From positions 1-46,302 of IMG/VR virus record IMGVR_UViG_3300005056_000005: 46,302 nt of DNA; one strand, given 5' to 3'. How positions within the stretch are numbered: the stretch's first letter is position 1; each line of letters begins with the position of its first letter. Positions 1 through 46,302 of this stretch are shown here, piece by piece. The notes beneath the pieces were generated by a model. The model did not search any database. It saw nothing but the letters and a program-made list of their open reading frames with translations, and had not been told where the DNA came from. The position numbers and the translations under genes are program-made. The stretch comes from a virus.

Positions 1-99
1 CCAATTCCATCAGGAATTAAATCAATTATCGTCCCCGTCCCTACTGTTCCCGACGCCACCGCCGCGCCTATCCTGGGGTCGGCCATCAATTCTTTGACG
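1..99. repeat. 99-bp terminal direct overlap, identical to 46204..46302 (closed-circle or terminal-redundancy signature)
   Basis: Base-by-base comparison of the first and last 99 nt shows identity (ccaattccatcaggaatta...caattctttgacg). Confidence 0.95.
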
Positions 100-104
100 C
101 TCAT
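1..104 (-). CDS. 5' part of the junction-spanning holin-like gene (continues at 46203..46026; full product 93 aa, MSVKELMADPRIG...)
   Basis: ATG at 104..102 overlaps the TGA (103..101) of the upstream ORF as ATGA. The frame runs off position 1 and continues in the duplicated end. Confidence 0.5.
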   Translation of the reverse strand, partial: MSVKELMADPRIGAAVASGTVGTGTIIDLIPDGI

Positions 105-571
105 GTCTTGCCACCACTCTCGCCAGAACCGTCAATCCTTGCAAAAATATTGAGGCGAAAACAAGACCGCCAGCCAGCCATTGCAAATCCTCCCACATCT
201 CCCTTATCCCTTTTTATTAGCACTGCAAAAGCAACTATGTATATAAAAACATAGGCATAATTATATGCTATAGGGGGTAGGTATGTTAACCACATCACCC
301 AACCTAAAAAATTTGTGACAATGGAGGCAATGCAGATACGCTGTAAGTTAATGACCATTGCGGGGGTAGGAGATATGCCACTCATTGCGATCATTATTCC
401 TAAATCGACTAAAGCGGCACTTCCGTAGTATTCAAGGCCCTCTAAATGTGATAGCGAAAACTCATGCGTAAGAGTCAAGCCCGCAAATACCGCCGCAGCA
501 AATAAGCGCGGGGCATTGGGCTGAATCAAACAAGATGCCGCTATCATCATTAAGAGAACTGAGGTTATCAT
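101..571 (-). CDS. polytopic membrane protein (156 aa) in the lysis-gene neighbourhood, function unknown
   Basis: Long ORF with 4-5 hydrophobic segments (LLMMIAASCLI, LFAAAVFAGLTL, LVDLGIMIAMSGI, IASIVTNFLGWVMWL, YVFIYIVAFAVLI). Its stop overlaps the next start. Confidence 0.7.
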   Translation of the reverse strand: MITSVLLMMIAASCLIQPNAPRLFAAAVFAGLTLTHEFSLSHLEGLEYYGSAALVDLGIMIAMSGISPTPAMVINLQRICIASIVTNFLGWVMWLTYLPPIAYNYAYVFIYIVAFAVLIKRDKGDVGGFAMAGWRSCFRLNIFARIDGSGESGGKT

Positions 572-692
572 TTAGGGGTTTTTTTAACTCGCTGCTTCCC
601 TCGACCGCCTGCCGATGTTTTAGGCGCTGTGGTTTTTTTAGGGCTGGTGGTTCTCGGTCGTTGTGTTCCTCTACCGCCGGCATTAGCTTTAA

Positions 693-1130
693 TCATTGTT
701 CCCCCGTTACGTTCACATTAATATTAAGATTGATGTTGATATCGTTAATCTGTTTCACTGTCAGCCCACCCGGCGCAGCGGGTGAAGGAACGACATACGG
801 CACCTCCACCGGCTCACTACAAGCTGATGTTTCTAATAGTAATTTATCCACGGTTTTAGCGCAAACCATAATAATTCCTTCAGCCTCATCAACCGGCGAC
901 ATAACAGAGCCTTCAACCCCTGCGCCATCGTATAGAACAGGCGGCAATAACGGGATTAAAACATCGCCATCGACTTTATAAATATTGAATTGTTTGATAT
1001 CGTCGGGGTCTAATTTCGCGCCTCCCTGGCGAATTTCAGGCGGATCTAATTTAACGTTTAATTCCACTTCAGGCTGGGCAATTACAGCGCTGGCAAACAC
1101 GAGCGCAACGAGCGTTACTATCCTAATCAT
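693..1130 (-). CDS. secreted or membrane-anchored protein (145 aa), unknown function
   Basis: N-terminal signal-like MIRIVTLVALVFASAVIAQP, a Pro-rich beta-type body, and a C-terminal INDININLNINVNV. The start overlaps the upstream stop (ATGA). Confidence 0.75.
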   Translation of the reverse strand: MIRIVTLVALVFASAVIAQPEVELNVKLDPPEIRQGGAKLDPDDIKQFNIYKVDGDVLIPLLPPVLYDGAGVEGSVMSPVDEAEGIIMVCAKTVDKLLLETSACSEPVEVPYVVPSPAAPGGLTVKQINDININLNINVNVTGEQ

Positions 1131-1213
1131 ATTAAAATTCCATCATTTATAACGATCAAAAACATAAAAGCGGCGGCGCACAACGTCACCAATATAGCCA
1201 ATCTATTAATCAC
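1127..1213 (-). CDS. possible 28-aa single-TM peptide (GTG start) between the endolysin and the secreted protein
   Basis: My own translation gives VINRLAILVTLCAAAFMFLIVINDGILI. The GTG overlaps the endolysin TGA and the stop overlaps the next ATG. It is below the ORF-track cutoff. Confidence 0.3.
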   Translation of the reverse strand: MINRLAILVTLCAAAFMFLIVINDGILI

Positions 1214-1746
1214 ATCTCTACTCGGTTCTTAATCCATCCGTACAAGAATTTTTCGTCCTTCTCGCGTTGTTCTGCCAATTCAACATAAAAAGCCCCCTGA
1301 AGCGAATTAAGGACGGTCACAAGCACCATTTCATCCCTGCACCCCATGTAGCAGCGTAACGCAGAGAGGGTTTTTGGACCTATCGCTCCATCGACCTTAA
1401 TGTCAGCGTATAATTTACCGCCGCAATTGAGCGCTGTTAAAGCTCGCTGCAGGAATGTCACGGCCCTAGAAGCACCGACATTAACGGACGTGTCAAATAG
1501 TTCAGCAGCAACCATGGGCGCTATCTCGGCTACCGTGTCGCCTTTGATCGGGTGCCAATACATGTCCGAATAAATATCGACCGCAATTGATTTGGGCATG
1601 GCCCCCATCAATCCTTTGTAGCCGTACTCTTTAGCCGTGGTCGCTGTAATGCCGTAGTTAGTTTCTCCACCACTGTCGCTGGGGTCGTTAATGTAACCGC
1701 CCTCGATCGCTATCACTTCCTGAATTAATTCGTCTTTTAGAGTCAT
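1210..1746 (-). CDS. endolysin: GH108-type lysozyme N-terminal domain plus PG_binding_3-like C-terminal domain
   Basis: Motif IEGGYINDPSDSGGETNYGIT near the N-terminus matches the GH108 signature EGGYxNDPxDxGGxTxxGIT. It lies directly after the fibre gene. Confidence 0.85.
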   Translation of the reverse strand: MTLKDELIQEVIAIEGGYINDPSDSGGETNYGITATTAKEYGYKGLMGAMPKSIAVDIYSDMYWHPIKGDTVAEIAPMVAAELFDTSVNVGASRAVTFLQRALTALNCGGKLYADIKVDGAIGPKTLSALRCYMGCRDEMVLVTVLNSLQGAFYVELAEQREKDEKFLYGWIKNRVEM

Positions 1747-3006
1747 CTACTTATCACCGAGTAGGATGAACTCAACAAATGATCCTCGCTCTAGTGTAGT
1801 ATCCGACGCGCCGGAAGTATTCTGTGCCCACTGTAAGTCAACAGTTGCACCGCTTGCCCCTGTAGCAAACGATCCCCTAAATAGCGTCGGCGAAATAATG
1901 GGACCGGCCTGCCCCACATATGTTTTTACCATGTCTCCAATACCTGTAAATAAATCTGGTGGGTTAGTAAACCCATCATAATCCAGAATATCAGAACTTC
2001 CATAAGACGGGGCTGAACTGAATTGTAGCGCGAATTTAATATCTTTATCCGAAGCCCCTGATGAAACCAGTAAGTAGGCGTTGAGAACGTAAACACTATC
2101 CGCTAATAATACAAAACCGGCTAATTCTGGGTCATCCGCTAACGTCGCCGTGGACACTCTAACGGTAGATACTTTTTTATACTTTTTTATTGATTGGTCA
2201 CTTACAGTCAATACACGTTCAAAACCGACACCTGTCAAAGTGTTGTTAGCCTGAAAACCACCAGATGAAGCTGGAAATGCCCTAGCGACATCGGCCCCCT
2301 TGGAATGCAAAACAACGCCATCGTTGACATCAGGGTTGCAAACAATAAACGGTACGGTAGTCCCTGCTAAATTCTCACCCCCTAACTCTAAATCACCCCC
2401 ATGAACTCTATTTTTTAAAGATATAGTGTCAGTAGCTCCGTCGAACCCAACCACACCCCTATTAAGACCATTCCGCTTATCAAAATTTAGCGTTCTATTT
2501 TCGAAGTCAGAATCTCCAACTGATCTAACCGAAGCTAGTCCGCCCGTCATTGTTTCTGGGCCAAGAATAAGCTCAAACCAGTCATTGCCGCTATCAAATT
2601 TAAGACTTGTTCGCCCTGAAATGTCATTAAGTAGCGGGTTGATCCCAGATTCTAGCTTAATATTTTTAACGCCTTTACCGTCAACATTGACGGTTGACGG
2701 GGCAGTGTTAGGGTTGGCAGCTATAAACTCTACCTCCATCCCGTCAGTATATGCTGGAGGCGTTTGTTTTCCGCCTATGGGGGTCAATACATAAGCATTG
2801 GCTAAGCCGCTGTCCGTGTAAAATGATCCATTAGCAGCATACCCCGCCAGCGCTTTGCCTAGCTGATTTAAATCACCATTTGATAATGTCATGCCTAACG
2901 CTGTGATTATATTTTGCAGCTCACTGGGAACCTGATTCCATTCGACTGCGGGGAGAACGTTTTCAGGGCTTCCTGATCCATCGATTTTATCGTTTAGTAG
3001 TTGCAT
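1747..3006 (-). CDS. tail fibre / receptor-binding protein
   Basis: N-terminal FYTDSGLANAYVLTPIGGKQTPPAYTDGMEVEFIAANPNTAPSTVNVDGKGVKNIK matches the common fibre N-domain pattern. It is the last gene of the baseplate module. Confidence 0.75.
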   Translation of the reverse strand: MQLLNDKIDGSGSPENVLPAVEWNQVPSELQNIITALGMTLSNGDLNQLGKALAGYAANGSFYTDSGLANAYVLTPIGGKQTPPAYTDGMEVEFIAANPNTAPSTVNVDGKGVKNIKLESGINPLLNDISGRTSLKFDSGNDWFELILGPETMTGGLASVRSVGDSDFENRTLNFDKRNGLNRGVVGFDGATDTISLKNRVHGGDLELGGENLAGTTVPFIVCNPDVNDGVVLHSKGADVARAFPASSGGFQANNTLTGVGFERVLTVSDQSIKKYKKVSTVRVSTATLADDPELAGFVLLADSVYVLNAYLLVSSGASDKDIKFALQFSSAPSYGSSDILDYDGFTNPPDLFTGIGDMVKTYVGQAGPIISPTLFRGSFATGASGATVDLQWAQNTSGASDTTLERGSFVEFILLGDK

Positions 3007-3017
3007 TAACTCACCTT

Positions 3018-3548
3018 TTAAACTTGTACTATTACCAACTCGCAGTTAGCAGGGATTAGGTTTTCAAAAAGCCCACGTAATAATTCTATCTCGGGACTCC
3101 CGAAATTTATCTCAAATTCTAGCGGGAAAGTTTCGGCAATGGGAATAGTAACCCCAACAGTGATTGTGTAGGTACTCCCTGTAACAGTAACCGGAATGCC
3201 AAAAATAGCCGCCAAATCTATAAAGTCTTGCGACGTTTGCACGCCTGAGGAAGCAAGTCTAACGAGGATATCACGCCGCCGGTCTTCGTTCGTATCGCCC
3301 GAACCAGGCGACAACCCTAGCGCCGATTCCCATTCACCTAAAAATTTGTTTGTGGTATCGGGTAAGATTTCTTCGCTGTACTCGATTAACAATCCGTTAC
3401 TGCGGAACAACTCACCCGCAAAACCCCTAAGCAACTTTCTAAAATTGCTATCTTGAAACGACTTAATAGCGAACAATATTCCACCTGGCAAATACGCCGC
3501 CAGACTGTCTGTGTATTTCTCAAGGTCTCTTTTCTTAAAAAGAATCAT
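3018..3548 (-). CDS. baseplate/tail protein, DUF2313 (Mu gp48 / P2 gpI-like)
   Basis: The N-terminus YLPGGILFAIKSFQDSNFRKLLRGFAGEL...EWESALGL is typical of DUF2313. It follows the baseplate-J gene, and the start overlaps the upstream stop. Confidence 0.8.
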   Translation of the reverse strand: MILFKKRDLEKYTDSLAAYLPGGILFAIKSFQDSNFRKLLRGFAGELFRSNGLLIEYSEEILPDTTNKFLGEWESALGLSPGSGDTNEDRRRDILVRLASSGVQTSQDFIDLAAIFGIPVTVTGSTYTITVGVTIPIAETFPLEFEINFGSPEIELLRGLFENLIPANCELVIVQV

Positions 3549-4855
3549 GGGTAAATAAGCGCTCCAAGTAAGCCTATTTCGCCCGCTGCGATCACCACAT
3601 CACCCGAAGGAACGGACAGCGTAAACGAGTTCACAAGGTCGCCGGTTTCAGTATCCACTGTGGTCTGTATTGCGGCGCGATAGGCGTCCTCCTCGATATT
3701 TACCCCAACCTCTGTACGTTCGGAAAAAAACTGGCCAAGGCTGGCCGTTATTGAGCTTTGCATTGTTGCTGTATTGGGGCTTAAAGCGGTAAAAGTAAAA
3801 TCGACATCGACCCCCGTGGGCGATTCAACAATAACTTGTGCGTTGCTTGTGTTGGCTGGTTTAATCTCTAGGATTTTATTTTTTGTGGTAGTTACTTCAC
3901 TTCCCGACGGAATTGGATTAGCGTCATTGTCCCGCATGAAATGAATAGTAACGCTTCCATTTGAGGGCGTAACCTCCTGAACAAAAACTCGGGTTACCCC
4001 CGGCACTTCTTTAGCTTTTTCGATAATATCAGCCGCGTTAAAATGGGCCACTGGGTTTTGGATTCGATCCAGCATTCTATCACGCAGAGAGTCGTCTGAC
4101 TCGTCATCAGTACCGCCACCAACGGCATCAAAATCCACTGTCATAGTATCGTCAACCCCGGATATGGGGCTTTGTAGCGTTAACTGTGTGCCAGCATCTA
4201 AATTGAAATCTTGCCCGAAATCGACCGATTGAATAGAGGTCGATGAAGTGGTGAATTGAGCAAAAGCCGACGTTCCCAACTCGTCCGGTGGCGTTCCTAC
4301 TATTTGGTATTCAAAAGTGGTCGCTGATACCACTGTTATTGGCCCGGTGACGTTGTATTCTGTGTTACTCGCATTAACTACCGCAACCTCTACACCGCTG
4401 GCGAGTTTGTGTTCTGTTGGAAATAATGCGGTAGCGGTTGATCCCGACCGCGTTAAATCTAAAACCGATAGATTTTGAGCGCTGATAGTTGACAGCCCAA
4501 CGGTGGTGAAATCACCCACACCCGCTACGGTTAAAGCTGTAGACGGCGATATAAACGTGCCAGCCGTGCCGGTCGCCACCACCTTGCCCGTTGATTGCGT
4601 TGCCGCCTGAGGTTGTTTACCCCAGATTGCAGCCCATCGGATTAAAAAATCGCCCGTGGCTGTATCGGGGAAATTCTCCCTAATTGCGATATTAAGCTGG
4701 ATGTAAAAATCAAAAATCCGATTGCTGTAAGCAGTGACGAGGGCGCCCAGCCAACTATTTTTCAAAAACGGATTGGATTGGTTTAACTCGCGCTGAACGT
4801 CGGCCTTGGCTCTGTCGTCAACCTCGGCGGCGGTTTCTGGAATATTTAAAGACAT
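3545..4855 (-). CDS. baseplate J-like protein (Mu gp47-like) with an inserted beta domain
   Basis: Size and position are right, and the N-terminal ADVQRELNQSNPFLKNSWLGALVTAYS...FLIRWAAIWG resembles Baseplate_J. The insert is TEHKLASGVEVAVVNASNTEYNVTGPITVVSATTFEYQI. Confidence 0.8.
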   Translation of the reverse strand: MSLNIPETAAEVDDRAKADVQRELNQSNPFLKNSWLGALVTAYSNRIFDFYIQLNIAIRENFPDTATGDFLIRWAAIWGKQPQAATQSTGKVVATGTAGTFISPSTALTVAGVGDFTTVGLSTISAQNLSVLDLTRSGSTATALFPTEHKLASGVEVAVVNASNTEYNVTGPITVVSATTFEYQIVGTPPDELGTSAFAQFTTSSTSIQSVDFGQDFNLDAGTQLTLQSPISGVDDTMTVDFDAVGGGTDDESDDSLRDRMLDRIQNPVAHFNAADIIEKAKEVPGVTRVFVQEVTPSNGSVTIHFMRDNDANPIPSGSEVTTTKNKILEIKPANTSNAQVIVESPTGVDVDFTFTALSPNTATMQSSITASLGQFFSERTEVGVNIEEDAYRAAIQTTVDTETGDLVNSFTLSVPSGDVVIAAGEIGLLGALIYP

Positions 4856-4867
4856 TGTAAAGCCCCA

Positions 4868-5317
4868 TTAAGTGCCACGGCCTGTATTCTCCCAAAGCAA
4901 GAAAAATTTACGATCTACTTTGTCTAGTGATCTGCGAATAGTGATATCAAGTGTAACATTACCGTTTTTAAGCCCCGCAATCACTTGATCTATTGACACT
5001 GCCAACCCGTCGTCCACGAGGTATTGAAGCGCCTTCCTTGCCTCATCTTCGATCCGATTTAGCGTATCTCGTATGAGTCTAGATTGAGACAGTATCCACA
5101 ATTTAGAACCGTTTTCAAAGTCGTCTCTATTGCCGATCCACCCACGGCGAAATTCAGGGCTAGACACTTCTTCCGGCCCCGCTCGTTTTTCGCCAAATAA
5201 CGCGTATAGAATGGAGGTATCGAAAAAATCATCATTGGCAATATCCCCGTTAACATCTATGCTGATGTCATAGAGGCCGCTAGTAGGGTCAATTGTTAGT
5301 ATTGCGTCTGTTGTCAC
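4868..5317 (-). CDS. baseplate protein, Mu gp46 family
   Basis: DDFFDTSILYALFGEKRA...RGWIGN...GSKLWILSQSR...ALQYLVDDGLA matches the GP46 pattern. Gene order matches Mu. Confidence 0.75.
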   Translation of the reverse strand: MTTDAILTIDPTSGLYDISIDVNGDIANDDFFDTSILYALFGEKRAGPEEVSSPEFRRGWIGNRDDFENGSKLWILSQSRLIRDTLNRIEDEARKALQYLVDDGLAVSIDQVIAGLKNGNVTLDITIRRSLDKVDRKFFLLWENTGRGT

Positions 5318-5892
5318 ACCGGCACTCCCGTTGGCGACTCAGGACCGTCTGGAGCCGTAGCCGATCCCGCGTGGGTATGAGTGTTGGAGATATCAACGCC
5401 ACTGCTAGTCACTGTCGCACCTAATGCCGTGGCACCTGTCACCGTTAAATTACCGTCCACCTGGACAGCGCCGGTCAATGTTGTTGTTGGCGTGTCTAGG
5501 GTAACGCTACCCGAAGCGGTGATGGTGGCGGTAGCACAATTGATAGTAACGTTGCCCCCACTCCCCTCACCGACCTGAATATCTAAATCCCCGGCCTCGG
5601 TCCATTTAATAAATGAGCCTGTAGGGGGATGATAAAAAGCTACTTCGCCTTCTGCTAATTCTGGTCGCTGCTTTGGATCGAACCCAAGTATTGCCCGATT
5701 GTCTGGTTCGCCGTTAACCGCAAACATTAACGCCAGCGAATCAACCGGTAAATTAGCGTGAATGCCGTAAGGCATGACCAAAACCGCATCACCAACTTTT
5801 CCAGAATACGTGACTTGCTGGACTGCGAATTGCTGCGCCTCAGTCGGTGCCGCTTTGGTCACTCGCGCCCATTTTAGCAATTTATGCAACAT
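5314..5892 (-). CDS. baseplate spike / assembly protein V (Mu gp45-like)
   Basis: VMPYGIHANLPVDSLALMFAVNGEPDNRAILG...GEVAFYHP matches the Gp45/gpV N-domain. The C-terminus is a Gly/Thr-rich beta-helix-like stretch. Confidence 0.75.
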   Translation of the reverse strand: MLHKLLKWARVTKAAPTEAQQFAVQQVTYSGKVGDAVLVMPYGIHANLPVDSLALMFAVNGEPDNRAILGFDPKQRPELAEGEVAFYHPPTGSFIKWTEAGDLDIQVGEGSGGNVTINCATATITASGSVTLDTPTTTLTGAVQVDGNLTVTGATALGATVTSSGVDISNTHTHAGSATAPDGPESPTGVPV

Positions 5893-6997
5893 TTTCGGCT
5901 ACCTTGACTTCTGGTTCTGGATCCAGGTCTAAAGTGTAAGCTTTTTGACCAACGAAACCCAACGAAGTAGAGCGCCCGCCGTCAAGATCCAGCGTGAACG
6001 TTACCGAATTACACAACATAGGTTCTATTTTTCCGATAAAATCGTCAACTATTTGATAGATTTTATTCACCTCCCATAAGTCGCCTGTATCACCACCTAC
6101 TCTAAATAATGGCACCCTTGCAAAGTATGCCAAGCCTCGCGCTTTTCTTACGTCCGCCTCCCAAAATGCCCTTTTTAAACATTCTGCATCGGATAGTGGG
6201 ATCCTCGATTCCAGGGTAAGCCGTCGGCCAGACCTGATACCAGAATCAAAGACCCCGCCACCCTGATCAACCACAGAGGCAAGGTCGGTCTCTCCGGCAT
6301 TATTCAGGGCGACAGGGTTCAGGCCGGAACTGATTTTATAGCTGTTGTAGCGTCCGGTAATGTCGTAACTAAAATTACATTCTAAAACGTTGTTATCTTC
6401 AGCGTCGATTATATGTTGTACGACCCCATCAGCAGGGTTACCAGAATTAGACGCTATCACTAAATTGCCATCGGCATTGGAGGTTAAAAGTACTTGTCTT
6501 TTTTCGGCATATTTACTAATAAAACTAAAAGCATTATCCCCCGGTTCAGGGGCCGCAATGTCTTCTGCCCCGTTAAATAAAGGCGGGCCAACTTCATCAA
6601 TGACGGTTATGTCTATGCCAAGGTGATTTATTACTATCTCAATTAGAGATTTTAAAGACAGCCCCTCTCCCCTTACATCGTCTAGCCCACCCTCGCCGGT
6701 ATCTTTGCTTTTTACGTCGATAGTACTATCCAGTACATCGGCGGTTTTATCGCGTCCGCTAATGCTTACGGAGTGGCTTTCACCATCATAATCCACTTCT
6801 ATTACTTCGATAAAACCAGTTAAAACGGTTTCACCATCAACAATAACCTTGCAGGCTTCACCACCCTTGAACGGCAACGCTTGCCCGCCTGTCATGACAG
6901 TTTCAAAATTAAAAGAATTGCTCAAAGCGTCCAGATGGATTTCGCAATTGCCAGACACGAAATCCGTGTATTGAACACCGTTTACTTCTAACATCAT
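5882..6997 (-). CDS. baseplate hub protein (Mu gp44 / gpD-like)
   Basis: A 371-aa ORF between the DNA-circulation-like gene and the gp45-like gene, in the same order as Mu gp43-gp44-gp45. Confidence 0.65.
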   Translation of the reverse strand: MMLEVNGVQYTDFVSGNCEIHLDALSNSFNFETVMTGGQALPFKGGEACKVIVDGETVLTGFIEVIEVDYDGESHSVSISGRDKTADVLDSTIDVKSKDTGEGGLDDVRGEGLSLKSLIEIVINHLGIDITVIDEVGPPLFNGAEDIAAPEPGDNAFSFISKYAEKRQVLLTSNADGNLVIASNSGNPADGVVQHIIDAEDNNVLECNFSYDITGRYNSYKISSGLNPVALNNAGETDLASVVDQGGGVFDSGIRSGRRLTLESRIPLSDAECLKRAFWEADVRKARGLAYFARVPLFRVGGDTGDLWEVNKIYQIVDDFIGKIEPMLCNSVTFTLDLDGGRSTSLGFVGQKAYTLDLDPEPEVKVAENVA

Positions 6998-8229
6998 GCG
7001 GTTAATACCTCAACAGTTCCCTCTACGAATGACACGTCAGTAAAGCCATTCAGGTCCACCAGGGCTTGCCCCTCTTCGTCATTGCCATAATATGTGTATC
7101 CAAGTAATCGGGCCGTGGTGGGGTTTGTGTGAACGCTTACGATCTGACTAGTATTGACTCGAATGTCATCCAGCGCCCCCAATACTTTTACACGCATTTC
7201 TGTTATCGAATCGATTACATCTTGAGAAGCGCCAACGGTGGGCTGGCTGTCAGAAGCCGCGTTCACTGCAAGTCCGGTCAACACTAATTCGTATTGGGCG
7301 TCTAGCTCGGCGGTTACCTCATCAATCTCGCGGACAGTTTCAAAATCAATATTGGTAACGGCTAAAAAAGCGTAACCAAGGGCCGACGCGGCCACCGCCC
7401 CATTGAGAACTTCTTTGTTTGTTTGTCGTTCTATTCGGCCCACCGTGTCCTGTTTTATTTCTAGATCGCCATCACCAAATCCGAAGAAACCTAAGAACGT
7501 GTCAAACGTAGCGCTTGCAGAAGCATAGAGACCATTAACGCTTTCAAATAATCCTGTGAACGCATCGGCCAACGCAAGCGGGTCAGATACTAAGCTATTA
7601 ACGTCTGCCGAAAGCTGACCTAACTCGGCGCTAAATTCGTTTAATGTCTGCGCCGCTTCACCAATAAACGCTGTGGACTCTCTAGCCGTTTCAATAACAG
7701 CCTCAACTTTATCAACAGCGGCCTGGAAATTACCAACGAACTCATTGCTAACTTTGTAATTTTCGACAATATCCGCATTAACTGCCGATTGAACAGCGCT
7801 ATTAGCCGTGGCTATTTGAGGCCCTACGTTATCAGTTCCTTGAGGAATGCCGGTGCTGTTATCAACCTCAAAATTGACACTAACAATCGTGTCGCCAAAC
7901 GAGTTAAAGTTTTCACTTATCGTGTAATTGATCGCAATGACATTATCGACACGACCATAAAGCGGGTGAATTAACTCGCCTGGTCCCTGCTGTTCAAGGA
8001 CTGCTAAAAGTGTGTCACGGTAGCTAAAGTATTCGGCGTCTGTGGTATCCCTAACAATGATTTCAAGTGAATATTTGCGAGGCTGTAACCCTAAATCCTC
8101 AACTGACTGGGTGTCTCGATTAGGAAACTGCTTAACAACGGACTTACGCCCACCCGCGACACTGCCAGAACGCATGGCGATGGGTATGGTTTTATAAAAC
8201 CCGTTTAGTATTTTTCCCTCGTCAGCCAT
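6994..8229 (-). CDS. DNA circulation protein-like tail protein (Mu gp43-like)
   Basis: N-terminus ILNGFYKTIPIAMRSGSVAGGRKSVVKQFPNRDTQSVEDLGLQPRKYSLEIIV matches the DNA_circ_N pattern. It lies directly after the tape measure gene. Confidence 0.75.
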   Translation of the reverse strand: MADEGKILNGFYKTIPIAMRSGSVAGGRKSVVKQFPNRDTQSVEDLGLQPRKYSLEIIVRDTTDAEYFSYRDTLLAVLEQQGPGELIHPLYGRVDNVIAINYTISENFNSFGDTIVSVNFEVDNSTGIPQGTDNVGPQIATANSAVQSAVNADIVENYKVSNEFVGNFQAAVDKVEAVIETARESTAFIGEAAQTLNEFSAELGQLSADVNSLVSDPLALADAFTGLFESVNGLYASASATFDTFLGFFGFGDGDLEIKQDTVGRIERQTNKEVLNGAVAASALGYAFLAVTNIDFETVREIDEVTAELDAQYELVLTGLAVNAASDSQPTVGASQDVIDSITEMRVKVLGALDDIRVNTSQIVSVHTNPTTARLLGYTYYGNDEEGQALVDLNGFTDVSFVEGTVEVLTA

Positions 8230-9824
8230 TAAAGCGCCCTCATATTCATGCCAACATTTAATCCGCTACCATTATTTGTTAGCTTGGTTGATTTAACTTC
8301 AGAGCCAGGGGCCGCCGCTACTGTTATTTGCCCGCTTAGAGTTCCTTTAGCCGCGCCAATAGGTGCCGTGGGTGCTGTAGCATCATTAGCCGCCAATGCT
8401 TGAGCATGAGCGCCGCCCACGTCCAACGATGGAATTTTAACGTTATCGAATCCTAGCAATCCCGACATTAACCGAAAGGGGGTAATTAGTTTATTTAAAA
8501 TCAGAATGCCCGCGTTAACAGCTAGTTTTATAGACTCGATAAAACGGCCTTCCCATAAAGCTGTGAACGCATCGCCCACCGCGTCGATTATTTCCATTAT
8601 CGAAGACTTAAAACTCTTCCACATCAAGATAACACCGACAATAGCCCCAATTGCTATTGCCGCAGCGATGTTCATGCTATCGGCCATAAATTGCGTAACT
8701 TTTTTCCAGTGGACAATAAGCAATGCTATCCCAGCAATAAGCGCCAGAATTGCTCCGCCTACCAGCAACACGGTTGCCGAGGCAAAACTAAATGCCACGA
8801 TTAAGCCGCCGATAATCACGACTAACGGCCCAGCTATTGCCAAGAGACCCGCGAATGTTATTAAGAATTTCTGTGTGTTAGGCGATAGATTAATAAGAAC
8901 GTCTGCGAGTTTAGTAAAAGCATGGCTCAGTAACGTAGCGAGAGGTATTAAATGTAGGCCAAACGCTTCTTTTAAGTCTTTGTTTTTTTCACTTGCGCGG
9001 CGCACAACATTGGCGTAATCCATCCAAGTTCTAGCCACATCACCAACCGCTTTTTTACTCTGCTTAACCGCCTCAGTTAGAATGACCTGGGCTTTTGCCG
9101 CTTGCCTTGATACGCGCTTGGAGAACATCGTCTGTTTTACTAATTGCTTAAATTCTTTGGTGTCTTGTCGAATGACAATGCCTATCATTTTTAAACTTTC
9201 TGTTTCTCCAGTGAGAGCTTTTGTAAGCCTGTCAGCAGCATCAGCAGCGCCGCCCTCTAAGTTTTGAAATGATGCAAGGTCAGCGGCCAATTCCACCACC
9301 TGCTTAGACATGTCTAGCGATCCTTTTTCGGTCATGCCCAGACCTACTAACAAATCGCCAGTAGCACCTAGTAATTTTCTCGACGTAGATTCAGCAACAC
9401 CAAAACTTTTGGCAAATGCGCTGGCAACCGAATTCGCCTTATCTTTTACCTTCTCGAAAACGGTATTAAATTTATTCGTGGTTTCGGTGGCATCACTCGC
9501 AGCGGTTACTAATGATTTTCCGATCAGTAAAGCTGGAAGGGTGATGGTGGCGGTGGCGGCCAATCCTGCGCCAGCAATTCCTTTTCCGATACTACGGATT
9601 TTCTCACCACGCCTACCTAGTTCCTTTAGTCGATCTGTGGCGCGTTTAGCCCCGCGTTCAAGGTTGGCAAAACTAATACTTCTAATACTTGCCGCAACCT
9701 TTTTTATCCCGCCGGAAGCTTTTCGAGCGTTCTTATCGATGTTTTTAAATGCACGATTAATAGCCGCGCCTGTACGGCTAAACTTGTCTTTAAATTGAAT
9801 TATAAAGCTAACTTTGTTCGTCAT
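8229..9824 (-). CDS. tail tape measure protein (531 aa)
   Basis: It sits after the chaperone pair. The N-half is helical and Ala/Lys-rich, and there is a long hydrophobic block (LITFAGLLAIAGPLVVIIGGLIVAFSFA...) typical of tape measure proteins. Confidence 0.8.
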   Translation of the reverse strand: MTNKVSFIIQFKDKFSRTGAAINRAFKNIDKNARKASGGIKKVAASIRSISFANLERGAKRATDRLKELGRRGEKIRSIGKGIAGAGLAATATITLPALLIGKSLVTAASDATETTNKFNTVFEKVKDKANSVASAFAKSFGVAESTSRKLLGATGDLLVGLGMTEKGSLDMSKQVVELAADLASFQNLEGGAADAADRLTKALTGETESLKMIGIVIRQDTKEFKQLVKQTMFSKRVSRQAAKAQVILTEAVKQSKKAVGDVARTWMDYANVVRRASEKNKDLKEAFGLHLIPLATLLSHAFTKLADVLINLSPNTQKFLITFAGLLAIAGPLVVIIGGLIVAFSFASATVLLVGGAILALIAGIALLIVHWKKVTQFMADSMNIAAAIAIGAIVGVILMWKSFKSSIMEIIDAVGDAFTALWEGRFIESIKLAVNAGILILNKLITPFRLMSGLLGFDNVKIPSLDVGGAHAQALAANDATAPTAPIGAAKGTLSGQITVAAAPGSEVKSTKLTNNGSGLNVGMNMRAL

Positions 9825-9961
9825 TTTTTATTCATCTCGATATCACGCAAACGCTGGATTTCGTTGGCGCACTTAACGACCTCGTTAAACTCGCCTATAG
9901 GCATTTCGACTAATTCGCCATAAGTGATACCGCCCTCAAAAAAGGCGGCCAGCTTACACAT
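9821..9961 (-). CDS. -1 frame extension ORF of the tail assembly chaperone (46 aa if initiated at its own ATG)
   Basis: My own translation gives MCKLAAFFEGGITYGELVEMPIGEFNEVVKCANEIQRLRDIEMNKK. Its TGA overlaps the tape measure ATG, it has no clear SD, and its frame stays open upstream through a slippery heptamer. Confidence 0.45.
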   Translation of the reverse strand: MCKLAAFFEGGITYGELVEMPIGEFNEVVKCANEIQRLRDIEMNKK

Positions 9962-9963
9962 TT

Positions 9964-10422
9964 CTAGTCTGTGTTGGTCTCGTCTCCACCCATCAGGGAT
10001 GGTGCTATAAAATTTCCGAGGTAGGCACCTACCAACCCCTCAAAATCATCAAGGTGCATCTTTTCCATCAGGGGGGTAGTTAATTTTGACTCGCCATCGA
10101 CAAGTGCCACGCCCGATTTAAACAGCTCTTGAGCGTGCAAAAACACCTTAGTAATATCAGCATTTGCCCGATATAAAACTTGGATAGCTTGAGAGGGAGT
10201 TATCAACTCGTCTCCTTCTTCCGGCTCTTTTGCCTCGACTTCATCGACATTAACGTCGCTTACCGTGTCAGTAATAGCGGCGGTGAAAGCCTGCTTAATC
10301 GGGGCTACTTTATCGATTTGCTTAAACGAGGGGGCGAATAACGTAATAAAAACCGCTTCCACCTGATCCCCCTTGTTAGCGTATTTGAAAGGGTGTTTTA
10401 GTTCATAGTTACATTCATTCAT
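9964..10422 (-). CDS. tail assembly chaperone (gpG / Mu gp41-like position)
   Basis: An acidic 152-aa ORF between the tube and tape measure genes. Confidence 0.65.
   Translation of the reverse strand: MNECNYELKHPFKYANKGDQVEAVFITLFAPSFKQIDKVAPIKQAFTAAITDTVSDVNVDEVEAKEPEEGDELITPSQAIQVLYRANADITKVFLHAQELFKSGVALVDGESKLTTPLMEKMHLDDFEGLVGAYLGNFIAPSLMGGDETNTD
10009..10015 (-). other. candidate -1 programmed frameshift heptamer A_AAT_TTT
   Basis: The zero frame reads GGA AAT TTT ATA, which fits X_XXY_YYZ. The -1 frame is open from here to 9821. Confidence 0.35.
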
Positions 10423-10443
10423 ATTTCGACCTTGCTGCTTGCG

Positions 10444-10833
10444 TTATTGTGCTGGATTGGAATTAAAATCTATCTCAATGTTGCCGTCCGTGGCGGCGTT
10501 AGATTCAGGGTCTTCTAAAATAGATGCTTCGGTGAATATTTTAGTAAAAGAACCAGAAGCGGGGCCGATCAATTCAACCACATTATTATTGTCGTTGAGT
10601 TTCCAGGCTCGTTTGTTGGCCTCGTTTTCTTCGGTGGTAGGCATTGAAAATGCTACCGACCCAAACTTAGACGCCAAATCTTTACTAAAAACCTGCTCCG
10701 TTTCTCCCCCGCCTATCACAGCGTTTCTTACGCTATAAACACCGGAACCGTCTTTCCATTTCAGAGAATCGGCGGTGTACGCTACGGCGACATTGTTAAC
10801 AAGAATAGTGATGTCATTTAATTGTGTTGCCAT
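10444..10833 (-). CDS. tail tube protein
   Basis: A 129-aa ORF immediately after the sheath gene and before the chaperone. Confidence 0.65.
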   Translation of the reverse strand: MATQLNDITILVNNVAVAYTADSLKWKDGSGVYSVRNAVIGGGETEQVFSKDLASKFGSVAFSMPTTEENEANKRAWKLNDNNNVVELIGPASGSFTKIFTEASILEDPESNAATDGNIEIDFNSNPAQ

Positions 10834-10847
10834 TTTCTCGGCTCCTT

Positions 10848-12398
10848 TTAAGCGTCAGTACTAAACGCAATTTTCATGGTGGTGATTATTTCGCGGGTTT
10901 GAGTGACGATAGGGACAGTCATTTGTGTAGTGATTTTACCCAACGGCTTATCAATCACGATAATTAAATTATCGTTGAAAAAATTCAACGCTTCTTCGCC
11001 AGACTCAAGTAAAACGAAGTTAACCCCGCTTAAGTCCTGATAAAGTCGTTTTGAAAATGACCGCATCACAACAGCGTTAGCGCTATCACGCCCTTTCTTA
11101 AGGTCTCCGTTGTTTAATCGAGACTGACCGAATCGACTACGGTAATTATTAGAAAGATATTCCCGCGCTTGGCTTGCTGTATCCACATAGTTCAAAAAAG
11201 TAAACGTTATATCAGGATTAGATGCGGCGTCGGTTTTATAAGTCGTCACCACTTCGCCCGCGATAATGCCAGTGGCACCCAGGTTATTACCGAGTACAGT
11301 AATGCCTGAATCTTTTAGTGATTCGATCTCAGAGGCATCAAATCCGCGCCCGGGCAAGACTGGAGAGAGGTCGGCAAAGGGGGTGTTAAAGTAGGGTTTG
11401 GACGCAAGCGCCGGACCACCGAACGCATCAAGCGGGCCGTTTGCTGAAATAACCAGGTCAGCAATGCTAAAACCGTCAGTATCAAGACGCAGGCCGCGAT
11501 AACCAGCAAATTGCGCAGCTTTAACCATAGGGATTTCAACAATTTCGCCTCCTTTTAGACTCTGTGTGTTCTCTTGTTTACCACCGAAAATAACGAGTGA
11601 TTGACTGTTAAGCCCATCACCCAGCGAGATTAAATTAGAAAAAGTAGCATTGTTTGCCGTAAAGCCTACACCGTCAAGCACCGCACCATCAGCATTAAAC
11701 CGAGGGTCTAGAAATGCCCTTAGCTCTGCTGTGTCATTAGGATACGGCCAAACTACAGCCTGATACCTGCGACCACCGACAAGATCAAAAATGCCCGTTA
11801 GCGTTGGGTCAGTAGCTCCGCCGGTCATGCCGGTAATAGCCACGCTCACGCCTTCAGCTTCGCCCGATACCTCGAGCGGAAGTGAATCGCCGTAAGTACC
11901 TCCGTTAACAGCCGTCAGCGTCACAACGCCCGCCACATTAGCCGAGGTTACGGGGGAATTAAGATCCGCCAAAATCACCGCGTCTAACGCATCCCCAATA
12001 ACGGTTGGAGTGTCGCCAGAAGTGACAGCAACCGAATGCTTATGATTGCGATCCGATCCCGCCGTGAAAAATAGTTCACCGTCTGCCGTGGCCGTGCCGG
12101 TAATCGTGAATATGCCCTCTGAAGCGGTTGCCGACCCGTCGTCATTGAGGGCGATTACATCAACTTGCACTTGCTGGTTGCGAATTTTGTTCGCTCTGAT
12201 CATCGTGGCAAGCATCGAAGTTGGCCCGAATAAGCCGTCTTCAGCGCCGCCGTTGGCAACGCTTTCAGTGAGCGCCCCGGTGGATGCTGTTCCCGCGACT
12301 TTCTGCCCTACGAACAGAATTTTTTGCGCTGTATTGCCTACCGTTTGAGTCGCCGCTACGATGCTTGTGGTAACTTTCGGTTGATTAATTGATGTCAT
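10848..12398 (-). CDS. contractile tail sheath protein
   Basis: A 516-aa ORF upstream of the tube, chaperone and tape measure genes. Its Gly/Ala/Thr-rich composition is typical of sheath proteins. Confidence 0.7.
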   Translation of the reverse strand: MTSINQPKVTTSIVAATQTVGNTAQKILFVGQKVAGTASTGALTESVANGGAEDGLFGPTSMLATMIRANKIRNQQVQVDVIALNDDGSATASEGIFTITGTATADGELFFTAGSDRNHKHSVAVTSGDTPTVIGDALDAVILADLNSPVTSANVAGVVTLTAVNGGTYGDSLPLEVSGEAEGVSVAITGMTGGATDPTLTGIFDLVGGRRYQAVVWPYPNDTAELRAFLDPRFNADGAVLDGVGFTANNATFSNLISLGDGLNSQSLVIFGGKQENTQSLKGGEIVEIPMVKAAQFAGYRGLRLDTDGFSIADLVISANGPLDAFGGPALASKPYFNTPFADLSPVLPGRGFDASEIESLKDSGITVLGNNLGATGIIAGEVVTTYKTDAASNPDITFTFLNYVDTASQAREYLSNNYRSRFGQSRLNNGDLKKGRDSANAVVMRSFSKRLYQDLSGVNFVLLESGEEALNFFNDNLIIVIDKPLGKITTQMTVPIVTQTREIITTMKIAFSTDA

Positions 12399-12586
12399 TT
12401 GGCCTCATCTCCTTTCTTCTTTTTTGGGGCGGAGGGCTTAACGAGCTCCACGCAATTGTCTAACTCTGATTCTTTGATTCGGTTACGCCAAAACTTATCT
12501 AGCGGGATGCCGTTAGAGTTAGTTTTAATAGTGACTGTGCCAGTGTAACCCGGCACGCTGTTAATTTTAAGTTTTTGTAATTTCAT
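12395..12586 (-). CDS. hypothetical protein (63 aa, Lys-rich C-terminus)
   Basis: The ORF fills the gap and has an ATGA overlap with the sheath start. Confidence 0.65.
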   Translation of the reverse strand: MKLQKLKINSVPGYTGTVTIKTNSNGIPLDKFWRNRIKESELDNCVELVKPSAPKKKKGDEAK

Positions 12587-12598
12587 AGCCCCTCGCTA

Positions 12599-14587
12599 TT
12601 AAAAATTGGCATCAGCCCAGGTATTAAAATCTGCGAATTCTGTTGGGAACGTATCGTTAATAAATTCAAATTCCCACGCTTCAATGTATCTAAAACCGAT
12701 TCCCATAGCTTGTGGGAAAATAGTCGTGTAGTCGTCATCCTCAAATCTGAATGTTTGATCAGAGCGCCCGATCACTTGCGCGTATTTATCACCAGTAAAC
12801 GCCGTCATGCTTGTGATAAGATCCGGCTGGAATGATGTTTTACCGGACAACCACCAAGACGCTATTCCCACTTGAGTTAGCGTAGAGTCAGCCGTTAATT
12901 CATCGATGATTCGATCTGCAATAACCGTTGTACTTAAAATATAATGCAATTCTACAGCTGAATTTTTATTGCCGAACGCGTCAGAAATATTCCTGCTGTT
13001 TTCGATTGTACCATCAACCCAAGCATCGGCAGTGAAACCGAATCCAAGCAATTCGCTATCGGTAACGCCGTTAAAATGGCCTTCAATGCCGTTAACTGTG
13101 TACTGTGGCTGATAGACTAATCTTAGGCTATCATCGTCGCCGTATTCTTCAGCCAAGGCAAAAAGCAATAATCTTAATTTGTCGTTGGGGATAGACGAAT
13201 CCCACATTTTCGGAACTCGTTTATCCTCTAAGCTGGGTGTTGTAATATCGAAAAAATCAACACCGAGGGTATCGATCATCCAATCGGGCGTGTCTCCCCC
13301 CGCAATTATAGCTAACGACCAATCCAAGCCTCTACTCGTGATCTCTTCGCGCTCTGTGTCAATGGACGAGAAGTCATAAACACCCTGCACAGCTTCTAGA
13401 ACGTTCCATTTCACGCGAATCAATGCGCCCCTTACGTTGGCGTCATCCAATGCGGTTGGGTTGCCGAAGCTGCTTGAATAAATACCTTTTGAGGGGATCA
13501 CTTCTTGGTAGGGTTGGTCATCCAAATCTATTAAAGTGTTAAAAGTTTCTGTCCCGATATCCAAGCCCATGGTCATGTCGATACATCTAAACGCTACGTC
13601 ATCAGCCGGCACGAACACATCGGATTGCCCAAGCTGAATAGTGGACTCGTAAACATATTGGTGGGCGTAGAATGCTGTACTGTACGCCTGCAATCCATGC
13701 CCGGTTAGCATTAACGGGTTGTTGCTATTTTCTACTAAACTAGGGAACCTAAATCCTAGAATGCTGTTACAGATCGGCTTTAATAATTCCTCGCATCGGT
13801 CCCGCGCTTCTGCGCCAGAAATTTCGCCCGTAGTGGGCAAAAAAACGAATATATTAACAGCTTGAATAATTCGCTGATTAAAATAGTGCCCTATTTGCAG
13901 GTTATCGGTGCTGTCAGTATCAATGTTCCGGTTTTTACTGGCTAAAGCATCGCCCAAGACAACAAATAACCATGCTTCGTCCGGGTTTTGCTTAGTGTAA
14001 GCCTCCAACAATCGGTCAAAGGTGACAGCAGTGGACACACGCGGGCTAGTTTTAGCAACGATAGTGCCACTCGCCGGGGTGAATATGCCATCAGTTACGA
14101 GGTATTCAAACGTTGTCGGGGTGGGAACTGCTGTTATTTGTCGTAGACCGTTATATGTTGCGAAAATATTCGAGGCGTTTAATAGCAATGGTGAGCCGGT
14201 GCCGGATATTGGCCCGCTGTCGTCAACCATGAATGTTAATGTTCTTCGATTCGGAACGCTTAATAGTTCAAACGTGCCGTTAAATTCTGATTCTGTAGTA
14301 CCGCTAATTTGGACATCGAACCCGGCATTTTCAGTAATGTCGTGATCAGTTTCAGTAATCAGTGTTGCAACAATTCCCACCCTATCAATATCAATGATTA
14401 CGATTGGGGTTTGAGCGCCGTTTATATTTGCCTGACTACCTACCGACAGACCATGCGCAGTGGGGGTGGTCGCCGTGGCAGTAGTGCCCACGCGAACTAA
14501 ACTACTAACCGAAATCTGCGTGGTAAAATCATCCACCTGAGTCGGTAATACTAGCGCTATTTGATTAACAATGTCTTTAGCCTTCAA
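12599..14587 (-). CDS. 662-aa virion neck/tail-completion-like protein with beta-domain inserts and a C-terminal TIM-barrel glycoside-hydrolase-like domain
   Basis: It lies between the HK97-gp10-like gene and the sheath. From residue ~361 the sequence reads ALIRVKWNVLEAVQGVYDFSSIDTEREEITSRGLDWSLAIIAGGDTPDWM ... YQPQYTVNGIEGH ... FRYIEAWEF, which resembles the GH-A clan pattern W..lEP..G.ydf..lD. Confidence 0.8.
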   Translation of the reverse strand: MKAKDIVNQIALVLPTQVDDFTTQISVSSLVRVGTTATATTPTAHGLSVGSQANINGAQTPIVIIDIDRVGIVATLITETDHDITENAGFDVQISGTTESEFNGTFELLSVPNRRTLTFMVDDSGPISGTGSPLLLNASNIFATYNGLRQITAVPTPTTFEYLVTDGIFTPASGTIVAKTSPRVSTAVTFDRLLEAYTKQNPDEAWLFVVLGDALASKNRNIDTDSTDNLQIGHYFNQRIIQAVNIFVFLPTTGEISGAEARDRCEELLKPICNSILGFRFPSLVENSNNPLMLTGHGLQAYSTAFYAHQYVYESTIQLGQSDVFVPADDVAFRCIDMTMGLDIGTETFNTLIDLDDQPYQEVIPSKGIYSSSFGNPTALDDANVRGALIRVKWNVLEAVQGVYDFSSIDTEREEITSRGLDWSLAIIAGGDTPDWMIDTLGVDFFDITTPSLEDKRVPKMWDSSIPNDKLRLLLFALAEEYGDDDSLRLVYQPQYTVNGIEGHFNGVTDSELLGFGFTADAWVDGTIENSRNISDAFGNKNSAVELHYILSTTVIADRIIDELTADSTLTQVGIASWWLSGKTSFQPDLITSMTAFTGDKYAQVIGRSDQTFRFEDDDYTTIFPQAMGIGFRYIEAWEFEFINDTFPTEFADFNTWADANF

Positions 14588-15056
14588 AACCCCTTCCCTC
14601 TAGCCTTTTGCCAATCTCACGCTCAAAATTATTCTGGAAGTTGCGGCGCTCATCTCTAAGACCGTTTTGCAGCGACGGCCTAGCCGCCATATTCTTAGTG
14701 CCGAATTCGACGCCTGCCGCGTAATCCGGAGCGGGTTCTTTTGATTCGACACCATAGCCGTATTCTAACTGATTAAAGTTAACTTTAAACCCTAACGACT
14801 TTCTAAGCTTTCCGGTTAGATTAGCGTGCGTCTCGCCCGGTGCAGAGGCCCTATGCCTGCGCCTGCGCCCCGTAGCGCTCCTTATGACGTAAACCCTACC
14901 ACCTTTCGGTTTGTGAAGGATTTCAGCGTTAATGGTCTTTTGCAGCCCTTTGGCGGAAGTGTAGGCGGCGTGCTCTACGCCAGACCGGGTTAACCCGCGC
15001 AAATTTTCAATTTTATGAACCGTTCTCCTGCTTTGTCGATCCATTTCTATACTCAT
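14577..15056 (-). CDS. HK97 gp10-family neck/tail-completion protein
   Basis: RRHRASAPGETHANLTGKLRKSLGF matches the HK97-gp10 motif (ASAPGEPPAxxTGxLxxSI). Confidence 0.75.
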   Translation of the reverse strand: MSIEMDRQSRRTVHKIENLRGLTRSGVEHAAYTSAKGLQKTINAEILHKPKGGRVYVIRSATGRRRRHRASAPGETHANLTGKLRKSLGFKVNFNQLEYGYGVESKEPAPDYAAGVEFGTKNMAARPSLQNGLRDERRNFQNNFEREIGKRLEGRGFEG

Positions 15057-15415
15057 GCCTTGGCCGCCTCGCCTATGCCACGATCGTTACAGGTGAGTAT
15101 TAAAACTTCGTCATCTTCACAACAATTTTCCACGGCTAGAATATCGATTCTTCGACCCTTGAATAAGATCCAGGTTTCAGCGGTAACGCCTGCAACAAAG
15201 GCAATGATTATTTCATGGGTGATATTAACGTCTGTGCCAACGCCATCAAAAAAGGTCTTTCCGCGTGGAGTTTTAACGATAGCTTTCAGCGGATCACTAT
15301 CGCCGGAAAATGTTTCGTCAAAATTAGTCGAGCCGAACAAAGGCGGCGCAATATCGCGGTTTTGCAAAATAACCGTTTTATTGCTTTTTGCTATGCTGTG
15401 AGCTAACAACGACAT
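15053..15415 (-). CDS. head-tail adaptor / head closure protein
   Basis: A 120-aa ORF ending ...ILFKGRRIDILAVENCCEDDEVLILTCNDRG, which resembles the SPP1 gp16-type adaptor ending. The position fits. Confidence 0.6.
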   Translation of the reverse strand: MSLLAHSIAKSNKTVILQNRDIAPPLFGSTNFDETFSGDSDPLKAIVKTPRGKTFFDGVGTDVNITHEIIIAFVAGVTAETWILFKGRRIDILAVENCCEDDEVLILTCNDRGIGEAAKA

Positions 15416-15802
15416 TTACAGGCACCCGATTGAAAGCAAGGCAGTGGGCTGTTTGTCTAACTCAGCAAGACACCCGCCAGACAGCGCGTTAGCTCGTTGG
15501 CCGTAGGGTGTACCCTTAATCCCATCGCCGGCTTTAAACCCGTATACAGCGCTACCGCCGGAACACGCATCGGTCTCCGATACCATAGCCAGCGTTTGCT
15601 CGGTAGCAGCGGCATAGTGCGCACTAAGCCAAATTTCAACTTGTAGTAAGCACGCGTCGGTTAAATCCGCACAATCAACAATACGATCTACTAGACAAGT
15701 GGCCGCGTCGATTGATGCCCTGATCTGAGGGTCTGTTAATGATGTTGAGGTGGGCAATATAACCCGCACTTCTGTCACTGTTGCTCTAGTCACTGAATCC
15801 AA
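15416..15802 (-). CDS. head-tail connector (gp6-like / DUF4054-like)
   Basis: A 128-aa ORF with LTDPQIRASIDAATCLVDRIV...VEIWLSAHYAA, a typical connector motif. It is the first gene after the head block. Confidence 0.55.
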   Translation of the reverse strand: MDSVTRATVTEVRVILPTSTSLTDPQIRASIDAATCLVDRIVDCADLTDACLLQVEIWLSAHYAAATEQTLAMVSETDACSGGSAVYGFKAGDGIKGTPYGQRANALSGGCLAELDKQPTALLSIGCL

Positions 15803-16217
15803 TCCTATAAAACATTAACGTTACAAGAATACTATTGTCGGTAGTCGAGGCATTGATCCAACGACCTGGAGGGACAATTAAATTTAAACCCGTAAGTATA
15901 AAGTTGTTGGCTCTAACTAGTTGCGGCCTGACTACTACTGACAATTCAGTCAGTGACGTGGCCGAGTCTGACTCATAAATAACGATATCCGCCGGGCTGG
16001 TATTACTGACTGTATTGTTAGCGCTGGCTATCACATCAGTGATAACTATTGCTTTTCCATGCTCGGGCACTGCAAGGTTAAAAGCGGTGCCCACCACGTC
16101 CAAGTTTTGCGCCGATGCATCGCTATATTCAATCGGTGCTGTTACCAGTTGACCGAAAGACGTAACTTTTGCTGGCAGATTAGTGTCACCGTCGATTATT
16201 ACGCAAGGGGACGCCAT
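15786..16217 (-). CDS. beta-rich structural protein, paralog C of a three-gene family
   Basis: It shares N-terminal VIIDGDTNLPAKVTSFGQLVT and C-terminal LIVPPGRW motifs with the two upstream genes. Confidence 0.75.
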   Translation of the reverse strand: MASPCVIIDGDTNLPAKVTSFGQLVTAPIEYSDASAQNLDVVGTAFNLAVPEHGKAIVITDVIASANNTVSNTSPADIVIYESDSATSLTELSVVVRPQLVRANNFILTGLNLIVPPGRWINASTTDNSILVTLMFYRIGFSD

Positions 16218-16801
16218 TAAGTGGTAATCTCCTTTAAATACGCTTCTATCAAGAGCGTGAGCGGCATCGAAGTATTGCCAGGCGGGGGTGTTATGATCCC
16301 AGCGATAGAAACGCCTTTAGGAATAATTATAAAAACCTCATTAACAATCTGGTTCCCCGTGGTGAAAAATAAAGGTGATGATGGCCCCCCGCCCACTACC
16401 GTTGCGCCCTCTTGACCCAGCTCGGAAGTATTTTCAAGTGTTTTATTATTGCCAAAAATAACATTGATCGTGGGGACGGGAACACCTATTCCACCCACCA
16501 AGCTCAAACCGATGCCCGATTGCCTAAATGATTGATAGATTTGATTTGTTCCGCCCACTGATTGGCCGGCAGATGTTACCGAAGACTTTAAGATAATGTC
16601 ACGGTTTTCATCATTTTGATAAACATAAATTGCAGAGGGATTGGCCGAGGTAAGCACTATTTCAGGCACTAGAATAAAATATGCGTCACCGCTCACCCCT
16701 GCATCAACCGCGTCGTCTCGCGCAACTGTCCGCGTTAATAATCGGTTAGTGTTATCAACCGACGCTGTATATCTATTATCACCGCCTTTTATAGTAGCCA
16801 T
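16217..16801 (-). CDS. beta-rich structural protein, paralog B
   Basis: YTASVDNTNRLLTRTV...GDAYFILV...AIYVYQNDENR...IIIPKGVSIAGIITPPPGNT aligns with paralog A. Confidence 0.75.
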   Translation of the reverse strand: MATIKGGDNRYTASVDNTNRLLTRTVARDDAVDAGVSGDAYFILVPEIVLTSANPSAIYVYQNDENRDIILKSSVTSAGQSVGGTNQIYQSFRQSGIGLSLVGGIGVPVPTINVIFGNNKTLENTSELGQEGATVVGGGPSSPLFFTTGNQIVNEVFIIIPKGVSIAGIITPPPGNTSMPLTLLIEAYLKEITT

Positions 16802-16803
16802 GG

Positions 16804-17400
16804 TTACGCCTCCAGTCTCAGTAGTGATACACCAACGTCGATTTTAACGAACGTATTGCCCACGGGCGCGGTTACTGTCATTCCAAACGAAGTACCCGGC
16901 GGAATAACGATGGCATCGAGCGGAATAGTAATACTCGCGGGCGTCATAGGAATGAGTCTGTCAAGTTTCACATTCCCCGCTAGGGTATCGCCTGTTGATC
17001 CTGTTTTGGCCGTCACTTCTAGGGGTTTTTGAGATCCTAGATTCTGTGAGATAACAAGAGCATCAGTTCCGCCAGTAATTATCGTTCCCGATGTGGGGTT
17101 TGTATAAAAAGAAACAAACCATTCTCCTGCCCCGTCGCTTAGAGTTGACACTATTAATAGTTGAGTAAGCGCCCATCCTATTGTTTCGGGTTCGTTATTT
17201 TGAACGTAAATTACCGGCGTTTCCACATCGTCAGTTAGCGTGATAAATCCATCGGGGCTTATGTTGTATCTGTCGCCCTTGATCGATGCCGCTAAACTGT
17301 TTGAAACCACCTGGGAAAAAGTGGAAAGTTGCCCATCCTCATTAACCCGCGCCGCTTGACTTGTTATCCCGTCCACCACTACTGTTATTCCGCCGCTCAT
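16804..17400 (-). CDS. beta-rich structural protein, paralog A
   Basis: AARVNEDGQLSTFS...GDRYNISP...VIYVQNNEPE...IVIPPGTSFGMTVTAPVGNT aligns with paralog B. Confidence 0.75.
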   Translation of the reverse strand: MSGGITVVVDGITSQAARVNEDGQLSTFSQVVSNSLAASIKGDRYNISPDGFITLTDDVETPVIYVQNNEPETIGWALTQLLIVSTLSDGAGEWFVSFYTNPTSGTIITGGTDALVISQNLGSQKPLEVTAKTGSTGDTLAGNVKLDRLIPMTPASITIPLDAIVIPPGTSFGMTVTAPVGNTFVKIDVGVSLLRLEA

Positions 17401-17573
17401 ACGTCCGTCTCCTCAATGCCAGTCTCTTCTGTTTCTTCATAACGGGCATTTAATAATCTTAACTCGCACACGATAGAACCCAGCATAGCCAAAGAGCGAA
17501 CTCTAAACGCCGCTGCCGACATGATGACCCCTTCATCTTCGGTAACTGTTTCTATCAGTGGCTTCCATGTCAT
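17397..17573 (-). CDS. small hypothetical protein (58 aa)
   Basis: My own translation gives MTWKPLIETVTEDEGVIMSAAAFRVRSLAMLGSIVCELRLLNARYEETEETGIEETDV. It has ATGA overlaps at both ends and fills an otherwise empty gap. Confidence 0.5.
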   Translation of the reverse strand: MTWKPLIETVTEDEGVIMSAAAFRVRSLAMLGSIVCELRLLNARYEETEETGIEETDV

Positions 17574-17848
17574 AGTATTCGCCAGACCTGCAATTTTGCT
17601 TGTTGATTCGGGCTAAATGCCCACGCTCCTTGGTCTCCTGTGCCATTAGTCATCGGTAAATTATTCGGCTGTATCACCTGAAACATATCCGAATCTTTAG
17701 CTGGCTGTAATATCGCTGATGAAAGGTAAACATCGGACGAACCGATGTTATGGACTCCTAATTTAGCACCGACGGGTATTGACGTCGATGCGTAAAGGTC
17801 GGTCCATTCACCTGTCGCCAGCGTGACACTAAGCAGATTAGCTGGCAT
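17570..17848 (-). CDS. hypothetical structural-block protein (92 aa from MPANLLSV)
   Basis: The track ORF 17570..17899 overlaps the upstream gene. The internal ATG at 17848 leaves only an 11-nt overlap. Confidence 0.6.
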   Translation of the reverse strand: MPANLLSVTLATGEWTDLYASTSIPVGAKLGVHNIGSSDVYLSSAILQPAKDSDMFQVIQPNNLPMTNGTGDQGAWAFSPNQQAKLQVWRIL

Positions 17849-18053
17849 TATCTTTGGCTTTTGCTTCGGCTTCGGCTTCGAGATCAAGCATTGGATCATC
17901 TTTCAATGATCGAACGCGACGGCCTAGACCGGCGGCCTGCTTTTCAGTTAGCGTTAATTGAGTACCTTTCTCAATGTGCGATAACTTGCCTTTAACTGCT
18001 AGGTATAGCCGCTTGTGCTCTACTACATGGGTCGGTCTTTTAGGTGCTGCCAT
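17838..18053 (-). CDS. hypothetical protein (71 aa) downstream of the capsid gene
   Basis: An ORF in the operon, 10 nt after the capsid stop. Confidence 0.6.
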   Translation of the reverse strand: MAAPKRPTHVVEHKRLYLAVKGKLSHIEKGTQLTLTEKQAAGLGRRVRSLKDDPMLDLEAEAEAKAKDNAS

Positions 18054-18063
18054 GGTTATCCCC

Positions 18064-19122
18064 TTATCCTAAATCCTGAGCGAAAAACGCGCATGTGTTG
18101 CCAGTAAAATCGGTACGGACTTCATACCCAATCGCTCCCCAAACAACAAACTCATAATTAGAATTATAAACAGGACGAGGCATGGCAACAGTGTTTATTC
18201 CCATTCCAACCATCGGGCGTAGAGAATTAGCGTCGAGCGGGAAGCCCATCAACTCATTGCCGGACAATTTCGAGCTAACTTTAATAGCAGCAACGCCCAT
18301 CAAATCCGCCATTTCCTGCATGATGATTTTAGCGTCATATTGAGTGGAAAATTTGCGTTCAAAGTTGCTCGCGATTTCTCGGCTTACATAATAAGTTAAT
18401 TCTTTTTCGCACTTATTTGTGATCCACATTACATCTCGGATTTGAATAAATGCCGCTTTTATCAAGTCGCCAGAATTTGCGTTGCTTGTAAAATCAAAAT
18501 TGATTCCAGACGCACCGACATTAATAGAAGCAACACGGCTATCGGCTCGCATACCCTGCCAATCGAGGCCATCCAGCTTGATGAAATTTCCAGACGTATC
18601 CTTGTGGCCGTCTAAAAAATTATCAGCAAGTAAACGCCGCAAAGTTGCAACGCTCTCACGCTGATCATCGATTAGAGCGTCAAACCCTTCGGAAGTCATC
18701 GCGTTCCACTCACGCCAATTTCGACTGAAACCGGTATCGTGAATAGGGACGATAGACCCGTCGTACGTGTATTCTGTCTGGTCCATCTTAACGCCGACCT
18801 GCCCAGTCATAGACGTCTGGGCATTGCCAGCATCAGACACTTGGCGAAAACGATGAACCGTTTTACCGATATTAATGGACCGCGATAATGGCAGTAAATC
18901 ATTCAAAAATGTGTCGCCGTCATCAGAGCGAAAACGCTCAACCGTCACGTTGTCGAACTCTTGATAAACGTCACGAGGAATTAAACCCTCGTTAACCGCT
19001 AATCCAGCATTTCGAGCCAGCATGTGATTGTGGTTGTTGGCAAGGCTTCGTGCGGAGCTAACCTCAGTCCACTGATCCCGACCCGCTCGACTATTACCGA
19101 TTATTTCTTTTTGTAAAAGCAT
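18064..19122 (-). CDS. major capsid protein (DUF2184-like type associated with DUF1073 portals)
   Basis: A 352-aa ORF after the DUF2213-like and decoration-like genes. Size and position fit; the family is recalled, not searched. Confidence 0.7.
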   Translation of the reverse strand: MLLQKEIIGNSRAGRDQWTEVSSARSLANNHNHMLARNAGLAVNEGLIPRDVYQEFDNVTVERFRSDDGDTFLNDLLPLSRSINIGKTVHRFRQVSDAGNAQTSMTGQVGVKMDQTEYTYDGSIVPIHDTGFSRNWREWNAMTSEGFDALIDDQRESVATLRRLLADNFLDGHKDTSGNFIKLDGLDWQGMRADSRVASINVGASGINFDFTSNANSGDLIKAAFIQIRDVMWITNKCEKELTYYVSREIASNFERKFSTQYDAKIIMQEMADLMGVAAIKVSSKLSGNELMGFPLDANSLRPMVGMGINTVAMPRPVYNSNYEFVVWGAIGYEVRTDFTGNTCAFFAQDLG

Positions 19123-19133
19123 TGTATTTCCCC

Positions 19134-19607
19134 TTATGCCACTCTAATTCGAACAAGCGCATCGGCGCCGGATACATTGATAATTTCGTCGCTATAGCAA
19201 AGAACTTGCTCGCTAGTAGCCCCCACTGTCGCCGGAACAACGGCTATTTTAAGCAGGCCCGCGCCGTTTAAAGACAGCGGAACACCTTGGGCGGTGATAT
19301 TGTTGCCATCGGCTACTAGCACATTTAAAAAATCACCAGATCGCGCTTTAATGGCAACTATGTTTTCGTTTTGCGTCCAAACCGTGTCAACGCTTAGGCT
19401 TCTCTGTTGATCTTTATCCGCAACAATTAACTCCTGCCCGAATGTTGTAGCGGGACTAACATTCGTCGCCAAACTTGTTCCGCTTCCTTCCAGTACCGTT
19501 CCCGGTAAGACTGAAGCAGTGATAATAATACCCTCGACATTCAAGGGTTTTGCGTTGGACCCATCCGCTGGGCCAATATAAATTAGCCGCTTTCCTTTGA
19601 TAGACAT
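19134..19607 (-). CDS. 157-aa head protein, tandem paralog 2 (decoration/cement-like, DUF2190-like?)
   Basis: About 60% identical by eye to 19619..20092 (MSIKGKRLIYIGPADGSNAKPLNVEG / ELIVADKDQQRS / CYSDEIINV). Confidence 0.8.
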   Translation of the reverse strand: MSIKGKRLIYIGPADGSNAKPLNVEGIIITASVLPGTVLEGSGTSLATNVSPATTFGQELIVADKDQQRSLSVDTVWTQNENIVAIKARSGDFLNVLVADGNNITAQGVPLSLNGAGLLKIAVVPATVGATSEQVLCYSDEIINVSGADALVRIRVA

Positions 19608-19618
19608 TTTAATCTCCT

Positions 19619-20092
19619 CTAAGCAACCCTTACGCGAACAAGCGCGGCGGTGCCAGTTACATTTATGATTTCATCGCTATAACACATAGCCCAATCTAGG
19701 GTGGCTCCAACTGTCACCGGGATATCTGATATCTGAAGAATCCCCGCGCCGTTAACAGACAAAGGTGTCCCATGCTCAGTTATGTCATTGCCAGCAGCAA
19801 CTAGCACATTTAAAAACTCGCCAGATCTTGCTTTTATTCCAACGATAGTTTCGTTTTGCGCCCAAACATCGTCAACAGATTTTGACCTCTGTTGATCTTT
19901 GTCTGCAACAATTAACTCCCTAAAAAAAACGGTAGAATTTTTTTGACTAACGCGAAGGCCACCCGGAACGGCTTCTAAAATAGTTCCGGGTTTTGCGGTG
20001 GAGACAGTCAAAAGCCCCTCGACATTCAAAGGCTTGTGATTAGAGCCGTCCGCCGGACCAACATAGATCGATCGCTTTCCTATGATAGACAT
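19619..20092 (-). CDS. 157-aa head protein, tandem paralog 1
   Basis: See 19134..19607. The length is identical and the blocks are conserved. Confidence 0.8.
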   Translation of the reverse strand: MSIIGKRSIYVGPADGSNHKPLNVEGLLTVSTAKPGTILEAVPGGLRVSQKNSTVFFRELIVADKDQQRSKSVDDVWAQNETIVGIKARSGEFLNVLVAAGNDITEHGTPLSVNGAGILQISDIPVTVGATLDWAMCYSDEIINVTGTAALVRVRVA

Positions 20093-20104
20093 TTTTTAAT
20101 CTCC

Positions 20105-21412
20105 TTAAGCAGGCATGTCAGCAGGTGCGGCAAATTGATCGTCCTGGCCACCGGAATTAATAACTGGTGACAAGCCAAAGGACGGCGAACAATTAGCCGC
20201 AAATTCCTTTAGTTTTTCCACTGGTAACAGCTTAGCGCTTTCAATATCCATTCCTGGGTATTTACCACTGTTAACAATAACGTCAGCAAGACCGGCAATT
20301 TCAGCAAGGCCAGTCTCGGCTTGTGACGACTGCAACGCTTCTACTTGAGCGCCCAATGGTTTGATAGCTTCTGCCACGGCATTGGCTACAACGGTCGCCA
20401 CGTCTTCTTTAGCCGGGGGTTGTTCTTCGTTAACGCTAAGTTTAGCGTGAGCGTCCATCAACTCGGTATCGGACAATCCCTCTGTCTCGACACCCGCAGC
20501 CTTGAGCGCATTTATAATCATTTCCTTCATGATGTCACCTTTTTGGTGGTTGGTTTTTGGGGTGAATGTGACATTGCGCTCAACAGGTAACGGAATGCCA
20601 ACTACGGTGGCGATGCCCTGTTCGTCAACAACGAACGGAACATCAAATAAGTTGTCTCCTGACCGGAAAATAACGTGGTCAGGAAATAATTCTTCTATAA
20701 AGCTGACGCTAAAAGCCGAACGCTCTAACGCATCGTTTACGGCTTGATGTAGGTCGCTAACGGATTGATCTTGATTAGCGTCAAGCTGAAATTTATTAAC
20801 CTCGAATTCATCACCGGCTTGATTGACAGCCATTCCAACGCCCTGGTGGGGTTGTGCTGCGCCTACGTTATCTAAAAGAATTGCGTCATGATCGAACACC
20901 ATATCCCGTGCAATCCACGTATATTTTTGCCCCTCGGCATTGGTTTTAGGTTCGTCCAACTCTTCGACATCTAAAAACACCCCAGTGGATGTATGAATGG
21001 GCCGGGGGTTATCGTTAGTTTCAAGTTCATTAACTCGGTCTAGCAGACGTTTACCGCGTTCTGTTTTTAACGCCTCTTGCACATTAATAAATTTATCAAT
21101 ATGGACACGCCCGCCTTCACGCTTAACGTTTTTATTAAACGCCCCCGCGTGAAAATTATGGATAGCCCTGGCATCATTTGCAGGTAAAAACTTGCCGTCA
21201 ATTTCAGGATGCTCGACCGGCGCCAAAGTCCCTTCCAAGGTTTCAAAACTAATCGCGATTTCATCCGCAGGGTATAGGCCGCCATTCATCACAATATCAT
21301 CAGGCAAAGTTGCGGAACTCACAATAATGTGCTCTACTCCGTCAAGAGTTTCGCGCCGAATCGAATCAGAATTAACTTTAGTCCGGCATTGAATCAATAT
21401 TCGCTTAGGCAT
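20105..21412 (-). CDS. DUF2213-like prohead scaffold/protease-type protein
   Basis: N-terminus IRRETLDGVEHIIVSSATLPDDIVMNGGLYPADEI resembles DUF2213. It lies between the MuF-like gene and the capsid genes. Confidence 0.5.
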   Translation of the reverse strand: MPKRILIQCRTKVNSDSIRRETLDGVEHIIVSSATLPDDIVMNGGLYPADEIAISFETLEGTLAPVEHPEIDGKFLPANDARAIHNFHAGAFNKNVKREGGRVHIDKFINVQEALKTERGKRLLDRVNELETNDNPRPIHTSTGVFLDVEELDEPKTNAEGQKYTWIARDMVFDHDAILLDNVGAAQPHQGVGMAVNQAGDEFEVNKFQLDANQDQSVSDLHQAVNDALERSAFSVSFIEELFPDHVIFRSGDNLFDVPFVVDEQGIATVVGIPLPVERNVTFTPKTNHQKGDIMKEMIINALKAAGVETEGLSDTELMDAHAKLSVNEEQPPAKEDVATVVANAVAEAIKPLGAQVEALQSSQAETGLAEIAGLADVIVNSGKYPGMDIESAKLLPVEKLKEFAANCSPSFGLSPVINSGGQDDQFAAPADMPA

Positions 21413-22346
21413 TAGCTACCCTCTCCTCCTTAATTTCGTCTTGTAGTTCTGACTGCACCACGTTACCACGTCTGTCAAGTAGTATCGAGCGCGTCGTACA
21501 TTTACAGTTAATTCTATTCGCCCCGCTATCCCACCACTGTGTTTGATCTACAACAGTGTAGGCGTTGCCGTGCCTGGCCGCATGGTGTCGGCGGGTTGTC
21601 GGTGTCAGCGCTGAAATATGAATCACCGCCGCTCTTAGCCCCGTCTCATCCGTCATAATGTCAGTGGCATTTAGTTTTGCGTCGTTATAAGCTTTATTAA
21701 CCTCAGTTTCCGCGATGCGCTTAGCGCTCGCTTTGGAAACGTCGAAACGTTCAGCAATGTCATTACCAATAGCCGTAGGGGTTAATCCTGACGATATGCC
21801 CGCATTGATCCGCTGTATAACCTGTGATGCCGTGTTATTACTAAGCGTTTTTATGCTCGTAAAGTTAGAAACATAAGCCTTATTTAATTCTGTTCTGTAA
21901 AATTCAGAAAATACAATTCTTTCAAACGGTACGGTTTGAGGTGGCAAGCCTCGGACTACTGCACCGGCAATAACTGCCCCGGCAACCAACTGATTAAAAT
22001 CCCGCACTTCTTCAAGCGTGCCTTGCCGGTACGGTGGCTCTATATTATCTTGCCAATACCATCTAAACGGTTTTATATCGGTTTGAGTCTCGAGTAACTC
22101 TTCATTAAGAATGAACCGAATCGATCTATCTAGCTGCTCTTGATCCTGGGCACTTAATTCGTAATCATAAAAAACGGTTTGCTCTGCGTTCTGAATTTTA
22201 ACTATACGCCTGCGCACGCGGGGGATGGCGCGAACCAATTCTTTAACCCTAGACTCTGCACGAGTTAACCTAGCAGTTAGCCGCCGCGTTCCTTTGTTAC
22301 GGTTTCCTGCTTGCCCTGTAGGGTCGGCTCTAGTCTTCTTTGCCAT
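21405..22346 (-). CDS. head morphogenesis protein (Phage_Mu_F / SPP1 gp7 family)
   Basis: IAETEVNKAYNDAKLNA ... HISALTPTTRRHHAARHGNAYT ... CKCT matches MuF-family motifs. It follows the portal gene. Confidence 0.75.
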   Translation of the reverse strand: MAKKTRADPTGQAGNRNKGTRRLTARLTRAESRVKELVRAIPRVRRRIVKIQNAEQTVFYDYELSAQDQEQLDRSIRFILNEELLETQTDIKPFRWYWQDNIEPPYRQGTLEEVRDFNQLVAGAVIAGAVVRGLPPQTVPFERIVFSEFYRTELNKAYVSNFTSIKTLSNNTASQVIQRINAGISSGLTPTAIGNDIAERFDVSKASAKRIAETEVNKAYNDAKLNATDIMTDETGLRAAVIHISALTPTTRRHHAARHGNAYTVVDQTQWWDSGANRINCKCTTRSILLDRRGNVVQSELQDEIKEERVANA

Positions 22347-22648
22347 TACGAAAAAACCCTAAAAAGGAAGTCTCTAATTGGTCCTCTTGGATTCGTCGTC
22401 TCATAGATAGGCCCGGCAGGTTTTGGAACTAAAGCGTTGAGGTCGGAATCACCAAATACTCTGTCGTGTAACTCCTTTACTCTGCCCAATAACTCGGCGG
22501 AGGGTTCAACATTTTGAGCTTGTAGGCTTTGCGTCTCCAATATAGTCAATCTCAACCTTTCCTGATTATTGGCTTTTACCTGTTCGAAAGTGCTCATTTT
22601 TGCAAGTGCAATTTGCGCTTTAACGTTAGGCATCTTCTTCCTCGGCAT
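22346..22648 (-). CDS. hypothetical protein (100 aa)
   Basis: An ORF between the portal and MuF-like genes. The start is uncertain (alternative MPNVKAQ at 22633). Confidence 0.6.
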   Translation of the reverse strand: MPRKKMPNVKAQIALAKMSTFEQVKANNQERLRLTILETQSLQAQNVEPSAELLGRVKELHDRVFGDSDLNALVPKPAGPIYETTNPRGPIRDFLFRVFS

Positions 22649-23984
22649 CGTCTAACTCTTCGTTGCCTGGGTTTTCTTCCGCTCCAGGCTCATGCCCGGC
22701 AGCTTCTCTAATATCGTCACCTGTAAACGGGATATCCCCACCCGATCTAAATTGTTTTTCATTAACGCTAGCCATCATGTCAGCATTAGATAATTTTTCT
22801 TCATCGGATCGAGCCAGTAAATCATCCCATTCAATCTCATATTCACTAGCCGGCAATATACCGAATTCAATTAACCAATCGAATACATTGCGGGTCATTT
22901 CTGTCATGAAATCCAAACGACGCGATTGAACTCCAGCCAAAAAGTGTTTGCCGTCTTCAGTGCTCGCAAGTCTGCCTGTCTGTTTTCCTATTAGAATAGT
23001 GGCGGGAATTTTAACGCTAGCGGCCACGTCATTCAGAGCAACGTCAAAAAACCCAGTAGGGTTCATAAGATTCGACGTTAATGTATTTGCCTCCATGCCA
23101 GGCGTCCACATAGCGCGCCGATGGCGGTTGCGAGTGAAATCATCATACTGTTCATTAAATTGTTCTAATTTGTCTTTATAAACCGAGGCGCTAGCCGGGT
23201 CAGTCAGATTAAAAATGGTGCTTTGAGCTGAATTTTTATAAAATCCCTCGCCACCCCCACCTATAATTTTTCTTAAATCCATCAGCGAATTATAGCCGGC
23301 TTCTAACGCGGGAATTCCGTAAATCCAACCGTTGTCGCTGTCTTCTGCCGCGAATACAATGCGGCTGGCATGAATGTTAATCGTGTCGTTAGCTTCTTCG
23401 TTCCGACTGCCTGTAATTGATTGACTGTACTGCAACATAATAGGCTGTCCGAAAGTATCGCTTGTAGCGTCCGTGTCCGACTCTATGACTTCCAGTTGAG
23501 ATTCATAAAGTGGCATCATTTCAACCAATACCGCCTCGCCGTTTAACTTTCCCTCCAGTGGGTGATCAGGTGTTTTTCCGTCTCTCACGCGCATGAACAT
23601 TCCGGCATAACGGCCCACGCGTTGGCGAGTATCGAGTCCTTTTAGCCGTGTCCACAAGTTGATTCTGGAATTCAGTTTTTCAACATCCTTGTTAAACTGA
23701 TCATTCCCTGTCACTTCAGGCGGAGTGCTCCACCCTGTATTCACTGGCAGTTCAACCGCATTCTTAGCGATACCAAAACGGCGATACATATTCCAAAAGT
23801 TAAAAAAGTCTAGCTTATCTGGATATCCGTAATCTAAATAAACATTGTGGAGCGTGTCGCCAAAATCATACCCGCCAGATAAAACTTGCGCCATTCTCTG
23901 CCTGATATCACGACCAGAAGCGGTAGAGTTAGCCATTAATTCCGAGGCCATCGTGTGAAGCTCATTAAGTTTTTCGTCACTCAC
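22626..23984 (-). CDS. portal protein (DUF1073 / HI1409 family)
   Basis: A 452-aa ORF with N-terminal GYDFGDTLHNVYLDYGYPDKLDFFNFWNMYRRFGIAKNAVELP and an acidic C-terminus, as in DUF1073 portals. Confidence 0.8.
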   Translation of the reverse strand: MSDEKLNELHTMASELMANSTASGRDIRQRMAQVLSGGYDFGDTLHNVYLDYGYPDKLDFFNFWNMYRRFGIAKNAVELPVNTGWSTPPEVTGNDQFNKDVEKLNSRINLWTRLKGLDTRQRVGRYAGMFMRVRDGKTPDHPLEGKLNGEAVLVEMMPLYESQLEVIESDTDATSDTFGQPIMLQYSQSITGSRNEEANDTINIHASRIVFAAEDSDNGWIYGIPALEAGYNSLMDLRKIIGGGGEGFYKNSAQSTIFNLTDPASASVYKDKLEQFNEQYDDFTRNRHRRAMWTPGMEANTLTSNLMNPTGFFDVALNDVAASVKIPATILIGKQTGRLASTEDGKHFLAGVQSRRLDFMTEMTRNVFDWLIEFGILPASEYEIEWDDLLARSDEEKLSNADMMASVNEKQFRSGGDIPFTGDDIREAAGHEPGAEENPGNEELDDAEEEDA

Positions 23985-24301
23985 GTTGTCCGCCTATTCG
24001 TAGCTCTGATTTGTAAATCTTGATCGGTCAATACATTACCCCCGCCATCTTTCGCAACGATGTTAACGCGATAATTAACGCCCTCAGTTAATCCCAGCGT
24101 TGCGGATGTGACGCCACGGTAAATACTAGTAACCGAATCGAAAGGCATGGCTAACGGCCACGTTTCGCCAGTTACTTCCACGTCATCAGGATCAAAAATA
24201 GTACCCGTGACGGTAGCGTCAATGATCAGATCAGTACTACCACATGCGGTTAAATCTGAAAGCTCCAAACATGATGGGTTATCTATAAAAAGCGCTGTCA
24301 T
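23981..24301 (-). CDS. hypothetical beta-rich protein (106 aa), accessory insert
   Basis: An ORF with ATGA-type overlaps on both sides. Confidence 0.7.
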   Translation of the reverse strand: MTALFIDNPSCLELSDLTACGSTDLIIDATVTGTIFDPDDVEVTGETWPLAMPFDSVTSIYRGVTSATLGLTEGVNYRVNIVAKDGGGNVLTDQDLQIRATNRRTT

Positions 24302-25503
24302 AATATGTCAACCATGGCAGTATAAGCGGGGATTATATTCGATTGTCCCCCATAAGCTGGGAAAATGTCAATTTCAGCAGTAGCCGCGATTAATGCGGCG
24401 CCTGTTGATATCGCCGCCGCTGTACTGTCGCCAGCCTCAGCCACGTTTGCCGTGATGCTAACAATGTTATTCAGCGTGGCGCTTGTGGTGTCGCCCGCCT
24501 CGTTGACATTGGCAGTTATTTGAGATAGGCCGCCAACTGTGAGACTGGCCGCCGTGGTATCGCCAGCCTCGGCTACGTTAGCGCTAATGCTAACAATGTT
24601 ATTTAGAGTAGCTGTTGTTGTATCGCCTGCTTCGGCTTGATTGGCGGTAATGCTAACGATGGTGGCCAGTGCCGCGGTTGTGGCGTCTCCTGCTTCGGCC
24701 ACGTTAGCGTTAATACTAACAATGTTATTCAGTGCGGCGGTTGTGGCGTCTCCTGCTTCTGCTACGCTTGCGGAAACACTAACAGTAACCTCGAGGGCAG
24801 CGGATGTAGTATCACCAGCCTCATCAACGTCCGCGGTAATTGTGCTTCCGCTAGCCGCGGCTTCCTGCACTAATACAGTGGTAGGAATGCCTCGTCTCGT
24901 AGCTGATAACGTAAAAGCGCCGGGATCTTCGCTGGACACAGACGTTATCGCCCTAGTACAAAATGCTAGGGAGCATTGAGAGCCAGAGACGCCAGACCTA
25001 GTAACACCAGTGTTAATATAACTTGATGGGTAGCTATTAACGTCTGAATTGTGAGTGTCAAACGGCAATACAGCAAACGATAAAATATCCGCCGCGCCGC
25101 CGGTTACATTAACGCTCGGTGGGTCATGAGTAACAGTGTTGCCACCGTTAGTGACTGTTCCTACATCGGGGGCCTGTGTAGCAAAACTTAGGTGTCCCGA
25201 TATTCTGTACGCGCGAGCCGTGAATTCCCCGGAGACTGTAGCAGTTACCGTGATAGACGACGGCTCAGACGCTCCCGCCTGTTTATAGGCCGCTGCGCCG
25301 CTGGAAAAACCGTCGTCGTCGTTTAAATCGTATAACTCGGTATAGCCGTCTGACCATGAGACCGTGCCAGTCCCACCATTATCTCTCGATAGAAAAATAA
25401 GGACGCCCTCACCCTCAAGGGGTGAACCCGTTAAAATCGTGAATGACGTGGTAGCGTTGTCGTCATTGCTGGGAGTTTCAGCAACTATCGTGGGGGATGC
25501 CAT
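24298..25503 (-). CDS. 401-aa protein: N-terminal beta domain plus seven ~20-aa EAGD tandem repeats
   Basis: The repeats have the form I(T/S)ANVAEAGD(T/A)T(T/S)A(A/T)LNNIVS. It lies between terL and the portal gene. Confidence 0.8.
   Translation of the reverse strand: MASPTIVAETPSNDDNATTSFTILTGSPLEGEGVLIFLSRDNGGTGTVSWSDGYTELYDLNDDDGFSSGAAAYKQAGASEPSSITVTATVSGEFTARAYRISGHLSFATQAPDVGTVTNGGNTVTHDPPSVNVTGGAADILSFAVLPFDTHNSDVNSYPSSYINTGVTRSGVSGSQCSLAFCTRAITSVSSEDPGAFTLSATRRGIPTTVLVQEAAASGSTITADVDEAGDTTSAALEVTVSVSASVAEAGDATTAALNNIVSINANVAEAGDATTAALATIVSITANQAEAGDTTTATLNNIVSISANVAEAGDTTAASLTVGGLSQITANVNEAGDTTSATLNNIVSITANVAEAGDSTAAAISTGAALIAATAEIDIFPAYGGQSNIIPAYTAMVDIL
24406..24840. repeat. seven diverged ~60-bp tandem repeats (coding, EAGD repeats)
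   Basis: The recurring gctaacaatgttattyag...gtrtcgccwgcytc units are visible in the sequence. Confidence 0.8.
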
Positions 25504-25955
25504 TAACCTATTTTATCCACTGCATCGACTAAATCGGCACGCAACCCGGTCAGGTCGCCCGGCGTGTCATATGTTGAGCCGCCCGGCGTGATCTCCTCGT
25601 AAATCACTTTATTAGAACCGTTTCGCGGGAATAACGCGGATGCGGCAGTTAGCACCACTGCTATTGCATCACGTGAAGCGGCAACCTCGACGTTGTAATC
25701 AGCCTGGTTCAGCTCGGCCAGCGCTTTAGTATTGATATTAGTTATAAATCCAGCGCCCCATGTAGCTGGGTCCGCTAGACCGTTGTAAATACCGCGCAAC
25801 TGATTCATCAACCCTTTAGATAAATTACCAAAATCCAGATTGCCCCCGTCTATTGCAGTGATTGCCCTTGAGCAAGTGCCGGAAGCGTTATCTAACAGGC
25901 CTTGGGTAGTACTAAATACACTGTGAACCGATTCTTGTGTTGCTTTTGTGCTCAT
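25503..25955 (-). CDS. hypothetical protein (150 aa), accessory insert
   Basis: An ORF in the operon whose stop overlaps the next start. Confidence 0.7.
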   Translation of the reverse strand: MSTKATQESVHSVFSTTQGLLDNASGTCSRAITAIDGGNLDFGNLSKGLMNQLRGIYNGLADPATWGAGFITNINTKALAELNQADYNVEVAASRDAIAVVLTAASALFPRNGSNKVIYEEITPGGSTYDTPGDLTGLRADLVDAVDKIG

Positions 25956-25957
25956 TG

Positions 25958-26353
25958 TTAGACCCCATCATCATATGCAGCTGTATTAACCCAGTTGCCA
26001 GACATTGTTACCGCCTGGCCCGCTGTTATTGATGCGTTGTCGATTGTCACACCGTCGCCAGTGAACGAACCAGACTCTAAAAATACAGAACCAGACGTGT
26101 TAATCTGCCAATGCCCTGCGGTGCCTGTTGCGTCCGCGCTAGAATCTTCAGTGATTGCGCTCGATGTTAAAACGCCATTGGTGGGTGTTCCCCATCCTCC
26201 AGCATTCCCGGTTAACTGAGCTAACAGCGTGCCTTGGCCGCCTGTGCCAGCGTTAACCCCTGACCTAACTTGCACCTCAGCACTTGAGCCACGCTGGGTA
26301 TTTATCGGAGTTATAATCGCATTTCTGAATGCGTCAGTTCTAAAGATAGCCAT
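25958..26353 (-). CDS. hypothetical Gly/Thr-rich protein (131 aa), accessory insert
   Basis: An ORF in the operon whose start overlaps the upstream stop. Confidence 0.7.
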   Translation of the reverse strand: MAIFRTDAFRNAIITPINTQRGSSAEVQVRSGVNAGTGGQGTLLAQLTGNAGGWGTPTNGVLTSSAITEDSSADATGTAGHWQINTSGSVFLESGSFTGDGVTIDNASITAGQAVTMSGNWVNTAAYDDGV

Positions 26354-26697
26354 TATACCGCTCCCAGTTCCGCAAGTTTTGCATTCGCTTCGTTGATCGT
26401 TTTAACCAGCGGCTTGAGCACTTCGATATTGGGCAATGCGTACTCATCACGAACATCTAACAGCCAATTAAAGCAGACTTCGAGCTTATCCTTGTCGTAC
26501 TCGTCGCCGTCTTCCCACTTAATCCCCGTATCGAATATTTCAAGCGGTTGCGCTTCGGTCTCGGGTTTAGCTGGATCATAGTCAGGATTGATTTTTGAGA
26601 AAATCTTGACTACCCAAGTACCGCCGCGCCGGTCGATCATGACCGTGGCAGTGGACAGCCTGTAATCCCAGACCTCTTTGATATTTTCAAAATTCAT
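26353..26697 (-). CDS. hypothetical acidic protein (114 aa), accessory insert
   Basis: An ORF immediately after the terL stop. Confidence 0.7.
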   Translation of the reverse strand: MNFENIKEVWDYRLSTATVMIDRRGGTWVVKIFSKINPDYDPAKPETEAQPLEIFDTGIKWEDGDEYDKDKLEVCFNWLLDVRDEYALPNIEVLKPLVKTINEANAKLAELGAV

Positions 26698-28098
26698 TTA
26701 ATTGTTCCCCATTGCAAGGTTAAGCAGTTCGCCAAAAACATCCTTTTCCCTAGGCGCGTAAGCCATAATAAATGCGTCTGCGTCATTCGGTGAATCCACT
26801 TCGCGCTTGGCAAGATCCTCTTTTGACTCGACCTTGACTTTTCCAGTGTTGTCAAATTTACGCCGAGGCGTCGATAATTGGGTAATCATATCAGCTAAGC
26901 CCGCCATTTCCGAACTTATTGAAATTAACTGATCCTCCGGGAATTCCTCGCCCTTGATTACCGCGTTATAAGTATTCCTAAATCGATCCGCAACCAACCA
27001 CCATGATTGTGATTTTAAGTTGCAAAAAAAGTCTTTATTTTTGATTCTTGCCTCAGTCGTATCGATATAATGCTGATCTGGATCTATGACTTTTGCGCCA
27101 GCAACAAACTTTTTATAATTGACCACTTTTCCATCGCTTCTAGAATCGTTCAACTCACTGAATTTAGGGCCTGCGCCTGCACCGACGCCGATGGAATCGT
27201 AATCGACGGACGCCCCAAGAGATAACGCCTTGTTGTAGGCTCTTGTGCAGCTTTGTAGCAACTCATCTTCTTTGCCCTTCCAGCTCTCTCCCCAGAATGC
27301 AACTATTCCATGCGCGTAAACCAGAGCGTTCTTATCCTTGCCACCATCGGCAATATCAAACCCCACTCGTTTTTCCCCAGTGGGTTCTATGCCAAGTTTA
27401 ATATGGGCATCAATAGAGGCCTCAATCCAAGACCGTTTTATTATTACCGTATCGTCATCAGTTCTAGGAACCCCTAAATAAACGTGCTCATACTCGTCAT
27501 AGTCGGACTCTTTAAGCCGATTGATTTTACGCAGCATCGTATCTGATAAAAATTGATTTTCGTCATAGTTAATATGGCGAACTAAAACGCCTTTGCTCAA
27601 ATCATGTTTAAACGATTCTATGAAATTACTCACTAGATCGGGGTTATATAAAATCCAGGCTTCGGCGCCCTCTTTTCTGAGCGTTGGCTCTATGAATTTC
27701 CATTGCTCTTTAGTCAGCCCGTCCCCCTCTTCAATCCATCCTATATCCGCACCCTCGAAACCTTTTATTTCGCTTATGTGCCTATGGATGCCGTAAAAAT
27801 GGAACTCTGAACCCGTATATCTGTGGCGTATTACGTTATTTAAAATCTCGAATTGATCAATTAAACCGAATCTCTCAATCTGAACCACTAGAACAGCATA
27901 GACAGATTCTTTAATTTTGTTTTGGAATTGCCGCATGCAAAGGAATTTTATACGGTAATTAACCGCTAGATAAACAGCAAAGCCCGCAGCGTCCCAAGTC
28001 TTGGAGCTGCTTCGACCACCCTTAAGGATTTTTATATCAGCTTTGGTTTTCCAAAAATCTTTTAAGACAGGGTTAAGCGTCGGTTTTGTCGTCGTCAT
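26698..28098 (-). CDS. terL: terminase large subunit (Terminase_3 / PBSX type)
   Basis: There is a Walker-A-like ILKGGRSSSKTWDAAG. The size is 466 aa and the C-terminal nuclease-type region has acidic motifs (GFDIADGG, NDADAF). Confidence 0.85.
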   Translation of the reverse strand: MTTTKPTLNPVLKDFWKTKADIKILKGGRSSSKTWDAAGFAVYLAVNYRIKFLCMRQFQNKIKESVYAVLVVQIERFGLIDQFEILNNVIRHRYTGSEFHFYGIHRHISEIKGFEGADIGWIEEGDGLTKEQWKFIEPTLRKEGAEAWILYNPDLVSNFIESFKHDLSKGVLVRHINYDENQFLSDTMLRKINRLKESDYDEYEHVYLGVPRTDDDTVIIKRSWIEASIDAHIKLGIEPTGEKRVGFDIADGGKDKNALVYAHGIVAFWGESWKGKEDELLQSCTRAYNKALSLGASVDYDSIGVGAGAGPKFSELNDSRSDGKVVNYKKFVAGAKVIDPDQHYIDTTEARIKNKDFFCNLKSQSWWLVADRFRNTYNAVIKGEEFPEDQLISISSEMAGLADMITQLSTPRRKFDNTGKVKVESKEDLAKREVDSPNDADAFIMAYAPREKDVFGELLNLAMGNN

Positions 28099-28480
28099 CC
28101 GATCCGCTGTAGAAATCGTTGAGATTTTTATGGTTCACCTCGCCTGAATGCTCCACCGCTATATTTTCTCGCTGCCCCAGATAAACTTTGCCCAACCAAA
28201 TTAACATAGTCGGATTGCCGTCATGGGCTAGTTCAACCTGCTTTCGTCTTAGCGATAATTTTCCATAGCTTTTACCGCGCTCGATAACCTCGTTAAATTC
28301 TGGATTAGACTTTCTTTCCCGCTCTACTGTTTTCCTACAAACGCCGAAAAATGACGCTATTTCGTCGTCAGTACAATTCAGTCGGCAGAGCTTTTCTACC
28401 TGTTCTAAATCTGGGTAAAATTTCTTTTTAGGCCCCTTTTTTTCGCCTGGATATCCTAAATCTGTTTTATTCTCGGACAT
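28073..28480 (-). CDS. terS: terminase small subunit
   Basis: HTH-like CTDDEIASFFGVCRKTVERE and C-terminal GNPTMLIWLGKVYLGQRE are typical of TerS. It overlaps terL. Confidence 0.75.
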   Translation of the reverse strand: MSENKTDLGYPGEKKGPKKKFYPDLEQVEKLCRLNCTDDEIASFFGVCRKTVERERKSNPEFNEVIERGKSYGKLSLRRKQVELAHDGNPTMLIWLGKVYLGQRENIAVEHSGEVNHKNLNDFYSGSDDDDKTDA

Positions 28481-28494
28481 AATATGTCACCTAG

Positions 28495-29526
28495 TTAATC
28501 CAGCGGCTTTAACCACTGGCTGTAAATCTGCGAGGCAATATGGGCTGTCATTACCGGGGGAACACTCATGCCGATCAAGTATTGAGGTTTAATTGCTTGA
28601 AAATCATAGTCTTGAGGATAACTGCCTATCTTTTTAAGTTCAATATTTTGCAGCGCCCTTTTTTGTTTCGGGTGATAACATGAGCTGCCAGCTGTAATGG
28701 TTTTGCACACCTTCCCAGGAGATAGCTTAAACGAGTTAAACCTATTGCTTTTAGGATGCACTGACGATATTGCAGCCCCTGGCTTGCATTGGTCATAATA
28801 TTTTAAATCGCAAGGAGCTATTTTATATTCTGCATTAGTCACGATACCCTCATCAATTTCTTTAAAATATACAGGGTCTTCACTAAATTTTAGGTTTATA
28901 TCCTGTTTATAAACGTCCGATCTAACCCCGACAAAAAAAACCCTTTCTCTCGCTTGGGGTACGCCCATCGTTGCAGAATTAAGCAAAAAGACTTGCACTT
29001 TATAACCGGTCGACTCAAAATCTGATTTAATCTTTCTGGCGTATGCTTTAGCGTTTCCCTGGACCAATCCTTTAACATTCTCTAGAACGGCCGTTTTAGG
29101 TTTAAGCTTTTTTATTGTGTCGATATAAATGAAAACAAGGTCATCTAACCTCTGTTTTTTTTGCCCTTCTCTGAAATGCTTTTCTTTCCCCCACGCTTTG
29201 TCTCGACTGCCGGCCATTGAAAAGCTTGAGCAAGGCGGGGAACCATCAAGTAAGTCTAAATTATAAAGCTCCTCAGGAAGGTCGTTCCTATCATTAAAAT
29301 CCCGTATATCTTCAACATATAAATACTTTGGATTATGGTTTATTTTGTAAGCCGCAGCGACTTGAGGGTCCATTTCTACGCCGCCGAGGTGATCAAATCC
29401 GGCTAACTTATAACCCATACTCGACCCACCGCCACAAATAAACGTTCCGAACACGGTTTTATTGTGTGCTTTCACCCCTTTTGCTGGGTACCCATCTTTT
29501 AGCCACCACTCGTAAGGAAACTTCAT
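28495..29526 (-). CDS. DNA (cytosine-5)-methyltransferase
   Basis: Motif I is FICGGGSSMGY, motif IV is GSPPCSSFSMAG, motif VI is ENVKGL, motif VIII is QARERVFFVG and motif X is GMSVPPVM. Confidence 0.9.
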   Translation of the reverse strand: MKFPYEWWLKDGYPAKGVKAHNKTVFGTFICGGGSSMGYKLAGFDHLGGVEMDPQVAAAYKINHNPKYLYVEDIRDFNDRNDLPEELYNLDLLDGSPPCSSFSMAGSRDKAWGKEKHFREGQKKQRLDDLVFIYIDTIKKLKPKTAVLENVKGLVQGNAKAYARKIKSDFESTGYKVQVFLLNSATMGVPQARERVFFVGVRSDVYKQDINLKFSEDPVYFKEIDEGIVTNAEYKIAPCDLKYYDQCKPGAAISSVHPKSNRFNSFKLSPGKVCKTITAGSSCYHPKQKRALQNIELKKIGSYPQDYDFQAIKPQYLIGMSVPPVMTAHIASQIYSQWLKPLD

Positions 29527-30074
29527 ATCCCAAGCAACTTTATCAAAGCAATTTCCAAATTTTGATCAATTGCCCTAAGGGCTTCCTGAGCGGCATGGTA
29601 TTTTTCAAGATCAAGCTTAAATGTGAGCTCTATAGTATCTTCATAATCATCAACCTCGAGCTCTGAATTATTAAATATTGCATTGACCTGATCGCCGAAT
29701 TGCCCGTCATCAAATCCTAAGATATCAATATCAAAATCCAACTCCCTGAGCTCACTAATTTCTATTTCAAGCTGCTCAATATCCCATCCAGCGTTAAGGG
29801 CCAGCTGATTATCTGCAATCACGTAGGCCTTTATCTGCGTGTCTGTAAGACCCTTTAGCTCAATCGTGGGGACTTTATCCAACCCCAATTCAATGGCGGC
29901 TGAAGTTCTGCCATGACCCGCTATGATAATATTATTAGCGTCCACAAGAACCGGATTTGTAAACCCAAATTCTGTGATACTGGCGGCAATCTCGGTTATT
30001 TGTTGATCACTATGAGTCCTAGAATTATTCTCTAAATGCGTTAAATCTGCCGGGTTTTGCTCTTTTATTTCCAT
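29523..30074 (-). CDS. stand-alone ParB-like nuclease (ParBc) domain protein
   Basis: SITEFGFTNPVLVDANNIIIAGHGRTSAAIELGLDKVPTIELKGLTDTQIKAYVIADNQLALNAGWD matches the ParB-like N-domain that is usually fused to N6/N4 methylases. Confidence 0.8.
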   Translation of the reverse strand: MEIKEQNPADLTHLENNSRTHSDQQITEIAASITEFGFTNPVLVDANNIIIAGHGRTSAAIELGLDKVPTIELKGLTDTQIKAYVIADNQLALNAGWDIEQLEIEISELRELDFDIDILGFDDGQFGDQVNAIFNNSELEVDDYEDTIELTFKLDLEKYHAAQEALRAIDQNLEIALIKLLGI

Positions 30075-30080
30075 TTCTCT

Positions 30081-30109
30081 ATGCTACCCGATCCAGCCCC
30101 CTTGGTCAA
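30081..30109 (-). promoter_or_regulatory. candidate promoter for the late block (TTGACC-17-TAGCAT), possibly giving a leaderless mRNA
   Basis: On the minus strand the -35 is 30109..30104 and the -10 is 30086..30081. The -10 ends 6 nt before the ParB-like ATG (30074), and that ATG has no SD. Confidence 0.3.
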
Positions 30110-30127
30110 AATAAGCCTAAATACCTA

Positions 30128-30156
30128 TTGACGTGTGAGAACTCATAGAATACAAT
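30128..30156 (+). promoter_or_regulatory. early promoter cassette P1: TTGACG-17-TACAAT with TGAGaaCTCA palindrome in the spacer
   Basis: Near-consensus sigma70 hexamers with a 17-nt spacer. This is copy 1 of 4 of a conserved ~80-bp cassette. Confidence 0.75.
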
Positions 30157-30206
30157 AGTTTCACAGTTTGGGAATTAGCCCAGGCCAAATCAAAGGATTA
30201 GGTAAA

Positions 30207-30671
30207 ATGCGTAGATTTACAATTCATGAATATGACGATAGCTATATGTTATCAATCAATAACGACGTTATTGTATATCTTTGCCCCGGTGAATTTAAGC
30301 CTTTCATGAAGGCGAATAAATTACGAGTTGATACACCCTATTCGATATTAACGTTTCGCCGGGTTTTAAAAAACCAAATCAGTAAAGGCAGACACATTGG
30401 ACTGTGTCACGACGTAATCAGTACCGTCAGTGAAAACTTGACAAAGGAAGAAGAAAAAGAATCATTTAGAGTTTATAAAATGTTGCAAAATAAAGAGATT
30501 GATCCAACAGGGAAATTCGATGGATTGCGTATATGGAATACCAAAAATCGGACTCTAATCCCCACCCACGTTTATCACCCACACAGTCAAATGAAAGCCT
30601 GCCGAACGCTGGACTATGTCAAAAGATGTGCCGCTCTTTTCGGTGCAAAAAATCTTCAAGATAATGTTTGA
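30207..30671 (+). CDS. early hypothetical protein (154 aa from MRRFTIHEY)
   Basis: The ATG lies after the conserved leader AAATCAAAGGATTAGGTAAA. The track start at 30168 falls inside the conserved non-coding leader. Confidence 0.75.
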   Translation: MRRFTIHEYDDSYMLSINNDVIVYLCPGEFKPFMKANKLRVDTPYSILTFRRVLKNQISKGRHIGLCHDVISTVSENLTKEEEKESFRVYKMLQNKEIDPTGKFDGLRIWNTKNRTLIPTHVYHPHSQMKACRTLDYVKRCAALFGAKNLQDNV

Positions 30672-30696
30672 CGTGTGAGAACTCATGACATATAAT
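30668..30696 (+). promoter_or_regulatory. early promoter cassette P2: TTGACG-17-TATAAT with TGAGaaCTCA
   Basis: Copy 2 of 4. It overlaps the stop codon of the upstream gene. Confidence 0.75.
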
Positions 30697-30744
30697 AGTT
30701 TCAAGTTTTGGGAATAGCCCAAATTAAATCAAAAGGATTTCAAA

Positions 30745-30957
30745 ATGAACTACTTTAACGAACAGCAAATGGAATCATTACAGCTTTCCGAGTCGGTAGC
30801 CATTGCAATCAGTGAGCGGGCAAAATCTGAATCAGACGCAATGAATATCTATCATGAAGGCACTGATTGTGATTTGATCACAAACCGCGCTTTTGAATTA
30901 TCCCCAGAATCTGAATGTCTTTATTGGGGTTCTGTAACGCTTTCTAATTCAAAATAA
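30745..30957 (+). CDS. early hypothetical acidic protein (70 aa)
   Basis: An ORF after the conserved leader AAATCAAAAGGATTTCAAA. Confidence 0.7.
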   Translation: MNYFNEQQMESLQLSESVAIAISERAKSESDAMNIYHEGTDCDLITNRAFELSPESECLYWGSVTLSNSK

Positions 30958-30966
30958 TCACTAACC

Positions 30967-30987
30967 GGCCCAGGTTAAGTCTGGGCC
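30967..30987 (+). other. intergenic stem-loop GGCCCAG-gttaagt-CTGGGCC followed by the conserved RBS leader
   Basis: A perfect 7-bp stem with no U-tract, followed by AAATCAAAAGGATTTCAAAAATG. Confidence 0.6.
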
Positions 30988-31007
30988 AAATCAAAAGGAT
31001 TTCAAAA

Positions 31008-31283
31008 ATGATTACAACAGAAAGCATGCAAGACGCAGAGGACGCGATGGGCGATTACTTCTACGGCGACCACCCAAAAAAAGCCGCTGATGATGCAGCT
31101 AGTGAAAAGTGCTTTGATGCGGCCCTTTCCGAGGCTGTTAAAAATGGCGCCCAGCTAGAAGTGGAAAAATTTACTACATCGGTGGGGTTTAAAGTCGAAA
31201 TATTTAAACTTATTACTAGTAAATCTAGCAGCCTATGTATTTCTAAGCAAGACGCTATTAAATTTTGCAACTACACAGATTAA
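31008..31283 (+). CDS. early hypothetical protein (91 aa)
   Basis: An ORF after the stem-loop plus leader. Confidence 0.7.
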   Translation: MITTESMQDAEDAMGDYFYGDHPKKAADDAASEKCFDAALSEAVKNGAQLEVEKFTTSVGFKVEIFKLITSKSSSLCISKQDAIKFCNYTD

Positions 31284-31302
31284 AATAACTAGGGAAAAAA
31301 TC

Positions 31303-31428
31303 ATGAAAATATTTCTAACAGGTAAAGAAATCAAGACCCGACTGGTCATAGCAGTACAGTTAATAATACCAGCAACTCTTTTTTGCCTATTATTAATCGG
31401 CGCTGGGGTTCTTTACCTCATAACGTAA
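31303..31428 (+). CDS. possible 41-aa single-TM peptide
   Basis: My own translation gives MKIFLTGKEIKTRLVIAVQLIIPATLFCLLLIGAGVLYLIT. The SD AGGGA lies 7 nt upstream. Confidence 0.45.
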   Translation: MKIFLTGKEIKTRLVIAVQLIIPATLFCLLLIGAGVLYLIT

Positions 31429-31431
31429 AGC

Positions 31432-31460
31432 TTGACATGTGAGAACTCATGACATACAAT
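31432..31460 (+). promoter_or_regulatory. early promoter cassette P3: TTGACA-17-TACAAT with TGAGaaCTCA
   Basis: Copy 3 of 4. Confidence 0.75.
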
Positions 31461-31509
31461 GTTTATACGGTTTGGGAATTAGCCCAAGCCAAATTAAAAG
31501 GATTAAATC

Positions 31510-31788
31510 ATGTCTATAAAACTACCCCTTAATACACGCAAAAAGCTACAAGACTACCTTGTTGATATGCGCCCCTCGTCTAATCGAGCGCAAATAATAA
31601 ACATCATCAATATCCGATTGGATGACAATGAAACAATAGCGGACAGGATAATCAGGGATCACATCACTATCGGCGGAGCTTTAAGAGCCATGATGCTAAT
31701 GAATCTCGCAGGGGCCGCAACTCATAAGAGCAAAAAGCCGGACTGCTACGGTACATTCACATTCGAAGACGGAAGCACTTTTAATTAA
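31510..31788 (+). CDS. early hypothetical protein (92 aa)
   Basis: An ORF after the conserved leader AAATTAAAAGGATTAAATC. Confidence 0.7.
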   Translation: MSIKLPLNTRKKLQDYLVDMRPSSNRAQIINIINIRLDDNETIADRIIRDHITIGGALRAMMLMNLAGAATHKSKKPDCYGTFTFEDGSTFN

Positions 31789-31794
31789 CCAATA

Positions 31795-31813
31795 GCCCAG
31801 GTTAAGCCTGGGC
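31795..31813 (+). other. intergenic stem-loop GCCCAGG-ttaag-CCTGGGC followed by the conserved RBS leader
   Basis: A perfect 7-bp stem followed by CTCATCAAAAGGATTTCATTATG. Confidence 0.6.
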
Positions 31814-31833
31814 CTCATCAAAAGGATTTCATT

Positions 31834-32073
31834 ATGCCCACCATCGGACCACTGCCAAATATTGAATTAAGAGCGTGTACCGCCCAAGGCTGGTACTCAA
31901 TTTCTGTCAAACAAGCCGAAGCAATGAGCACTGAATACTTAAAAGATTATCTGCTTCTTGACCCACCATTCTCCAACTTCGGCGTATTACTCGAAGAGCT
32001 TGAATGCCGCATTGACGCCATTGAGCTGGATAAATTTTTGGCGGAAGTGGGAGAAGAAATATGCAATCAGTAA
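31834..32073 (+). CDS. early hypothetical protein (79 aa)
   Basis: An ORF after the stem-loop plus leader. Confidence 0.7.
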   Translation: MPTIGPLPNIELRACTAQGWYSISVKQAEAMSTEYLKDYLLLDPPFSNFGVLLEELECRIDAIELDKFLAEVGEEICNQ

Positions 32074-32207
32074 TAGTCCTGCGCGCCATTTTGTTAGATC
32101 ACAATTCCACCATGAATGAGTGGTGCAACAGTTACGACCGATTACAAGAAATATTGCCCCTCGATCAATTTGAAGATCTTCTTAAGGAGTACGATTTATC
32201 ATGTTAA
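32061..32207 (+). CDS. possible 48-aa protein
   Basis: My own translation gives MQSVIVLRAILLDHNSTMNEWCNSYDRLQEILPLDQFEDLLKEYDLSC. The SD is GGGAGAAG, and it overlaps the upstream stop. Confidence 0.45.
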   Translation: MQSVIVLRAILLDHNSTMNEWCNSYDRLQEILPLDQFEDLLKEYDLSC

Positions 32208-32326
32208 TAATAGCACTGTCTGTAGGACTCGTATTAGTAACAATAGCCAAAAGCAAATACAGGCCTAAGCCGCGACGTGGGGCCACACTGATTCCAATCG
32301 CATCACTACCAAGGGGAAAATCATGA
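32201..32326 (+). CDS. possible 41-aa single-TM peptide
   Basis: My own translation gives MLIIALSVGLVLVTIAKSKYRPKPRRGATLIPIASLPRGKS. It overlaps both neighbours, with ATGA at its 3' end. Confidence 0.45.
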   Translation: MLIIALSVGLVLVTIAKSKYRPKPRRGATLIPIASLPRGKS

Positions 32327-32664
32327 TTAAACCAGGAACACCCGTTAGAGTTAAGGATCTAGAGAATGATACATGGGATACAAATTTGAGGTGGCTTTAT
32401 GTTGGCCCCTTAAAAACTGGGGGACATGTGTGCGAAGCGGCTGACGGAAGGGTTTGTGAATGGAGGCATGTAGAGAGAACGCCCCGCAAATTAGTAAAGG
32501 GAGATATTGTTTACGTTGACGACGATAAAACACCTGTATTTGCAGACTTCTCCCTGGAATTCATAGGAATGTTTGAGGAATATTATGTAGTCAAGCACGC
32601 GGACAGCAATAAAATGCCGTTGCTTTTTAGATACGCAATCCACATTGATGACTTAAAGGAATAA
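32323..32664 (+). CDS. early hypothetical protein (113 aa)
   Basis: An ORF with SD AAGGGG. Confidence 0.7.
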   Translation: MIKPGTPVRVKDLENDTWDTNLRWLYVGPLKTGGHVCEAADGRVCEWRHVERTPRKLVKGDIVYVDDDKTPVFADFSLEFIGMFEEYYVVKHADSNKMPLLFRYAIHIDDLKE

Positions 32665-32666
32665 CA

Positions 32667-32927
32667 ATGTTTTTCTTTATTGATTACAAGCAGCAAACGA
32701 TTATGGCTTTTTCTAAAAAAGGGGCCGCAGCTCGTCACGGCCTCGAAATAATGGGGGTGGAAGTCTCACGGAAAGCAGACCCAGTGGCGTTATTTTTAAA
32801 GCATGAGGGCGAGAATTACGAGATTAAAAACTTAGAGAGTGCCTTCGCGTGGGTTGCTGAATCAGAAGACCCGCCAAGATTGGCGCTTATTTTAAAAAAT
32901 GCTACGGGTGAATTTTATGGAAATTAA
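32667..32927 (+). CDS. early hypothetical protein (86 aa)
   Basis: An ORF 2 nt after the upstream stop. Confidence 0.65.
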   Translation: MFFFIDYKQQTIMAFSKKGAAARHGLEIMGVEVSRKADPVALFLKHEGENYEIKNLESAFAWVAESEDPPRLALILKNATGEFYGN

Positions 32928-33297
32928 ATATAAGACAGCCGATGGTGAATATCAGTTAATCGAAACTTACTCTATACCGATTGATATTTTCCCTCAGAAC
33001 GATGTGGTGTTGGCATCCACCGGCTTGCGACTCCATAGGCTTGGAGTGCTGTCAATCCCGGCAGGTTACGAATGGGACGGGGCCACGGGCGGTATTGACA
33101 CTGATAATTTTATGCGCGGATCACTTGTTCATGATGCCTTATATGATCTTCTTGAGCGCGGAGCAATTTCTAAAAAATACCGCAAAGTGGCGGACAAAAT
33201 GCTTAGAGAAATCTGCATAGAGGACGGTATGAGCAAGTGGCGTGCGTGGCGGTCTTATATGTACGTTAGAGCGTTTGGCGGTAGATCTTGGAGATAG
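32899..33297 (+). CDS. DUF1353-like protein (start more likely ATG 32917, MEIKYKTADG)
   Basis: IPAGYEWDGATGGIDTDNFMRGSLVHDALYDLL...ADKML...YVRAFGG resembles the DUF1353 pattern. Confidence 0.6.
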   Translation: MLRVNFMEIKYKTADGEYQLIETYSIPIDIFPQNDVVLASTGLRLHRLGVLSIPAGYEWDGATGGIDTDNFMRGSLVHDALYDLLERGAISKKYRKVADKMLREICIEDGMSKWRAWRSYMYVRAFGGRSWR

Positions 33298-33318
33298 TGA
33301 TTTTAATTTATGAATCTA

Positions 33319-33347
33319 TTGACACGTGAGTACTCATGCATTAATAT
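33319..33347 (+). promoter_or_regulatory. early promoter cassette P4: TTGACA-17-TAATAT with perfect palindrome TGAGTACTCA
   Basis: Copy 4 of 4. Confidence 0.7.
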
Positions 33348-33398
33348 GGTTTCACGGTCTGGGAATTAGCCCAAATCGAATCAAACAGGATAATCATT

Positions 33399-33632
33399 AT
33401 GATCACACTAAACGACGCGGCTCAAGCATTAACTCAAGCAGGATTTACGGTTCAAATAGATAATGATACGGACGGTTTTGTAGAACTCATAGCGCATAAA
33501 GATGGGTTTTGCGAAACCTTCTTTGATGCAGACTACCAAGGACCTCAGTATCTTGGGTCCTTTAAATGCAAAGAGCTATTAGTAGCATACGCGGAAAAAT
33601 CAATCGTTCTACACAAGCGTCAATTTAGCTAA
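33399..33632 (+). CDS. early hypothetical protein (77 aa)
   Basis: An ORF after the conserved leader. Confidence 0.7.
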   Translation: MITLNDAAQALTQAGFTVQIDNDTDGFVELIAHKDGFCETFFDADYQGPQYLGSFKCKELLVAYAEKSIVLHKRQFS

Positions 33633-33639
33633 TTAACGT

Positions 33640-33656
33640 GCGGGGGTGATCCCCGC
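33640..33656 (+). other. intergenic stem-loop GCGGGG-gtgat-CCCCGC followed by an RBS leader variant
   Basis: A perfect 6-bp GC stem followed by ...CAATCGAAAAAGGAAACCTATG. Confidence 0.5.
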
Positions 33657-33697
33657 AATGCCCCACTGTTTGGGCGCTCAATCGAAAAAGGAAACCT

Positions 33698-33868
33698 ATG
33701 TTAATACACGAAAAAAGAGCCGCAGACGCTAAACGATCCGCTAAGGCCGACGCCAAAAAGCGTGCGGCTGGGCTGGTCCCACGCAAACACTGGATCCATA
33801 AGTCCAATCCTGAGGAGTTCAAGCGGGTGGCTGAGTTATTAAAAACTCCTAACGTTAAAATACTGTGA
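33698..33868 (+). CDS. 56-aa Lys/Arg/Ala-rich basic protein
   Basis: My own translation gives MLIHEKRAADAKRSAKADAKKRAAGLVPRKHWIHKSNPEEFKRVAELLKTPNVKIL. It has SD AAGGA and the same orientation as the operon. The 65-aa track ORF on the minus strand is antisense to it. Confidence 0.5.
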   Translation: MLIHEKRAADAKRSAKADAKKRAAGLVPRKHWIHKSNPEEFKRVAELLKTPNVKIL

Positions 33869-33887
33869 TTTTTTAGAGTGCTTTACT

Positions 33888-34076
33888 GTGGATTATTTCA
33901 AATTAGGTGATTTAGTAATAATAAATAATAGAGTGTTCAGAGTTGAGTATATATCGACAAATAAATTCTCTCATATCCCTGATGGCTTCTTACGCGAGAA
34001 AAGCGGAGCGTATCATAACCCCAAGTTTTGCAGACGATACGAAGGCGCTGAGAGCGTCCTAGAAGGGATTTTATAA
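33888..34076 (+). CDS. early hypothetical protein (62 aa, GTG start)
   Basis: An ORF in the operon with a weak RBS. Confidence 0.5.
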   Translation: MDYFKLGDLVIINNRVFRVEYISTNKFSHIPDGFLREKSGAYHNPKFCRRYEGAESVLEGIL

Positions 34077-34095
34077 AAACCGGAAGGAATAAATT

Positions 34096-34281
34096 ATGAC
34101 TATAAAAACTATTGTAAGTTGCGATGCTGCCGGATGTTCAGAAGAGCTAGAGGCTGATTTAAAATACTGGGTTCATGGGGCATTGATAACGGCTGGCTGG
34201 CTGCACTTCAATGATGGGTCTTCACAATACTGCCCAGAACACAAAGAAGCGGTGATAAAAGAAATAGGGGTCTTAAAGTGA
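34096..34281 (+). CDS. early hypothetical Cys/His protein (61 aa)
   Basis: SD GGAAGGA. The motifs CDAAGC...YCPEH suggest a small zinc-binding fold. Confidence 0.65.
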   Translation: MTIKTIVSCDAAGCSEELEADLKYWVHGALITAGWLHFNDGSSQYCPEHKEAVIKEIGVLK

Positions 34282-34508
34282 ATATCGATATAAAAGAATT
34301 TTTAGAAGAGCACGCTGGCAAAACGATGTGTTTTTCATACTATTACAAACACACATTTACCTATATTTTCCAGGAATCTGAAGACTTATATATTATAACA
34401 TGCGGAGTTATAAACGGCGGTCTTTGCCGCGAAAGATGGGCAATTGAGGAGGAGATTAGACCCATCTTAATTAACTCAATATCAACAATAACTATTAAAA
34501 ATAAATGA
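34278..34508 (+). CDS. early hypothetical protein (76 aa, GTG start overlapping the upstream stop)
   Basis: GTGA overlap. It is the last ORF before the terminator. Confidence 0.6.
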   Translation: MNIDIKEFLEEHAGKTMCFSYYYKHTFTYIFQESEDLYIITCGVINGGLCRERWAIEEEIRPILINSISTITIKNK

Positions 34509-34521
34509 GAGAGGTAAATAA

Positions 34522-34863
34522 TCAAATAGCGGCTACTAAATGCCGCTTTTTTTTCGAATTAGAAAAACCCTGAATTAACGGGTGATTTTCTGAAATGGCT
34601 TGAGCTATAACGCTGTGCTGATCGTGTTTAACAGCATACTGAATAAGATGGTTTTTAAATTCATCCATGCCGCCCATTATTCTGCTAACATTTCCAGTGG
34701 ATGTTTTGCCAAGCTCGGCCAATTCGCTTCTCTTAATAGTGTTGTAATGCCGCTCTTTTGTTAACTCGCAAGCTAAGCCGAGTATTTCACGGCGTCTAAC
34801 TGTTAATTTTTTATATTCGATAGTCATTTGTTTATTGTGACAGTGTTGTCTGTATTTGTCCAC
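34522..34863 (-). CDS. HTH DNA-binding protein (transcription regulator), last gene of the leftward operon
   Basis: HTH-like RSELAELGKTSTGNVSRIMGG. The alternative start is MTIEYKKL. Confidence 0.65.
   Translation of the reverse strand: MDKYRQHCHNKQMTIEYKKLTVRRREILGLACELTKERHYNTIKRSELAELGKTSTGNVSRIMGGMDEFKNHLIQYAVKHDQHSVIAQAISENHPLIQGFSNSKKKRHLVAAI
34528..34555 (+). terminator. rho-independent terminator (AGCGGC-tactaaat-GCCGCT-T8), possibly bidirectional between convergent operons
   Basis: A 6-bp GC-rich stem followed by TTTTTTTT. It overlaps the 3' end of the convergent minus-strand gene. Confidence 0.75.
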
Positions 34864-34890
34864 TAGTCAGTGTTGATGATTAATCGATCC

Positions 34891-35091
34891 TTATTCGCTA
34901 CACCCCTCAGCCCAAATAACAAGCTTCCCGGGTGCGATCTCCTCAAAACAAGAATTGCCAACAGTCCAATAACAATCATCCCATTGAAAAACAACCTGAA
35001 AATCGTCGGGGTACTCCTCTAGTTTTTTTTTCATTTCCGAAACCGTCATTGTTGGCTTTTTCCCTCTCTCGTTAATCTCTGTAGTGATCAT
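34891..35091 (-). CDS. hypothetical protein (66 aa)
   Basis: ATGA overlap with the upstream gene. Confidence 0.65.
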   Translation of the reverse strand: MITTEINERGKKPTMTVSEMKKKLEEYPDDFQVVFQWDDCYWTVGNSCFEEIAPGKLVIWAEGCSE

Positions 35092-35741
35092 TGTGATCGG
35101 GCGCTCCTGGCGTCGTATTGTTCAATGCCCCACGCAATGGCGTAGAGACACCAAATATAATGGAAGGTGTGCTTCTCACAGCCACCGCTGTCAAAAAAGT
35201 CATCGAACTGAAGGCCGTCGTGTTCGAAATTATAAACAGCGGCGTATGCGGCATGCTCACCGTTATCGATTTCAGACAGTACGTGGGTGTCAATCTCTTC
35301 CTTCAGGTGGTCAGGCCATTCAGCGTCGCCTTCACCCGCGCTTTCTATCCACGCGTCAAAATACTGCCCCACTCGCGCCCTGAAAGCCTCCTCGTCAAAT
35401 TCTTTGTAGCCGCCCGGCTGCGAAATGCTCAGTAATTTTTCACCCCAATACCCGGAATTGATAAAAAGCGTTAGTTCGGGGTGCGATTCTTTGTACCTTT
35501 GTTCCGTCCTGAAAAATTCGAACATGTCTGTGATACGATTAAACACATATGTTCCGCAGTCGCCGGTCACGCAAAGGTGCTCTGGCCAAGTGATTAATTC
35601 GAAGTGGTAACAACCAGTGCCTGGCCGCTTGAATTGAATGTGCCTGTTTACCCCATCGTCTCGTTCAACGTGCATTTCGTGTTCTTTAACGTCTTTTAAA
35701 AATCGTTCTTCAGTACAGTAATCCATGCTTTTAATCCTCAT
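35088..35741 (-). CDS. conserved hypothetical protein (217 aa; alternative start at 35726 with SD AGGA)
   Basis: A long ORF. The block HVERDDGVNRHIQFKRPGTGCYHFELITWPEHLCVTGDCGTYVF resembles a widespread prophage/plasmid ORFan family (recollection only). Confidence 0.75.
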   Translation of the reverse strand: MRIKSMDYCTEERFLKDVKEHEMHVERDDGVNRHIQFKRPGTGCYHFELITWPEHLCVTGDCGTYVFNRITDMFEFFRTEQRYKESHPELTLFINSGYWGEKLLSISQPGGYKEFDEEAFRARVGQYFDAWIESAGEGDAEWPDHLKEEIDTHVLSEIDNGEHAAYAAVYNFEHDGLQFDDFFDSGGCEKHTFHYIWCLYAIAWGIEQYDARSARSQ

Positions 35742-35753
35742 AGTAAAATTTTT

Positions 35754-35915
35754 TCACCCATCGATTCTGTTAGATTCTTCGTGCTCCATGCAAAGTAAAT
35801 GAGCCTTAATTGCAATGTCTTTGTTTTTAATATCATTGGTCATAACAATAGCTTCATCGTAACGGCCCTCTAAGCATAGCCTTTTTATTTCGGGGATTAG
35901 CTCTATTTGCTCCAT
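35754..35915 (-). CDS. small hypothetical protein (53 aa)
   Basis: My own translation gives MEQIELIPEIKRLCLEGRYDEAIVMTNDIKNKDIAIKAHLLCMEHEESNRIDG. It fills the gap and overlaps the upstream stop by 13 nt. Confidence 0.45.
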   Translation of the reverse strand: MEQIELIPEIKRLCLEGRYDEAIVMTNDIKNKDIAIKAHLLCMEHEESNRIDG

Positions 35916-36091
35916 TGTTCGCGCTCCAATTCGATATCACCTACGCCATTTTTAGGCTGCTTAACTTTTGGCATCGGGGGAATGTGTTTTAGTTTTACTG
36001 CCGGTCTCTCTTGCCCACACCTCACGCATGCGGTAGGCATGTCAAAAAGCAATTTATTTTTGTGGCCGAAAATCTTACACATTAAGTTCAT
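35903..36091 (-). CDS. DUF1660-like small zinc-ribbon protein
   Basis: MNLMCKIFGHKNK...CVRCGQ resembles the prophage DUF1660 pattern CKxFGHK...CxRCG. Confidence 0.5.
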   Translation of the reverse strand: MNLMCKIFGHKNKLLFDMPTACVRCGQERPAVKLKHIPPMPKVKQPKNGVGDIELEREQWSK

Positions 36092-36094
36092 TTG

Positions 36095-36304
36095 TTATTC
36101 CCACGCATTATTAGACCCGCTACCAGACACAAACCTGGACCCAGACCTGGACCCAGACCCAGGCCTGGACCGAGACCAAGACCCAGACCTGGACCAAGAC
36201 CTAGACCCAGAACTAGACCTAGACCAAGACCCAGAACTAGACCTTTGCCTAGTTCTAGAACCAGAACTAGAACCGGACCTTTTTAATTTATTCCTACGCA
36301 TCAT
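36095..36304 (-). CDS. Ser/Gly/Arg/Trp hexamer-repeat protein, paralog 2 (69 aa)
   Basis: MMRRNKLKRS followed by (S-G/R/W)n. SD GGGAG lies 8 nt upstream. It overlaps paralog 1 by 11 nt. Confidence 0.6.
   Translation of the reverse strand: MMRRNKLKRSGSSSGSRTRQRSSSGSWSRSSSGSRSWSRSGSWSRSRPGSGSRSGSRFVSGSGSNNAWE
36113..36280. repeat. hexanucleotide array, about 28 units of (A/G)GACCN on the plus strand
   Basis: Visible as ggacccagacctggacccagacccaggcctggaccgagaccaagaccc... Confidence 0.85.
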
Positions 36305-36515
36305 CTTTACCGCTCCCAGACCTGGACCCAGACCCAGACCTGGACCCAGACCCAGACCTGGACCGAGACCAAGACCCAGACCTGGACCCAGACCCAGACC
36401 TGGACCAAGACCTAGACCCAGATCTGGACCAAGACCTAGACCCAGATCTGGACCAAGACCAAGACCCAGAACTAGACCTAGACCAAGACCGTGCCAATTT
36501 GCTACGTTTCATCAC
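36294..36515 (-). CDS. Ser/Gly/Arg/Trp hexamer-repeat protein, paralog 1 (73 aa)
   Basis: (V)MKRSKLARS followed by SWSRSSSGSWSWSRSGSRSWSRSGSRSWSRSGSGSRSGSWSRSRSGSGSRSGSGSRSGSGKDDA. There is a strong SD AAAGGGGG 7-10 nt upstream. Confidence 0.65.
   Translation of the reverse strand: MMKRSKLARSWSRSSSGSWSWSRSGSRSWSRSGSRSWSRSGSGSRSGSWSRSRSGSGSRSGSGSRSGSGKDDA
36316..36490. repeat. hexanucleotide array, about 29 units of (A/G)GACCN on the plus strand
   Basis: Visible as ccagacctggacccagacccagacctggaccc... It is the second block of the same repeat. Confidence 0.85.
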
Positions 36516-36539
36516 AGCTGGACCCCCTTTAGTCTTCGT

Positions 36540-36884
36540 TTACTTGAAAATACCGTGGCTTTCAATTGATTGCATTGCCACGCTCCATTTTCCGGGCATC
36601 TGCTCCGCATCGGACCAATCAACTGTTTTGTGGTCACCGGTGTTATACACAATCATTGCGTTTTCAAAAACAATAGAATCACCTACAATCGCTACACAAT
36701 CACCCGTATAAATATAGTTCATCGCGTAAATAGTTGGGCGTTCGCCAATATATTGACGATATTCGAGATGCGCCTTGTGATCTTCAGGAATCTGATACGC
36801 CATATTTTGAATTTCTTTTATTTGACCTAATGTTAGTTCGTTAATATCCATTTTTTTGACCTTACCTGTTAAGTGTCCTTTCAT
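36540..36884 (-). CDS. hypothetical protein (114 aa; alternative start MDINELTL at 36851)
   Basis: An ORF in the operon. Confidence 0.7.
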   Translation of the reverse strand: MKGHLTGKVKKMDINELTLGQIKEIQNMAYQIPEDHKAHLEYRQYIGERPTIYAMNYIYTGDCVAIVGDSIVFENAMIVYNTGDHKTVDWSDAEQMPGKWSVAMQSIESHGIFK

Positions 36885-36906
36885 TATGACGCCGCCGTCA
36901 CACTTG

Positions 36907-37206
36907 TCAATTATTATTTAGTAGCCCTTTGGTTTTACTTAAAAGATATTCCTCTTTGCCGTGCCTTTCCCCGAATTGATATTTGCCATCGCCATGGCGC
37001 GATTTATAACCCGGCCCGGATACTTGATGATGCCTACCGCATAGGCCGATTGTTTTTAGGTGCGCCCCTGGTTTTGTTTTTCCGTCGATATGATGTGGGC
37101 AACACTCGGTCCAGGTATCAAGCTCCAACAAGCACACGATACAGCCTAGATCGCATATTGCGCCCATCCATTCCTTTTCTTCCGCTGTGGGCGCCCTGCC
37201 CTTCAC
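36907..37206 (-). CDS. Ref-like HNH nuclease (RecA-dependent nuclease family-like)
   Basis: LGCIVCLLEL...CCPHHIDGKTKPGAHLKTIGLCGRHHQ...H...FGERHGKEEYLL matches GCxVC...HH...LCxxHH...F..G. Confidence 0.6.
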   Translation of the reverse strand: MKGRAPTAEEKEWMGAICDLGCIVCLLELDTWTECCPHHIDGKTKPGAHLKTIGLCGRHHQVSGPGYKSRHGDGKYQFGERHGKEEYLLSKTKGLLNNN

Positions 37207-37415
37207 ATTATCGCCTGAATAATTTGATCAATATCCCAAACAATTTGATAGTGGCCATCCCATTCCGCCTTGAGTTTTTTTTGACTGGGCTTTATTTCGC
37301 TAGGCCTTACCTCTCCAGTTACAGGGCTTACAGTAGACGGCTCTTTAATTTCAAACCAAAAAGTATTTCCTTTATAGCCCACTAAAATATCATCATGCCC
37401 AGGCTCTACTGACAC
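37203..37415 (-). CDS. VRR-NUC-like PD-(D/E)xK nuclease. The track ORF starts at GTG, but the homology-like region extends upstream to about 37496
   Basis: GHDDILVGYKGNTFWFEIKEP is a D...ExK motif. The upstream in-frame RVDANQSDIIDALRAIPG also matches the family N-terminus but has no ATG/GTG/TTG. Confidence 0.6.
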   Translation of the reverse strand: MSVEPGHDDILVGYKGNTFWFEIKEPSTVSPVTGEVRPSEIKPSQKKLKAEWDGHYQIVWDIDQIIQAIM

Positions 37416-37508
37416 GCCAGGAATCGCCCTGAGCGCATCAATAATGTCTGATTGGTTTGCGTCTACTCTTGCAGCCCTTCGGTATTTACTGATAATTAAT
37501 ATCTCTAG

Positions 37509-37769
37509 TTATATTTCTTTTAATAGATCAGTTGCTTCTGTATAAAGTTGGCTTTTGCATGGATCACCGGAATAATTAGCGCTTATTCCGCACTTTATTA
37601 AATCCAGCTTTTTTATTAACATTCCTTCAAGCCTCGCTACATTTTCTAGCGCTTTTTCCCCGACTTGAATGCGTGTAGCTGCCCATTCAGGCTCGCGCTT
37701 AACGGCTTGGAAAATAGTGCAATCATTGCCTTCGCTGTCATGATATATCTTTGCGGTGTTCATTTTCAT
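37509..37769 (-). CDS. hypothetical protein (86 aa)
   Basis: An ORF whose start abuts the upstream stop. Confidence 0.7.
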   Translation of the reverse strand: MKMNTAKIYHDSEGNDCTIFQAVKREPEWAATRIQVGEKALENVARLEGMLIKKLDLIKCGISANYSGDPCKSQLYTEATDLLKEI

Positions 37770-38087
37770 TTACCTATATTTTTTAGCTTCGTTATTTAAA
37801 TAAGTGTTAGCATCTTTTCTCGCCGAAGACTTTTTACTTAAAAATAGTTTTGTATAATGGTTTGAAACCTCCTGTTTTTTATCTTTCGGAATTACTGCTA
37901 TTCTAGACAGTATCCAATCACGATCACTCACACCCAATTTGCAGTAATAAAACTTGGGGTATGGGTCCATATTTATCAGTTCTTGCGGATAAGGTCCCTC
38001 AATCCTCAATAACCTTGCTCCTCTGCTATTTTGAAATACTCTGAATCTCTCGGATTTATCAAAATGATGCCTTTTTCTATCGCCCAT
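37770..38087 (-). CDS. hypothetical basic protein (105 aa; alternative start at 37970)
   Basis: An ORF. Its first 82 nt overlap the NinB-like gene, so the start is uncertain. Confidence 0.6.
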   Translation of the reverse strand: MGDRKRHHFDKSERFRVFQNSRGARLLRIEGPYPQELINMDPYPKFYYCKLGVSDRDWILSRIAVIPKDKKQEVSNHYTKLFLSKKSSARKDANTYLNNEAKKYR

Positions 38088-38479
38088 GCCTCATGACGCC
38101 GAAGAGCGTCGAATCTTTCACCTTTGGACGCTGCACGCATCCCGTCGCGGCCTTTTCTGCTCCAACTTAACCTTACCCCTTGGTTATCCGTTCCAAGCCA
38201 GTGTGAAGCAAATAAGGCGTGTGCGTCATCGCTGTTAAATTCTCGCTTTCCGTAGTTGTTTCCGGCCACGTCGATCATCAGCGGCATTGTCGCCCCGTTT
38301 TTTGCCATAAAATCGGCTGTGGTGCTCATCCAGGACCGCCAAAGTCTTGCCATGCCCCATTTTCCAGTGTTGCTAGCATCGCTCGAATTGATGATTAGAT
38401 TCGGCGATTCTTTCAGCTCGTCCTGTAGCGAATTAATTAACGCTGGTAAATTATCAATACTCAAATGAAAATCTTTCAC
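38006..38479 (-). CDS. NinB/Orf-like recombination mediator (tentative)
   Basis: The size (157 aa), the position after the P-like gene, and the blocks KWGMARLWRSWMSTTADF and GERFDALRRHEAWAIEKGI resemble lambda NinB as I recall it. Confidence 0.4.
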   Translation of the reverse strand: MKDFHLSIDNLPALINSLQDELKESPNLIINSSDASNTGKWGMARLWRSWMSTTADFMAKNGATMPLMIDVAGNNYGKREFNSDDAHALFASHWLGTDNQGVRLSWSRKGRDGMRAASKGERFDALRRHEAWAIEKGIILINPRDSEYFKIAEEQGY

Positions 38480-39120
38480 GTTTTGCCGCCTATCAATTTT
38501 GTATCGATTTTCGCTAGGGCCTGACTTAGCGGAGTTGATAGCCGGGGCTTGTCACCGCCACCCTGGAACACCGCTAGCGCTTTCTTGTGGTCACCCAGTA
38601 GGATTGGTTCTGGAATTTTAGCGTTGACGTGCTGATGATTGTGGGCCTCAGTGATGCCGATTAATTTTTTCGGCCAGCGCTCAAGTTTTGAGTTTAAAAA
38701 ACCCTTGTACCGGGTCACAAACTCATTCCGAATAAACGGCAATTCCTTTTCGGTCACTTCACAGATTGTTATCCAGCCACCCATCCCCTCGATCACGGCC
38801 ATTATTTGCGGCTCATCAAAAACAACCGTTTGATAGGATCCCGTACTAGATATCTCGGCCACGACTTTAGACCACGCCTGCAAAGCTCTGCTAGCTGTAT
38901 CGCCGTCGATGTAGCGAATCACATCAGCCGGTTTTGGCGCAAACTGTCCGCCGTCAGGGTTTCTCATGTGCGCATCTAGCGCTCTGCGAACATCATCGAG
39001 CTCGTAACTCATTAGAGATCTAAACACCATTCCAATAGCGGCGGAGCTTGGCACTTTGCCCACGACCTCGCATGTTGCCGCCCAGACTGCGCTGAATTGC
39101 TGGAAATCATTTTTATTCAT
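38476..39120 (-). CDS. lambda P-like replication protein (helicase loader)
   Basis: GGQFAPKPADVIRYI (compare lambda P PFLPSPGQFVAWC) and the C-terminal IPEP...LSQALAKI (compare IPEP...AQALAKI). It lies immediately after the initiator-like gene and has no Walker A. Confidence 0.5.
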   Translation of the reverse strand: MNKNDFQQFSAVWAATCEVVGKVPSSAAIGMVFRSLMSYELDDVRRALDAHMRNPDGGQFAPKPADVIRYIDGDTASRALQAWSKVVAEISSTGSYQTVVFDEPQIMAVIEGMGGWITICEVTEKELPFIRNEFVTRYKGFLNSKLERWPKKLIGITEAHNHQHVNAKIPEPILLGDHKKALAVFQGGGDKPRLSTPLSQALAKIDTKLIGGKT

Positions 39121-39123
39121 AAT

Positions 39124-40029
39124 TTAATCCGGTAGGTCGTCTAAAAATCCTGAGTCAATAACGTCCTGGGCTGCCCGCATTGATCGTTGCTGAAACTGGG
39201 CAATGGTTTCCGGTTGTCTGGGATCCGCTGGGGTTATTTTTGCTATGTTGTCCGCGAAATTTTCCATTTTCGTGCTCTCTCGGCAAATTAGCTCAATATC
39301 GTCATACACCGTTCCCTGGTCATTTTGGCCCATATGATGCGGCGATTTAGCGCAACCATCGATAGCCGATTTAATATAATCAACCGTGTAGCCATCTTTG
39401 AGTCTGTCAATGATTTTAGATTTTCGTTTTTTAGTGAGTTTTGTTTGATCGGTTTTGCCCATTCTGTAAACCCAATGATTAAATATTTCCTGAACATCAT
39501 CAGAAACCGGTATGTCGGGCTTGCTCGACAATGCTTTTGTATCTTTATCTTTATCTTTATCTTTATCTTTATCTTTATCTTTATCTTTATCTTTATCTTT
39601 ATGGTTAGAGTCTCGTTCCTTTTCCGTTGCAACACTAGCTAAACGTTCGCCCAACGTCTGTTTAACGTTCGTTGGTTTTTCGTTGGATTCCTGTTCTTTT
39701 TTACGCTTTCTGGCCGCTGCTGACGCTTTTCCACCTTTTGAAGAACTAATAGATTTGCTTAAAACGAACTCAAGATCACGGTCAATTCGGTCATGTTGCC
39801 AGTGTGTTTCAGTCACATTGAAAAATTCACTCAACACTTCCTCAACGTCCGTCCAACGTTCGTTGGACAAGCGTGCAACGCCAGCTAAACGCTTCTTAGG
39901 AATCGGTTTGCCTGTTTGCCAATAATTCATCATAAGCAGAAGATATGCCCCGTTTTCCTCCGTCGTTAAATGGAACGTATCAGCGATGTAATCGGCCACA
40001 TATAGCTGCATATAAGGTAAAGCTGCCAT
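39124..40029 (-). CDS. replication initiator-like protein: DUF1376 (YdaU) N-domain, (KD)10 linker, conserved phage C-terminal domain
   Basis: LPYMQLYVADYIADTFHLTTEENGAYLLLMMNYWQTGKPIP matches DUF1376. The C-terminal FNHWVYRMGK...KRKSKIIDRLKDGYTVDYIKSAIDGCAKSPHHMGQND resembles Phg_2220_C. Confidence 0.8.
   Translation of the reverse strand: MAALPYMQLYVADYIADTFHLTTEENGAYLLLMMNYWQTGKPIPKKRLAGVARLSNERWTDVEEVLSEFFNVTETHWQHDRIDRDLEFVLSKSISSSKGGKASAAARKRKKEQESNEKPTNVKQTLGERLASVATEKERDSNHKDKDKDKDKDKDKDKDKDKDTKALSSKPDIPVSDDVQEIFNHWVYRMGKTDQTKLTKKRKSKIIDRLKDGYTVDYIKSAIDGCAKSPHHMGQNDQGTVYDDIELICRESTKMENFADNIAKITPADPRQPETIAQFQQRSMRAAQDVIDSGFLDDLPD
39541..39600. repeat. perfect hexanucleotide microsatellite (ATCTTT)x10, encoding (KD)10 on the minus strand
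   Basis: Counted directly: 60 nt, 83% A+T. Confidence 0.95.
39631..39686. repeat. cluster I of 11-bp-phased AACGT(T/C) / CGTTGG motifs (candidate iterons)
   Basis: AACGT starts at 39642, 39653 and 39664, with a degenerate AACAC at 39631. CGTTGG occurs at 39670 and 39681. Confidence 0.5.
39844..39893. repeat. cluster II of 11-bp-phased AACG(T/C) motifs, including the palindrome CCAACGttCGTTGG (39853..39866)
   Basis: AACG starts at 39844, 39855, 39877 and 39888. Confidence 0.5.
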
Positions 40030-40043
40030 GATTTCCCCTTTAG

Positions 40044-40247
40044 CTATTCAGCTTCCTTTATCCACCTGTCAAGCGCTTCTTTTTCGTATCGCACTGGTGA
40101 TGTTTTGCTCTTGCCTAGCTTTGAGTACTTTGGTGCGTCTCTACCTGCAAGAACTCCAGTAGACCTGCCTATTCTTAGTGTCCCTGGAGAGTAACCCAGG
40201 TAAATTGCAGCCTGCTTTGCCGTCAAAAACGCTCTTTCTTCACTCAT
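40044..40247 (-). CDS. small HTH DNA-binding protein (AlpA/excisionase-type fold), first gene of the leftward operon (Cro-like position)
   Basis: FLTAKQAAIYLGYSPGTLRIGR...VRYEKEALDRWI matches the HTH_17/AlpA pattern. Confidence 0.7.
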   Translation of the reverse strand: MSEERAFLTAKQAAIYLGYSPGTLRIGRSTGVLAGRDAPKYSKLGKSKTSPVRYEKEALDRWIKEAE

Positions 40248-40278
40248 TATGTTGACTCTTTATTGATTTTGAGATTAG

Positions 40279-40307
40279 ACAATAATACACGAGTTAGTAT
40301 AAGTCAA
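40279..40307 (-). promoter_or_regulatory. candidate leftward promoter TTGACT-17-TATTGT
   Basis: On the minus strand the -35 is 40307..40302 and the -10 is 40284..40279. The -35 lies inside the inverted repeat AGTATAA-N8-TTATACT (40296..40317). Confidence 0.4.
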
Positions 40308-40333
40308 CTATTATACTTTCTTGTAAATATATG

Positions 40334-40362
40334 TTGACAGTCATGTTAACTATTGCTAAATT
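40334..40362 (+). promoter_or_regulatory. candidate rightward promoter TTGACA-17-TAAATT
   Basis: It has a consensus -35 and a 17-nt spacer. It lies inside the track ORF start, so the CDS more likely begins at 40394. Confidence 0.5.
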
Positions 40363-40393
40363 AGATCCATCGAATCAATTAACGAGAAGACAA

Positions 40394-40780
40394 ATGAAAT
40401 ACATAGACCTTTACGACATACACGACGCAGCGTTTGCCAATCGAGCAGAATGTAGCTCGTGTGAGTGGCATAGAGGCGAGGGATTAGACGCAGTGTGTCT
40501 CAAGCTAGACGATATGGAGCATCATGATTGCCCATTTGTTAGCGCTGTTCTTAGTGACGCAGAGGCTATAATTGGGTGCGAAAATAAAGACATGATTATT
40601 GAGTTTGCAGACAAAATTATGGAATTAGAGCTGGATAAGCGCGAAAAAGAATCGATATCAGTGGGCGCGTTTAGTCTTTTCGTATCCCAAAATCAGGAAA
40701 TTCTAAAACCTAAAATCACTGATTTTTTTACCAGTCGGCTACGTGATGATAATAATTATAGGAGCGTTATCTATGTGTGA
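40394..40780 (+). CDS. hypothetical protein (128 aa from MKYIDLYDIH)
   Basis: The first ATG downstream of the candidate promoter. The track start at 40331 overlaps the -35 element. Confidence 0.65.
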   Translation: MKYIDLYDIHDAAFANRAECSSCEWHRGEGLDAVCLKLDDMEHHDCPFVSAVLSDAEAIIGCENKDMIIEFADKIMELELDKREKESISVGAFSLFVSQNQEILKPKITDFFTSRLRDDNNYRSVIYV

Positions 40781-40913
40781 ATTTATAGAGTGGTTAGGTG
40801 GTTATTTCGCCGCTATAAGCGGGATTGATTGCGGGGTTAGATCGTTAAATTTTATTTATGGCTATGGTTGCGGTTATGAGCAGTGCGAAAAAGACTCTGT
40901 AAATTATTTCTAA
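40773..40913 (+). CDS. possible 46-aa Cys/Gly/Tyr-rich peptide
   Basis: My own translation gives MCEFIEWLGGYFAAISGIDCGVRSLNFIYGYGCGYEQCEKDSVNYF. SD GGAG lies 8 nt upstream, and it overlaps the upstream stop. Confidence 0.45.
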   Translation: MCEFIEWLGGYFAAISGIDCGVRSLNFIYGYGCGYEQCEKDSVNYF

Positions 40914-40947
40914 TCGCGACTTTTATTAAATGCATAAAGGATGAAAT

Positions 40948-41565
40948 ATGGACGAGCGATTTTTAAATCTGGAAGGGTTGAGGAAGCCATTCCCAGAAGA
41001 ATTTGTAGGGAAGCTGCCTAAACCTACCAAAAAGCAAACCGATGAAGTTAGGGCGGATTTCAAAAAAGGCGTGCGTTGTGTAATTTGCGGCGGATGGCAT
41101 CACCCTAACGTTATCCACCTTGATTACGTCGGCCATGCTGCATTAACTGCTAGATTGCTAGATATTGATCCAGAGTGGAACTGGGAGCCGTTGGGAACTA
41201 ATGACATAGGATTACCTGTACTTGATAAAGACGGGCTGCTATGGATTAAATTGACAGTGTGCGGATTAACCCGAATTGGTTGTGGTGATGCTGGAAACAA
41301 GACTGGTGGTGATGCAATGAAAGAGCGCATCGGTGACGCTCTAAGAAACGCTGGCATGAGGTTTGGGCTAGCCTTGGACCTATGGCATAAGGAGGGAGGG
41401 TTGCCGGTAGGTGAGTCATTTGAAGAGCCTGCGGTTATTTCTGATGAAAATATTAAAAGGATTAAAGAAGGTAGCAAAAATGGTGCAAGCATCTCACAAA
41501 TAGCACATAGATTAAAACTAACTGAAAAAGAAGTTAAAACCGTATTGGAGAATAAAGATGGGTAA
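40948..41565 (+). CDS. putative ssDNA-annealing recombinase (Rad52/DUF1071-like)
   Basis: [38 protein letters not shown]...[26 protein letters not shown]. It lies directly upstream of ssb. The family is recalled, not searched. Confidence 0.5.
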
Positions 41566-42055
41566 AGGCGTTAACAAAGTAATAATTGTCGGGAATTTGG
41601 GTCAAGATCCAGAGGTTAAATATATGCCCAGCGGCGACTGTATAGCTAATATATCAATAGCTACCAGCGAATCTTGGAAAGACAAGCAGACAGGTCAACA
41701 GCAAGAGCGTACCGAGTGGCATCAGGCATGTTTTTTTGGAAGACTTGCTGAAATAGCTAGGGATTATTTAAAAAAAGGCGCTAAGGTTTACATAGAAGGG
41801 TCTCTAAGAACAAGAAAATGGAAAGATAAGCAGACAGGTCAGGACAGATATAGTACTGATATTGTGGTTAAGGAAATGCAAATGTTAGACAGTAGAGGCG
41901 ACAACCCGCAGCCCGGACAGCAGCCCGGACAGCAGCCTAGCCAACCGCAACAACAGAGCCAGCAGCAGAGCCAGCAGCAGCCGCAACAGAATCAAGGGTA
42001 TCAGCCTGCTGGTCCTGATGTTGGGGATGCTTTTGATGACGATATCCCATTCTAA
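41558..42055 (+). CDS. ssb: single-stranded DNA-binding protein
   Basis: The OB-fold N-terminus [21 protein letters not shown]...TEWH, the Gln/Pro-rich linker and the acidic tail DDDIPF are all present. Confidence 0.95.
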
Positions 42056-42089
42056 GATTATGTTATAAACAAATGCAGGGATTAAAGAA

Positions 42090-42221
42090 ATGATTGTTAA
42101 GAAAATATGGTTTAACAGGAAAAGCAGAAACCGGCACGCGGGAAAACATGTGGAAATGTGCGGCTGGTTTCTATTCGGATTTATACCACTTTACATAGTT
42201 GAGTCCAGAACGATCGGTTAG
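42090..42221 (+). CDS. possible 43-aa peptide in the ssb-downstream spacer
   Basis: My own translation gives MIVKKIWFNRKSRNRHAGKHVEMCGWFLFGFIPLYIVESRTIG. It is preceded by GGGATTAAAGAA, which resembles the leader motif. It contains a long hairpin, so it may be non-coding. Confidence 0.25.
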   Translation: MIVKKIWFNRKSRNRHAGKHVEMCGWFLFGFIPLYIVESRTIG

Positions 42222-42309
42222 CCAATATTTCAGTGTTAGCTCGTAACTAGACCACTGGTGGTGCCCCGGTGGCACTGAAACGGTTGCCGACCCGTACGAG
42301 CACGGCTCC

Positions 42310-42337
42310 ACCATATTGTTAGCGCCAGCAATATGGT
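42310..42337 (+). other. stem-loop ACCATATTG-N10-CAATATGGT (copy 1 of 3)
   Basis: A perfect 9-bp stem immediately upstream of leader copy 1. Confidence 0.6.
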
Positions 42338-42343
42338 TTGGTA

Positions 42344-42370
42344 AATAACAACACATTAAAGGATAAGAAA
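42344..42370 (+). repeat. conserved leader AATAACAACACATTAAAGGATAAGAAA, copy 1 of 8
   Basis: It directly precedes ATG 42371. Confidence 0.8.
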
Positions 42371-42568
42371 ATGGATGAAGGTAGGAACAGAGGAAAGTGT
42401 CCTAAGTGTCGATGTAAGAAGGTTAACATCTACGACCACCCCACCGTCTTGCGCCCTGATCAATATACAGAGTACAGTTGTGAAAATTGTGGGTGGCTTG
42501 TTGGTATGATTGACAATTCGCCCTATGTTAGTTGTTACGATTTTGAAGATTTTGTAATAGAAATATAA
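42371..42568 (+). CDS. small zinc-ribbon protein (65 aa from MDEGRNRGKCPKC)
   Basis: CPKC...CENC motifs. The start is set by the conserved leader; the track start at 42338 lies inside the leader. Confidence 0.7.
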   Translation: MDEGRNRGKCPKCRCKKVNIYDHPTVLRPDQYTEYSCENCGWLVGMIDNSPYVSCYDFEDFVIEI

Positions 42569-42590
42569 AAACACATTAAAGGATAAGAAA
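42567..42590 (+). repeat. conserved leader, copy 2 (AAAAACACATTAAAGGATAAGAAA)
   Basis: It directly precedes ATG 42591. Confidence 0.8.
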
Positions 42591-42782
42591 ATGAGCGACG
42601 TAAAAAAAACAATTCTAGATTCAATCGACGATGTTGTTGGTGATTTTATGTATTACGATAGAAAAGAGGACGAGGATTTGCCATTGGGCGCAATAGAGGA
42701 GGCCTTAAAAGCAGGAGATATCACATACAATGAAATTGTAGACAGATTCAAACAGAAAATATATGAAGTGCTTAGTTTATGA
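42591..42782 (+). CDS. hypothetical acidic protein (63 aa)
   Basis: An ORF after leader copy 2. Confidence 0.7.
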   Translation: MSDVKKTILDSIDDVVGDFMYYDRKEDEDLPLGAIEEALKAGDITYNEIVDRFKQKIYEVLSL

Positions 42783-42785
42783 TTT

Positions 42786-42809
42786 ATCAATACATTAAAG
42801 GATAAGAAA
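42786..42809 (+). repeat. conserved leader, copy 3 (ATCAATACATTAAAGGATAAGAAA)
   Basis: It directly precedes ATG 42810. Confidence 0.8.
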
Positions 42810-43760
42810 ATGAGTGAAGACAAATCTAGTCTTGAGATAGTACTAGAACAAACTAGCGCTTTAGTGGTGTTTAAAAAAGATGGAGTAGAGAATCTTGTTA
42901 GTAAGATCGAGGACGAAGTCAGAAGTGTTGTGCATGATGTTACAACAAAAAACGGCAGGAAGGAAATGGCTTCTCTTGCCTATAAAGTTAGCTGTTCTAA
43001 GACTGCATTAGACGCCCTTGGAAAAGATTTAGTGGCTGAATGGAAAGCAAAGTCTAAGGCGGTAGACTCGGATCGAAAGAAAATAAGAGATAGACTTGAC
43101 GCCTTGAGGGATGAAGTTAGAAATCCATTAACTGAATGGGAAGCGGTGGAAAAAGCCAAAGTTGAAAAAGAAAAATTAGAGACTGAAAAAGCCAAAGCGC
43201 AAGAATTCGCAATAGATGAAAACGATTTATTTGATAGGCAAAAGGCGATCGAATTAAAAGAAGAAGAGCAGCGGCAAGCAGAGTTAAAGCGCATTGAGGA
43301 AGAGGGGGTGGCCAAGGCTGAAAAAGAACAGCGCGAACGAGAAGAGAGATTATTGAGCAAGGCGGCAGAGGAGGCTAAAGAGGAAGCTCAGCGTAAGGCA
43401 CAGCAGGCAAAGGTTGACGCAGAAGAGCGACTGAATGAAGAGCGTGAAGCTAAGCAAAAAGCTCAGTGGAAGGCGGAACAGGAAAAGGTTTTGGCGGAAG
43501 AGCGCAGAATTAAAGACCTTGAAGAACAAGAAGAACGACTAAAAAAAGAGCACAAAGCCAAGGAAGCGGAACGCCTAAAAAAAGAGGCTGACGAACGAGA
43601 AAAGGCAGAAATAAAAGCAGCCGATAAAAAAAATCAAAGAATTATTAACAACGAAATATTAGCTTCCCTTCAATCTATTGGGATAAGCGAGGAACATTCT
43701 AGATTGATAATCACTAAAGTGGCCAGAAATGAAATTCCAAAGTTGAAAATAATTTACTGA
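42810..43760 (+). CDS. Glu/Lys-rich coiled-coil protein (316 aa), DUF1351-like?
   Basis: A long EKAKxE-type helical region. The N-terminal block LAYKVSCSKTALDALGKDLVAEWKAKSKAVDSDRKKIRDRLDALRDEV resembles DUF1351 proteins found near phage recombinases. Confidence 0.7.
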   Translation: MSEDKSSLEIVLEQTSALVVFKKDGVENLVSKIEDEVRSVVHDVTTKNGRKEMASLAYKVSCSKTALDALGKDLVAEWKAKSKAVDSDRKKIRDRLDALRDEVRNPLTEWEAVEKAKVEKEKLETEKAKAQEFAIDENDLFDRQKAIELKEEEQRQAELKRIEEEGVAKAEKEQREREERLLSKAAEEAKEEAQRKAQQAKVDAEERLNEEREAKQKAQWKAEQEKVLAEERRIKDLEEQEERLKKEHKAKEAERLKKEADEREKAEIKAADKKNQRIINNEILASLQSIGISEEHSRLIITKVARNEIPKLKIIY

Positions 43761-43788
43761 ACCATATTGCTAGCGTCAGCAATATGGT
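43761..43788 (+). other. stem-loop ACCATATTGCT-agcgtc-AGCAATATGGT (copy 2 of 3)
   Basis: A perfect 11-bp stem that begins 1 nt after the upstream stop. Confidence 0.6.
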
Positions 43789-43801
43789 GCGGATAGTAAT
43801 A

Positions 43802-43828
43802 AATAACAACACATTAAAGGGGATGAAA
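43802..43828 (+). repeat. conserved leader, copy 4 (AATAACAACACATTAAAGGGGATGAAA)
   Basis: It directly precedes ATG 43829. Confidence 0.8.
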
Positions 43829-43999
43829 ATGGATAAGTGTAGCCCTGTAGAAATGAGAAAGAATCTATGTCTTGTAGATGAGTTTGTAAAAGCTGGCATT
43901 GATTTTGTAGCTATTCCAGCGTTGAGCGATAGTGACAAAGCAGCACTAATTAATCAGCAAAATACCGCTTTAACTAAAGCGATAGAGTCATGTGAATAA
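43829..43999 (+). CDS. hypothetical protein (56 aa from MDKCSPVEM)
   Basis: The start is set by analogy with the other leader copies. Confidence 0.65.
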   Translation: MDKCSPVEMRKNLCLVDEFVKAGIDFVAIPALSDSDKAALINQQNTALTKAIESCE

Positions 44000-44014
44000 C
44001 AACACATTAAAGGG
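43995..44014 (+). repeat. conserved leader, copy 5 (AATAACAACACATTAAAGGG), not followed by an ATG
   Basis: It runs directly into the gene remnant at 44015. Confidence 0.75.
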
Positions 44015-44083
44015 GTGCAAGGCGAGCACTACCCATGCAAGCCTGATATTTTTTCAGCAACTTATGATGTGGTAGAGGCATAA
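44015..44083 (+). pseudogene. probable 3' remnant of a small phage gene (reads ...IKGVQGEHYPCKPDIFSATYDVVEA*)
   Basis: It has only 22 codons from a GTG. GE.YPCKPDIF..TY..V matches the C-terminal signature of a small phage protein family as I recall it. No N-terminal part is present. Confidence 0.4.
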
Positions 44084-44136
44084 CCCCCTTGCTCACTTGC
44101 GGGAACGCAGTGAACGTCAACGTGGAGAATTTTGTT

Positions 44137-44358
44137 ATGAATACTTGGCCAGACGGGAAGCGCAGAGCTATGACGCAGTGTGAGCACGCTGCATGGAATG
44201 CTTATAATTATCCCGGCACATTGCAGCTTTGCTGCCAATGCAAAAGTGAAACGGGTAGATGCGAAGAAGATGAGATTTACTTAGATGACGGGGAGACCGG
44301 TCCGCTATGCGAGGAATGTTATCACAATAGTGATGAGTATAAATTGCAGGATTCATAA
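44137..44358 (+). CDS. Cys-rich hypothetical protein (73 aa from MNTWPDGKRR)
   Basis: SD GGAGAA lies 7 nt upstream of ATG 44137. The motifs are CCQC...C...CEEC. Confidence 0.65.
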   Translation: MNTWPDGKRRAMTQCEHAAWNAYNYPGTLQLCCQCKSETGRCEEDEIYLDDGETGPLCEECYHNSDEYKLQDS

Positions 44359-44367
44359 CCTTGAGTT

Positions 44368-44384
44368 AAGCGGTTTATCCGCTT
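44368..44384 (+). other. stem-loop AAGCGG-tttat-CCGCTT just after the stop codon
   Basis: A perfect 6-bp stem with no U-tract. Confidence 0.4.
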
Positions 44385-44391
44385 GAACGAC

Positions 44392-44415
44392 CATTTTGTT
44401 AGCGCCAACAATATG
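44392..44415 (+). other. stem-loop CATTTTGTT-agcgcc-AACAATATG (copy 3 of 3, one mismatch)
   Basis: A degenerate copy of the 42310 and 43761 hairpins. Confidence 0.5.
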
Positions 44416-44428
44416 CTCAGTAAATTAT

Positions 44429-44455
44429 AAATAACAACACATTAAAGGATAAATA
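44429..44455 (+). repeat. conserved leader, copy 6 (AAATAACAACACATTAAAGGATAAATA)
   Basis: It directly precedes ATG 44456. Confidence 0.8.
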
Positions 44456-44725
44456 ATGGTTTTTGCAATCGTGAAAGTGCCGCCCGGCACTGACTTAAAC
44501 GTAGACCGGCATATTGAAACTACTGACGAGGAAGACAGTAACATGATTTGGCTGGCGGAAAAGGAGCCAAATTTTATCAATCTAACGCGCCCTGGTTACG
44601 GCACTAGACAGGAATATAAAAACGGCAGTGCTTACGTGAAAACAAGCGAAAATTTAGAGTTCATAACGCCCTGGTGTTTGCTAAATAGTCCGCTGCTAGA
44701 CGAGGTTAGGGGCTGGAAGTTTTAA
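44456..44725 (+). CDS. hypothetical protein (89 aa)
   Basis: An ORF after leader copy 6. Confidence 0.7.
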   Translation: MVFAIVKVPPGTDLNVDRHIETTDEEDSNMIWLAEKEPNFINLTRPGYGTRQEYKNGSAYVKTSENLEFITPWCLLNSPLLDEVRGWKF

Positions 44726-44727
44726 CT

Positions 44728-44751
44728 AAATAACAACACATTAAAGGATAA
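44728..44751 (+). repeat. conserved leader, copy 7 (AAATAACAACACATTAAAGGATAA)
   Basis: It directly precedes ATG 44752. Confidence 0.8.
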
Positions 44752-45015
44752 ATGATGCCCTATTTTAACGAGTCCCCAGACACTTACGATTTGACAAAAG
44801 ATGAGCGGAATTGGTGTAAAAAACTAGAGAATTTACTGAAGAAAACACCGCCTAGATTCGGCATAGCGACGGTCGGTAATGCAGCGCTATCAATTTTTGA
44901 CCGAGACGAGTGCGAACTCAGAGGTATCGAGCAAGAAGAGGACAGTATTGGAAAGTATAATTTAGTACTTGCGACTATAGAGAGCAGTAAACATATCCAA
45001 GGCTGGTGTGGATAG
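44752..45015 (+). CDS. hypothetical protein (87 aa)
   Basis: An ORF after leader copy 7. Confidence 0.7.
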   Translation: MMPYFNESPDTYDLTKDERNWCKKLENLLKKTPPRFGIATVGNAALSIFDRDECELRGIEQEEDSIGKYNLVLATIESSKHIQGWCG

Positions 45016-45018
45016 TTT

Positions 45019-45040
45019 ATAACAACACATTAAAGGATAA
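45019..45040 (+). repeat. conserved leader, copy 8 (ATAACAACACATTAAAGGATAA), followed by a second SD AAGGAG
   Basis: The ATG at 45059 lies 18 nt further downstream than in the other copies. Confidence 0.75.
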
Positions 45041-45058
45041 AAAAGGAGTGGTGCGACT

Positions 45059-45349
45059 ATGAATAAATTTTTCAGGTGGTTTGATAGTTTGAATGACCCC
45101 TATAAGGGTCGAGTGGAATCATTGAATGAATGTATTGAAGAAATAAACAATAAAGCAATTGAAGCGTCTCGCGCAAAGAGAGACGCTCTAATCAAAGAGT
45201 GGCCACTAGGTTCAAAAGTCGATAGATTTGGATTAACGCTATACATTACAGGTCATACCTCGCTAGGGGTGGAATTTGAATATGTAACGAACGGGGTTAT
45301 TTACAGAATAGAATATCGTCAAGATCAATTAGTGGATTTTGAAAAATGA
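45059..45349 (+). CDS. hypothetical protein (96 aa), tandem paralog 1
   Basis: It shares WPLGSKV...EFEYVTNG.I..I.Y..DQL.DFEK with the next gene. Confidence 0.75.
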   Translation: MNKFFRWFDSLNDPYKGRVESLNECIEEINNKAIEASRAKRDALIKEWPLGSKVDRFGLTLYITGHTSLGVEFEYVTNGVIYRIEYRQDQLVDFEK

Positions 45350-45624
45350 TTAAAAAACTAATGGAAAAGAAGGCAAAGAGGCGTGCCAAGCTGGACAAGG
45401 AATTAGCCCTCGAACTCGAAAAAATCGATCTAATCAGAGACCGTCAGGCCGACGTTCAGCGCGACTGGCCACTAGGAAAAAAAGTCTCGCGCATGAAAAT
45501 ACCCATGATGGTTAGCCTCCATCACAGCGGGAACCAGATTGATTTTGAATACGTCGCTAACGGCAAAATACAAATAATCACGTATTATCACGAACAATTA
45601 GGGGAATTTGAAAAATGCTTATAA
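45346..45624 (+). CDS. hypothetical protein (92 aa), tandem paralog 2
   Basis: It has WPLGKKV...DFEYVANGKIQIITYYHEQLGEFEK and an ATGA overlap with paralog 1. Confidence 0.75.
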   Translation: MIKKLMEKKAKRRAKLDKELALELEKIDLIRDRQADVQRDWPLGKKVSRMKIPMMVSLHHSGNQIDFEYVANGKIQIITYYHEQLGEFEKCL

Positions 45625-45803
45625 CAACGATAATAATTCTTGAGATTTTGGGTGCTGTAATGTTTGTCGGCTGGATGAGTAGCGATGAATCAGCCGAACA
45701 CTCTTTTTTTTCAACGGTTATCGTGTCCCTATTTTGGCCGATATTTGCAGTGCTCTATTTGTCTGTAGGCATATTTCAAGCATTGAGGAGGGCTAAATGT
45801 TGA
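45615..45803 (+). CDS. small two-TM membrane protein (62 aa)
   Basis: Hydrophobic segments ITTIIILEILGAVMFVGWM and VIVSLFWPIFAVLYLSVGIF. Confidence 0.65.
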   Translation: MLITTIIILEILGAVMFVGWMSSDESAEHSFFSTVIVSLFWPIFAVLYLSVGIFQALRRAKC

Positions 45804-45982
45804 CTTGGCTAGATTGGTGCCTATACGCCTATTGGCCCTCTTTGATGTTAACCGTGGCTGGGTTTTGTGTATTGTATTACGCGACATATAATACGCTAAA
45901 CGGAATTAGTGCTGCTGTTTTTATAGGGTCCTGCGTGTGGGTTGTTTGGGCGTATAGTAGGCAAGGTTTTGGGGTCGGATAA
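45797..45982 (+). CDS. small two-TM membrane protein (61 aa)
   Basis: Hydrophobic segments SLMLTVAGFCVLYYA and ISAAVFIGSCVWVVWAY. It overlaps the upstream stop. Confidence 0.65.
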   Translation: MLTWLDWCLYAYWPSLMLTVAGFCVLYYATYNTLNGISAAVFIGSCVWVVWAYSRQGFGVG

Positions 45983-46025
45983 TGAAAGATGTGATGTGGC
46001 TTGCTTGGCGGGCCGCAAGGGGCAT

Positions 46026-46302
46026 TTAATCTTCCTCGCGTCTAAGCGGTTGGCCTTCTTCTTTGCGAAGTCTGGCCGCTTCAAGACGCTCCTCTTCTTT
46101 GCGTTTCATTATCCCCACTTCCATTTTTATTTTTTGCAAATTCGCGTAATGGACTCTAATAAGAAGGATTGATAATATCATTCCTATCAGCATTGAGACC
46201 TTGCCAATTCCATCAGGAATTAAATCAATTATCGTCCCCGTCCCTACTGTTCCCGACGCCACCGCCGCGCCTATCCTGGGGTCGGCCATCAATTCTTTGA
46301 CG
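46026..46302 (-). CDS. holin-like membrane protein; the true ATG lies 5 nt beyond the window end (equivalent to position 104)
   Basis: There are two hydrophobic segments (IGAAVASGTVGTGTIIDLI, VSMLIGMILSILLIRV) followed by a highly charged tail KRKEEERLEAARLRKEEGQPLRREED. It is the last gene of the late/lysis block. Confidence 0.5.
   Translation of the reverse strand, partial: VKELMADPRIGAAVASGTVGTGTIIDLIPDGIGKVSMLIGMILSILLIRVHYANLQKIKMEVGIMKRKEEERLEAARLRKEEGQPLRREED
46204..46302. repeat. second copy of the 99-bp terminal overlap
   Basis: Identical to 1..99. Confidence 0.95.

Follow-up and report, generated by a model that had tools for sequence, protein, structure and literature searches.

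Known regulatory repeats in phages and the cassettes of the window

Promoter-early stem-loop (PeSL) cassettes have been described in T4-like phages (Arbiol et al., 2010, PMC2839356; Comeau et al., 2014, PMC4122927), where crossovers between the −10 box and the ATG have been shown experimentally (PMC2839356; PMC4122927) and where the GGGG..CCCC stems have been speculated to act as a DNA element for recombination. In the window, i.e., the whole 46-kb stretch of viral DNA analyzed here, four units resemble PeSLs in being composite repeats that join sigma-70-like −35 and −10 boxes to an AT-rich flank, contain an inverted repeat, and end in a Shine-Dalgarno region reaching the ATG. As with PeSLs, the units precede small ORFan genes in a variable region, single ORFs are inserted, deleted or replaced between close relatives, and crossovers fall between the −10 box and the ATG, as read here from mosaic cassettes. 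By contrast, the genome is that of a 46-kb myovirus unrelated to T4, with only four copies that have no sequence relationship to PeSLs. The transcribed leader holds the stable hairpin, 3′ of the −10 box, with a conserved AAUUAG loop and no T run, and the spacer carries its inverted repeat as an invariant 10–12-bp dyad that is not long enough to fold and looks more like a site for a protein. The PeSL-like architecture suggested in the earlier note therefore holds in function, with cassettes kept and cargo exchanged, but not as membership of the T4 type, given the different kind of phage, the hairpin in the 5′ UTR, and the lack of a terminator signature. The locus would represent cassette-borne gene swapping in a small uncultured phage, a pattern described so far mainly in much larger T4-like phages.

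Operators inside promoter spacers are known from the P22 Arc operator in Pant and from TetR and LexA sites. Here too, a dyad lies between the −35 element and the −10 element of a predicted strong promoter and recurs at several promoters, so that one dimer could switch all of them; however, it is shorter than most operators, sits on a mobile, recombining cassette rather than in fixed regulatory regions, and has no cognate protein among the candidates examined. Morons of lambdoid phages (Hendrix and colleagues) are promoter-plus-gene units, and the fourth cassette with the gene behind it (gX) is likewise a promoter and gene between genes that adjoin in a related lineage (L001), although it lacks a dedicated terminator, carries a promoter of the repeated family also present at neighboring slots, and has a right end that is intragenic rather than between genes. 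In cluster K mycobacteriophages, Start-associated sequences are conserved short leaders directly 5′ of numerous start codons. The promoter-less leader units of the window are similar to them, especially a family at 42.3–45.1 kb, but the sequences and host group are unrelated, and the leaders here also coincide with gene-content breakpoints.

Overall, we consider it fairly probable, if well short of certain, that the window holds four copies of a single portable expression cassette, which provides expression, a common regulator, and recombination homology for the exchange of cargo.

Anatomy of the cassettes

The four repeated promoter-leader units of about 80 nt reported in the earlier note were confirmed at the same positions in the 46-kb genome, all on the plus strand and each with TTGAC(G/A), a 17-nt spacer containing the dyad, a TAnnAT −10 box, and a leader with a short hairpin, a Shine-Dalgarno sequence and the ATG. 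Cassette 1 (30124..30206) has −35 TTGACG (30128–30133), dyad TGAGAACTCA (30136–30145), −10 TACAAT (30151–30156), a hairpin at 30168–30183, Shine-Dalgarno AAAGGA (30192–30197), and ATG at 30207. Cassette 2 (30664..30744) has −35 TTGACG (30668–30673), the dyad at 30676–30685, −10 TATAAT (30691–30696), a hairpin with loop AATAG (30707–30723), Shine-Dalgarno at 30732–30737, and ATG at 30745. The corresponding elements of cassette 3 (31428..31509) are TTGACA (31432–31437), the dyad (31440–31449), TACAAT (31455–31460), a hairpin with a z-score of −3.6 (31469–31490), Shine-Dalgarno (31497–31502), and ATG (31510), and those of cassette 4 (33315..33398) are TTGACA (33319–33324), the perfect dyad TGAGTACTCA (33327–33336), TAATAT (33342–33347), a hairpin (33355–33378), the Shine-Dalgarno-like ACAGGA (33385–33390), and ATG (33399).

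Similarity among the copies extends from about 2 nt upstream of the −35 box to the ATG. BLAST with cassette 1 as query recovered the other three copies with E values from 2e-17 to 5e-12; the next match in the window had E = 0.1. Pairs of copies agree at 58/81 to 67/82 positions between −35 and ATG; the units are 72–84% identical to one another, and “near-identical” was thus an overstatement. The anatomy fits a sigma-70 promoter with a 5′ leader, the boxes being near consensus and the 17-nt spacer optimal; sites with at least 10/12 consensus matches number 16 genome-wide, the four cassettes among them. Each unit would combine a strong host sigma-70 promoter, a short 5′ leader whose hairpin lies near the predicted start of transcription, and, reaching to the start codon, a conserved Shine-Dalgarno region rich in A; from this anatomy we infer that it could transcribe and translate any gene placed behind it. 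Judging from promoter quality alone, the cassette genes may be expressed early.

The leader hairpin folds in all cassette copies. In an alignment of 11 copies, 84.8% of cells pair, falling to about 50% when the structure is slid by one column; changes on both sides occur in 4/9 pairs, and the covariation score was reached by 9/500 shuffles. Pairing thus appears to be kept, with modest covariation that rests on few independent events. As the hairpin, which lies downstream of the −10 box, has no run of T, it bears no terminator or attenuator signature; most likely it shields the mRNA 5′ end, or binds an RNA factor via the conserved AAUUAG loop.

The cargo genes

A plus-strand block of small accessory genes (30.1–34.5 kb), located between the packaging/structural genes and the replication genes, is predicted to be expressed from the cassettes. 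Slot 1 holds gA (30207..30671; 154 aa, no family match). Behind cassette 2 are gB (30745–30957; 70 aa), gC (31008–31283; 91 aa), and gD (31303–31428; a 41-aa membrane peptide); every lineage covering the region has conserved gB and gD, and gC, with its own stem-loop unit, is absent from lineage L085. Cassette 3 is followed (31510..33297) by gE (31510–31788; 92 aa), genes at 31834–32073, 32061–32207, 32323–32664 and 32667–32927, another 41-aa membrane peptide (32201–32326), and a DUF1353 gene (32899–33297). Behind cassette 4 (33399..34508) lie gX (33399–33632), gY (33698–33868), which encodes a basic 56-aa protein and is conserved in L001 and L127, and genes at 33888–34076, 34096–34281, and 34278–34508. 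Searches of Pfam and PHROGs gave no match for the cargo genes other than DUF1353/phrog_1158 for 32899–33297, in agreement with the earlier description of the cargo as ORFs without known family plus a DUF1353-like protein.

Exchange of cargo among relatives

The cassette was found in three further lineages beside that of the window, all metagenomic. The proposal that cassettes are conserved while their cargo differs is borne out in the four lineages, with breakpoints and mosaic junctions inside or at cassettes. Slot 1 is filled by three unrelated genes: gA in the window, the 116-aa gZ in L001, and one of 86 aa in L085. In L085, the gene that follows cassette c has a C-terminal part sharing 74% identity with gZ, so this cargo has a different slot in each of the two lineages. 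In slot 4, the cargo of the window differs from that of L127, which has a copy of cassette 4 at the same slot. Cassette 4 and most of gX are absent from the L001 lineage, where the two flanking genes adjoin, and the right end of this difference falls inside gX. The gC indel, which involves a stem-loop unit, ends in a 7-nt AAAATAA microhomology and not in the stem-loops.

The cassettes of relatives are themselves mosaics of those in the window, which points to crossovers inside cassettes. One cassette of L001 (L001_a) matches the upstream flank (20/20) and promoter (28/29) of cassette 1, followed by a cassette 4-like hairpin segment (27/29); a second (L001_b) combines the upstream flank of cassette 4 (17/20), the promoter (28/29) and hairpin (27/29) of cassette 1, and the 3′ leader of cassette 2 (24/25). 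L001 and the related contig L125 differ at 16 positions in 3.6 kb (99.6% identity), 12 of which lie within 200 nt around cassette c, six of them inside the cassette (Fisher p = 4e-4). The L001 arrangement is present in at least five independent assemblies and that of L085 in two, which argues against an assembly artifact; two of the four lineages co-occur in one sample, so that some junctions could be strain chimeras, but the main arrangements are replicated. As read from these genomes, the comparisons show that cassettes were kept while the genes behind them were exchanged by recombination within the cassettes.

Alternatively, the units might be ordinary duplicated promoters of common descent, kept by selection for expression and without a particular part in gene exchange, around which indels survive in intergenic DNA only. 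Breakpoints in phage genomes are mostly intergenic in general, two of the differences described above (the gC indel and cassette 4 with gX) do not have cassettes on both sides, and L115, a distant relative by large terminase (TerL), carries an unrelated duplicated promoter-leader of its own, which indicates that such duplications arise readily. We nevertheless regard this as unlikely, as the three-way mosaics require internal crossovers, one cargo gene is found in different slots, and a cassette is where the differences between the 99.6%-identical genomes concentrate. The cassette is a young, clade-specific feature, as it is absent from phages with 54–75% identical TerL.

The spacer dyad and its possible regulator

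The sequences GTGAG(A/T)ACTCAT and TGAGnnCTCA have four sites in the window, all in cassettes. With two mismatches allowed, 12 matches were found vs. 7.9 expected, nothing beyond chance, and the extra matches were never intergenic. We compared constraint across 12 distinct cassette copies from the four lineages, whose neighboring genes share 72–96% identity. Invariant positions amounted to 0/24 in the upstream flank, 4/6 in the −35 box, 10/17 in the spacer, and 4/6 in the −10 box; the ten in the spacer are exactly GTGAG.ACTCA, and the remaining seven all vary. In L127, the site reads GTGAGAACTCAC, extending the dyad symmetry to 12 bp. The palindrome is therefore constrained beyond the needs of RNA polymerase, which indicates a site such as a putative operator. 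All slots could then be under one regulator, a putative dimer that would bind GTGAG-N-ACTCA between the −35 element and the −10 element and exclude RNA polymerase. With its 10 bp, the dyad falls on the short side for an operator of the classical helix-turn-helix type.

No protein could be linked to the dyad among the candidates examined by database searches, an AlphaFold model, and structural matching. The model of gE is unusable (pLDDT 40), a 113-aa protein gave a weak structural model and no significant structural match, and gY had only a far sub-threshold NCBIfam match. As for the helix-turn-helix proteins named previously, the one at 34522–34863 is without database support, and that at 40044–40247 does match HTH_17, yet just under the Pfam cut-off (25.0 bits vs. 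27).

This outcome of the searches, together with a site of merely 10–12 bp and the location of T4-type PeSL stem-loops mostly between −35 and −10 (PMC2839356), would suit a dyad that is not a repressor operator and instead serves recognition by a phage-modified RNA polymerase or an activator, or is a DNA element for recombination. We find this doubtful. A 4-bp stem with a 2-nt loop forms no stable hairpin, making a structural role like that of the PeSL stem unlikely, and the boxes are already near consensus, so that an activator is unneeded. Crossovers fall at the −35 edge, in the stretch from the −10 box to the hairpin, and close to the Shine-Dalgarno sequence, i.e., at several places other than the dyad, which argues against a target of site-specific recombination.

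If the dyad is an operator, it might also belong to a maintenance repressor, with the cassettes acting as immunity-controlled promoters of a temperate or plasmid-like phage, whose genes would be switched on or silenced in the lysogen rather than serving as lytic early genes. After one Vibrio phage, the closest cultured TerL relatives are indeed Klebsiella and Edwardsiella prophages, and the genome has ParB_N, an HTH_17/excisionase-like protein, and a divergent promoter region (40247–40331). However, neither an integrase nor a cI-like repressor was detected in the scanned ORFs, the divergent region at 40.2–40.3 kb, where a switch would be expected, lacks the dyad, and the relatives are all free contigs of about 47 kb and no prophages (a scan of genome contigs gave only a 3.4-kb contig), making this very unlikely.

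Candidate recombination functions and promoter-less leader units

Under the portable-cassette reading, the cassettes would offer about 80 nt of homology, and recombination between them would delete, insert, or relocate single-gene cargo with expression intact. A single-strand annealing protein (phrog_3290; 40948–41565) and an SSB (phrog_44; 41558–42055), both on the plus strand, are candidate functions that probably act on these homologies. The genome also encodes a NinB-like protein, and L125 encodes ERF, YqaJ, and SSB.

Of the intergenic stem-loops said to carry the same leader, all three exist on the plus strand, and the first two indeed have a common leader, AAATCAAAAGGATTTCA (repeat family D14, 92% identity). 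The first promoter-less unit (30967..31007) consists of a hairpin GGCCCAG..CTGGGCC (stem-loop 30967–30987) followed by AAATCAAAAGGATTTCAAAAATG, and the second (31795..31833; stem-loop 31795–31813) is 92% identical to it. By contrast, the third unit (33640..33697) has a second hairpin between its stem-loop (33640–33656) and the Shine-Dalgarno sequence, followed by CAATCGAAAAAGGAAACCTATG, and its leader is only loosely related to the others. None of these GC-rich stem-loops has a terminator signature. The plus-strand cassette region is closed by a single terminator-like site, a stem-loop at 34528..34547 that is flanked by T runs on both strands and located between convergent genes ending at 34508 and 34522. 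The second leader family, at 42.3–45.1 kb, is unrelated to the cassettes and also coincides with a gene-content breakpoint.

Repeated Promoter-Leader Cassettes in the Small-Gene Block

Four copies of an ~80-nt promoter-leader cassette are present on the plus strand within 3.3 kb of the window (c1 to c4, at 30124-30206, 30664-30744, 31428-31509, and 33315-33398, exactly where the earlier note had placed them), and each ends with the Shine-Dalgarno sequence and ATG of a small ORFan. The copies had been described as near-identical. Their similarity is clear (BLAST E = 2e-17 to 5e-12 among them, the next match in the genome having E = 0.1), but pairwise identity is only 72-84%. Copy-to-copy similarity runs from ~2 nt before TTGAC to the ATG and no further, so each cassette comprises one promoter and one 5' UTR. 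All four copies have 10-11 of 12 matches to the sigma-70 -35 and -10 boxes and a 17-nt spacer, the optimal length for sigma-70 promoters, and they rank within the 16 best sigma-70-like sites of the genome on both strands; early transcription is presumably carried out by the host sigma-70. The 24-nt upstream flanks have an A+T content of 62-79% (vs. 55% for the genome), are not conserved between copies, and partly consist of the 3' end of the preceding gene.

The genes behind the cassettes (the cargo) include gA (30207-30671) behind c1, gB (30745-30957) and gC (31008-31283) behind c2, gE (31510-31788) behind c3, and gX (33399-33632) and gY (33698-33868) behind c4. The cargo ORFs had all been called unknowns, and none belongs to a Pfam or PHROG family, with the exception of the DUF1353 protein. 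Three intergenic stem-loops were also thought to carry the cassette leader. This is the case for two promoter-less units on the plus strand (30967-31007 and 31795-31833), in which the 3' half of the cassette leader (repeat family D14) follows a different GC-rich hairpin, but the third (33640-33697) resembles it only loosely. Neither the cassettes nor the intergenic stem-loops yielded a terminator-like site in the terminator search. A T run follows none of the hairpins, and the GC-rich intergenic stem-loops are therefore unlikely to be intrinsic terminators. The only terminator-like site (34528-34547) is found at the end of the cassette block.

Distribution of the Cassette among Relatives

Only a small clade, known from metagenomes alone, carries the cassette. 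The closest relatives form the L001 lineage (L001, L003, L086, L125/L128, L129, and L131-L135; ~95-96% identity to the window), which is represented by at least five independent assemblies, including two ~47-kb contigs. The second lineage (~80-86%) consists of L085, a 3.4-kb contig in a Phycisphaerales MAG into which it was probably mis-binned, and L087, a JGI contig whose sample also yielded L001. The third, with 72-80% identity, is represented by L127 (Logan SRR16035809).

Cassettes were not found in phages whose TerL is 54-75% identical, nor in the 80 loci fetched via ParB_N and the 37 fetched via TerL, most of which have no repeated cassette of their own within the 20 kb fetched. DNA-pattern scans of the metagenome contig collection added no further cassettes, and a scan of the genome contig collection returned one 3.4-kb contig only. 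Two viral-contig matches (L002 and L004) were rejected as chance occurrences inside GC-rich coding DNA, and the search of cultured-phage DNA returned methylase and ParB similarity only. The nearest TerL matches are in a 48-kb Vibrio phage and enterobacterial prophages, and Vibrio phage 1.210.O, the closest cultured TerL relative, has a differently organized genome. A distant TerL relative, L115, has its own duplicated 106-nt promoter-leader unit (745-850 and 986-1091); the two copies are 99% identical, end at two different start codons, and are unrelated in sequence to the cassette of the window. In the wider phage group, such duplications of a promoter with its leader may therefore have more than one origin.

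Exchange of Cargo between Lineages

The expectation that cassettes would be kept while the genes between them differ was borne out among the relatives, with breakpoints located in the cassettes. In the slot behind c1, the window encodes gA (154 aa), the L001 lineage an unrelated gene, gZ (116 aa), and L085 an 86-aa gene that is again unrelated. The slot behind c3 (cassette c in the relatives) contains gE in both the window and the L001 lineage, and in L085 a gene that is 74% identical to gZ over its own C-terminal 106 residues; thus, two lineages carry one cargo in different slots. Behind c4, the window has gX, the L001 lineage lacks the cassette and most of gX, and L127 has the cassette followed by an unrelated 79-aa gene. 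The comparison covers the window, the L001 lineage, and L085 at slots 1 and 3, and the window, the L001 lineage, and L127 at slot 4. Two differences have boundaries other than cassettes: an L085 indel of gC and its stem-loop is bounded by the 7-nt repeat AAAATAA, and the right end of the c4-gX difference falls within the 3' end of gX.

The other side of c1 varies as well (28495-30074 in the window, 5313-6536 in L001, and 1370-1954 in L085), with a C5 methylase and a separate 183-aa ParB_N protein in the window, a 407-aa ParB_N-N6/N4 methyltransferase fusion in the L001 lineage, and a terminase-small-subunit-like gene in L085. All three nevertheless retain the ~34 nt that precede the -35 box (from position 30094 of the window). 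In addition, the gene at 33888-34076 (within 33874-34080) is found inverted and elsewhere in L127 (reverse complement of 6026-6235, 81% identity), so that here, too, a single small gene has been relocated between lineages.

A second family of repeated leaders is present at 42310-45058, where eight copies of (T)AAATAACAACACATTAAAGGATAA..ATG (families D4, D7, and D10) directly precede start codons, three of them behind a hairpin, ACCATATTG..CAATATGGT. This unit is unrelated in sequence to the cassette and has no sigma-70-like promoter. The window and L125 are homologous up to a point exactly within the copy at ~42590, beyond which the cargo differs; conserved leaders therefore serve as exchange points outside the 30.1-34.5 kb block as well.

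Crossovers inside the Cassettes

Two cassettes of L001 are mosaics of the window copies. The first, L001_a, matches c1 in the flank (20/20) and promoter (28/29), but its hairpin segment is c4-like (27/29, vs. 23/29 for c1). The second, L001_b, has a flank resembling that of c4 (17/20) rather than that of its positional counterpart c2 (5/20), followed by a c1 promoter (28/29) and hairpin (27/29) and then by the 3' leader of c2 (24/25) leading into gB. These patterns require crossovers at the edge of the -35 box, in the interval from the -10 box to the hairpin, and close to the Shine-Dalgarno sequence. Crossovers were located in the same zone in mini-circle experiments on promoter-early stem-loop (PeSL) units (Arbiol et al., 2010, PMC2839356). 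Within the L001 lineage, a 3.6-kb comparison of L001 with L125 shows 16 differences, 12 of them in the 200 nt around cassette c, with six in the cassette itself (Fisher p = 4e-4); this cluster looks like a conversion patch. In L086, the contig start lies 5 nt before the first cassette, and these bases read ACCTA, as in the flank of c1, and not ATCTA as in L001_b. Relative to L001_b, this cassette (L086 1-90) has five differences, although identity over the remainder of the contig is 99.3%, which hints weakly at conversion in this slot or at yet another arrangement.

Since the crossover points differ in position, homologous recombination is favored over site-specific recombination. Integron-like site-specific cassettes are likewise disfavored, since the crossover positions vary and no integrase or recombinase was found among the ORFs scanned. 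An annealing protein, an SSB, and a NinB-like protein are encoded by the window, and L125 additionally encodes a YqaJ exonuclease; the exchanges are presumably catalyzed by the phage annealing system. Repeats shared between strains can mislead metagenome assemblers into joining them, and one sample is the source of both L001 and L087; however, at least five assemblies, each from a different sample, reproduce the L001 arrangement, and two reproduce that of L085.

A Conserved Dyad in the Promoter Spacer

In every copy, the dyad TGAGnnCTCA occupies spacer positions 4-13, within an invariant GTGAG.ACTCA at positions 3-13. The dyad is found at the four cassettes and nowhere else in the genome, and relaxed searches add nothing above chance. 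In an alignment of 12 distinct cassette sequences, the numbers of invariant positions are 0/24 in the upstream flank, 4/6 in the -35 box, 10/17 in the spacer, and 4/6 in the -10 box. The 10 invariant spacer positions are exactly those of GTGAG.ACTCA, with A or T at the center, and the remaining seven all vary. In L127, the flanking T is replaced by C, giving GTGAGAACTCAC, which is symmetric across 12 bp. Sigma-70 promoters normally place no constraint on the sequence of the spacer, and homogenization between copies cannot account for the invariance because the adjoining positions have drifted; the dyad is therefore under selection. A hairpin or terminator is ruled out by the 4-bp stem and 2-nt loop that the dyad would form, and a protein site is thus the natural reading. 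By its position, a protein bound to this putative operator would block RNA polymerase, and we infer repression through the dyad.

The cognate regulator was not found: searches of Pfam, NCBIfam, PHROGs, and PDB sequences with gE, gY, a 113-aa protein (34522-34863), and others returned nothing above threshold. By eye, the dyad matches none of the known operators considered (LexA, CRP, Fur, and C-protein boxes). Two genes had been named as helix-turn-helix proteins, of which one (40044-40247) has an HTH_17 match just below the Pfam cut-off. The other, encoding the 113-aa protein, has no family match, and its weak AlphaFold model (pLDDT 62) has no significant fold match (nothing below E = 1 in Foldseek against the PDB, with XRE and TetR regulators at the top of the list); this protein probably starts at Met13 and by eye resembles a TetR-type helix-turn-helix protein. 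Also by eye, gE resembles a ribbon-helix-helix protein, with no database match and an unusable AlphaFold model (pLDDT 40). The basic protein gY is kept in the window, L001, and L127, and its sole match is the NCBIfam “plasmid repression protein F” (UrfF), which is far sub-threshold (E = 0.0055).

A Hairpin in the Cassette Leader

Every copy also contains a hairpin in the leader, after the -10 box, with a stem of 5-9 bp and the loop AAUUAG. Across 11 copies, 84.8% of cells are paired, and in four of nine pairs both sides have changed, as in the outer stems GGUUU/AAGCC, GAUCU/AGAUU, GAUUU/AAAUC, and CCACUU/AAGUGG; sliding the structure by one column reduces the pairing to ~50%. The covariation score of these 11 copies was reached by only 9 of 500 shuffles. 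In a set of nine copies, the signal was indistinguishable from shuffles, and the support from covariation is therefore modest.

Assuming that transcription starts 7 nt past the -10 box, ~2-5 nt would precede the stem in the transcript. In E. coli mRNA decay, protective 5' stem-loops have this geometry, with the stem a few nucleotides from the 5' end. At this predicted distance, and with its conserved pairing, the hairpin would resemble stabilizing leaders of the ompA type, and it might likewise protect the mRNA. Alternatively, the conserved AAUUAG loop could be a protein-binding site. The leader matches no Rfam family.

Comparison with PeSL Units

The cassettes had been likened to the PeSLs of T4-like phages, which consist of an AT-rich tract with sigma-70 -35 and -10 boxes, a stable stem-loop of variable position, most often between these boxes, and a Shine-Dalgarno sequence up to the ATG. 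PeSLs occur in many copies among ORFans in hyperplastic regions; their stem-loop is a terminator, and recombination between units generates indels and mini-circles (Arbiol et al., 2010, PMC2839356; Comeau et al., 2014, PMC4122927). The likeness holds for the near-consensus promoter, the Shine-Dalgarno sequence and ATG, the ORFan cargo, the location in a variable region, the indels ending in units, and the crossovers in leaders. By contrast, the genome is not T4-like, the cassette sequence is unrelated, the stable hairpin belongs to the 5' UTR and lacks a terminator signature, and the spacer contains a short invariant dyad rather than a foldable stem. No PeSLs beyond the T4-like phages were described in the literature searched.

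It is conceivable, although we consider it rather unlikely, that the cassette acts as a plug-in expression slot, in which a phage-encoded dimer on TGAG-N2-CTCA and a second factor on the AAUUAG loop would cause incoming genes to be automatically expressed and then shut off on schedule. Genes might enter such slots by cassette-to-cassette exchange or as mini-circles made by the phage annealing protein. If true, PeSL-type shuffling would extend beyond T4-like phages to a small genome, with the addition of a built-in regulatory address, which is not known for PeSLs.

The modular theory of phage evolution predicted conserved linkers between exchangeable genes, and its principal case studied so far is that of the PeSLs in T4-like phages. 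The same linker logic is seen here in an unrelated 46-kb phage with an unusually clean exchange record, in which one slot has three alternative occupants, one gene is found in two slots, and the cassettes are visibly mosaic. Should the dyad be an operator, acquired host-takeover or anti-defense genes would gain both expression and regulation on insertion, and the ORFans of the variable slots are natural candidates for host- or defense-system-specific functions. The principle is already known and the phage is uncultured; it provides a clear small-genome case of linker-mediated modular exchange, with a possible regulatory address.

Genome Organization and Other Repeats

Bases 1-99 of the window recur exactly at 46204-46302, and the genome is therefore complete at ~46.2 kb (G+C 44.9%), the assembly being a circularly closed or terminally redundant whole genome. 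In the gene map obtained from PHROG and Pfam scans, the TerL, portal, capsid, tail sheath, and tape-measure genes run on the minus strand from ~28.1 kb down to 0.1 kb, which identifies the phage as a myovirus. The C5 DNA methylase (28495-29526) and the 183-aa ParB_N protein (29523-30074), both on the minus strand, are followed by the plus-strand small-gene block (30.1-34.5 kb), a minus-strand replication block (34.5-40.2 kb) with HTH_17, DUF1376 primosomal/initiator, DUF6475, and NinB-like genes, and, from 40.3 kb, a plus-strand block with the single-strand annealing protein, SSB, and further small genes. The PHROG annotation is that of a small myovirus with a lambda-like replication module.

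Several other repeats were observed. Two tandem paralogs of 157 aa each (19134-19607 and 19619-20092; DNA identity 71-78%) lie directly upstream, on the minus strand, of a gene (18064-19122) assigned by PHROGs to head-and-packaging virion structural proteins. A 401-aa ORF (24298-25503), which has no PHROG match, contains 63-nt tandem repeats (24422-24805) that form its most divergent stretch among relatives. In the replication block, ~60 degenerate copies of a 6-nt ACCTAG-like unit (36133-36490, in the minus-strand region 36095-36515) cover two adjoining ORFs (36294-36515 and 36095-36304), whose proteins consist almost wholly of Arg-Ser, Gly-Ser, and Trp-Ser repeats, a low complexity that is unusual for a phage replication-region operon. 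The DUF1376 initiator gene (39124-40029, minus strand) contains 10.5 perfect copies of TATCTT (39540-39602) adjoined by repeated CAACGTTCGTTGG-type motifs (family D9), and the whole region (39528-39877) is possibly an origin with iterons inside the initiator gene, as in lambda O.

Follow-up and report, generated by a model that had tools for sequence, protein, structure and literature searches.

A widespread two-gene cassette of environmental phages combining a predicted Sm-like protein with serine-alternating Gly/Arg/Trp repeat proteins

Organization of the locus

The window analysed comprises the entire 46,302-nucleotide stretch of the virus record IMGVR_UViG_3300005056_000005. Two short repeat genes, here termed SR1 and SR2, are located on its minus strand directly downstream of a third gene, X (Table 1). 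Both repeat ORFs, their 11-nt overlap and the Shine-Dalgarno-like sequences preceding them were recovered exactly where an earlier inspection of the letters alone (hereafter the sequence-only reading) had placed them. SR1 begins with GTG-ATG, the ATG at 36512 being just as possible a start, and relatives have ATGATG at this position. Its product opens with the leader MMKRSKLAR and closes with the tail GKDDA, 29 Ser-[Gly/Arg/Trp] dipeptides lying in between (S 32, R 13, G 12, W 6, K 3; net charge +14). An AlphaFold2 model of SR1, computed with no alignment, is mostly coil at low confidence (pLDDT 59.6, pTM 0.21). The SR2 product carries the leader MMRRNKLKR followed by a Ser-x array more degenerate than that of SR1 (S 27, R 13, G 10, W 4; net charge +14), and the SR2 stop lies 3 nt ahead of the ATG (36091) of the next gene.

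Table 1 Features of the X–SR locus in the window
Feature	Position	Strand	Description
Candidate sigma-70-like promoter	36883..36910	-	TTGACA-16-CATAAT, 11/12; upstream of X, directly past the stop of the Ref-like nuclease gene
Gene X	36540..36884	-	Longest ORF 114 aa, directly upstream of SR1
X–SR1 spacer	36516..36539	-	24 nt, holds the Shine-Dalgarno-like AAAGGGGG
Shine-Dalgarno-like sequence of SR1	36523..36530	-	AAAGGGGG
SR1 gene	36294..36515	-	73 aa from GTG, 72 aa from ATG at 36512
Period-6 DNA array TCY-NGG	36133..36490	-	Tandem Repeats Finder: 59.5 copies, 66 % matches; spans both SR genes
Shine-Dalgarno-like sequence of SR2	36313..36317	-	GGGAG
SR1-stop/SR2-start junction	36288..36305	-	GATGATGCGTAGGAATAA; one copy of the duplicated unit boundary, read from sequence
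SR2 gene	36095..36304	-	69 aa, start ATGATG, paralogue of SR1
Decayed second junction copy, SR2 end	36095..36112	-	AATAATGCGTGGGAATAA, read from sequence

X and SR1 share a reading frame and are separated by one TAA and 8 codons. The true start of X is probably the ATG at 36851 (MDINELTLGQ..., 103 aa), as in homologues, since both the homologue alignment and the position of the candidate promoter favour it. This promoter is the best-scoring site within 34400..40400, a region in which the overall number of sites does not exceed that of shuffles. Upstream of X, genes for a Ref-like RecA-dependent nuclease and a NinB-like protein were identified; tRNA genes were not detected in the window. A position of the repeat genes behind recombination/nuclease genes had been proposed before and holds with respect to these two, while X, which lies in between, had been missed. 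The cassette is thus located in a replication/recombination region, and its proposed early expression may be read from this location by analogy to lambdoid phages.

SR1 and SR2 are tandem paralogues, in agreement with the sequence-only reading: the codon changes between their leaders are largely synonymous (CGT/AGG, TTG/TTA, CGG/AGG, TCT/TCC), and the stop/start junction itself is duplicated. The second copy, AATAATGCGTGGGAATAA, has lost ATGATG and has TAG changed to TGG, and marks a tandem duplication unit of ~210 bp. In one relative (L115), an SR gene ends in the C-terminal peptide of X (IESFCETNKS), following the same duplication logic.

Linkage and distribution of the X–SR cassette

A phmmer-type search with SR1 gave 3107 word-sharing candidates, none of which obtained a score, presumably owing to the composition-bias filter. 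Relatives of the SR genes were gathered by means of a degenerate DNA pattern and via the neighbouring gene X. X is directly followed by one to eight SR genes in 92 of the 96 evaluable X loci. Conversely, it is located directly upstream in 37 of the 57 loci retrieved by means of the repeat (median gap 2 nt) and upstream in 43 of them when an X HMM is applied, with five of the other 14 loci being cut by a contig end; a few SR loci (L038, L055, L098) have a different upstream ORF in place of X. No conserved neighbour besides X was observed among these 57 loci. The linkage is therefore near-obligate in both directions, X representing the constant component and the SR genes (one to nine copies per locus) the variable one of a bipartite phage cassette. 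The sequence-only reading had treated the repeat genes in isolation, which does not do justice to this pairing. Both partners are packed for translational coupling, by ATGA overlaps in relatives and by the 24-nt gap with its Shine-Dalgarno-like sequence in the window.

Across the family, SR products have a median net charge of +11 and contain ~11 % Trp, 14.5 % Arg (median), 40 % Ser and 13 % Gly. The leader is conserved, the array is not. Two leader types exist, represented by MMKRSKLARSW in subfamily A and MNQAILRTGFD in subfamily B, each tied to one X subfamily with zero exceptions in the list examined; this match could reflect pure co-inheritance.

The X family comprises 4842 clusters at 90 % identity and 2167 clusters at 50 % identity. 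Only 2 of 50,697 cultured-phage records contain the X–SR pair, both of them metagenome-assembled, and a scan of cellular genomes yielded five matches only, all on MAG contigs. Megablast of positions 35000–38000 against INPHARED phages retrieved no match, and the full genome of Vibrio phage 1.210.O, the best large-terminase match (68 % identity), is devoid of X and SR genes. Neither X nor SR1 nor SR2 has a significant match in PADLOC, PHROGs, Pfam or NCBIfam, and nothing on the cassette was found in the literature. X–SR is thus a very widespread, undescribed phage gene pair, and the previous notion that no phage protein family resembles the repeat proteins has to be revised: they belong to a large metagenomic family, undescribed but not unique. 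Considering the 2167 X clusters at 50 % identity and the repeat partner in 92 of 96 evaluable copies, the pair seems to rank among the commoner two-gene modules of environmental phages that have gone unrecognised, cultured-phage records and all family libraries queried lacking it almost completely. SR arrays are systematically under-annotated because assemblies break in them and because gene callers and HMM bias filters drop them. Contigs L001 and L125–L128 end inside SR arrays.

Composition and evolution of the hexamer arrays

Three consecutive TCYNGG units occur 27 times in the window, in all cases on the minus strand within the SR1/SR2 region, and never in 100 dinucleotide-preserving shuffles. 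The proposed number of ~28 hexamers per gene is adequate for SR1, with 26 strict in-frame units and 29 S[GRW] dipeptides, and too high for the more decayed SR2 (15 and 20, respectively). The codon pattern in SR1 is as previously described: Ser is encoded by synonymous TCT (22) and TCC (7) next to three AGY, Gly by GGG in 11 of 12 cases, and Arg mostly by AGG (8; CGG 2, AGA 2, CGT 1). Across lineages, GGG accounts for 91 % of the Gly codons and NGG for ~92 % of the x codons. One alternating position is fixed as Ser; the other switches between exactly those three amino acids for which NGG codes. Descent, together with a requirement that Trp (TGG) stay reachable in a single step, is offered as explanation for the GGG bias, and the GG recurring every 6 nt may represent a constraint at the nucleotide level.

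Within-gene heterozygosity at hexamer positions 1–6 amounts to 0.04, 0.05, 0.04, 0.62, 0.18 and 0.16, i.e., arrays are homogenised inside each SR gene and position 4 alone stays variable. The mixture of Gly, Arg and Trp generated by this position is maintained by selection at the protein level. Among close relatives (X at least 85 % identical), SR genes differ in length by −48, −30, −246, −72, −39, −87 and +3 nt, each divisible by 3; the fast in-frame length change predicted from the window sequence was hence observed, and arrays evolve via in-frame gain and loss of hexamers accompanied by strong homogenisation. They thereby provide a clean case of concerted evolution, in which within-gene homogenisation proceeds while the position-4 mixture is kept by protein-level selection. 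A diversity-generating retroelement target was considered and rejected: the A of the Ser codon in AGC lineages is invariant (38/38, 37/37 and similar), variation is found at position 4, and a reverse transcriptase is absent among the conserved neighbours of SR loci.

Coding capacity of the arrays

Since the repeat unit by itself excludes stops from four of the six frames of (TCYNGG)n, openness of a frame does not indicate coding. Codon usage was examined in 42 SR genes whose detection relied on X alone and not on the repeat. In these genes, the codon of the alternating Ser is AGC (32 %), TCT (28 %), TCA (18 %), TCG (17 %) or AGT (4 %), with each gene using essentially one of the five codons, and sense frame 1 alone gives an identical peptide pattern across all lineages. 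As Ser persists through different codon families, selection on it acts at the protein level. Furthermore, the SR leaders are conserved and, together with their start codons, invariably keep the phase of the array. In L123 and L129, the stop of SR overlaps the start of the following gene; in L129 and L173, the SR start is overlapped by the stop of X. The minus-strand Ser-x frame favoured by the sequence-only reading is therefore retained as the coding frame, the only one conserved. SR1 and SR2 are very probably real genes belonging to the X–SR cassette, and the same high confidence covers, jointly with this membership, their translation into small, disordered, strongly cationic proteins composed of a ~9-residue leader and (Ser-x)n, x being Gly, Arg or Trp.

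RNA of the window array folds far better than shuffles (z = −7.1). Median z-scores are −4.5 for TCT lineages, +1.1 for AGC, −0.1 for TCG and +2.1 for the single AGT gene. Conserved RNA structure was rejected, as folding strength is confined to TCT-codon lineages and is attributed to this codon as a by-product. The best Rfam matches are miRNA-precursor families far below threshold (36 bits versus a gathering score of 101.7), since the repeat is hairpin-prone.

Three readings dispense with the Ser-x peptide. That the repeat, (NGG + 3 nt)n, works at the RNA or DNA level, for instance as a platform for an X ring in the manner of the trp leader bound by TRAP or as a structured RNA, with the ORFs being incidental, is very unlikely. 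The frames open by construction, the ~92 % NGG share among x codons and the folding of the window RNA would suit such a role, yet no RNA or DNA motif explains why Ser is kept through unrelated codons (AGC/AGT versus TCN); the in-phase conserved leaders, the stops overlapping neighbouring genes, the length differences in multiples of 3 and the origin of the folding in the TCT codon likewise argue for a peptide. In a dual role, the GG periodicity may be read by X as well. The leaders and the Ser alternation via different codon families equally render highly improbable a translational delay line or tRNA sensor, in which ribosomes would be held up at Trp and NGG codons and the coupled translation downstream would thereby be gated, regardless of the peptide; stop/start overlaps do tie downstream genes to SR translation, and NGG codons at x positions as well as abundant Trp are present, but up to nine gene copies are hard to explain for a timer. 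Practically negligible is the expression of the plus-strand ORF at 35907..36569 (220 aa), a Pro-Arg/Leu-Asp repeat peptide resembling proline-rich antimicrobial peptides. This ORF is open across both arrays, however only because (CCNRGA)n cannot hold a stop; it starts with TTG and lies antisense to three closely packed genes of the operon. The plus-strand frame, raised in the sequence-only reading as a possible competitor, was rejected, since it reads Pro-stop (TCA), Pro-Ala (AGC) or Pro-Thr (AGT) in other lineages.

Gene X encodes a predicted Sm/LSm-fold protein

No significant match of X was obtained in Pfam, PHROGs, NCBIfam, PADLOC or PDB sequences; the latter yielded nothing at E up to 10, and Pfam LSM/Hfq families were absent among the matches of 37 X members even at E up to 1. 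The AlphaFold2 model of X (pLDDT 82.9) displays N-terminal helices followed by five strands, and its top 50 Foldseek matches in the PDB are almost all Sm or LSm chains (probability 1.00, E 7e-4 to 5e-3, target TM-score up to 0.78, query TM-score ~0.5). SmG in 9dtr_g is the best match (E 6.7e-4, target TM-score 0.78), and others include SmD3/B in 1d3b, LSm1-7 rings and archaeal SmAP. X is accordingly predicted to be a ~100-aa protein with a small β-barrel fold of the Sm/LSm type. This order of helices and five strands agrees with the fold-level hallmark of the Sm/LSm superfamily, an N-terminal helix preceding a strongly bent antiparallel sheet of five strands; neither Sm1/Sm2 sequence motifs nor a Pfam LSM match were found in X. 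In X subfamily B, a segment 'IGRGxxI' resembles Sm2 by eye.

Tandem X-X fusion proteins (P0121, P0126, P0153, P0227) are compatible with an oligomer of X. Fusions of X with SR were not encountered among the long X family members inspected, which comprise X-X tandems only. The family is mildly acidic, with a median net charge of −3. Small β-barrels also serve in non-RNA roles, e.g., in Tudor and SH3 domains or the peptide-binding LSm domain of Edc3, and an acidic X fits binding of a polycation better than direct binding of RNA.

Proposed function and alternatives

X and SR are slightly more likely than not to interact physically. X would form a ring or oligomer as Sm proteins do, to which the SR leader would dock, such that several flexible, disordered Arg/Trp tails would be displayed. 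The resulting complex would bind and compact nucleic acid, most likely RNA, and could, at an early stage of infection, serve gene expression, host takeover or the shielding of phage nucleic acid. A role of X–SR in nucleic-acid binding or condensing is proposed only tentatively, and so is the complete scheme, in which the disordered Arg/Trp tails would be attached through their conserved leader to an oligomer of X, yielding an early nucleic-acid-binding or -condensing complex. Cationic peptides are reported to be able to compact nucleic acids in bacteria with formation of condensates (PMC10630377), and LSm-like proteins of phage T4 to be linked to RNA stability (PMC12152347). A more far-reaching and rather doubtful version views X–SR as a self-contained phage RNP or condensate module, whose Sm-like ring with leader-recruited tails would phase-separate with RNA or DNA early in infection and thereby reorganise host or phage nucleic acids or shield them from defence. 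Arg and Trp would then act as stickers and Ser and Gly as spacers, and hexamer slippage together with gene amplification would tune tail valency over short evolutionary timescales. Such a module would represent a bacterial-virus counterpart of Sm/RG and SR-protein assemblies in thousands of uncultured phages.

Two alternatives retain the peptide and assign it a different target or effector. Nucleoplasmin, a chaperone for basic proteins, provides the model for the first, in which SR is a polycationic toxin or host-takeover effector that permeabilises the membrane in the manner of Arg/Trp antimicrobial peptides or collapses nucleoid or ribosomes, and the acidic X oligomer is its chaperone, carrier or antidote. 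The opposite charges (SR median +11 with ~11 % Trp and 14.5 % Arg; X median −3 per monomer) and the apparent translational coupling of both products are in line with it, as is the compaction of bacterial nucleic acids by cationic peptides described in PMC10630377. It is nevertheless considered unlikely: SR lacks a hydrophobic or amphipathic segment and a signal peptide, and its Arg and Trp are diluted by 40 % Ser and 13 % Gly to levels far below those of typical antimicrobial peptides. Moreover, with an X–SR complex and a nucleic-acid target it overlaps the docking scheme outlined above, the main difference being the partner that acts as effector. Quite unlikely is an anti-defence decoy or inhibitor, the disordered tails of which, with Trp between Gly or Ser residues, would bind a host immune protein, e.g., in the way GW/WG 'Ago-hook' repeats bind Argonaute, or would cover phage nucleic acid to protect it from nucleases; the fast turnover of arrays and the amplification of genes would then reflect an arms race. 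One to nine gene copies, arrays changing fast among near-identical phages, the location among early/accessory genes and Trp residues that are almost always Ser-flanked in a disordered context would agree with this role. Slippage of a perfect hexamer array, however, fully explains the fast change, no conserved defence-related neighbour exists, PADLOC gave no match, and prokaryotic Argonautes are not known to have Trp-binding pockets.

Comparison with known systems

The SR arrays share the alternation of Ser with a basic residue, disorder, cationic charge and low complexity with the RS domains of SR splicing factors. In contrast to these, only about one third of the x positions in SR1/SR2 is Arg, the remainder being Gly and Trp, the ~70-aa proteins are free-standing without an RRM or other Pfam domain, no kinase is linked to the cassette, and the setting is a phage rather than the eukaryotic nucleus. 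Identity with an RS domain was rejected on account of the Arg content (13/73 in SR1, 14.5 % as family median) and the free-standing nature. Length-variable Ser-x arrays derived from short DNA repeats are likewise known from staphylococcal Clf/Sdr SD repeats and serine-rich repeat glycoproteins, and the sole, sub-threshold NCBIfam matches of SR1 were to Ser-Asp/serine-rich repeat families (E ~0.08). There, however, x is Asp, Ala, Val or Thr, rendering the arrays acidic or neutral instead of cationic, and they function as spacers in very large secreted, wall-anchored, glycosylated proteins that are not homologous to SR.

Arg/Trp-rich antimicrobial peptides and protamines are cationic like SR, the former also containing Trp. 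SR differs by an Arg content of ~15 % (protamines >50 %), by more than 50 % Ser and Gly, by the absence of amphipathicity and of a secretion signal, and by its pairing with X. A protamine-like condenser was rejected, as Arg amounts to ~18 % in SR1 (14.5 % as family median) and the genes reside in the replication/recombination region and not in a structural module. GW/WG 'Ago-hook' repeats of GW182 and viral silencing suppressors, an anti-defence device in eukaryotic viruses, place Trp beside small residues; SR resembles them in its disorder and many Gly/Ser-flanked Trp, whereas strict Ser alternation and high Arg are foreign to Ago hooks. The leader, the variable core and the multi-copy arrays recall RiPP precursor peptides, which are encoded beside modifying enzymes; X, however, the sole conserved neighbour, has no enzyme-like match.

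[quoted passage not shown]

By fold, X is best matched by eukaryotic Sm proteins with C-terminal Arg-Gly tails (SmB, SmD1, SmD3, LSm4) and bacterial Hfq with its disordered C-terminal tail, which, like X–SR, bring together a small Sm-fold subunit and a flexible Arg/Gly-rich extension of low complexity. We infer that X–SR may be a split-gene analogue of these systems, with the tail encoded by one to nine separate genes rather than fused, built from strict Ser-x dipeptides with abundant Trp, and combined with an acidic X whose Sm likeness resides in the predicted fold and not in detectable sequence motifs. If X does present SR tails to nucleic acid, phages would have arrived on their own at a divided form of the Sm/RG-tail or SR-domain design, offering a tractable bacterial system for low-complexity assemblies driven by charge and aromatic residues.

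Coding status of the repeat genes

Two minus-strand repeat ORFs, SR1 and its paralogue SR2, are present in the window (see table). The sequence-only reading had described them as overlapping by 11 nt, each with its own Shine-Dalgarno signal and a short basic leader. Coordinates and overlap were borne out, a purine-rich Shine-Dalgarno-like sequence precedes either ORF, and the leaders (MMKRSKLARS in SR1, MMRRNKLKRS in SR2) are followed by an alternation of Ser with Gly, Arg or Trp (residue x, codon mostly NGG). Both products have a net charge of +14. The underlying DNA is a period-6 array, with 27 occurrences of threefold TCYNGG in the SR region and none in 100 shuffles of the window. The proposed number of about 28 hexamers per gene is approached by SR1, the cleaner copy (26 strict in-frame hexamers), but not by the decayed SR2 (15). 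Structure prediction for SR1 alone was of low confidence and almost devoid of secondary structure, which is weakly consistent with disorder.

Features of the window
Feature	Position	Strand	Description
SR2	36095..36304	minus	69 aa
SR1	36294..36515	minus	73 aa from GTG, 72 aa from adjacent ATG
SR1-stop/SR2-start junction	36288..36305		GATGATGCGTAGGAATAA
Decayed copy of junction, SR2 end	36095..36112		AATAATGCGTGGGAATAA
Shared X/SR1 frame	36516..36542		single TAA plus 8 codons (TKTKGGPA)
X	36540..36884	minus	suggested start ATG at 36851
Candidate sigma-70-like promoter	36883..36910	minus	TTGACA-16-CATAAT; best-scoring in 34400..40400
(TATCTT)x10.5 run	39540..39602		100 % matches; in ORF 39124..40029 (minus)
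63 nt x3.4 tandem repeat	24569..24784		in ORF 24298..25503
75 nt x1.9 tandem repeat	43384..43524		in ORF 42810..43760
12-nt and 3-nt repeats	41908..41989		in ORF 41558..42055

Since (TCYNGG)n is unable to form a stop in four of its six frames, an open frame within the array is no proof of coding. Searching IMG/VR with a degenerate DNA pattern yielded at least 120 contigs; among the matches listed, the array resides at 57 loci, including the window, in an ORF of 33–127 aa opening with a short leader. As this set is biased to TCY codons by the search pattern, a second set was ascertained solely through the neighbouring gene X. The codons used for the alternating Ser in its 42 SR genes are AGC (32 %), TCT (28 %), TCA (18 %), TCG (17 %) and AGT (4 %), with essentially one Ser codon per gene (38/38 AGC, 52/52 TCT, 36/36 TCG, 43/45 AGT). 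AGY and TCN are not linked by synonymous single steps, and the conserved entity is therefore serine rather than a nucleotide motif. Frames other than Ser-x change their meaning from lineage to lineage; the antisense Pro-Arg frame was rejected as a candidate, becoming Pro-stop in TCA lineages.

The leaders of SR1 and SR2 show synonymous codon swaps. In the closest relatives, SR is joined to its neighbours by overlaps: its start with the X stop, and its stop with the ATG of the next gene. Among phages with X at least 85 % identical, SR lengths differ by 3 to 246 nt, always by a multiple of 3 and in most cases by one of 6. The N-terminal motif is kept across paralogues and orthologues, in contrast to the array. 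Frame-breaking indels, missing starts or plus-strand expression, named earlier as signs against these genes, were seen at no locus examined. Judged from these comparisons, the SR genes are shown to be genuine, with translation in the Ser-x frame and protein-level selection for Ser, the leader and the mixture at x.

The partner gene X

When every ORF up to 4 kb away from the SR genes was clustered, a homologue of X, the small gene directly upstream of SR1, emerged at 37 of 57 loci as the immediate upstream, co-oriented neighbour (median gap 2 nt); no second conserved neighbour was found within that distance, among the matches listed. With an HMM of X this rose to 43 of the 57 loci listed, five of the remainder being cut by the contig end. 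Conversely, a chain scan of all loci fetched found 1 to 8 repeat genes directly after 92 of 96 evaluable X genes; a separate SR count gave up to 9 in one locus. The association is thus stronger from X to SR than from SR to X, and the SR genes and the predicted Sm-fold protein X are shown to form a near-obligate, tightly packed pair. At three loci (L038, L055, L098), SR has the leader MIKKSIYK.NIGS and adjoins a DNA polymerase B-like and a RecA-like gene (both identified by eye); it is preceded by a different 112-aa ORF without match to the X HMM, which may represent a different or strongly diverged partner.

X has no match in Pfam, PHROGs, NCBIfam, PADLOC or PDB sequences. Its profile retrieved 4842 clusters at 90 % identity (2167 at 50 %), all unnamed. 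Among 50,697 cultured-phage records X occurs in two, both metagenome-assembled genomes with a repeat gene downstream, and in cellular genomes it is nearly absent (5 MAG contigs only). Short metagenomic contigs typically stop within the array, which is in part why the cassette of X and SR gene(s) has gone unnoticed. Five X-carrying contigs (L001, which shows 100 % identity to the window over X, and L125-L128) terminate there, and short-read assembly therefore breaks at this point.

An AlphaFold2 model of X (77-sequence alignment, pLDDT 82.9) comprises N-terminal helices followed by five strands. Its best PDB structure matches are almost exclusively Sm/LSm proteins, including SmG, SmE, SmF, SmD3/B, the LSm1-7 and LSm2-8 rings and archaeal SmAP; among the entries of a viral structure library, its matches are a phage 'RNA binding protein' and proteins of DUF6948. 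Models of Sm sequences gave no match to X, which is therefore not filed as an Sm family member; the predicted likeness is at the level of fold only. Two X subfamilies exist, each paired with its own SR leader type: subfamily A, including the window's X, with the basic 'M.[KR]..K.K.RS', and subfamily B with 'MN.A.LR.G[FY][DE].S'. Four proteins of about 200-260 aa (P0121, P0126, P0153, P0227) carry two X domains in tandem, and such fusions would fit a ring of fused dimers.

Duplication and evolution of the array

As indicated by the junction recurring in decayed form at the SR2 end, SR1 and SR2 arose by duplication of a unit of about 210 bp. At L115, the same duplication process has left one SR gene with the X C-terminal peptide (IESFCETNKS) at its end; duplication copying the stop/start junction was noted for L115 and L064. 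The closest relatives of the window have one SR gene, and more than one directly follows X in only 10 of 92 cassettes. Six loci (L005, L029, L089, L095, L120, L146) carry 4-9 tandem SR copies, depending on the filter, with a common leader and differing arrays. A second SR gene is located upstream of X in L133, L136, L139 and L146, following a second X copy in L133 and L136.

Within-gene heterozygosity is 0.04-0.05 at hexamer positions 1-3 (the nearly invariant Ser codon), 0.16-0.18 at positions 5-6 (mostly GG) and 0.62, close to maximal mixing, at position 4. Gly, Arg and Trp are exactly the residues reached by first-base changes of NGG. Such values are consistent with fast slippage or unequal exchange homogenising the array, with selection preserving the Gly/Arg/Trp mixture. 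Adenine-directed mutagenesis was rejected because the A of AGC never varies. The synonymous Gly variants GGT and GGA have spread in some lineages (L133, L167), as predicted under neutral drift; an extra constraint on GG periodicity is possible.

Genomic context

The window phage has a contractile-tail structural module and a large terminase 68 % identical to its counterpart in a Vibrio phage. The cassette is located in a minus-strand replication/recombination operon ordered DUF1376 replication protein, NinB-like gene, Ref-like RecA-dependent nuclease, X, SR1, SR2 and DUF1660 gene. The candidate promoter lies directly after the Ref-like nuclease stop, just upstream of X, and X-SR1-SR2 may have a promoter of their own. 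Its position and the homologue N-termini suggest the ATG at 36851 as the X start. X and SR1 share one reading frame, and read-through of the TAA, if it occurs, would produce an Sm-fold protein extended by an SR tail. Elsewhere, X and SR meet in ATGA overlaps and lie in different frames; read-through is therefore no general trait of the family, and the shared frame is probably due to chance. The same operon harbours a second in-frame hexamer array, a (TATCTT) run encoding a (Lys-Asp)10 tract amid the DUF1376 replication protein; being perfectly homogeneous, it is very young or hypermutable. Three further ORFs contain tandem repeats.

Possible function

The SR leader could dock on an X oligomer, and the complex would display a number of disordered Arg/Trp tails for binding and compacting nucleic acid. 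Such an arrangement would be the split-gene counterpart of RG-tailed Sm proteins, or of Hfq and its disordered C-terminus. Median net charges are -3 for X (mildly acidic) and +11 for the repeat proteins. Cationic peptides can condense bacterial nucleic acids, according to PMC10630377, and phage LSm-like proteins can affect RNA stability, according to PMC12152347. As a whole, this mechanism is put forward tentatively, at somewhat below even chances.

The same pairing could represent a toxin with its chaperone, which appears unlikely, and an anti-defence decoy is more doubtful still. An RNA- or DNA-level role of the array is highly improbable: the array's strong RNA folding in the window (z = -7.1) follows incidentally from UCU codons pairing with GGG or AGG, and is gone in AGC, TCG and AGT lineages. 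A translational timer ranks marginally lower again. Docking and compaction by X-SR is the reading preferred here.

Relation to known systems

For X, SR or the pair, neither a family model nor a paper in the open-access literature was found, and the cassette is rated a new kind of module. Tested for membership, it fell outside the Sm family, RS/RG tails and Ser-x repeat regions. Its parts nevertheless resemble known elements: X the Sm fold, and SR the RS and RG low-complexity tails as well as Ser-x repeat regions, the staphylococcal SD repeats among them.

Follow-up and report, generated by a model that had tools for sequence, protein, structure and literature searches.

Bacteriophage lambda carries its replication origin inside the gene of its own initiator, O. 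The iterons occupy nt 349-433 of the gene and are followed from nt 434 by a tract that is 78% A+T and 75% purine, measured as for the locus described below. Pairs of O protein and iterons diverge rapidly among lambdoid phages. In iteron plasmids (R6K, RK2, pSC101, F, P1), initiator-binding repeats spaced at whole helical turns lie beside an A+T-rich unwinding element; the iterons are intergenic, measure about 17-22 bp, recur about every 22 bp and are usually accompanied by DnaA boxes. The origin oriL of phage SPP1 consists of direct repeats, bound by the origin-binding protein G38P, and an A+T-rich unwinding element, both inside gene 38, with the helicase loader and helicase genes downstream (PMC6316719). 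The Rac prophage of E. coli has a functional origin, oriJ (PMC3945230). The RefSeq annotation of K-12 contains no oriJ feature and lists the Rac protein YdaU as a DUF1376 domain-containing protein.

We analysed a 46,302-nt stretch of viral DNA, referred to here as the window, in which an earlier note had placed a candidate origin within an initiator gene; its coordinates were all correct when re-checked on the window sequence. The region at 39.5-39.9 kb is probably a phage replication origin with a layout like that of lambda ori, in a gene of an unrelated initiator superfamily (DUF1376/YdaU with Lin1244_N). This reading combines sequence features with comparison among relatives. Our literature search found neither a published description of the repeat signal in these genes nor a published link between the DUF1376/YdaU family and an origin.

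The initiator gene and its neighbours

The genes and promoter-like sites that bear on the argument are these:

38476..39120, minus strand: DUF6475 gene, directly downstream of the initiator gene (Pfam PF20081, E 4e-28)
39124..40029, minus strand: initiator gene, 301 aa, with a DUF1376/YdaU N-terminal domain, a linker and a helical C-terminal domain
40044..40247, minus strand: small HTH gene, first in the leftward operon to which the initiator gene belongs (HTH_17, E 2e-5, below the Pfam cut-off)
40279..40337, minus strand: two leftward sigma-70-like promoter matches, 10/12 and 9/12 to consensus (consensus matches only)

The initiator matches PF07120 (DUF1376/YdaU) over aa 5-86 (E 6.3e-25; 87.8 bits, cut-off 30.1) and no other Pfam family at E <= 0.01, a threshold at which Pfam also gave no homology to the N-terminal domain of replisome organisers of the SPP1 G38P type. 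Its matching PHROG families are "primosomal protein" and "replication initiation O-like". Homology to lambda O, which the earlier label "O-like" might suggest, did not hold up: DUF1376 is the only Pfam assignment, and hhalign gave a probability of 0.07% for a 31-sequence profile against lambda O. In an AlphaFold2 model (pLDDT 80.7), aa 1-117 and a C-terminal helical domain at aa 173-264 are folded, while aa 128-172 are disordered with pLDDT below 50 in the linker, in agreement with the proposal that this segment is a linker. All the top matches in a fold search were winged-helix proteins, none of them significant (best E = 0.14); DnaD was among the matches and was likewise not significant. A PDB sequence search returned only spurious low-complexity matches, for example to nucleoporins. 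The ORFs of the window that were searched yielded no further recognisable initiator, helicase or primase; a ParB-like gene is present in the window.

The downstream gene had been described as lambda-P-like. Its product belongs to DUF6475, hhalign gave a probability of 0.6% against lambda P, and a PDB fold search with its model (pLDDT 86) found no match; it is P-like by position only and is a candidate helicase-recruiting partner. The same order of initiator and DUF6475 genes occurs in two other loci (L012 and L013). Judging by the promoter-like matches at 40279..40337, leftward transcription would cross the candidate origin. Cumulative GC skew has its minimum near 40 kb, just where minus-strand genes give way to plus-strand genes, and the skew is therefore uninformative about the origin.

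Phased repeats and an A+T-rich microsatellite within the gene

The sequence elements of the candidate origin lie within or just beyond two repeat clusters and a microsatellite:

39513..39530: imperfect palindrome TGTCGGGCTTGCTCGACA, a single terminator-like site just beyond the microsatellite
39541..39600 (gene nt 430-489): (ATCTTT)10, read as (AAAGAT)10 on the coding strand; putative DNA unwinding element, and (KD)10 linker in the protein
39607..39695 (gene nt ~335-423): proximal repeat cluster, about 5-7 units with an 11-bp pitch
39663-39673 (AACGAACGTTA, coding strand), 39652-39662 and 39674-39684: best units of the proximal cluster
39833..39891 (gene nt ~139-197): distal repeat cluster, within the DUF1376 domain coding region
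39853-39866: palindrome CCAACGTTCGTTGG, part of the distal cluster
39642, 39653, 39664, 39844 and 39855: AACGT sites
39877 and 39888: further AACG sites
39670, 39681 and 39861: CGTTGG sites

Placed on the structural model, the proximal cluster corresponds to aa 112-141 and the microsatellite to aa 144-163. The repeat motifs were previously said to flank the microsatellite; in fact both clusters lie on one side of it, at higher plus-strand coordinates and upstream in the coding sense. The proximal cluster encodes ...ESNEKPTNVKQTLGERLASVATEKE..., with its units in changing reading frames, and its position-weight-matrix scores (11.5, 8.9, 5.7, 4.6 and 3.9) keep a single phase throughout. The distal cluster, with scores of 13.0 and 8.9, encodes ...LAGVARLSNERWTDVEEVL... 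and is 71% identical to the proximal cluster over 49 nt in a different reading frame. Strong units are few, about three proximal and two distal, and the repeats are less regular in the window than in the DUF1376 family consensus.

The 11-bp phasing is not a by-product of the protein sequence. Lag 11 is the best self-identity lag in each cluster, and over 39601-39900 the lag-11 self-identity of 0.412 makes it the top non-3n period of the 46-kb window. When synonymous codons were resampled with the protein fixed and the codon usage of the window, the null value was 0.307 +/- 0.022 and none of 2000 resamples reached the observed one; after correction for the look-elsewhere effect, with every 68-bp window of the gene and every non-3n lag included, 2 of 300 did. 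All four occurrences of AACG-N7-AACG in the window, and both of CGTT-N7-CGTT, fall in the repeat region. We found no second origin copy or comparable repeat array elsewhere in the window and no DnaA box inside the element, the nearest one-mismatch match being at 40058.

The microsatellite (39540-39602 as called by TRF, 10.5 copies, 100% matches) has an A+T content of 83%, and purines make up 83% of its coding strand; the minus strand encodes (KD)10. It has the highest A+T content of any 60-mer in the window and is the least stable, at -59.1 kcal/mol against a mean of -80.3 (sd 5.5). Its length is polymorphic. Two relatives that are 99.5% identical to the window over 3.7-4.3 kb (L018 and L019) have 8 hexamers where the window has 10, with the rest of the gene unchanged, which bears out the suggestion of in-frame slippage; a further relative at 84% identity (L218) is truncated inside the microsatellite. 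The genome has another hexamer array at 36.1-36.5 kb. Sites such as the palindrome TGTCGGGCTTGCTCGACA were no more numerous than expected by chance in our scan, and this one is possibly an accessory element.

Comparison with described origins

The layout follows lambda, as had been proposed, with repeats and then an A+T tract at nearly matching gene coordinates (nt 349-433 and from 434 in lambda, about 335-423 and 430-489 here). In both cases the origin or candidate origin is inside the initiator gene, in DNA for the linker between a DNA-binding N-terminal domain and a partner-recruiting C-terminal domain, and a purine-rich A+T tract comes after a dyad-symmetric repeat array in the direction of coding. 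The tract peptides are alike (DTKDTITKEKRKD in lambda, (KD)n or (TD)n here), and both genes sit in an early operon with transcription, here predicted, crossing the site. There are also clear differences. The units here are 9-10 bp long and contiguous at an 11-bp pitch, whereas lambda has four 18-bp iterons at a pitch of 20-24 bp; the window gene has a second cluster within domain-coding DNA; its candidate unwinding tract is a perfect microsatellite of variable length; and its repeat sequence is superfamily-wide, while that of lambda diverges between close relatives.

SPP1, a Bacillus phage, is similar in having repeats and an A+T-rich element inside the initiator's own gene, but its initiator is of another protein family (the window protein matches only DUF1376 in Pfam) and it has a second origin copy, oriR, with no counterpart found in the window. 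The phased array beside an A+T-rich tract recalls the iteron plasmids, from which the element differs in its one-turn pitch, its position in coding sequence and the absence of a DnaA box within it. YdaU of Rac is itself a DUF1376 protein; the DNA for its N-terminal domain is 72% identical to that of the window gene over the aligned stretch, and at the matching gene position its linker DNA has phased repeats together with an (ACAGAT/AAAGAT) tract. Rac ydaU differs in its variant unit, TGTT[C/G]AAAC, in its C-terminal domain, and in the gene downstream, ydaV, which is annotated as ATP-binding or as a putative replication protein.

Conservation of the DNA signal among relatives

Hundreds of other phage and prophage sequences have related genes in which the DNA signal is conserved. 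The conserved cassette comprises AACG-NN-CGTT-type units that repeat every 11 nt at gene nt ~300-420 and, no more than about 40 nt further on, a periodic A-rich tract of codons ending in A or T. The window gene has both the phased units and the A-rich tract, as well as a second cluster over its N-x-R-W..V codons (AAC GAA CGT TGG ACG GAC GTT, with Arg as CGT and Val as GTT). The samples compared are not phylogenetically independent, and their IMG/VR and metagenome sets partly overlap. Among 70 DUF1376 genes selected by protein, lag 11 is the best non-3n lag in 53, AACGNNCGTT occurs at gene nt 241-480 in 66, and 47% of AACG pairs are spaced at multiples of 11, against 9% by chance; a metagenome sample agreed with this. 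A scan of viral contigs with the motif alone returned 119 loci, 78 of which have a DUF1376 N-domain within 1 kb of the motif, with the motif at gene nt 300-400. The others mostly have the same layout in a Lin1244_N gene or a weak DUF1376 gene. A strand-asymmetric A-rich tract lies directly downstream in 101 of the 119.

Several lines of evidence indicate that selection acts on the DNA itself. At linker positions picked by peptide pattern alone, Arg is CGT in 22 of 23 cases (background 20%), Ser is TCA in 22 of 23 (22%) and Thr is ACG in 22 of 23 (30%); in the domain cluster Arg is CGT in 21 of 22 and Val is GTT in 21 of 21 (39%). In 26 independent arrays the A-rich tracts use no codons other than ACA, GAT and AAA, and this holds even where the gene has at least 55% G+C. 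The unit occurs in every one of the three reading frames ("NDRSTTVQRPFN"), and two-copy arrays differ in frame between genes; because the unit is translated in all three frames, a function at the peptide level is ruled out. The two clusters covary (Fisher p = 0.018). In Rac-type genes the peptide NERW is kept with Arg as CGA or CGC, and the linker repeats are changed symmetrically to TGTT[C/G]AAAC. A natural exchange of N-domains (L219/L221) joins the same C-domain to another N-domain and a different linker repeat. The C-terminal domains downstream of the tract vary widely (DnaT-like, Phg_2220_C and SPHHMGQND types), while the AACG-NN-CGTT unit is kept across two Pfam N-domain families, DUF1376 and Lin1244_N, which are homologous, and across hosts of several phyla.

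Relatives at 32-70% protein identity keep the DNA unit, the 11-bp pitch, the gene position and the A-rich tract, with synonymous sites fixed. The scrambling of the phasing by synonymous changes, which the earlier note had named as an outcome that would count against its reading, was clearly absent. The comparison makes a strong case for an element that acts at the DNA level. In none of the collections searched was there a relative at 80-95% identity spanning the repeat region, and a megablast of 16 kb against GenBank phages gave no match. The only small plasmid found with a YdaU-family gene carries its own RepM replicon and is uninformative about the origin.

A proposed mechanism and its alternatives

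From these features we infer a site at which a protein would bind the repeats, the tract would melt, a helicase would be recruited and replication would start. The N-terminal, winged-helix-like domain of the initiator may bind the dyad-symmetric units, probably as dimers. The units, AACG-NN-CGTT or equivalently CGTT-N-AACG, recur every 11 bp, about one helical turn, in two clusters some 190 bp apart, the proximal one in DNA for the linker and the distal one in DNA for the domain. The resulting nucleoprotein complex would stress the adjoining (AAAGAT)10 tract until it melts, and the C-terminal domain would recruit the host replicative helicase, possibly with the DUF6475 protein, as transcription from promoters near 40.3 kb runs through the site. 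The microsatellite would double as unwinding element and disordered (KD)n linker, its length shifting by in-frame slippage. More tentatively, and on balance doubtfully, the element may be a superfamily-wide origin cassette whose tract, made of 6-nt NNAGAT, 5-nt AAGAG or 11-nt AACCAATAACC repeats, serves as a periodic, strand-asymmetric platform that the initiator or helicase loaders recognise in single-stranded form. Since this platform would be slippage-prone microsatellite and linker at once, a change in copy number would tune origin firing and initiator geometry together, making the tract a contingency locus for replication.

The repeats could instead be genuine initiator sites that serve autoregulation, a transcription roadblock or copy control by handcuffing, with replication starting elsewhere, for instance at 40248-40330. 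Initiator-binding repeats of iteron plasmids commonly serve both roles, A+T content is likewise high in the divergent intergenic region at 40.25-40.33 kb (0.77 over 60 nt), and the second least stable 100-mer of the window starts at 40233. That region, however, has promoter-like hexamers and no repeat array, and the repeats in the gene are paired with a conserved, codon-biased and easily melted tract, a combination required of an origin but not of a mere operator; we regard this explanation as unlikely. A host factor or another phage protein might read the repeats, as part of a packaging, partition or recombination site. One observation counts against the origin reading here: the unit is conserved over two Pfam families and several host phyla, unlike lambdoid O/iteron pairs, so that its reader may not be the N-domain, and the presence of the ParB-like gene in the window would fit such a reading. 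Yet the element always accompanies a DUF1376 or Lin1244_N domain and changes when that domain is swapped, the two families are homologous, and the proximal array always lies inside the initiator gene at a fixed position, with no comparable array elsewhere in the window. A reader of this kind therefore seems quite improbable.

The conserved DNA at the domain boundary might be mainly a recombination junction for the exchange of C-terminal, helicase-recruiting modules. The variety of C-terminal domains downstream of the tract and the N-domain swaps with a junction near the linker would fit, but the distal cluster, dyad symmetry, 11-bp pitch, cluster covariation and A/T codon bias would be left unexplained, and we give this idea only a slim chance; the exchange of modules is more probably a side effect, as it is at lambda ori. 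Synonymous constraint taken alone is equally compatible with an RNA-level element in the initiator mRNA, acting on translation pausing or stability. Rfam had no match in the window, 4-nt half-sites 1-2 nt apart cannot form stable hairpins, and dyad units one helical turn apart are what proteins that bind duplex DNA typically recognise, all of which makes such an element highly improbable. Least probable of all is an ordinary low-complexity linker with chance motif spacing and no DNA-level function, which the data contradict: disordered linkers rich in KD/TD are widespread, and another hexamer array exists in the genome at 36.1-36.5 kb, but codon resampling never gave the phasing, synonymous sites are fixed at 32-70% identity, and the unit is read in three frames.

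Implications

Few candidate replication initiators are as common in temperate phages and prophages of Proteobacteria, the E. coli Rac prophage included, as the DUF1376/YdaU proteins. If the origin reading is true, the origins of many of these elements would be locatable from sequence alone, by an 11-bp-phased CGTT[C/G]AACG array and an A-rich periodic tract at gene nt ~300-490, and oriJ would have a concrete predicted position, inside ydaU. The lambda solution, an origin in linker-coding DNA, would have arisen or persisted in an unrelated protein superfamily. The locus would also be a clean example of overlapping codes, in which one DNA repeat is read in three frames with its synonymous sites frozen by a DNA-level function. 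Analyses of dN/dS and codon usage would be misled at these linkers, as would assemblers, and one contig does break inside the repeat.

Phased repeats in the initiator gene

The initiator gene carries two clusters of phased repeats, a proximal one in linker-coding DNA (39607-39695) and a distal one in DNA coding for the DUF1376 domain (39833-39891). The motif coordinates in the earlier note, which proposed an in-gene origin of the lambda kind, were all exact on re-examination.

Features of the initiator region
39124-40029, minus strand: initiator gene (906 nt, 301 aa)
39541-39600: microsatellite (ATCTTT)10
39642, 39653, 39664, 39844, 39855: AACGT
39877, 39888: AACG
39670, 39681, 39861: CGTTGG
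39853-39866: CCAACGTTCGTTGG
Initiator-gene nt ~335-423: repeats; nt 430-489: (AAAGAT)10
40337-40279: promoter-like sites, facing a small HTH gene and, beyond it, the initiator

The clusters had been supposed to flank the microsatellite, but both sit to one side of it. In 11-nt register they are degenerate copies of AACGTTCGTTG (plus strand), or CAACGAACGTT on the coding strand, and are 71% identical over 49 nt in different reading frames, with CCAACGAACGTT read as P-T-N-V or as (S)-N-E-R-W depending on the cluster. Directly past the microsatellite, at 39513-39530, lies an imperfect palindrome, TGTCGGGCTTGCTCGACA; the arrangement resembles that in lambda, where a palindrome lies to the right of the A+T-rich tract.

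The DUF1376/YdaU domain occupies residues 5-86 of the protein (Pfam, E 6e-25), and PHROG matches are to families named "primosomal protein" and "replication initiation O-like". In the AlphaFold2 model (pLDDT 80.7) residues 1-117 and 173-264 are folded, and the disordered linker (residues 128-172) contains (KD)10. A fold search gave no significant match, the best-ranked hits all being DNA binders with a winged helix (MarR family, the Rio2 wH domain, DnaD). No close phage was found for the window in GenBank.

Lag 11 gives the highest self-identity in each cluster, followed by 22 and 33, and its value over 39601-39900 (0.412) is the strongest non-multiple-of-3 period in the 46-kb window. When the amino-acid sequence was held fixed and synonymous codons were redrawn using the window's codon usage, the value was 0.307 ± 0.022 and the observed one was reached in 0 of 2000 draws, indicating that the period is not a by-product of the protein sequence; after correction for all gene positions and all non-3n lags it was reached in 2 of 300. 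The window has no AACG-N7-AACG or CGTT-N7-CGTT pair outside this region. Among 60-mers of the window, the microsatellite ranks first in A+T content and last in stability (-59.1 vs -80.3 ± 5.5 kcal/mol).

Conservation among relatives

The DNA feature is kept despite the divergence of the proteins, the closest full-length relatives of the initiator being 55% identical. Scrambled phasing in relatives would have counted against the origin; instead, AACG recurs at exact multiples of 11 nt in relatives drawn from viral contigs, metagenomes and named prophages. Among 70 unique genes selected by protein similarity only, the best non-3n lag was 11 in 53, AACGNNCGTT occurred at gene nt 241-480 in 66, and 262 of 552 AACG pairs were spaced at multiples of 11 (9% expected). 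The same pattern came from a metagenome sample that overlaps this one in part. Directly downstream of the arrays in the coding sense comes a tract built of (AAAGAT)n, (ACAGAT)n, (ATAGAT)n or (AAGAG)n, in every case periodic and, on the coding strand, A-rich; the related locus L004, for example, has three copies of TCAACGACCGT, then four of AAAGAT and one AAAGAA.

The reverse experiment, in which viral contigs were scanned by DNA pattern alone, recovered at least 119 loci. Among the matches listed, a DUF1376 N-domain lay within 1 kb in 78 of 119 loci, 77 of the 91 motif occurrences fell at gene nt 300-400, and a strand-asymmetric A-rich tract followed directly in 101 of 119. The remaining listed loci were mostly Lin1244_N (PF14297) or weak DUF1376 genes of identical layout; the two N-domains are homologues by hhalign (probability 95.5%). 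The prophage copies come from Gamma-, Beta- and Alphaproteobacteria.

Several variants were also seen. Lin1244_N genes (L108, L123, L130, L192, L203 and others) have TCAACGACCGT repeats and then a (AAAGGAAAGTAAAG)n tract, and the peptide AGKASAEKR is kept just ahead of the repeats in both families. In a large subgroup (e.g. L147, L167 and L184; gene nt ~320-420) an 11-nt-periodic tract of almost only A and C, AACCAATAACC..., translated QPTNNQEPITNNHKP, replaces the hexamers.

Constraint on DNA rather than protein

All three reading frames are used to translate the 11-nt unit (NDRS/TTV/QRPF), and in two-copy arrays the frame varies from gene to gene. At positions picked by peptide pattern only, codon choice was nearly invariant.

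Codon choice in 25 genes less than 90% identical
Linker Arg: CGT 22/23, background 20%
Linker Ser: TCA 22/23, background 22%
Linker Thr: ACG 22/23, background 30%
Domain-cluster Arg: CGT 21/22, background 20%
Domain-cluster Val: GTT 21/21, background 39%

Similarly, 26 independent [T/K/I]D repeats always use ACA for Thr and AAA for Lys, and GAT for 110 of 111 Asp, a bias that persists at ≥55% G+C, where A/T-ending codons otherwise make up 23-34%. Rac-type genes (relatives of ydaU of the E. coli Rac prophage) keep the peptide NERW with CGA or CGC for Arg, and their linker repeats are changed symmetrically, from CGTT[C/G]AACG to TGTT[C/G]AAAC. The two clusters covary among 26 genes (22/0/2/2, Fisher p = 0.018). 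A natural domain swap is found in loci L219 (3062-3991) and L221 (501-1430), whose C-terminal domain matches that of the window's initiator (73% DNA identity); their N-domain is unrelated and their linker DNA carries a (CTGATTCC)n/21-nt repeat, not an AACG array, and the repeats therefore travel with the N-domain.

The microsatellite had been predicted to vary in length without breaking the frame, and in contigs L018 and L019 (99.5% identical) the only difference from the window in this gene is 8 rather than 10 hexamers. The contig of an 84%-identical relative (L218:1-456) terminates exactly within the (AAAGAT)n array; the microsatellite thus breaks short-read assemblies.

The repeats and tract are very probably a DNA-level cis-element. 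That this element is a replication origin, with putative roles in binding, melting and initiation, is likely from its sequence, and computation supports the earlier interpretation as far as it goes.

Gene neighborhood and other repeats

The gene downstream of the initiator, in conserved synteny, is DUF6475. It had been called lambda-P-like, a description that does not hold, as neither profile comparison (0.6%) nor fold comparison found similarity to P. In other family members a DnaC-like or DnaB-like gene comes next, making a helicase-recruiting role for DUF6475 plausible by position only. No other initiator, helicase or primase was recognizable among the window ORFs searched; the remainder is a structural and packaging module of myovirus type.

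The divergent intergenic region that separates the leftward HTH/initiator operon from a rightward operon is bounded on both sides by an exact 9-nt direct repeat, TATGTTGAC (40248-40256 and 40330-40338), whose copies may be operator or promoter elements. The 21-nt element ACATTAAAGGATAAGAAAATG, consisting of a ribosome-binding site and ATG, occurs on the plus strand in identical form at 42353-42373, 42573-42593 and 42792-42812, and with three mismatches at 43811-43831. By chance, no copy would be expected. Those at 42573 and 42792 finish at the start codon of an ORF (42591 and 42810, respectively). A second, far longer hexanucleotide array (36133-36490, TRF 59.5 copies) lies within 36095-36515, forming two tandem minus-strand ORFs (73 and 69 aa) that begin MM[KR]R.KL.RS, continue as (SGSRSW)n and have no PHROG match. 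A 63-bp × 3.4 tandem repeat (24569-24784) lies inside a 401-aa ORF, also without a PHROG match, and Q/P-rich 12-nt repeats at 41908-41989 fall in the part of the SSB gene that encodes the C-terminal tail.

Comparison with known origins

In lambda O (900 nt), measured by the same method, the four iterons span gene nt 349-433, and the tract that follows them is 78% A+T and 75% purine and encodes DTKDTITKEKRKD; the logic and even the coordinates agree with those of the window gene. A second precedent for this logic is SPP1 oriL, inside gene 38 (PMC6316719). The window genes do not belong to the lambda O/P family. Unlike in lambda, the window's units are 9-10 bp, contiguous and pitched at one turn, a second cluster lies within domain-coding DNA, the putative unwinding tract is a perfect, polymorphic microsatellite, and the repeat sequence is conserved across a superfamily. 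Most likely, the element joins a known kind, the iteron origin written inside its initiator gene, in an unrelated protein superfamily.
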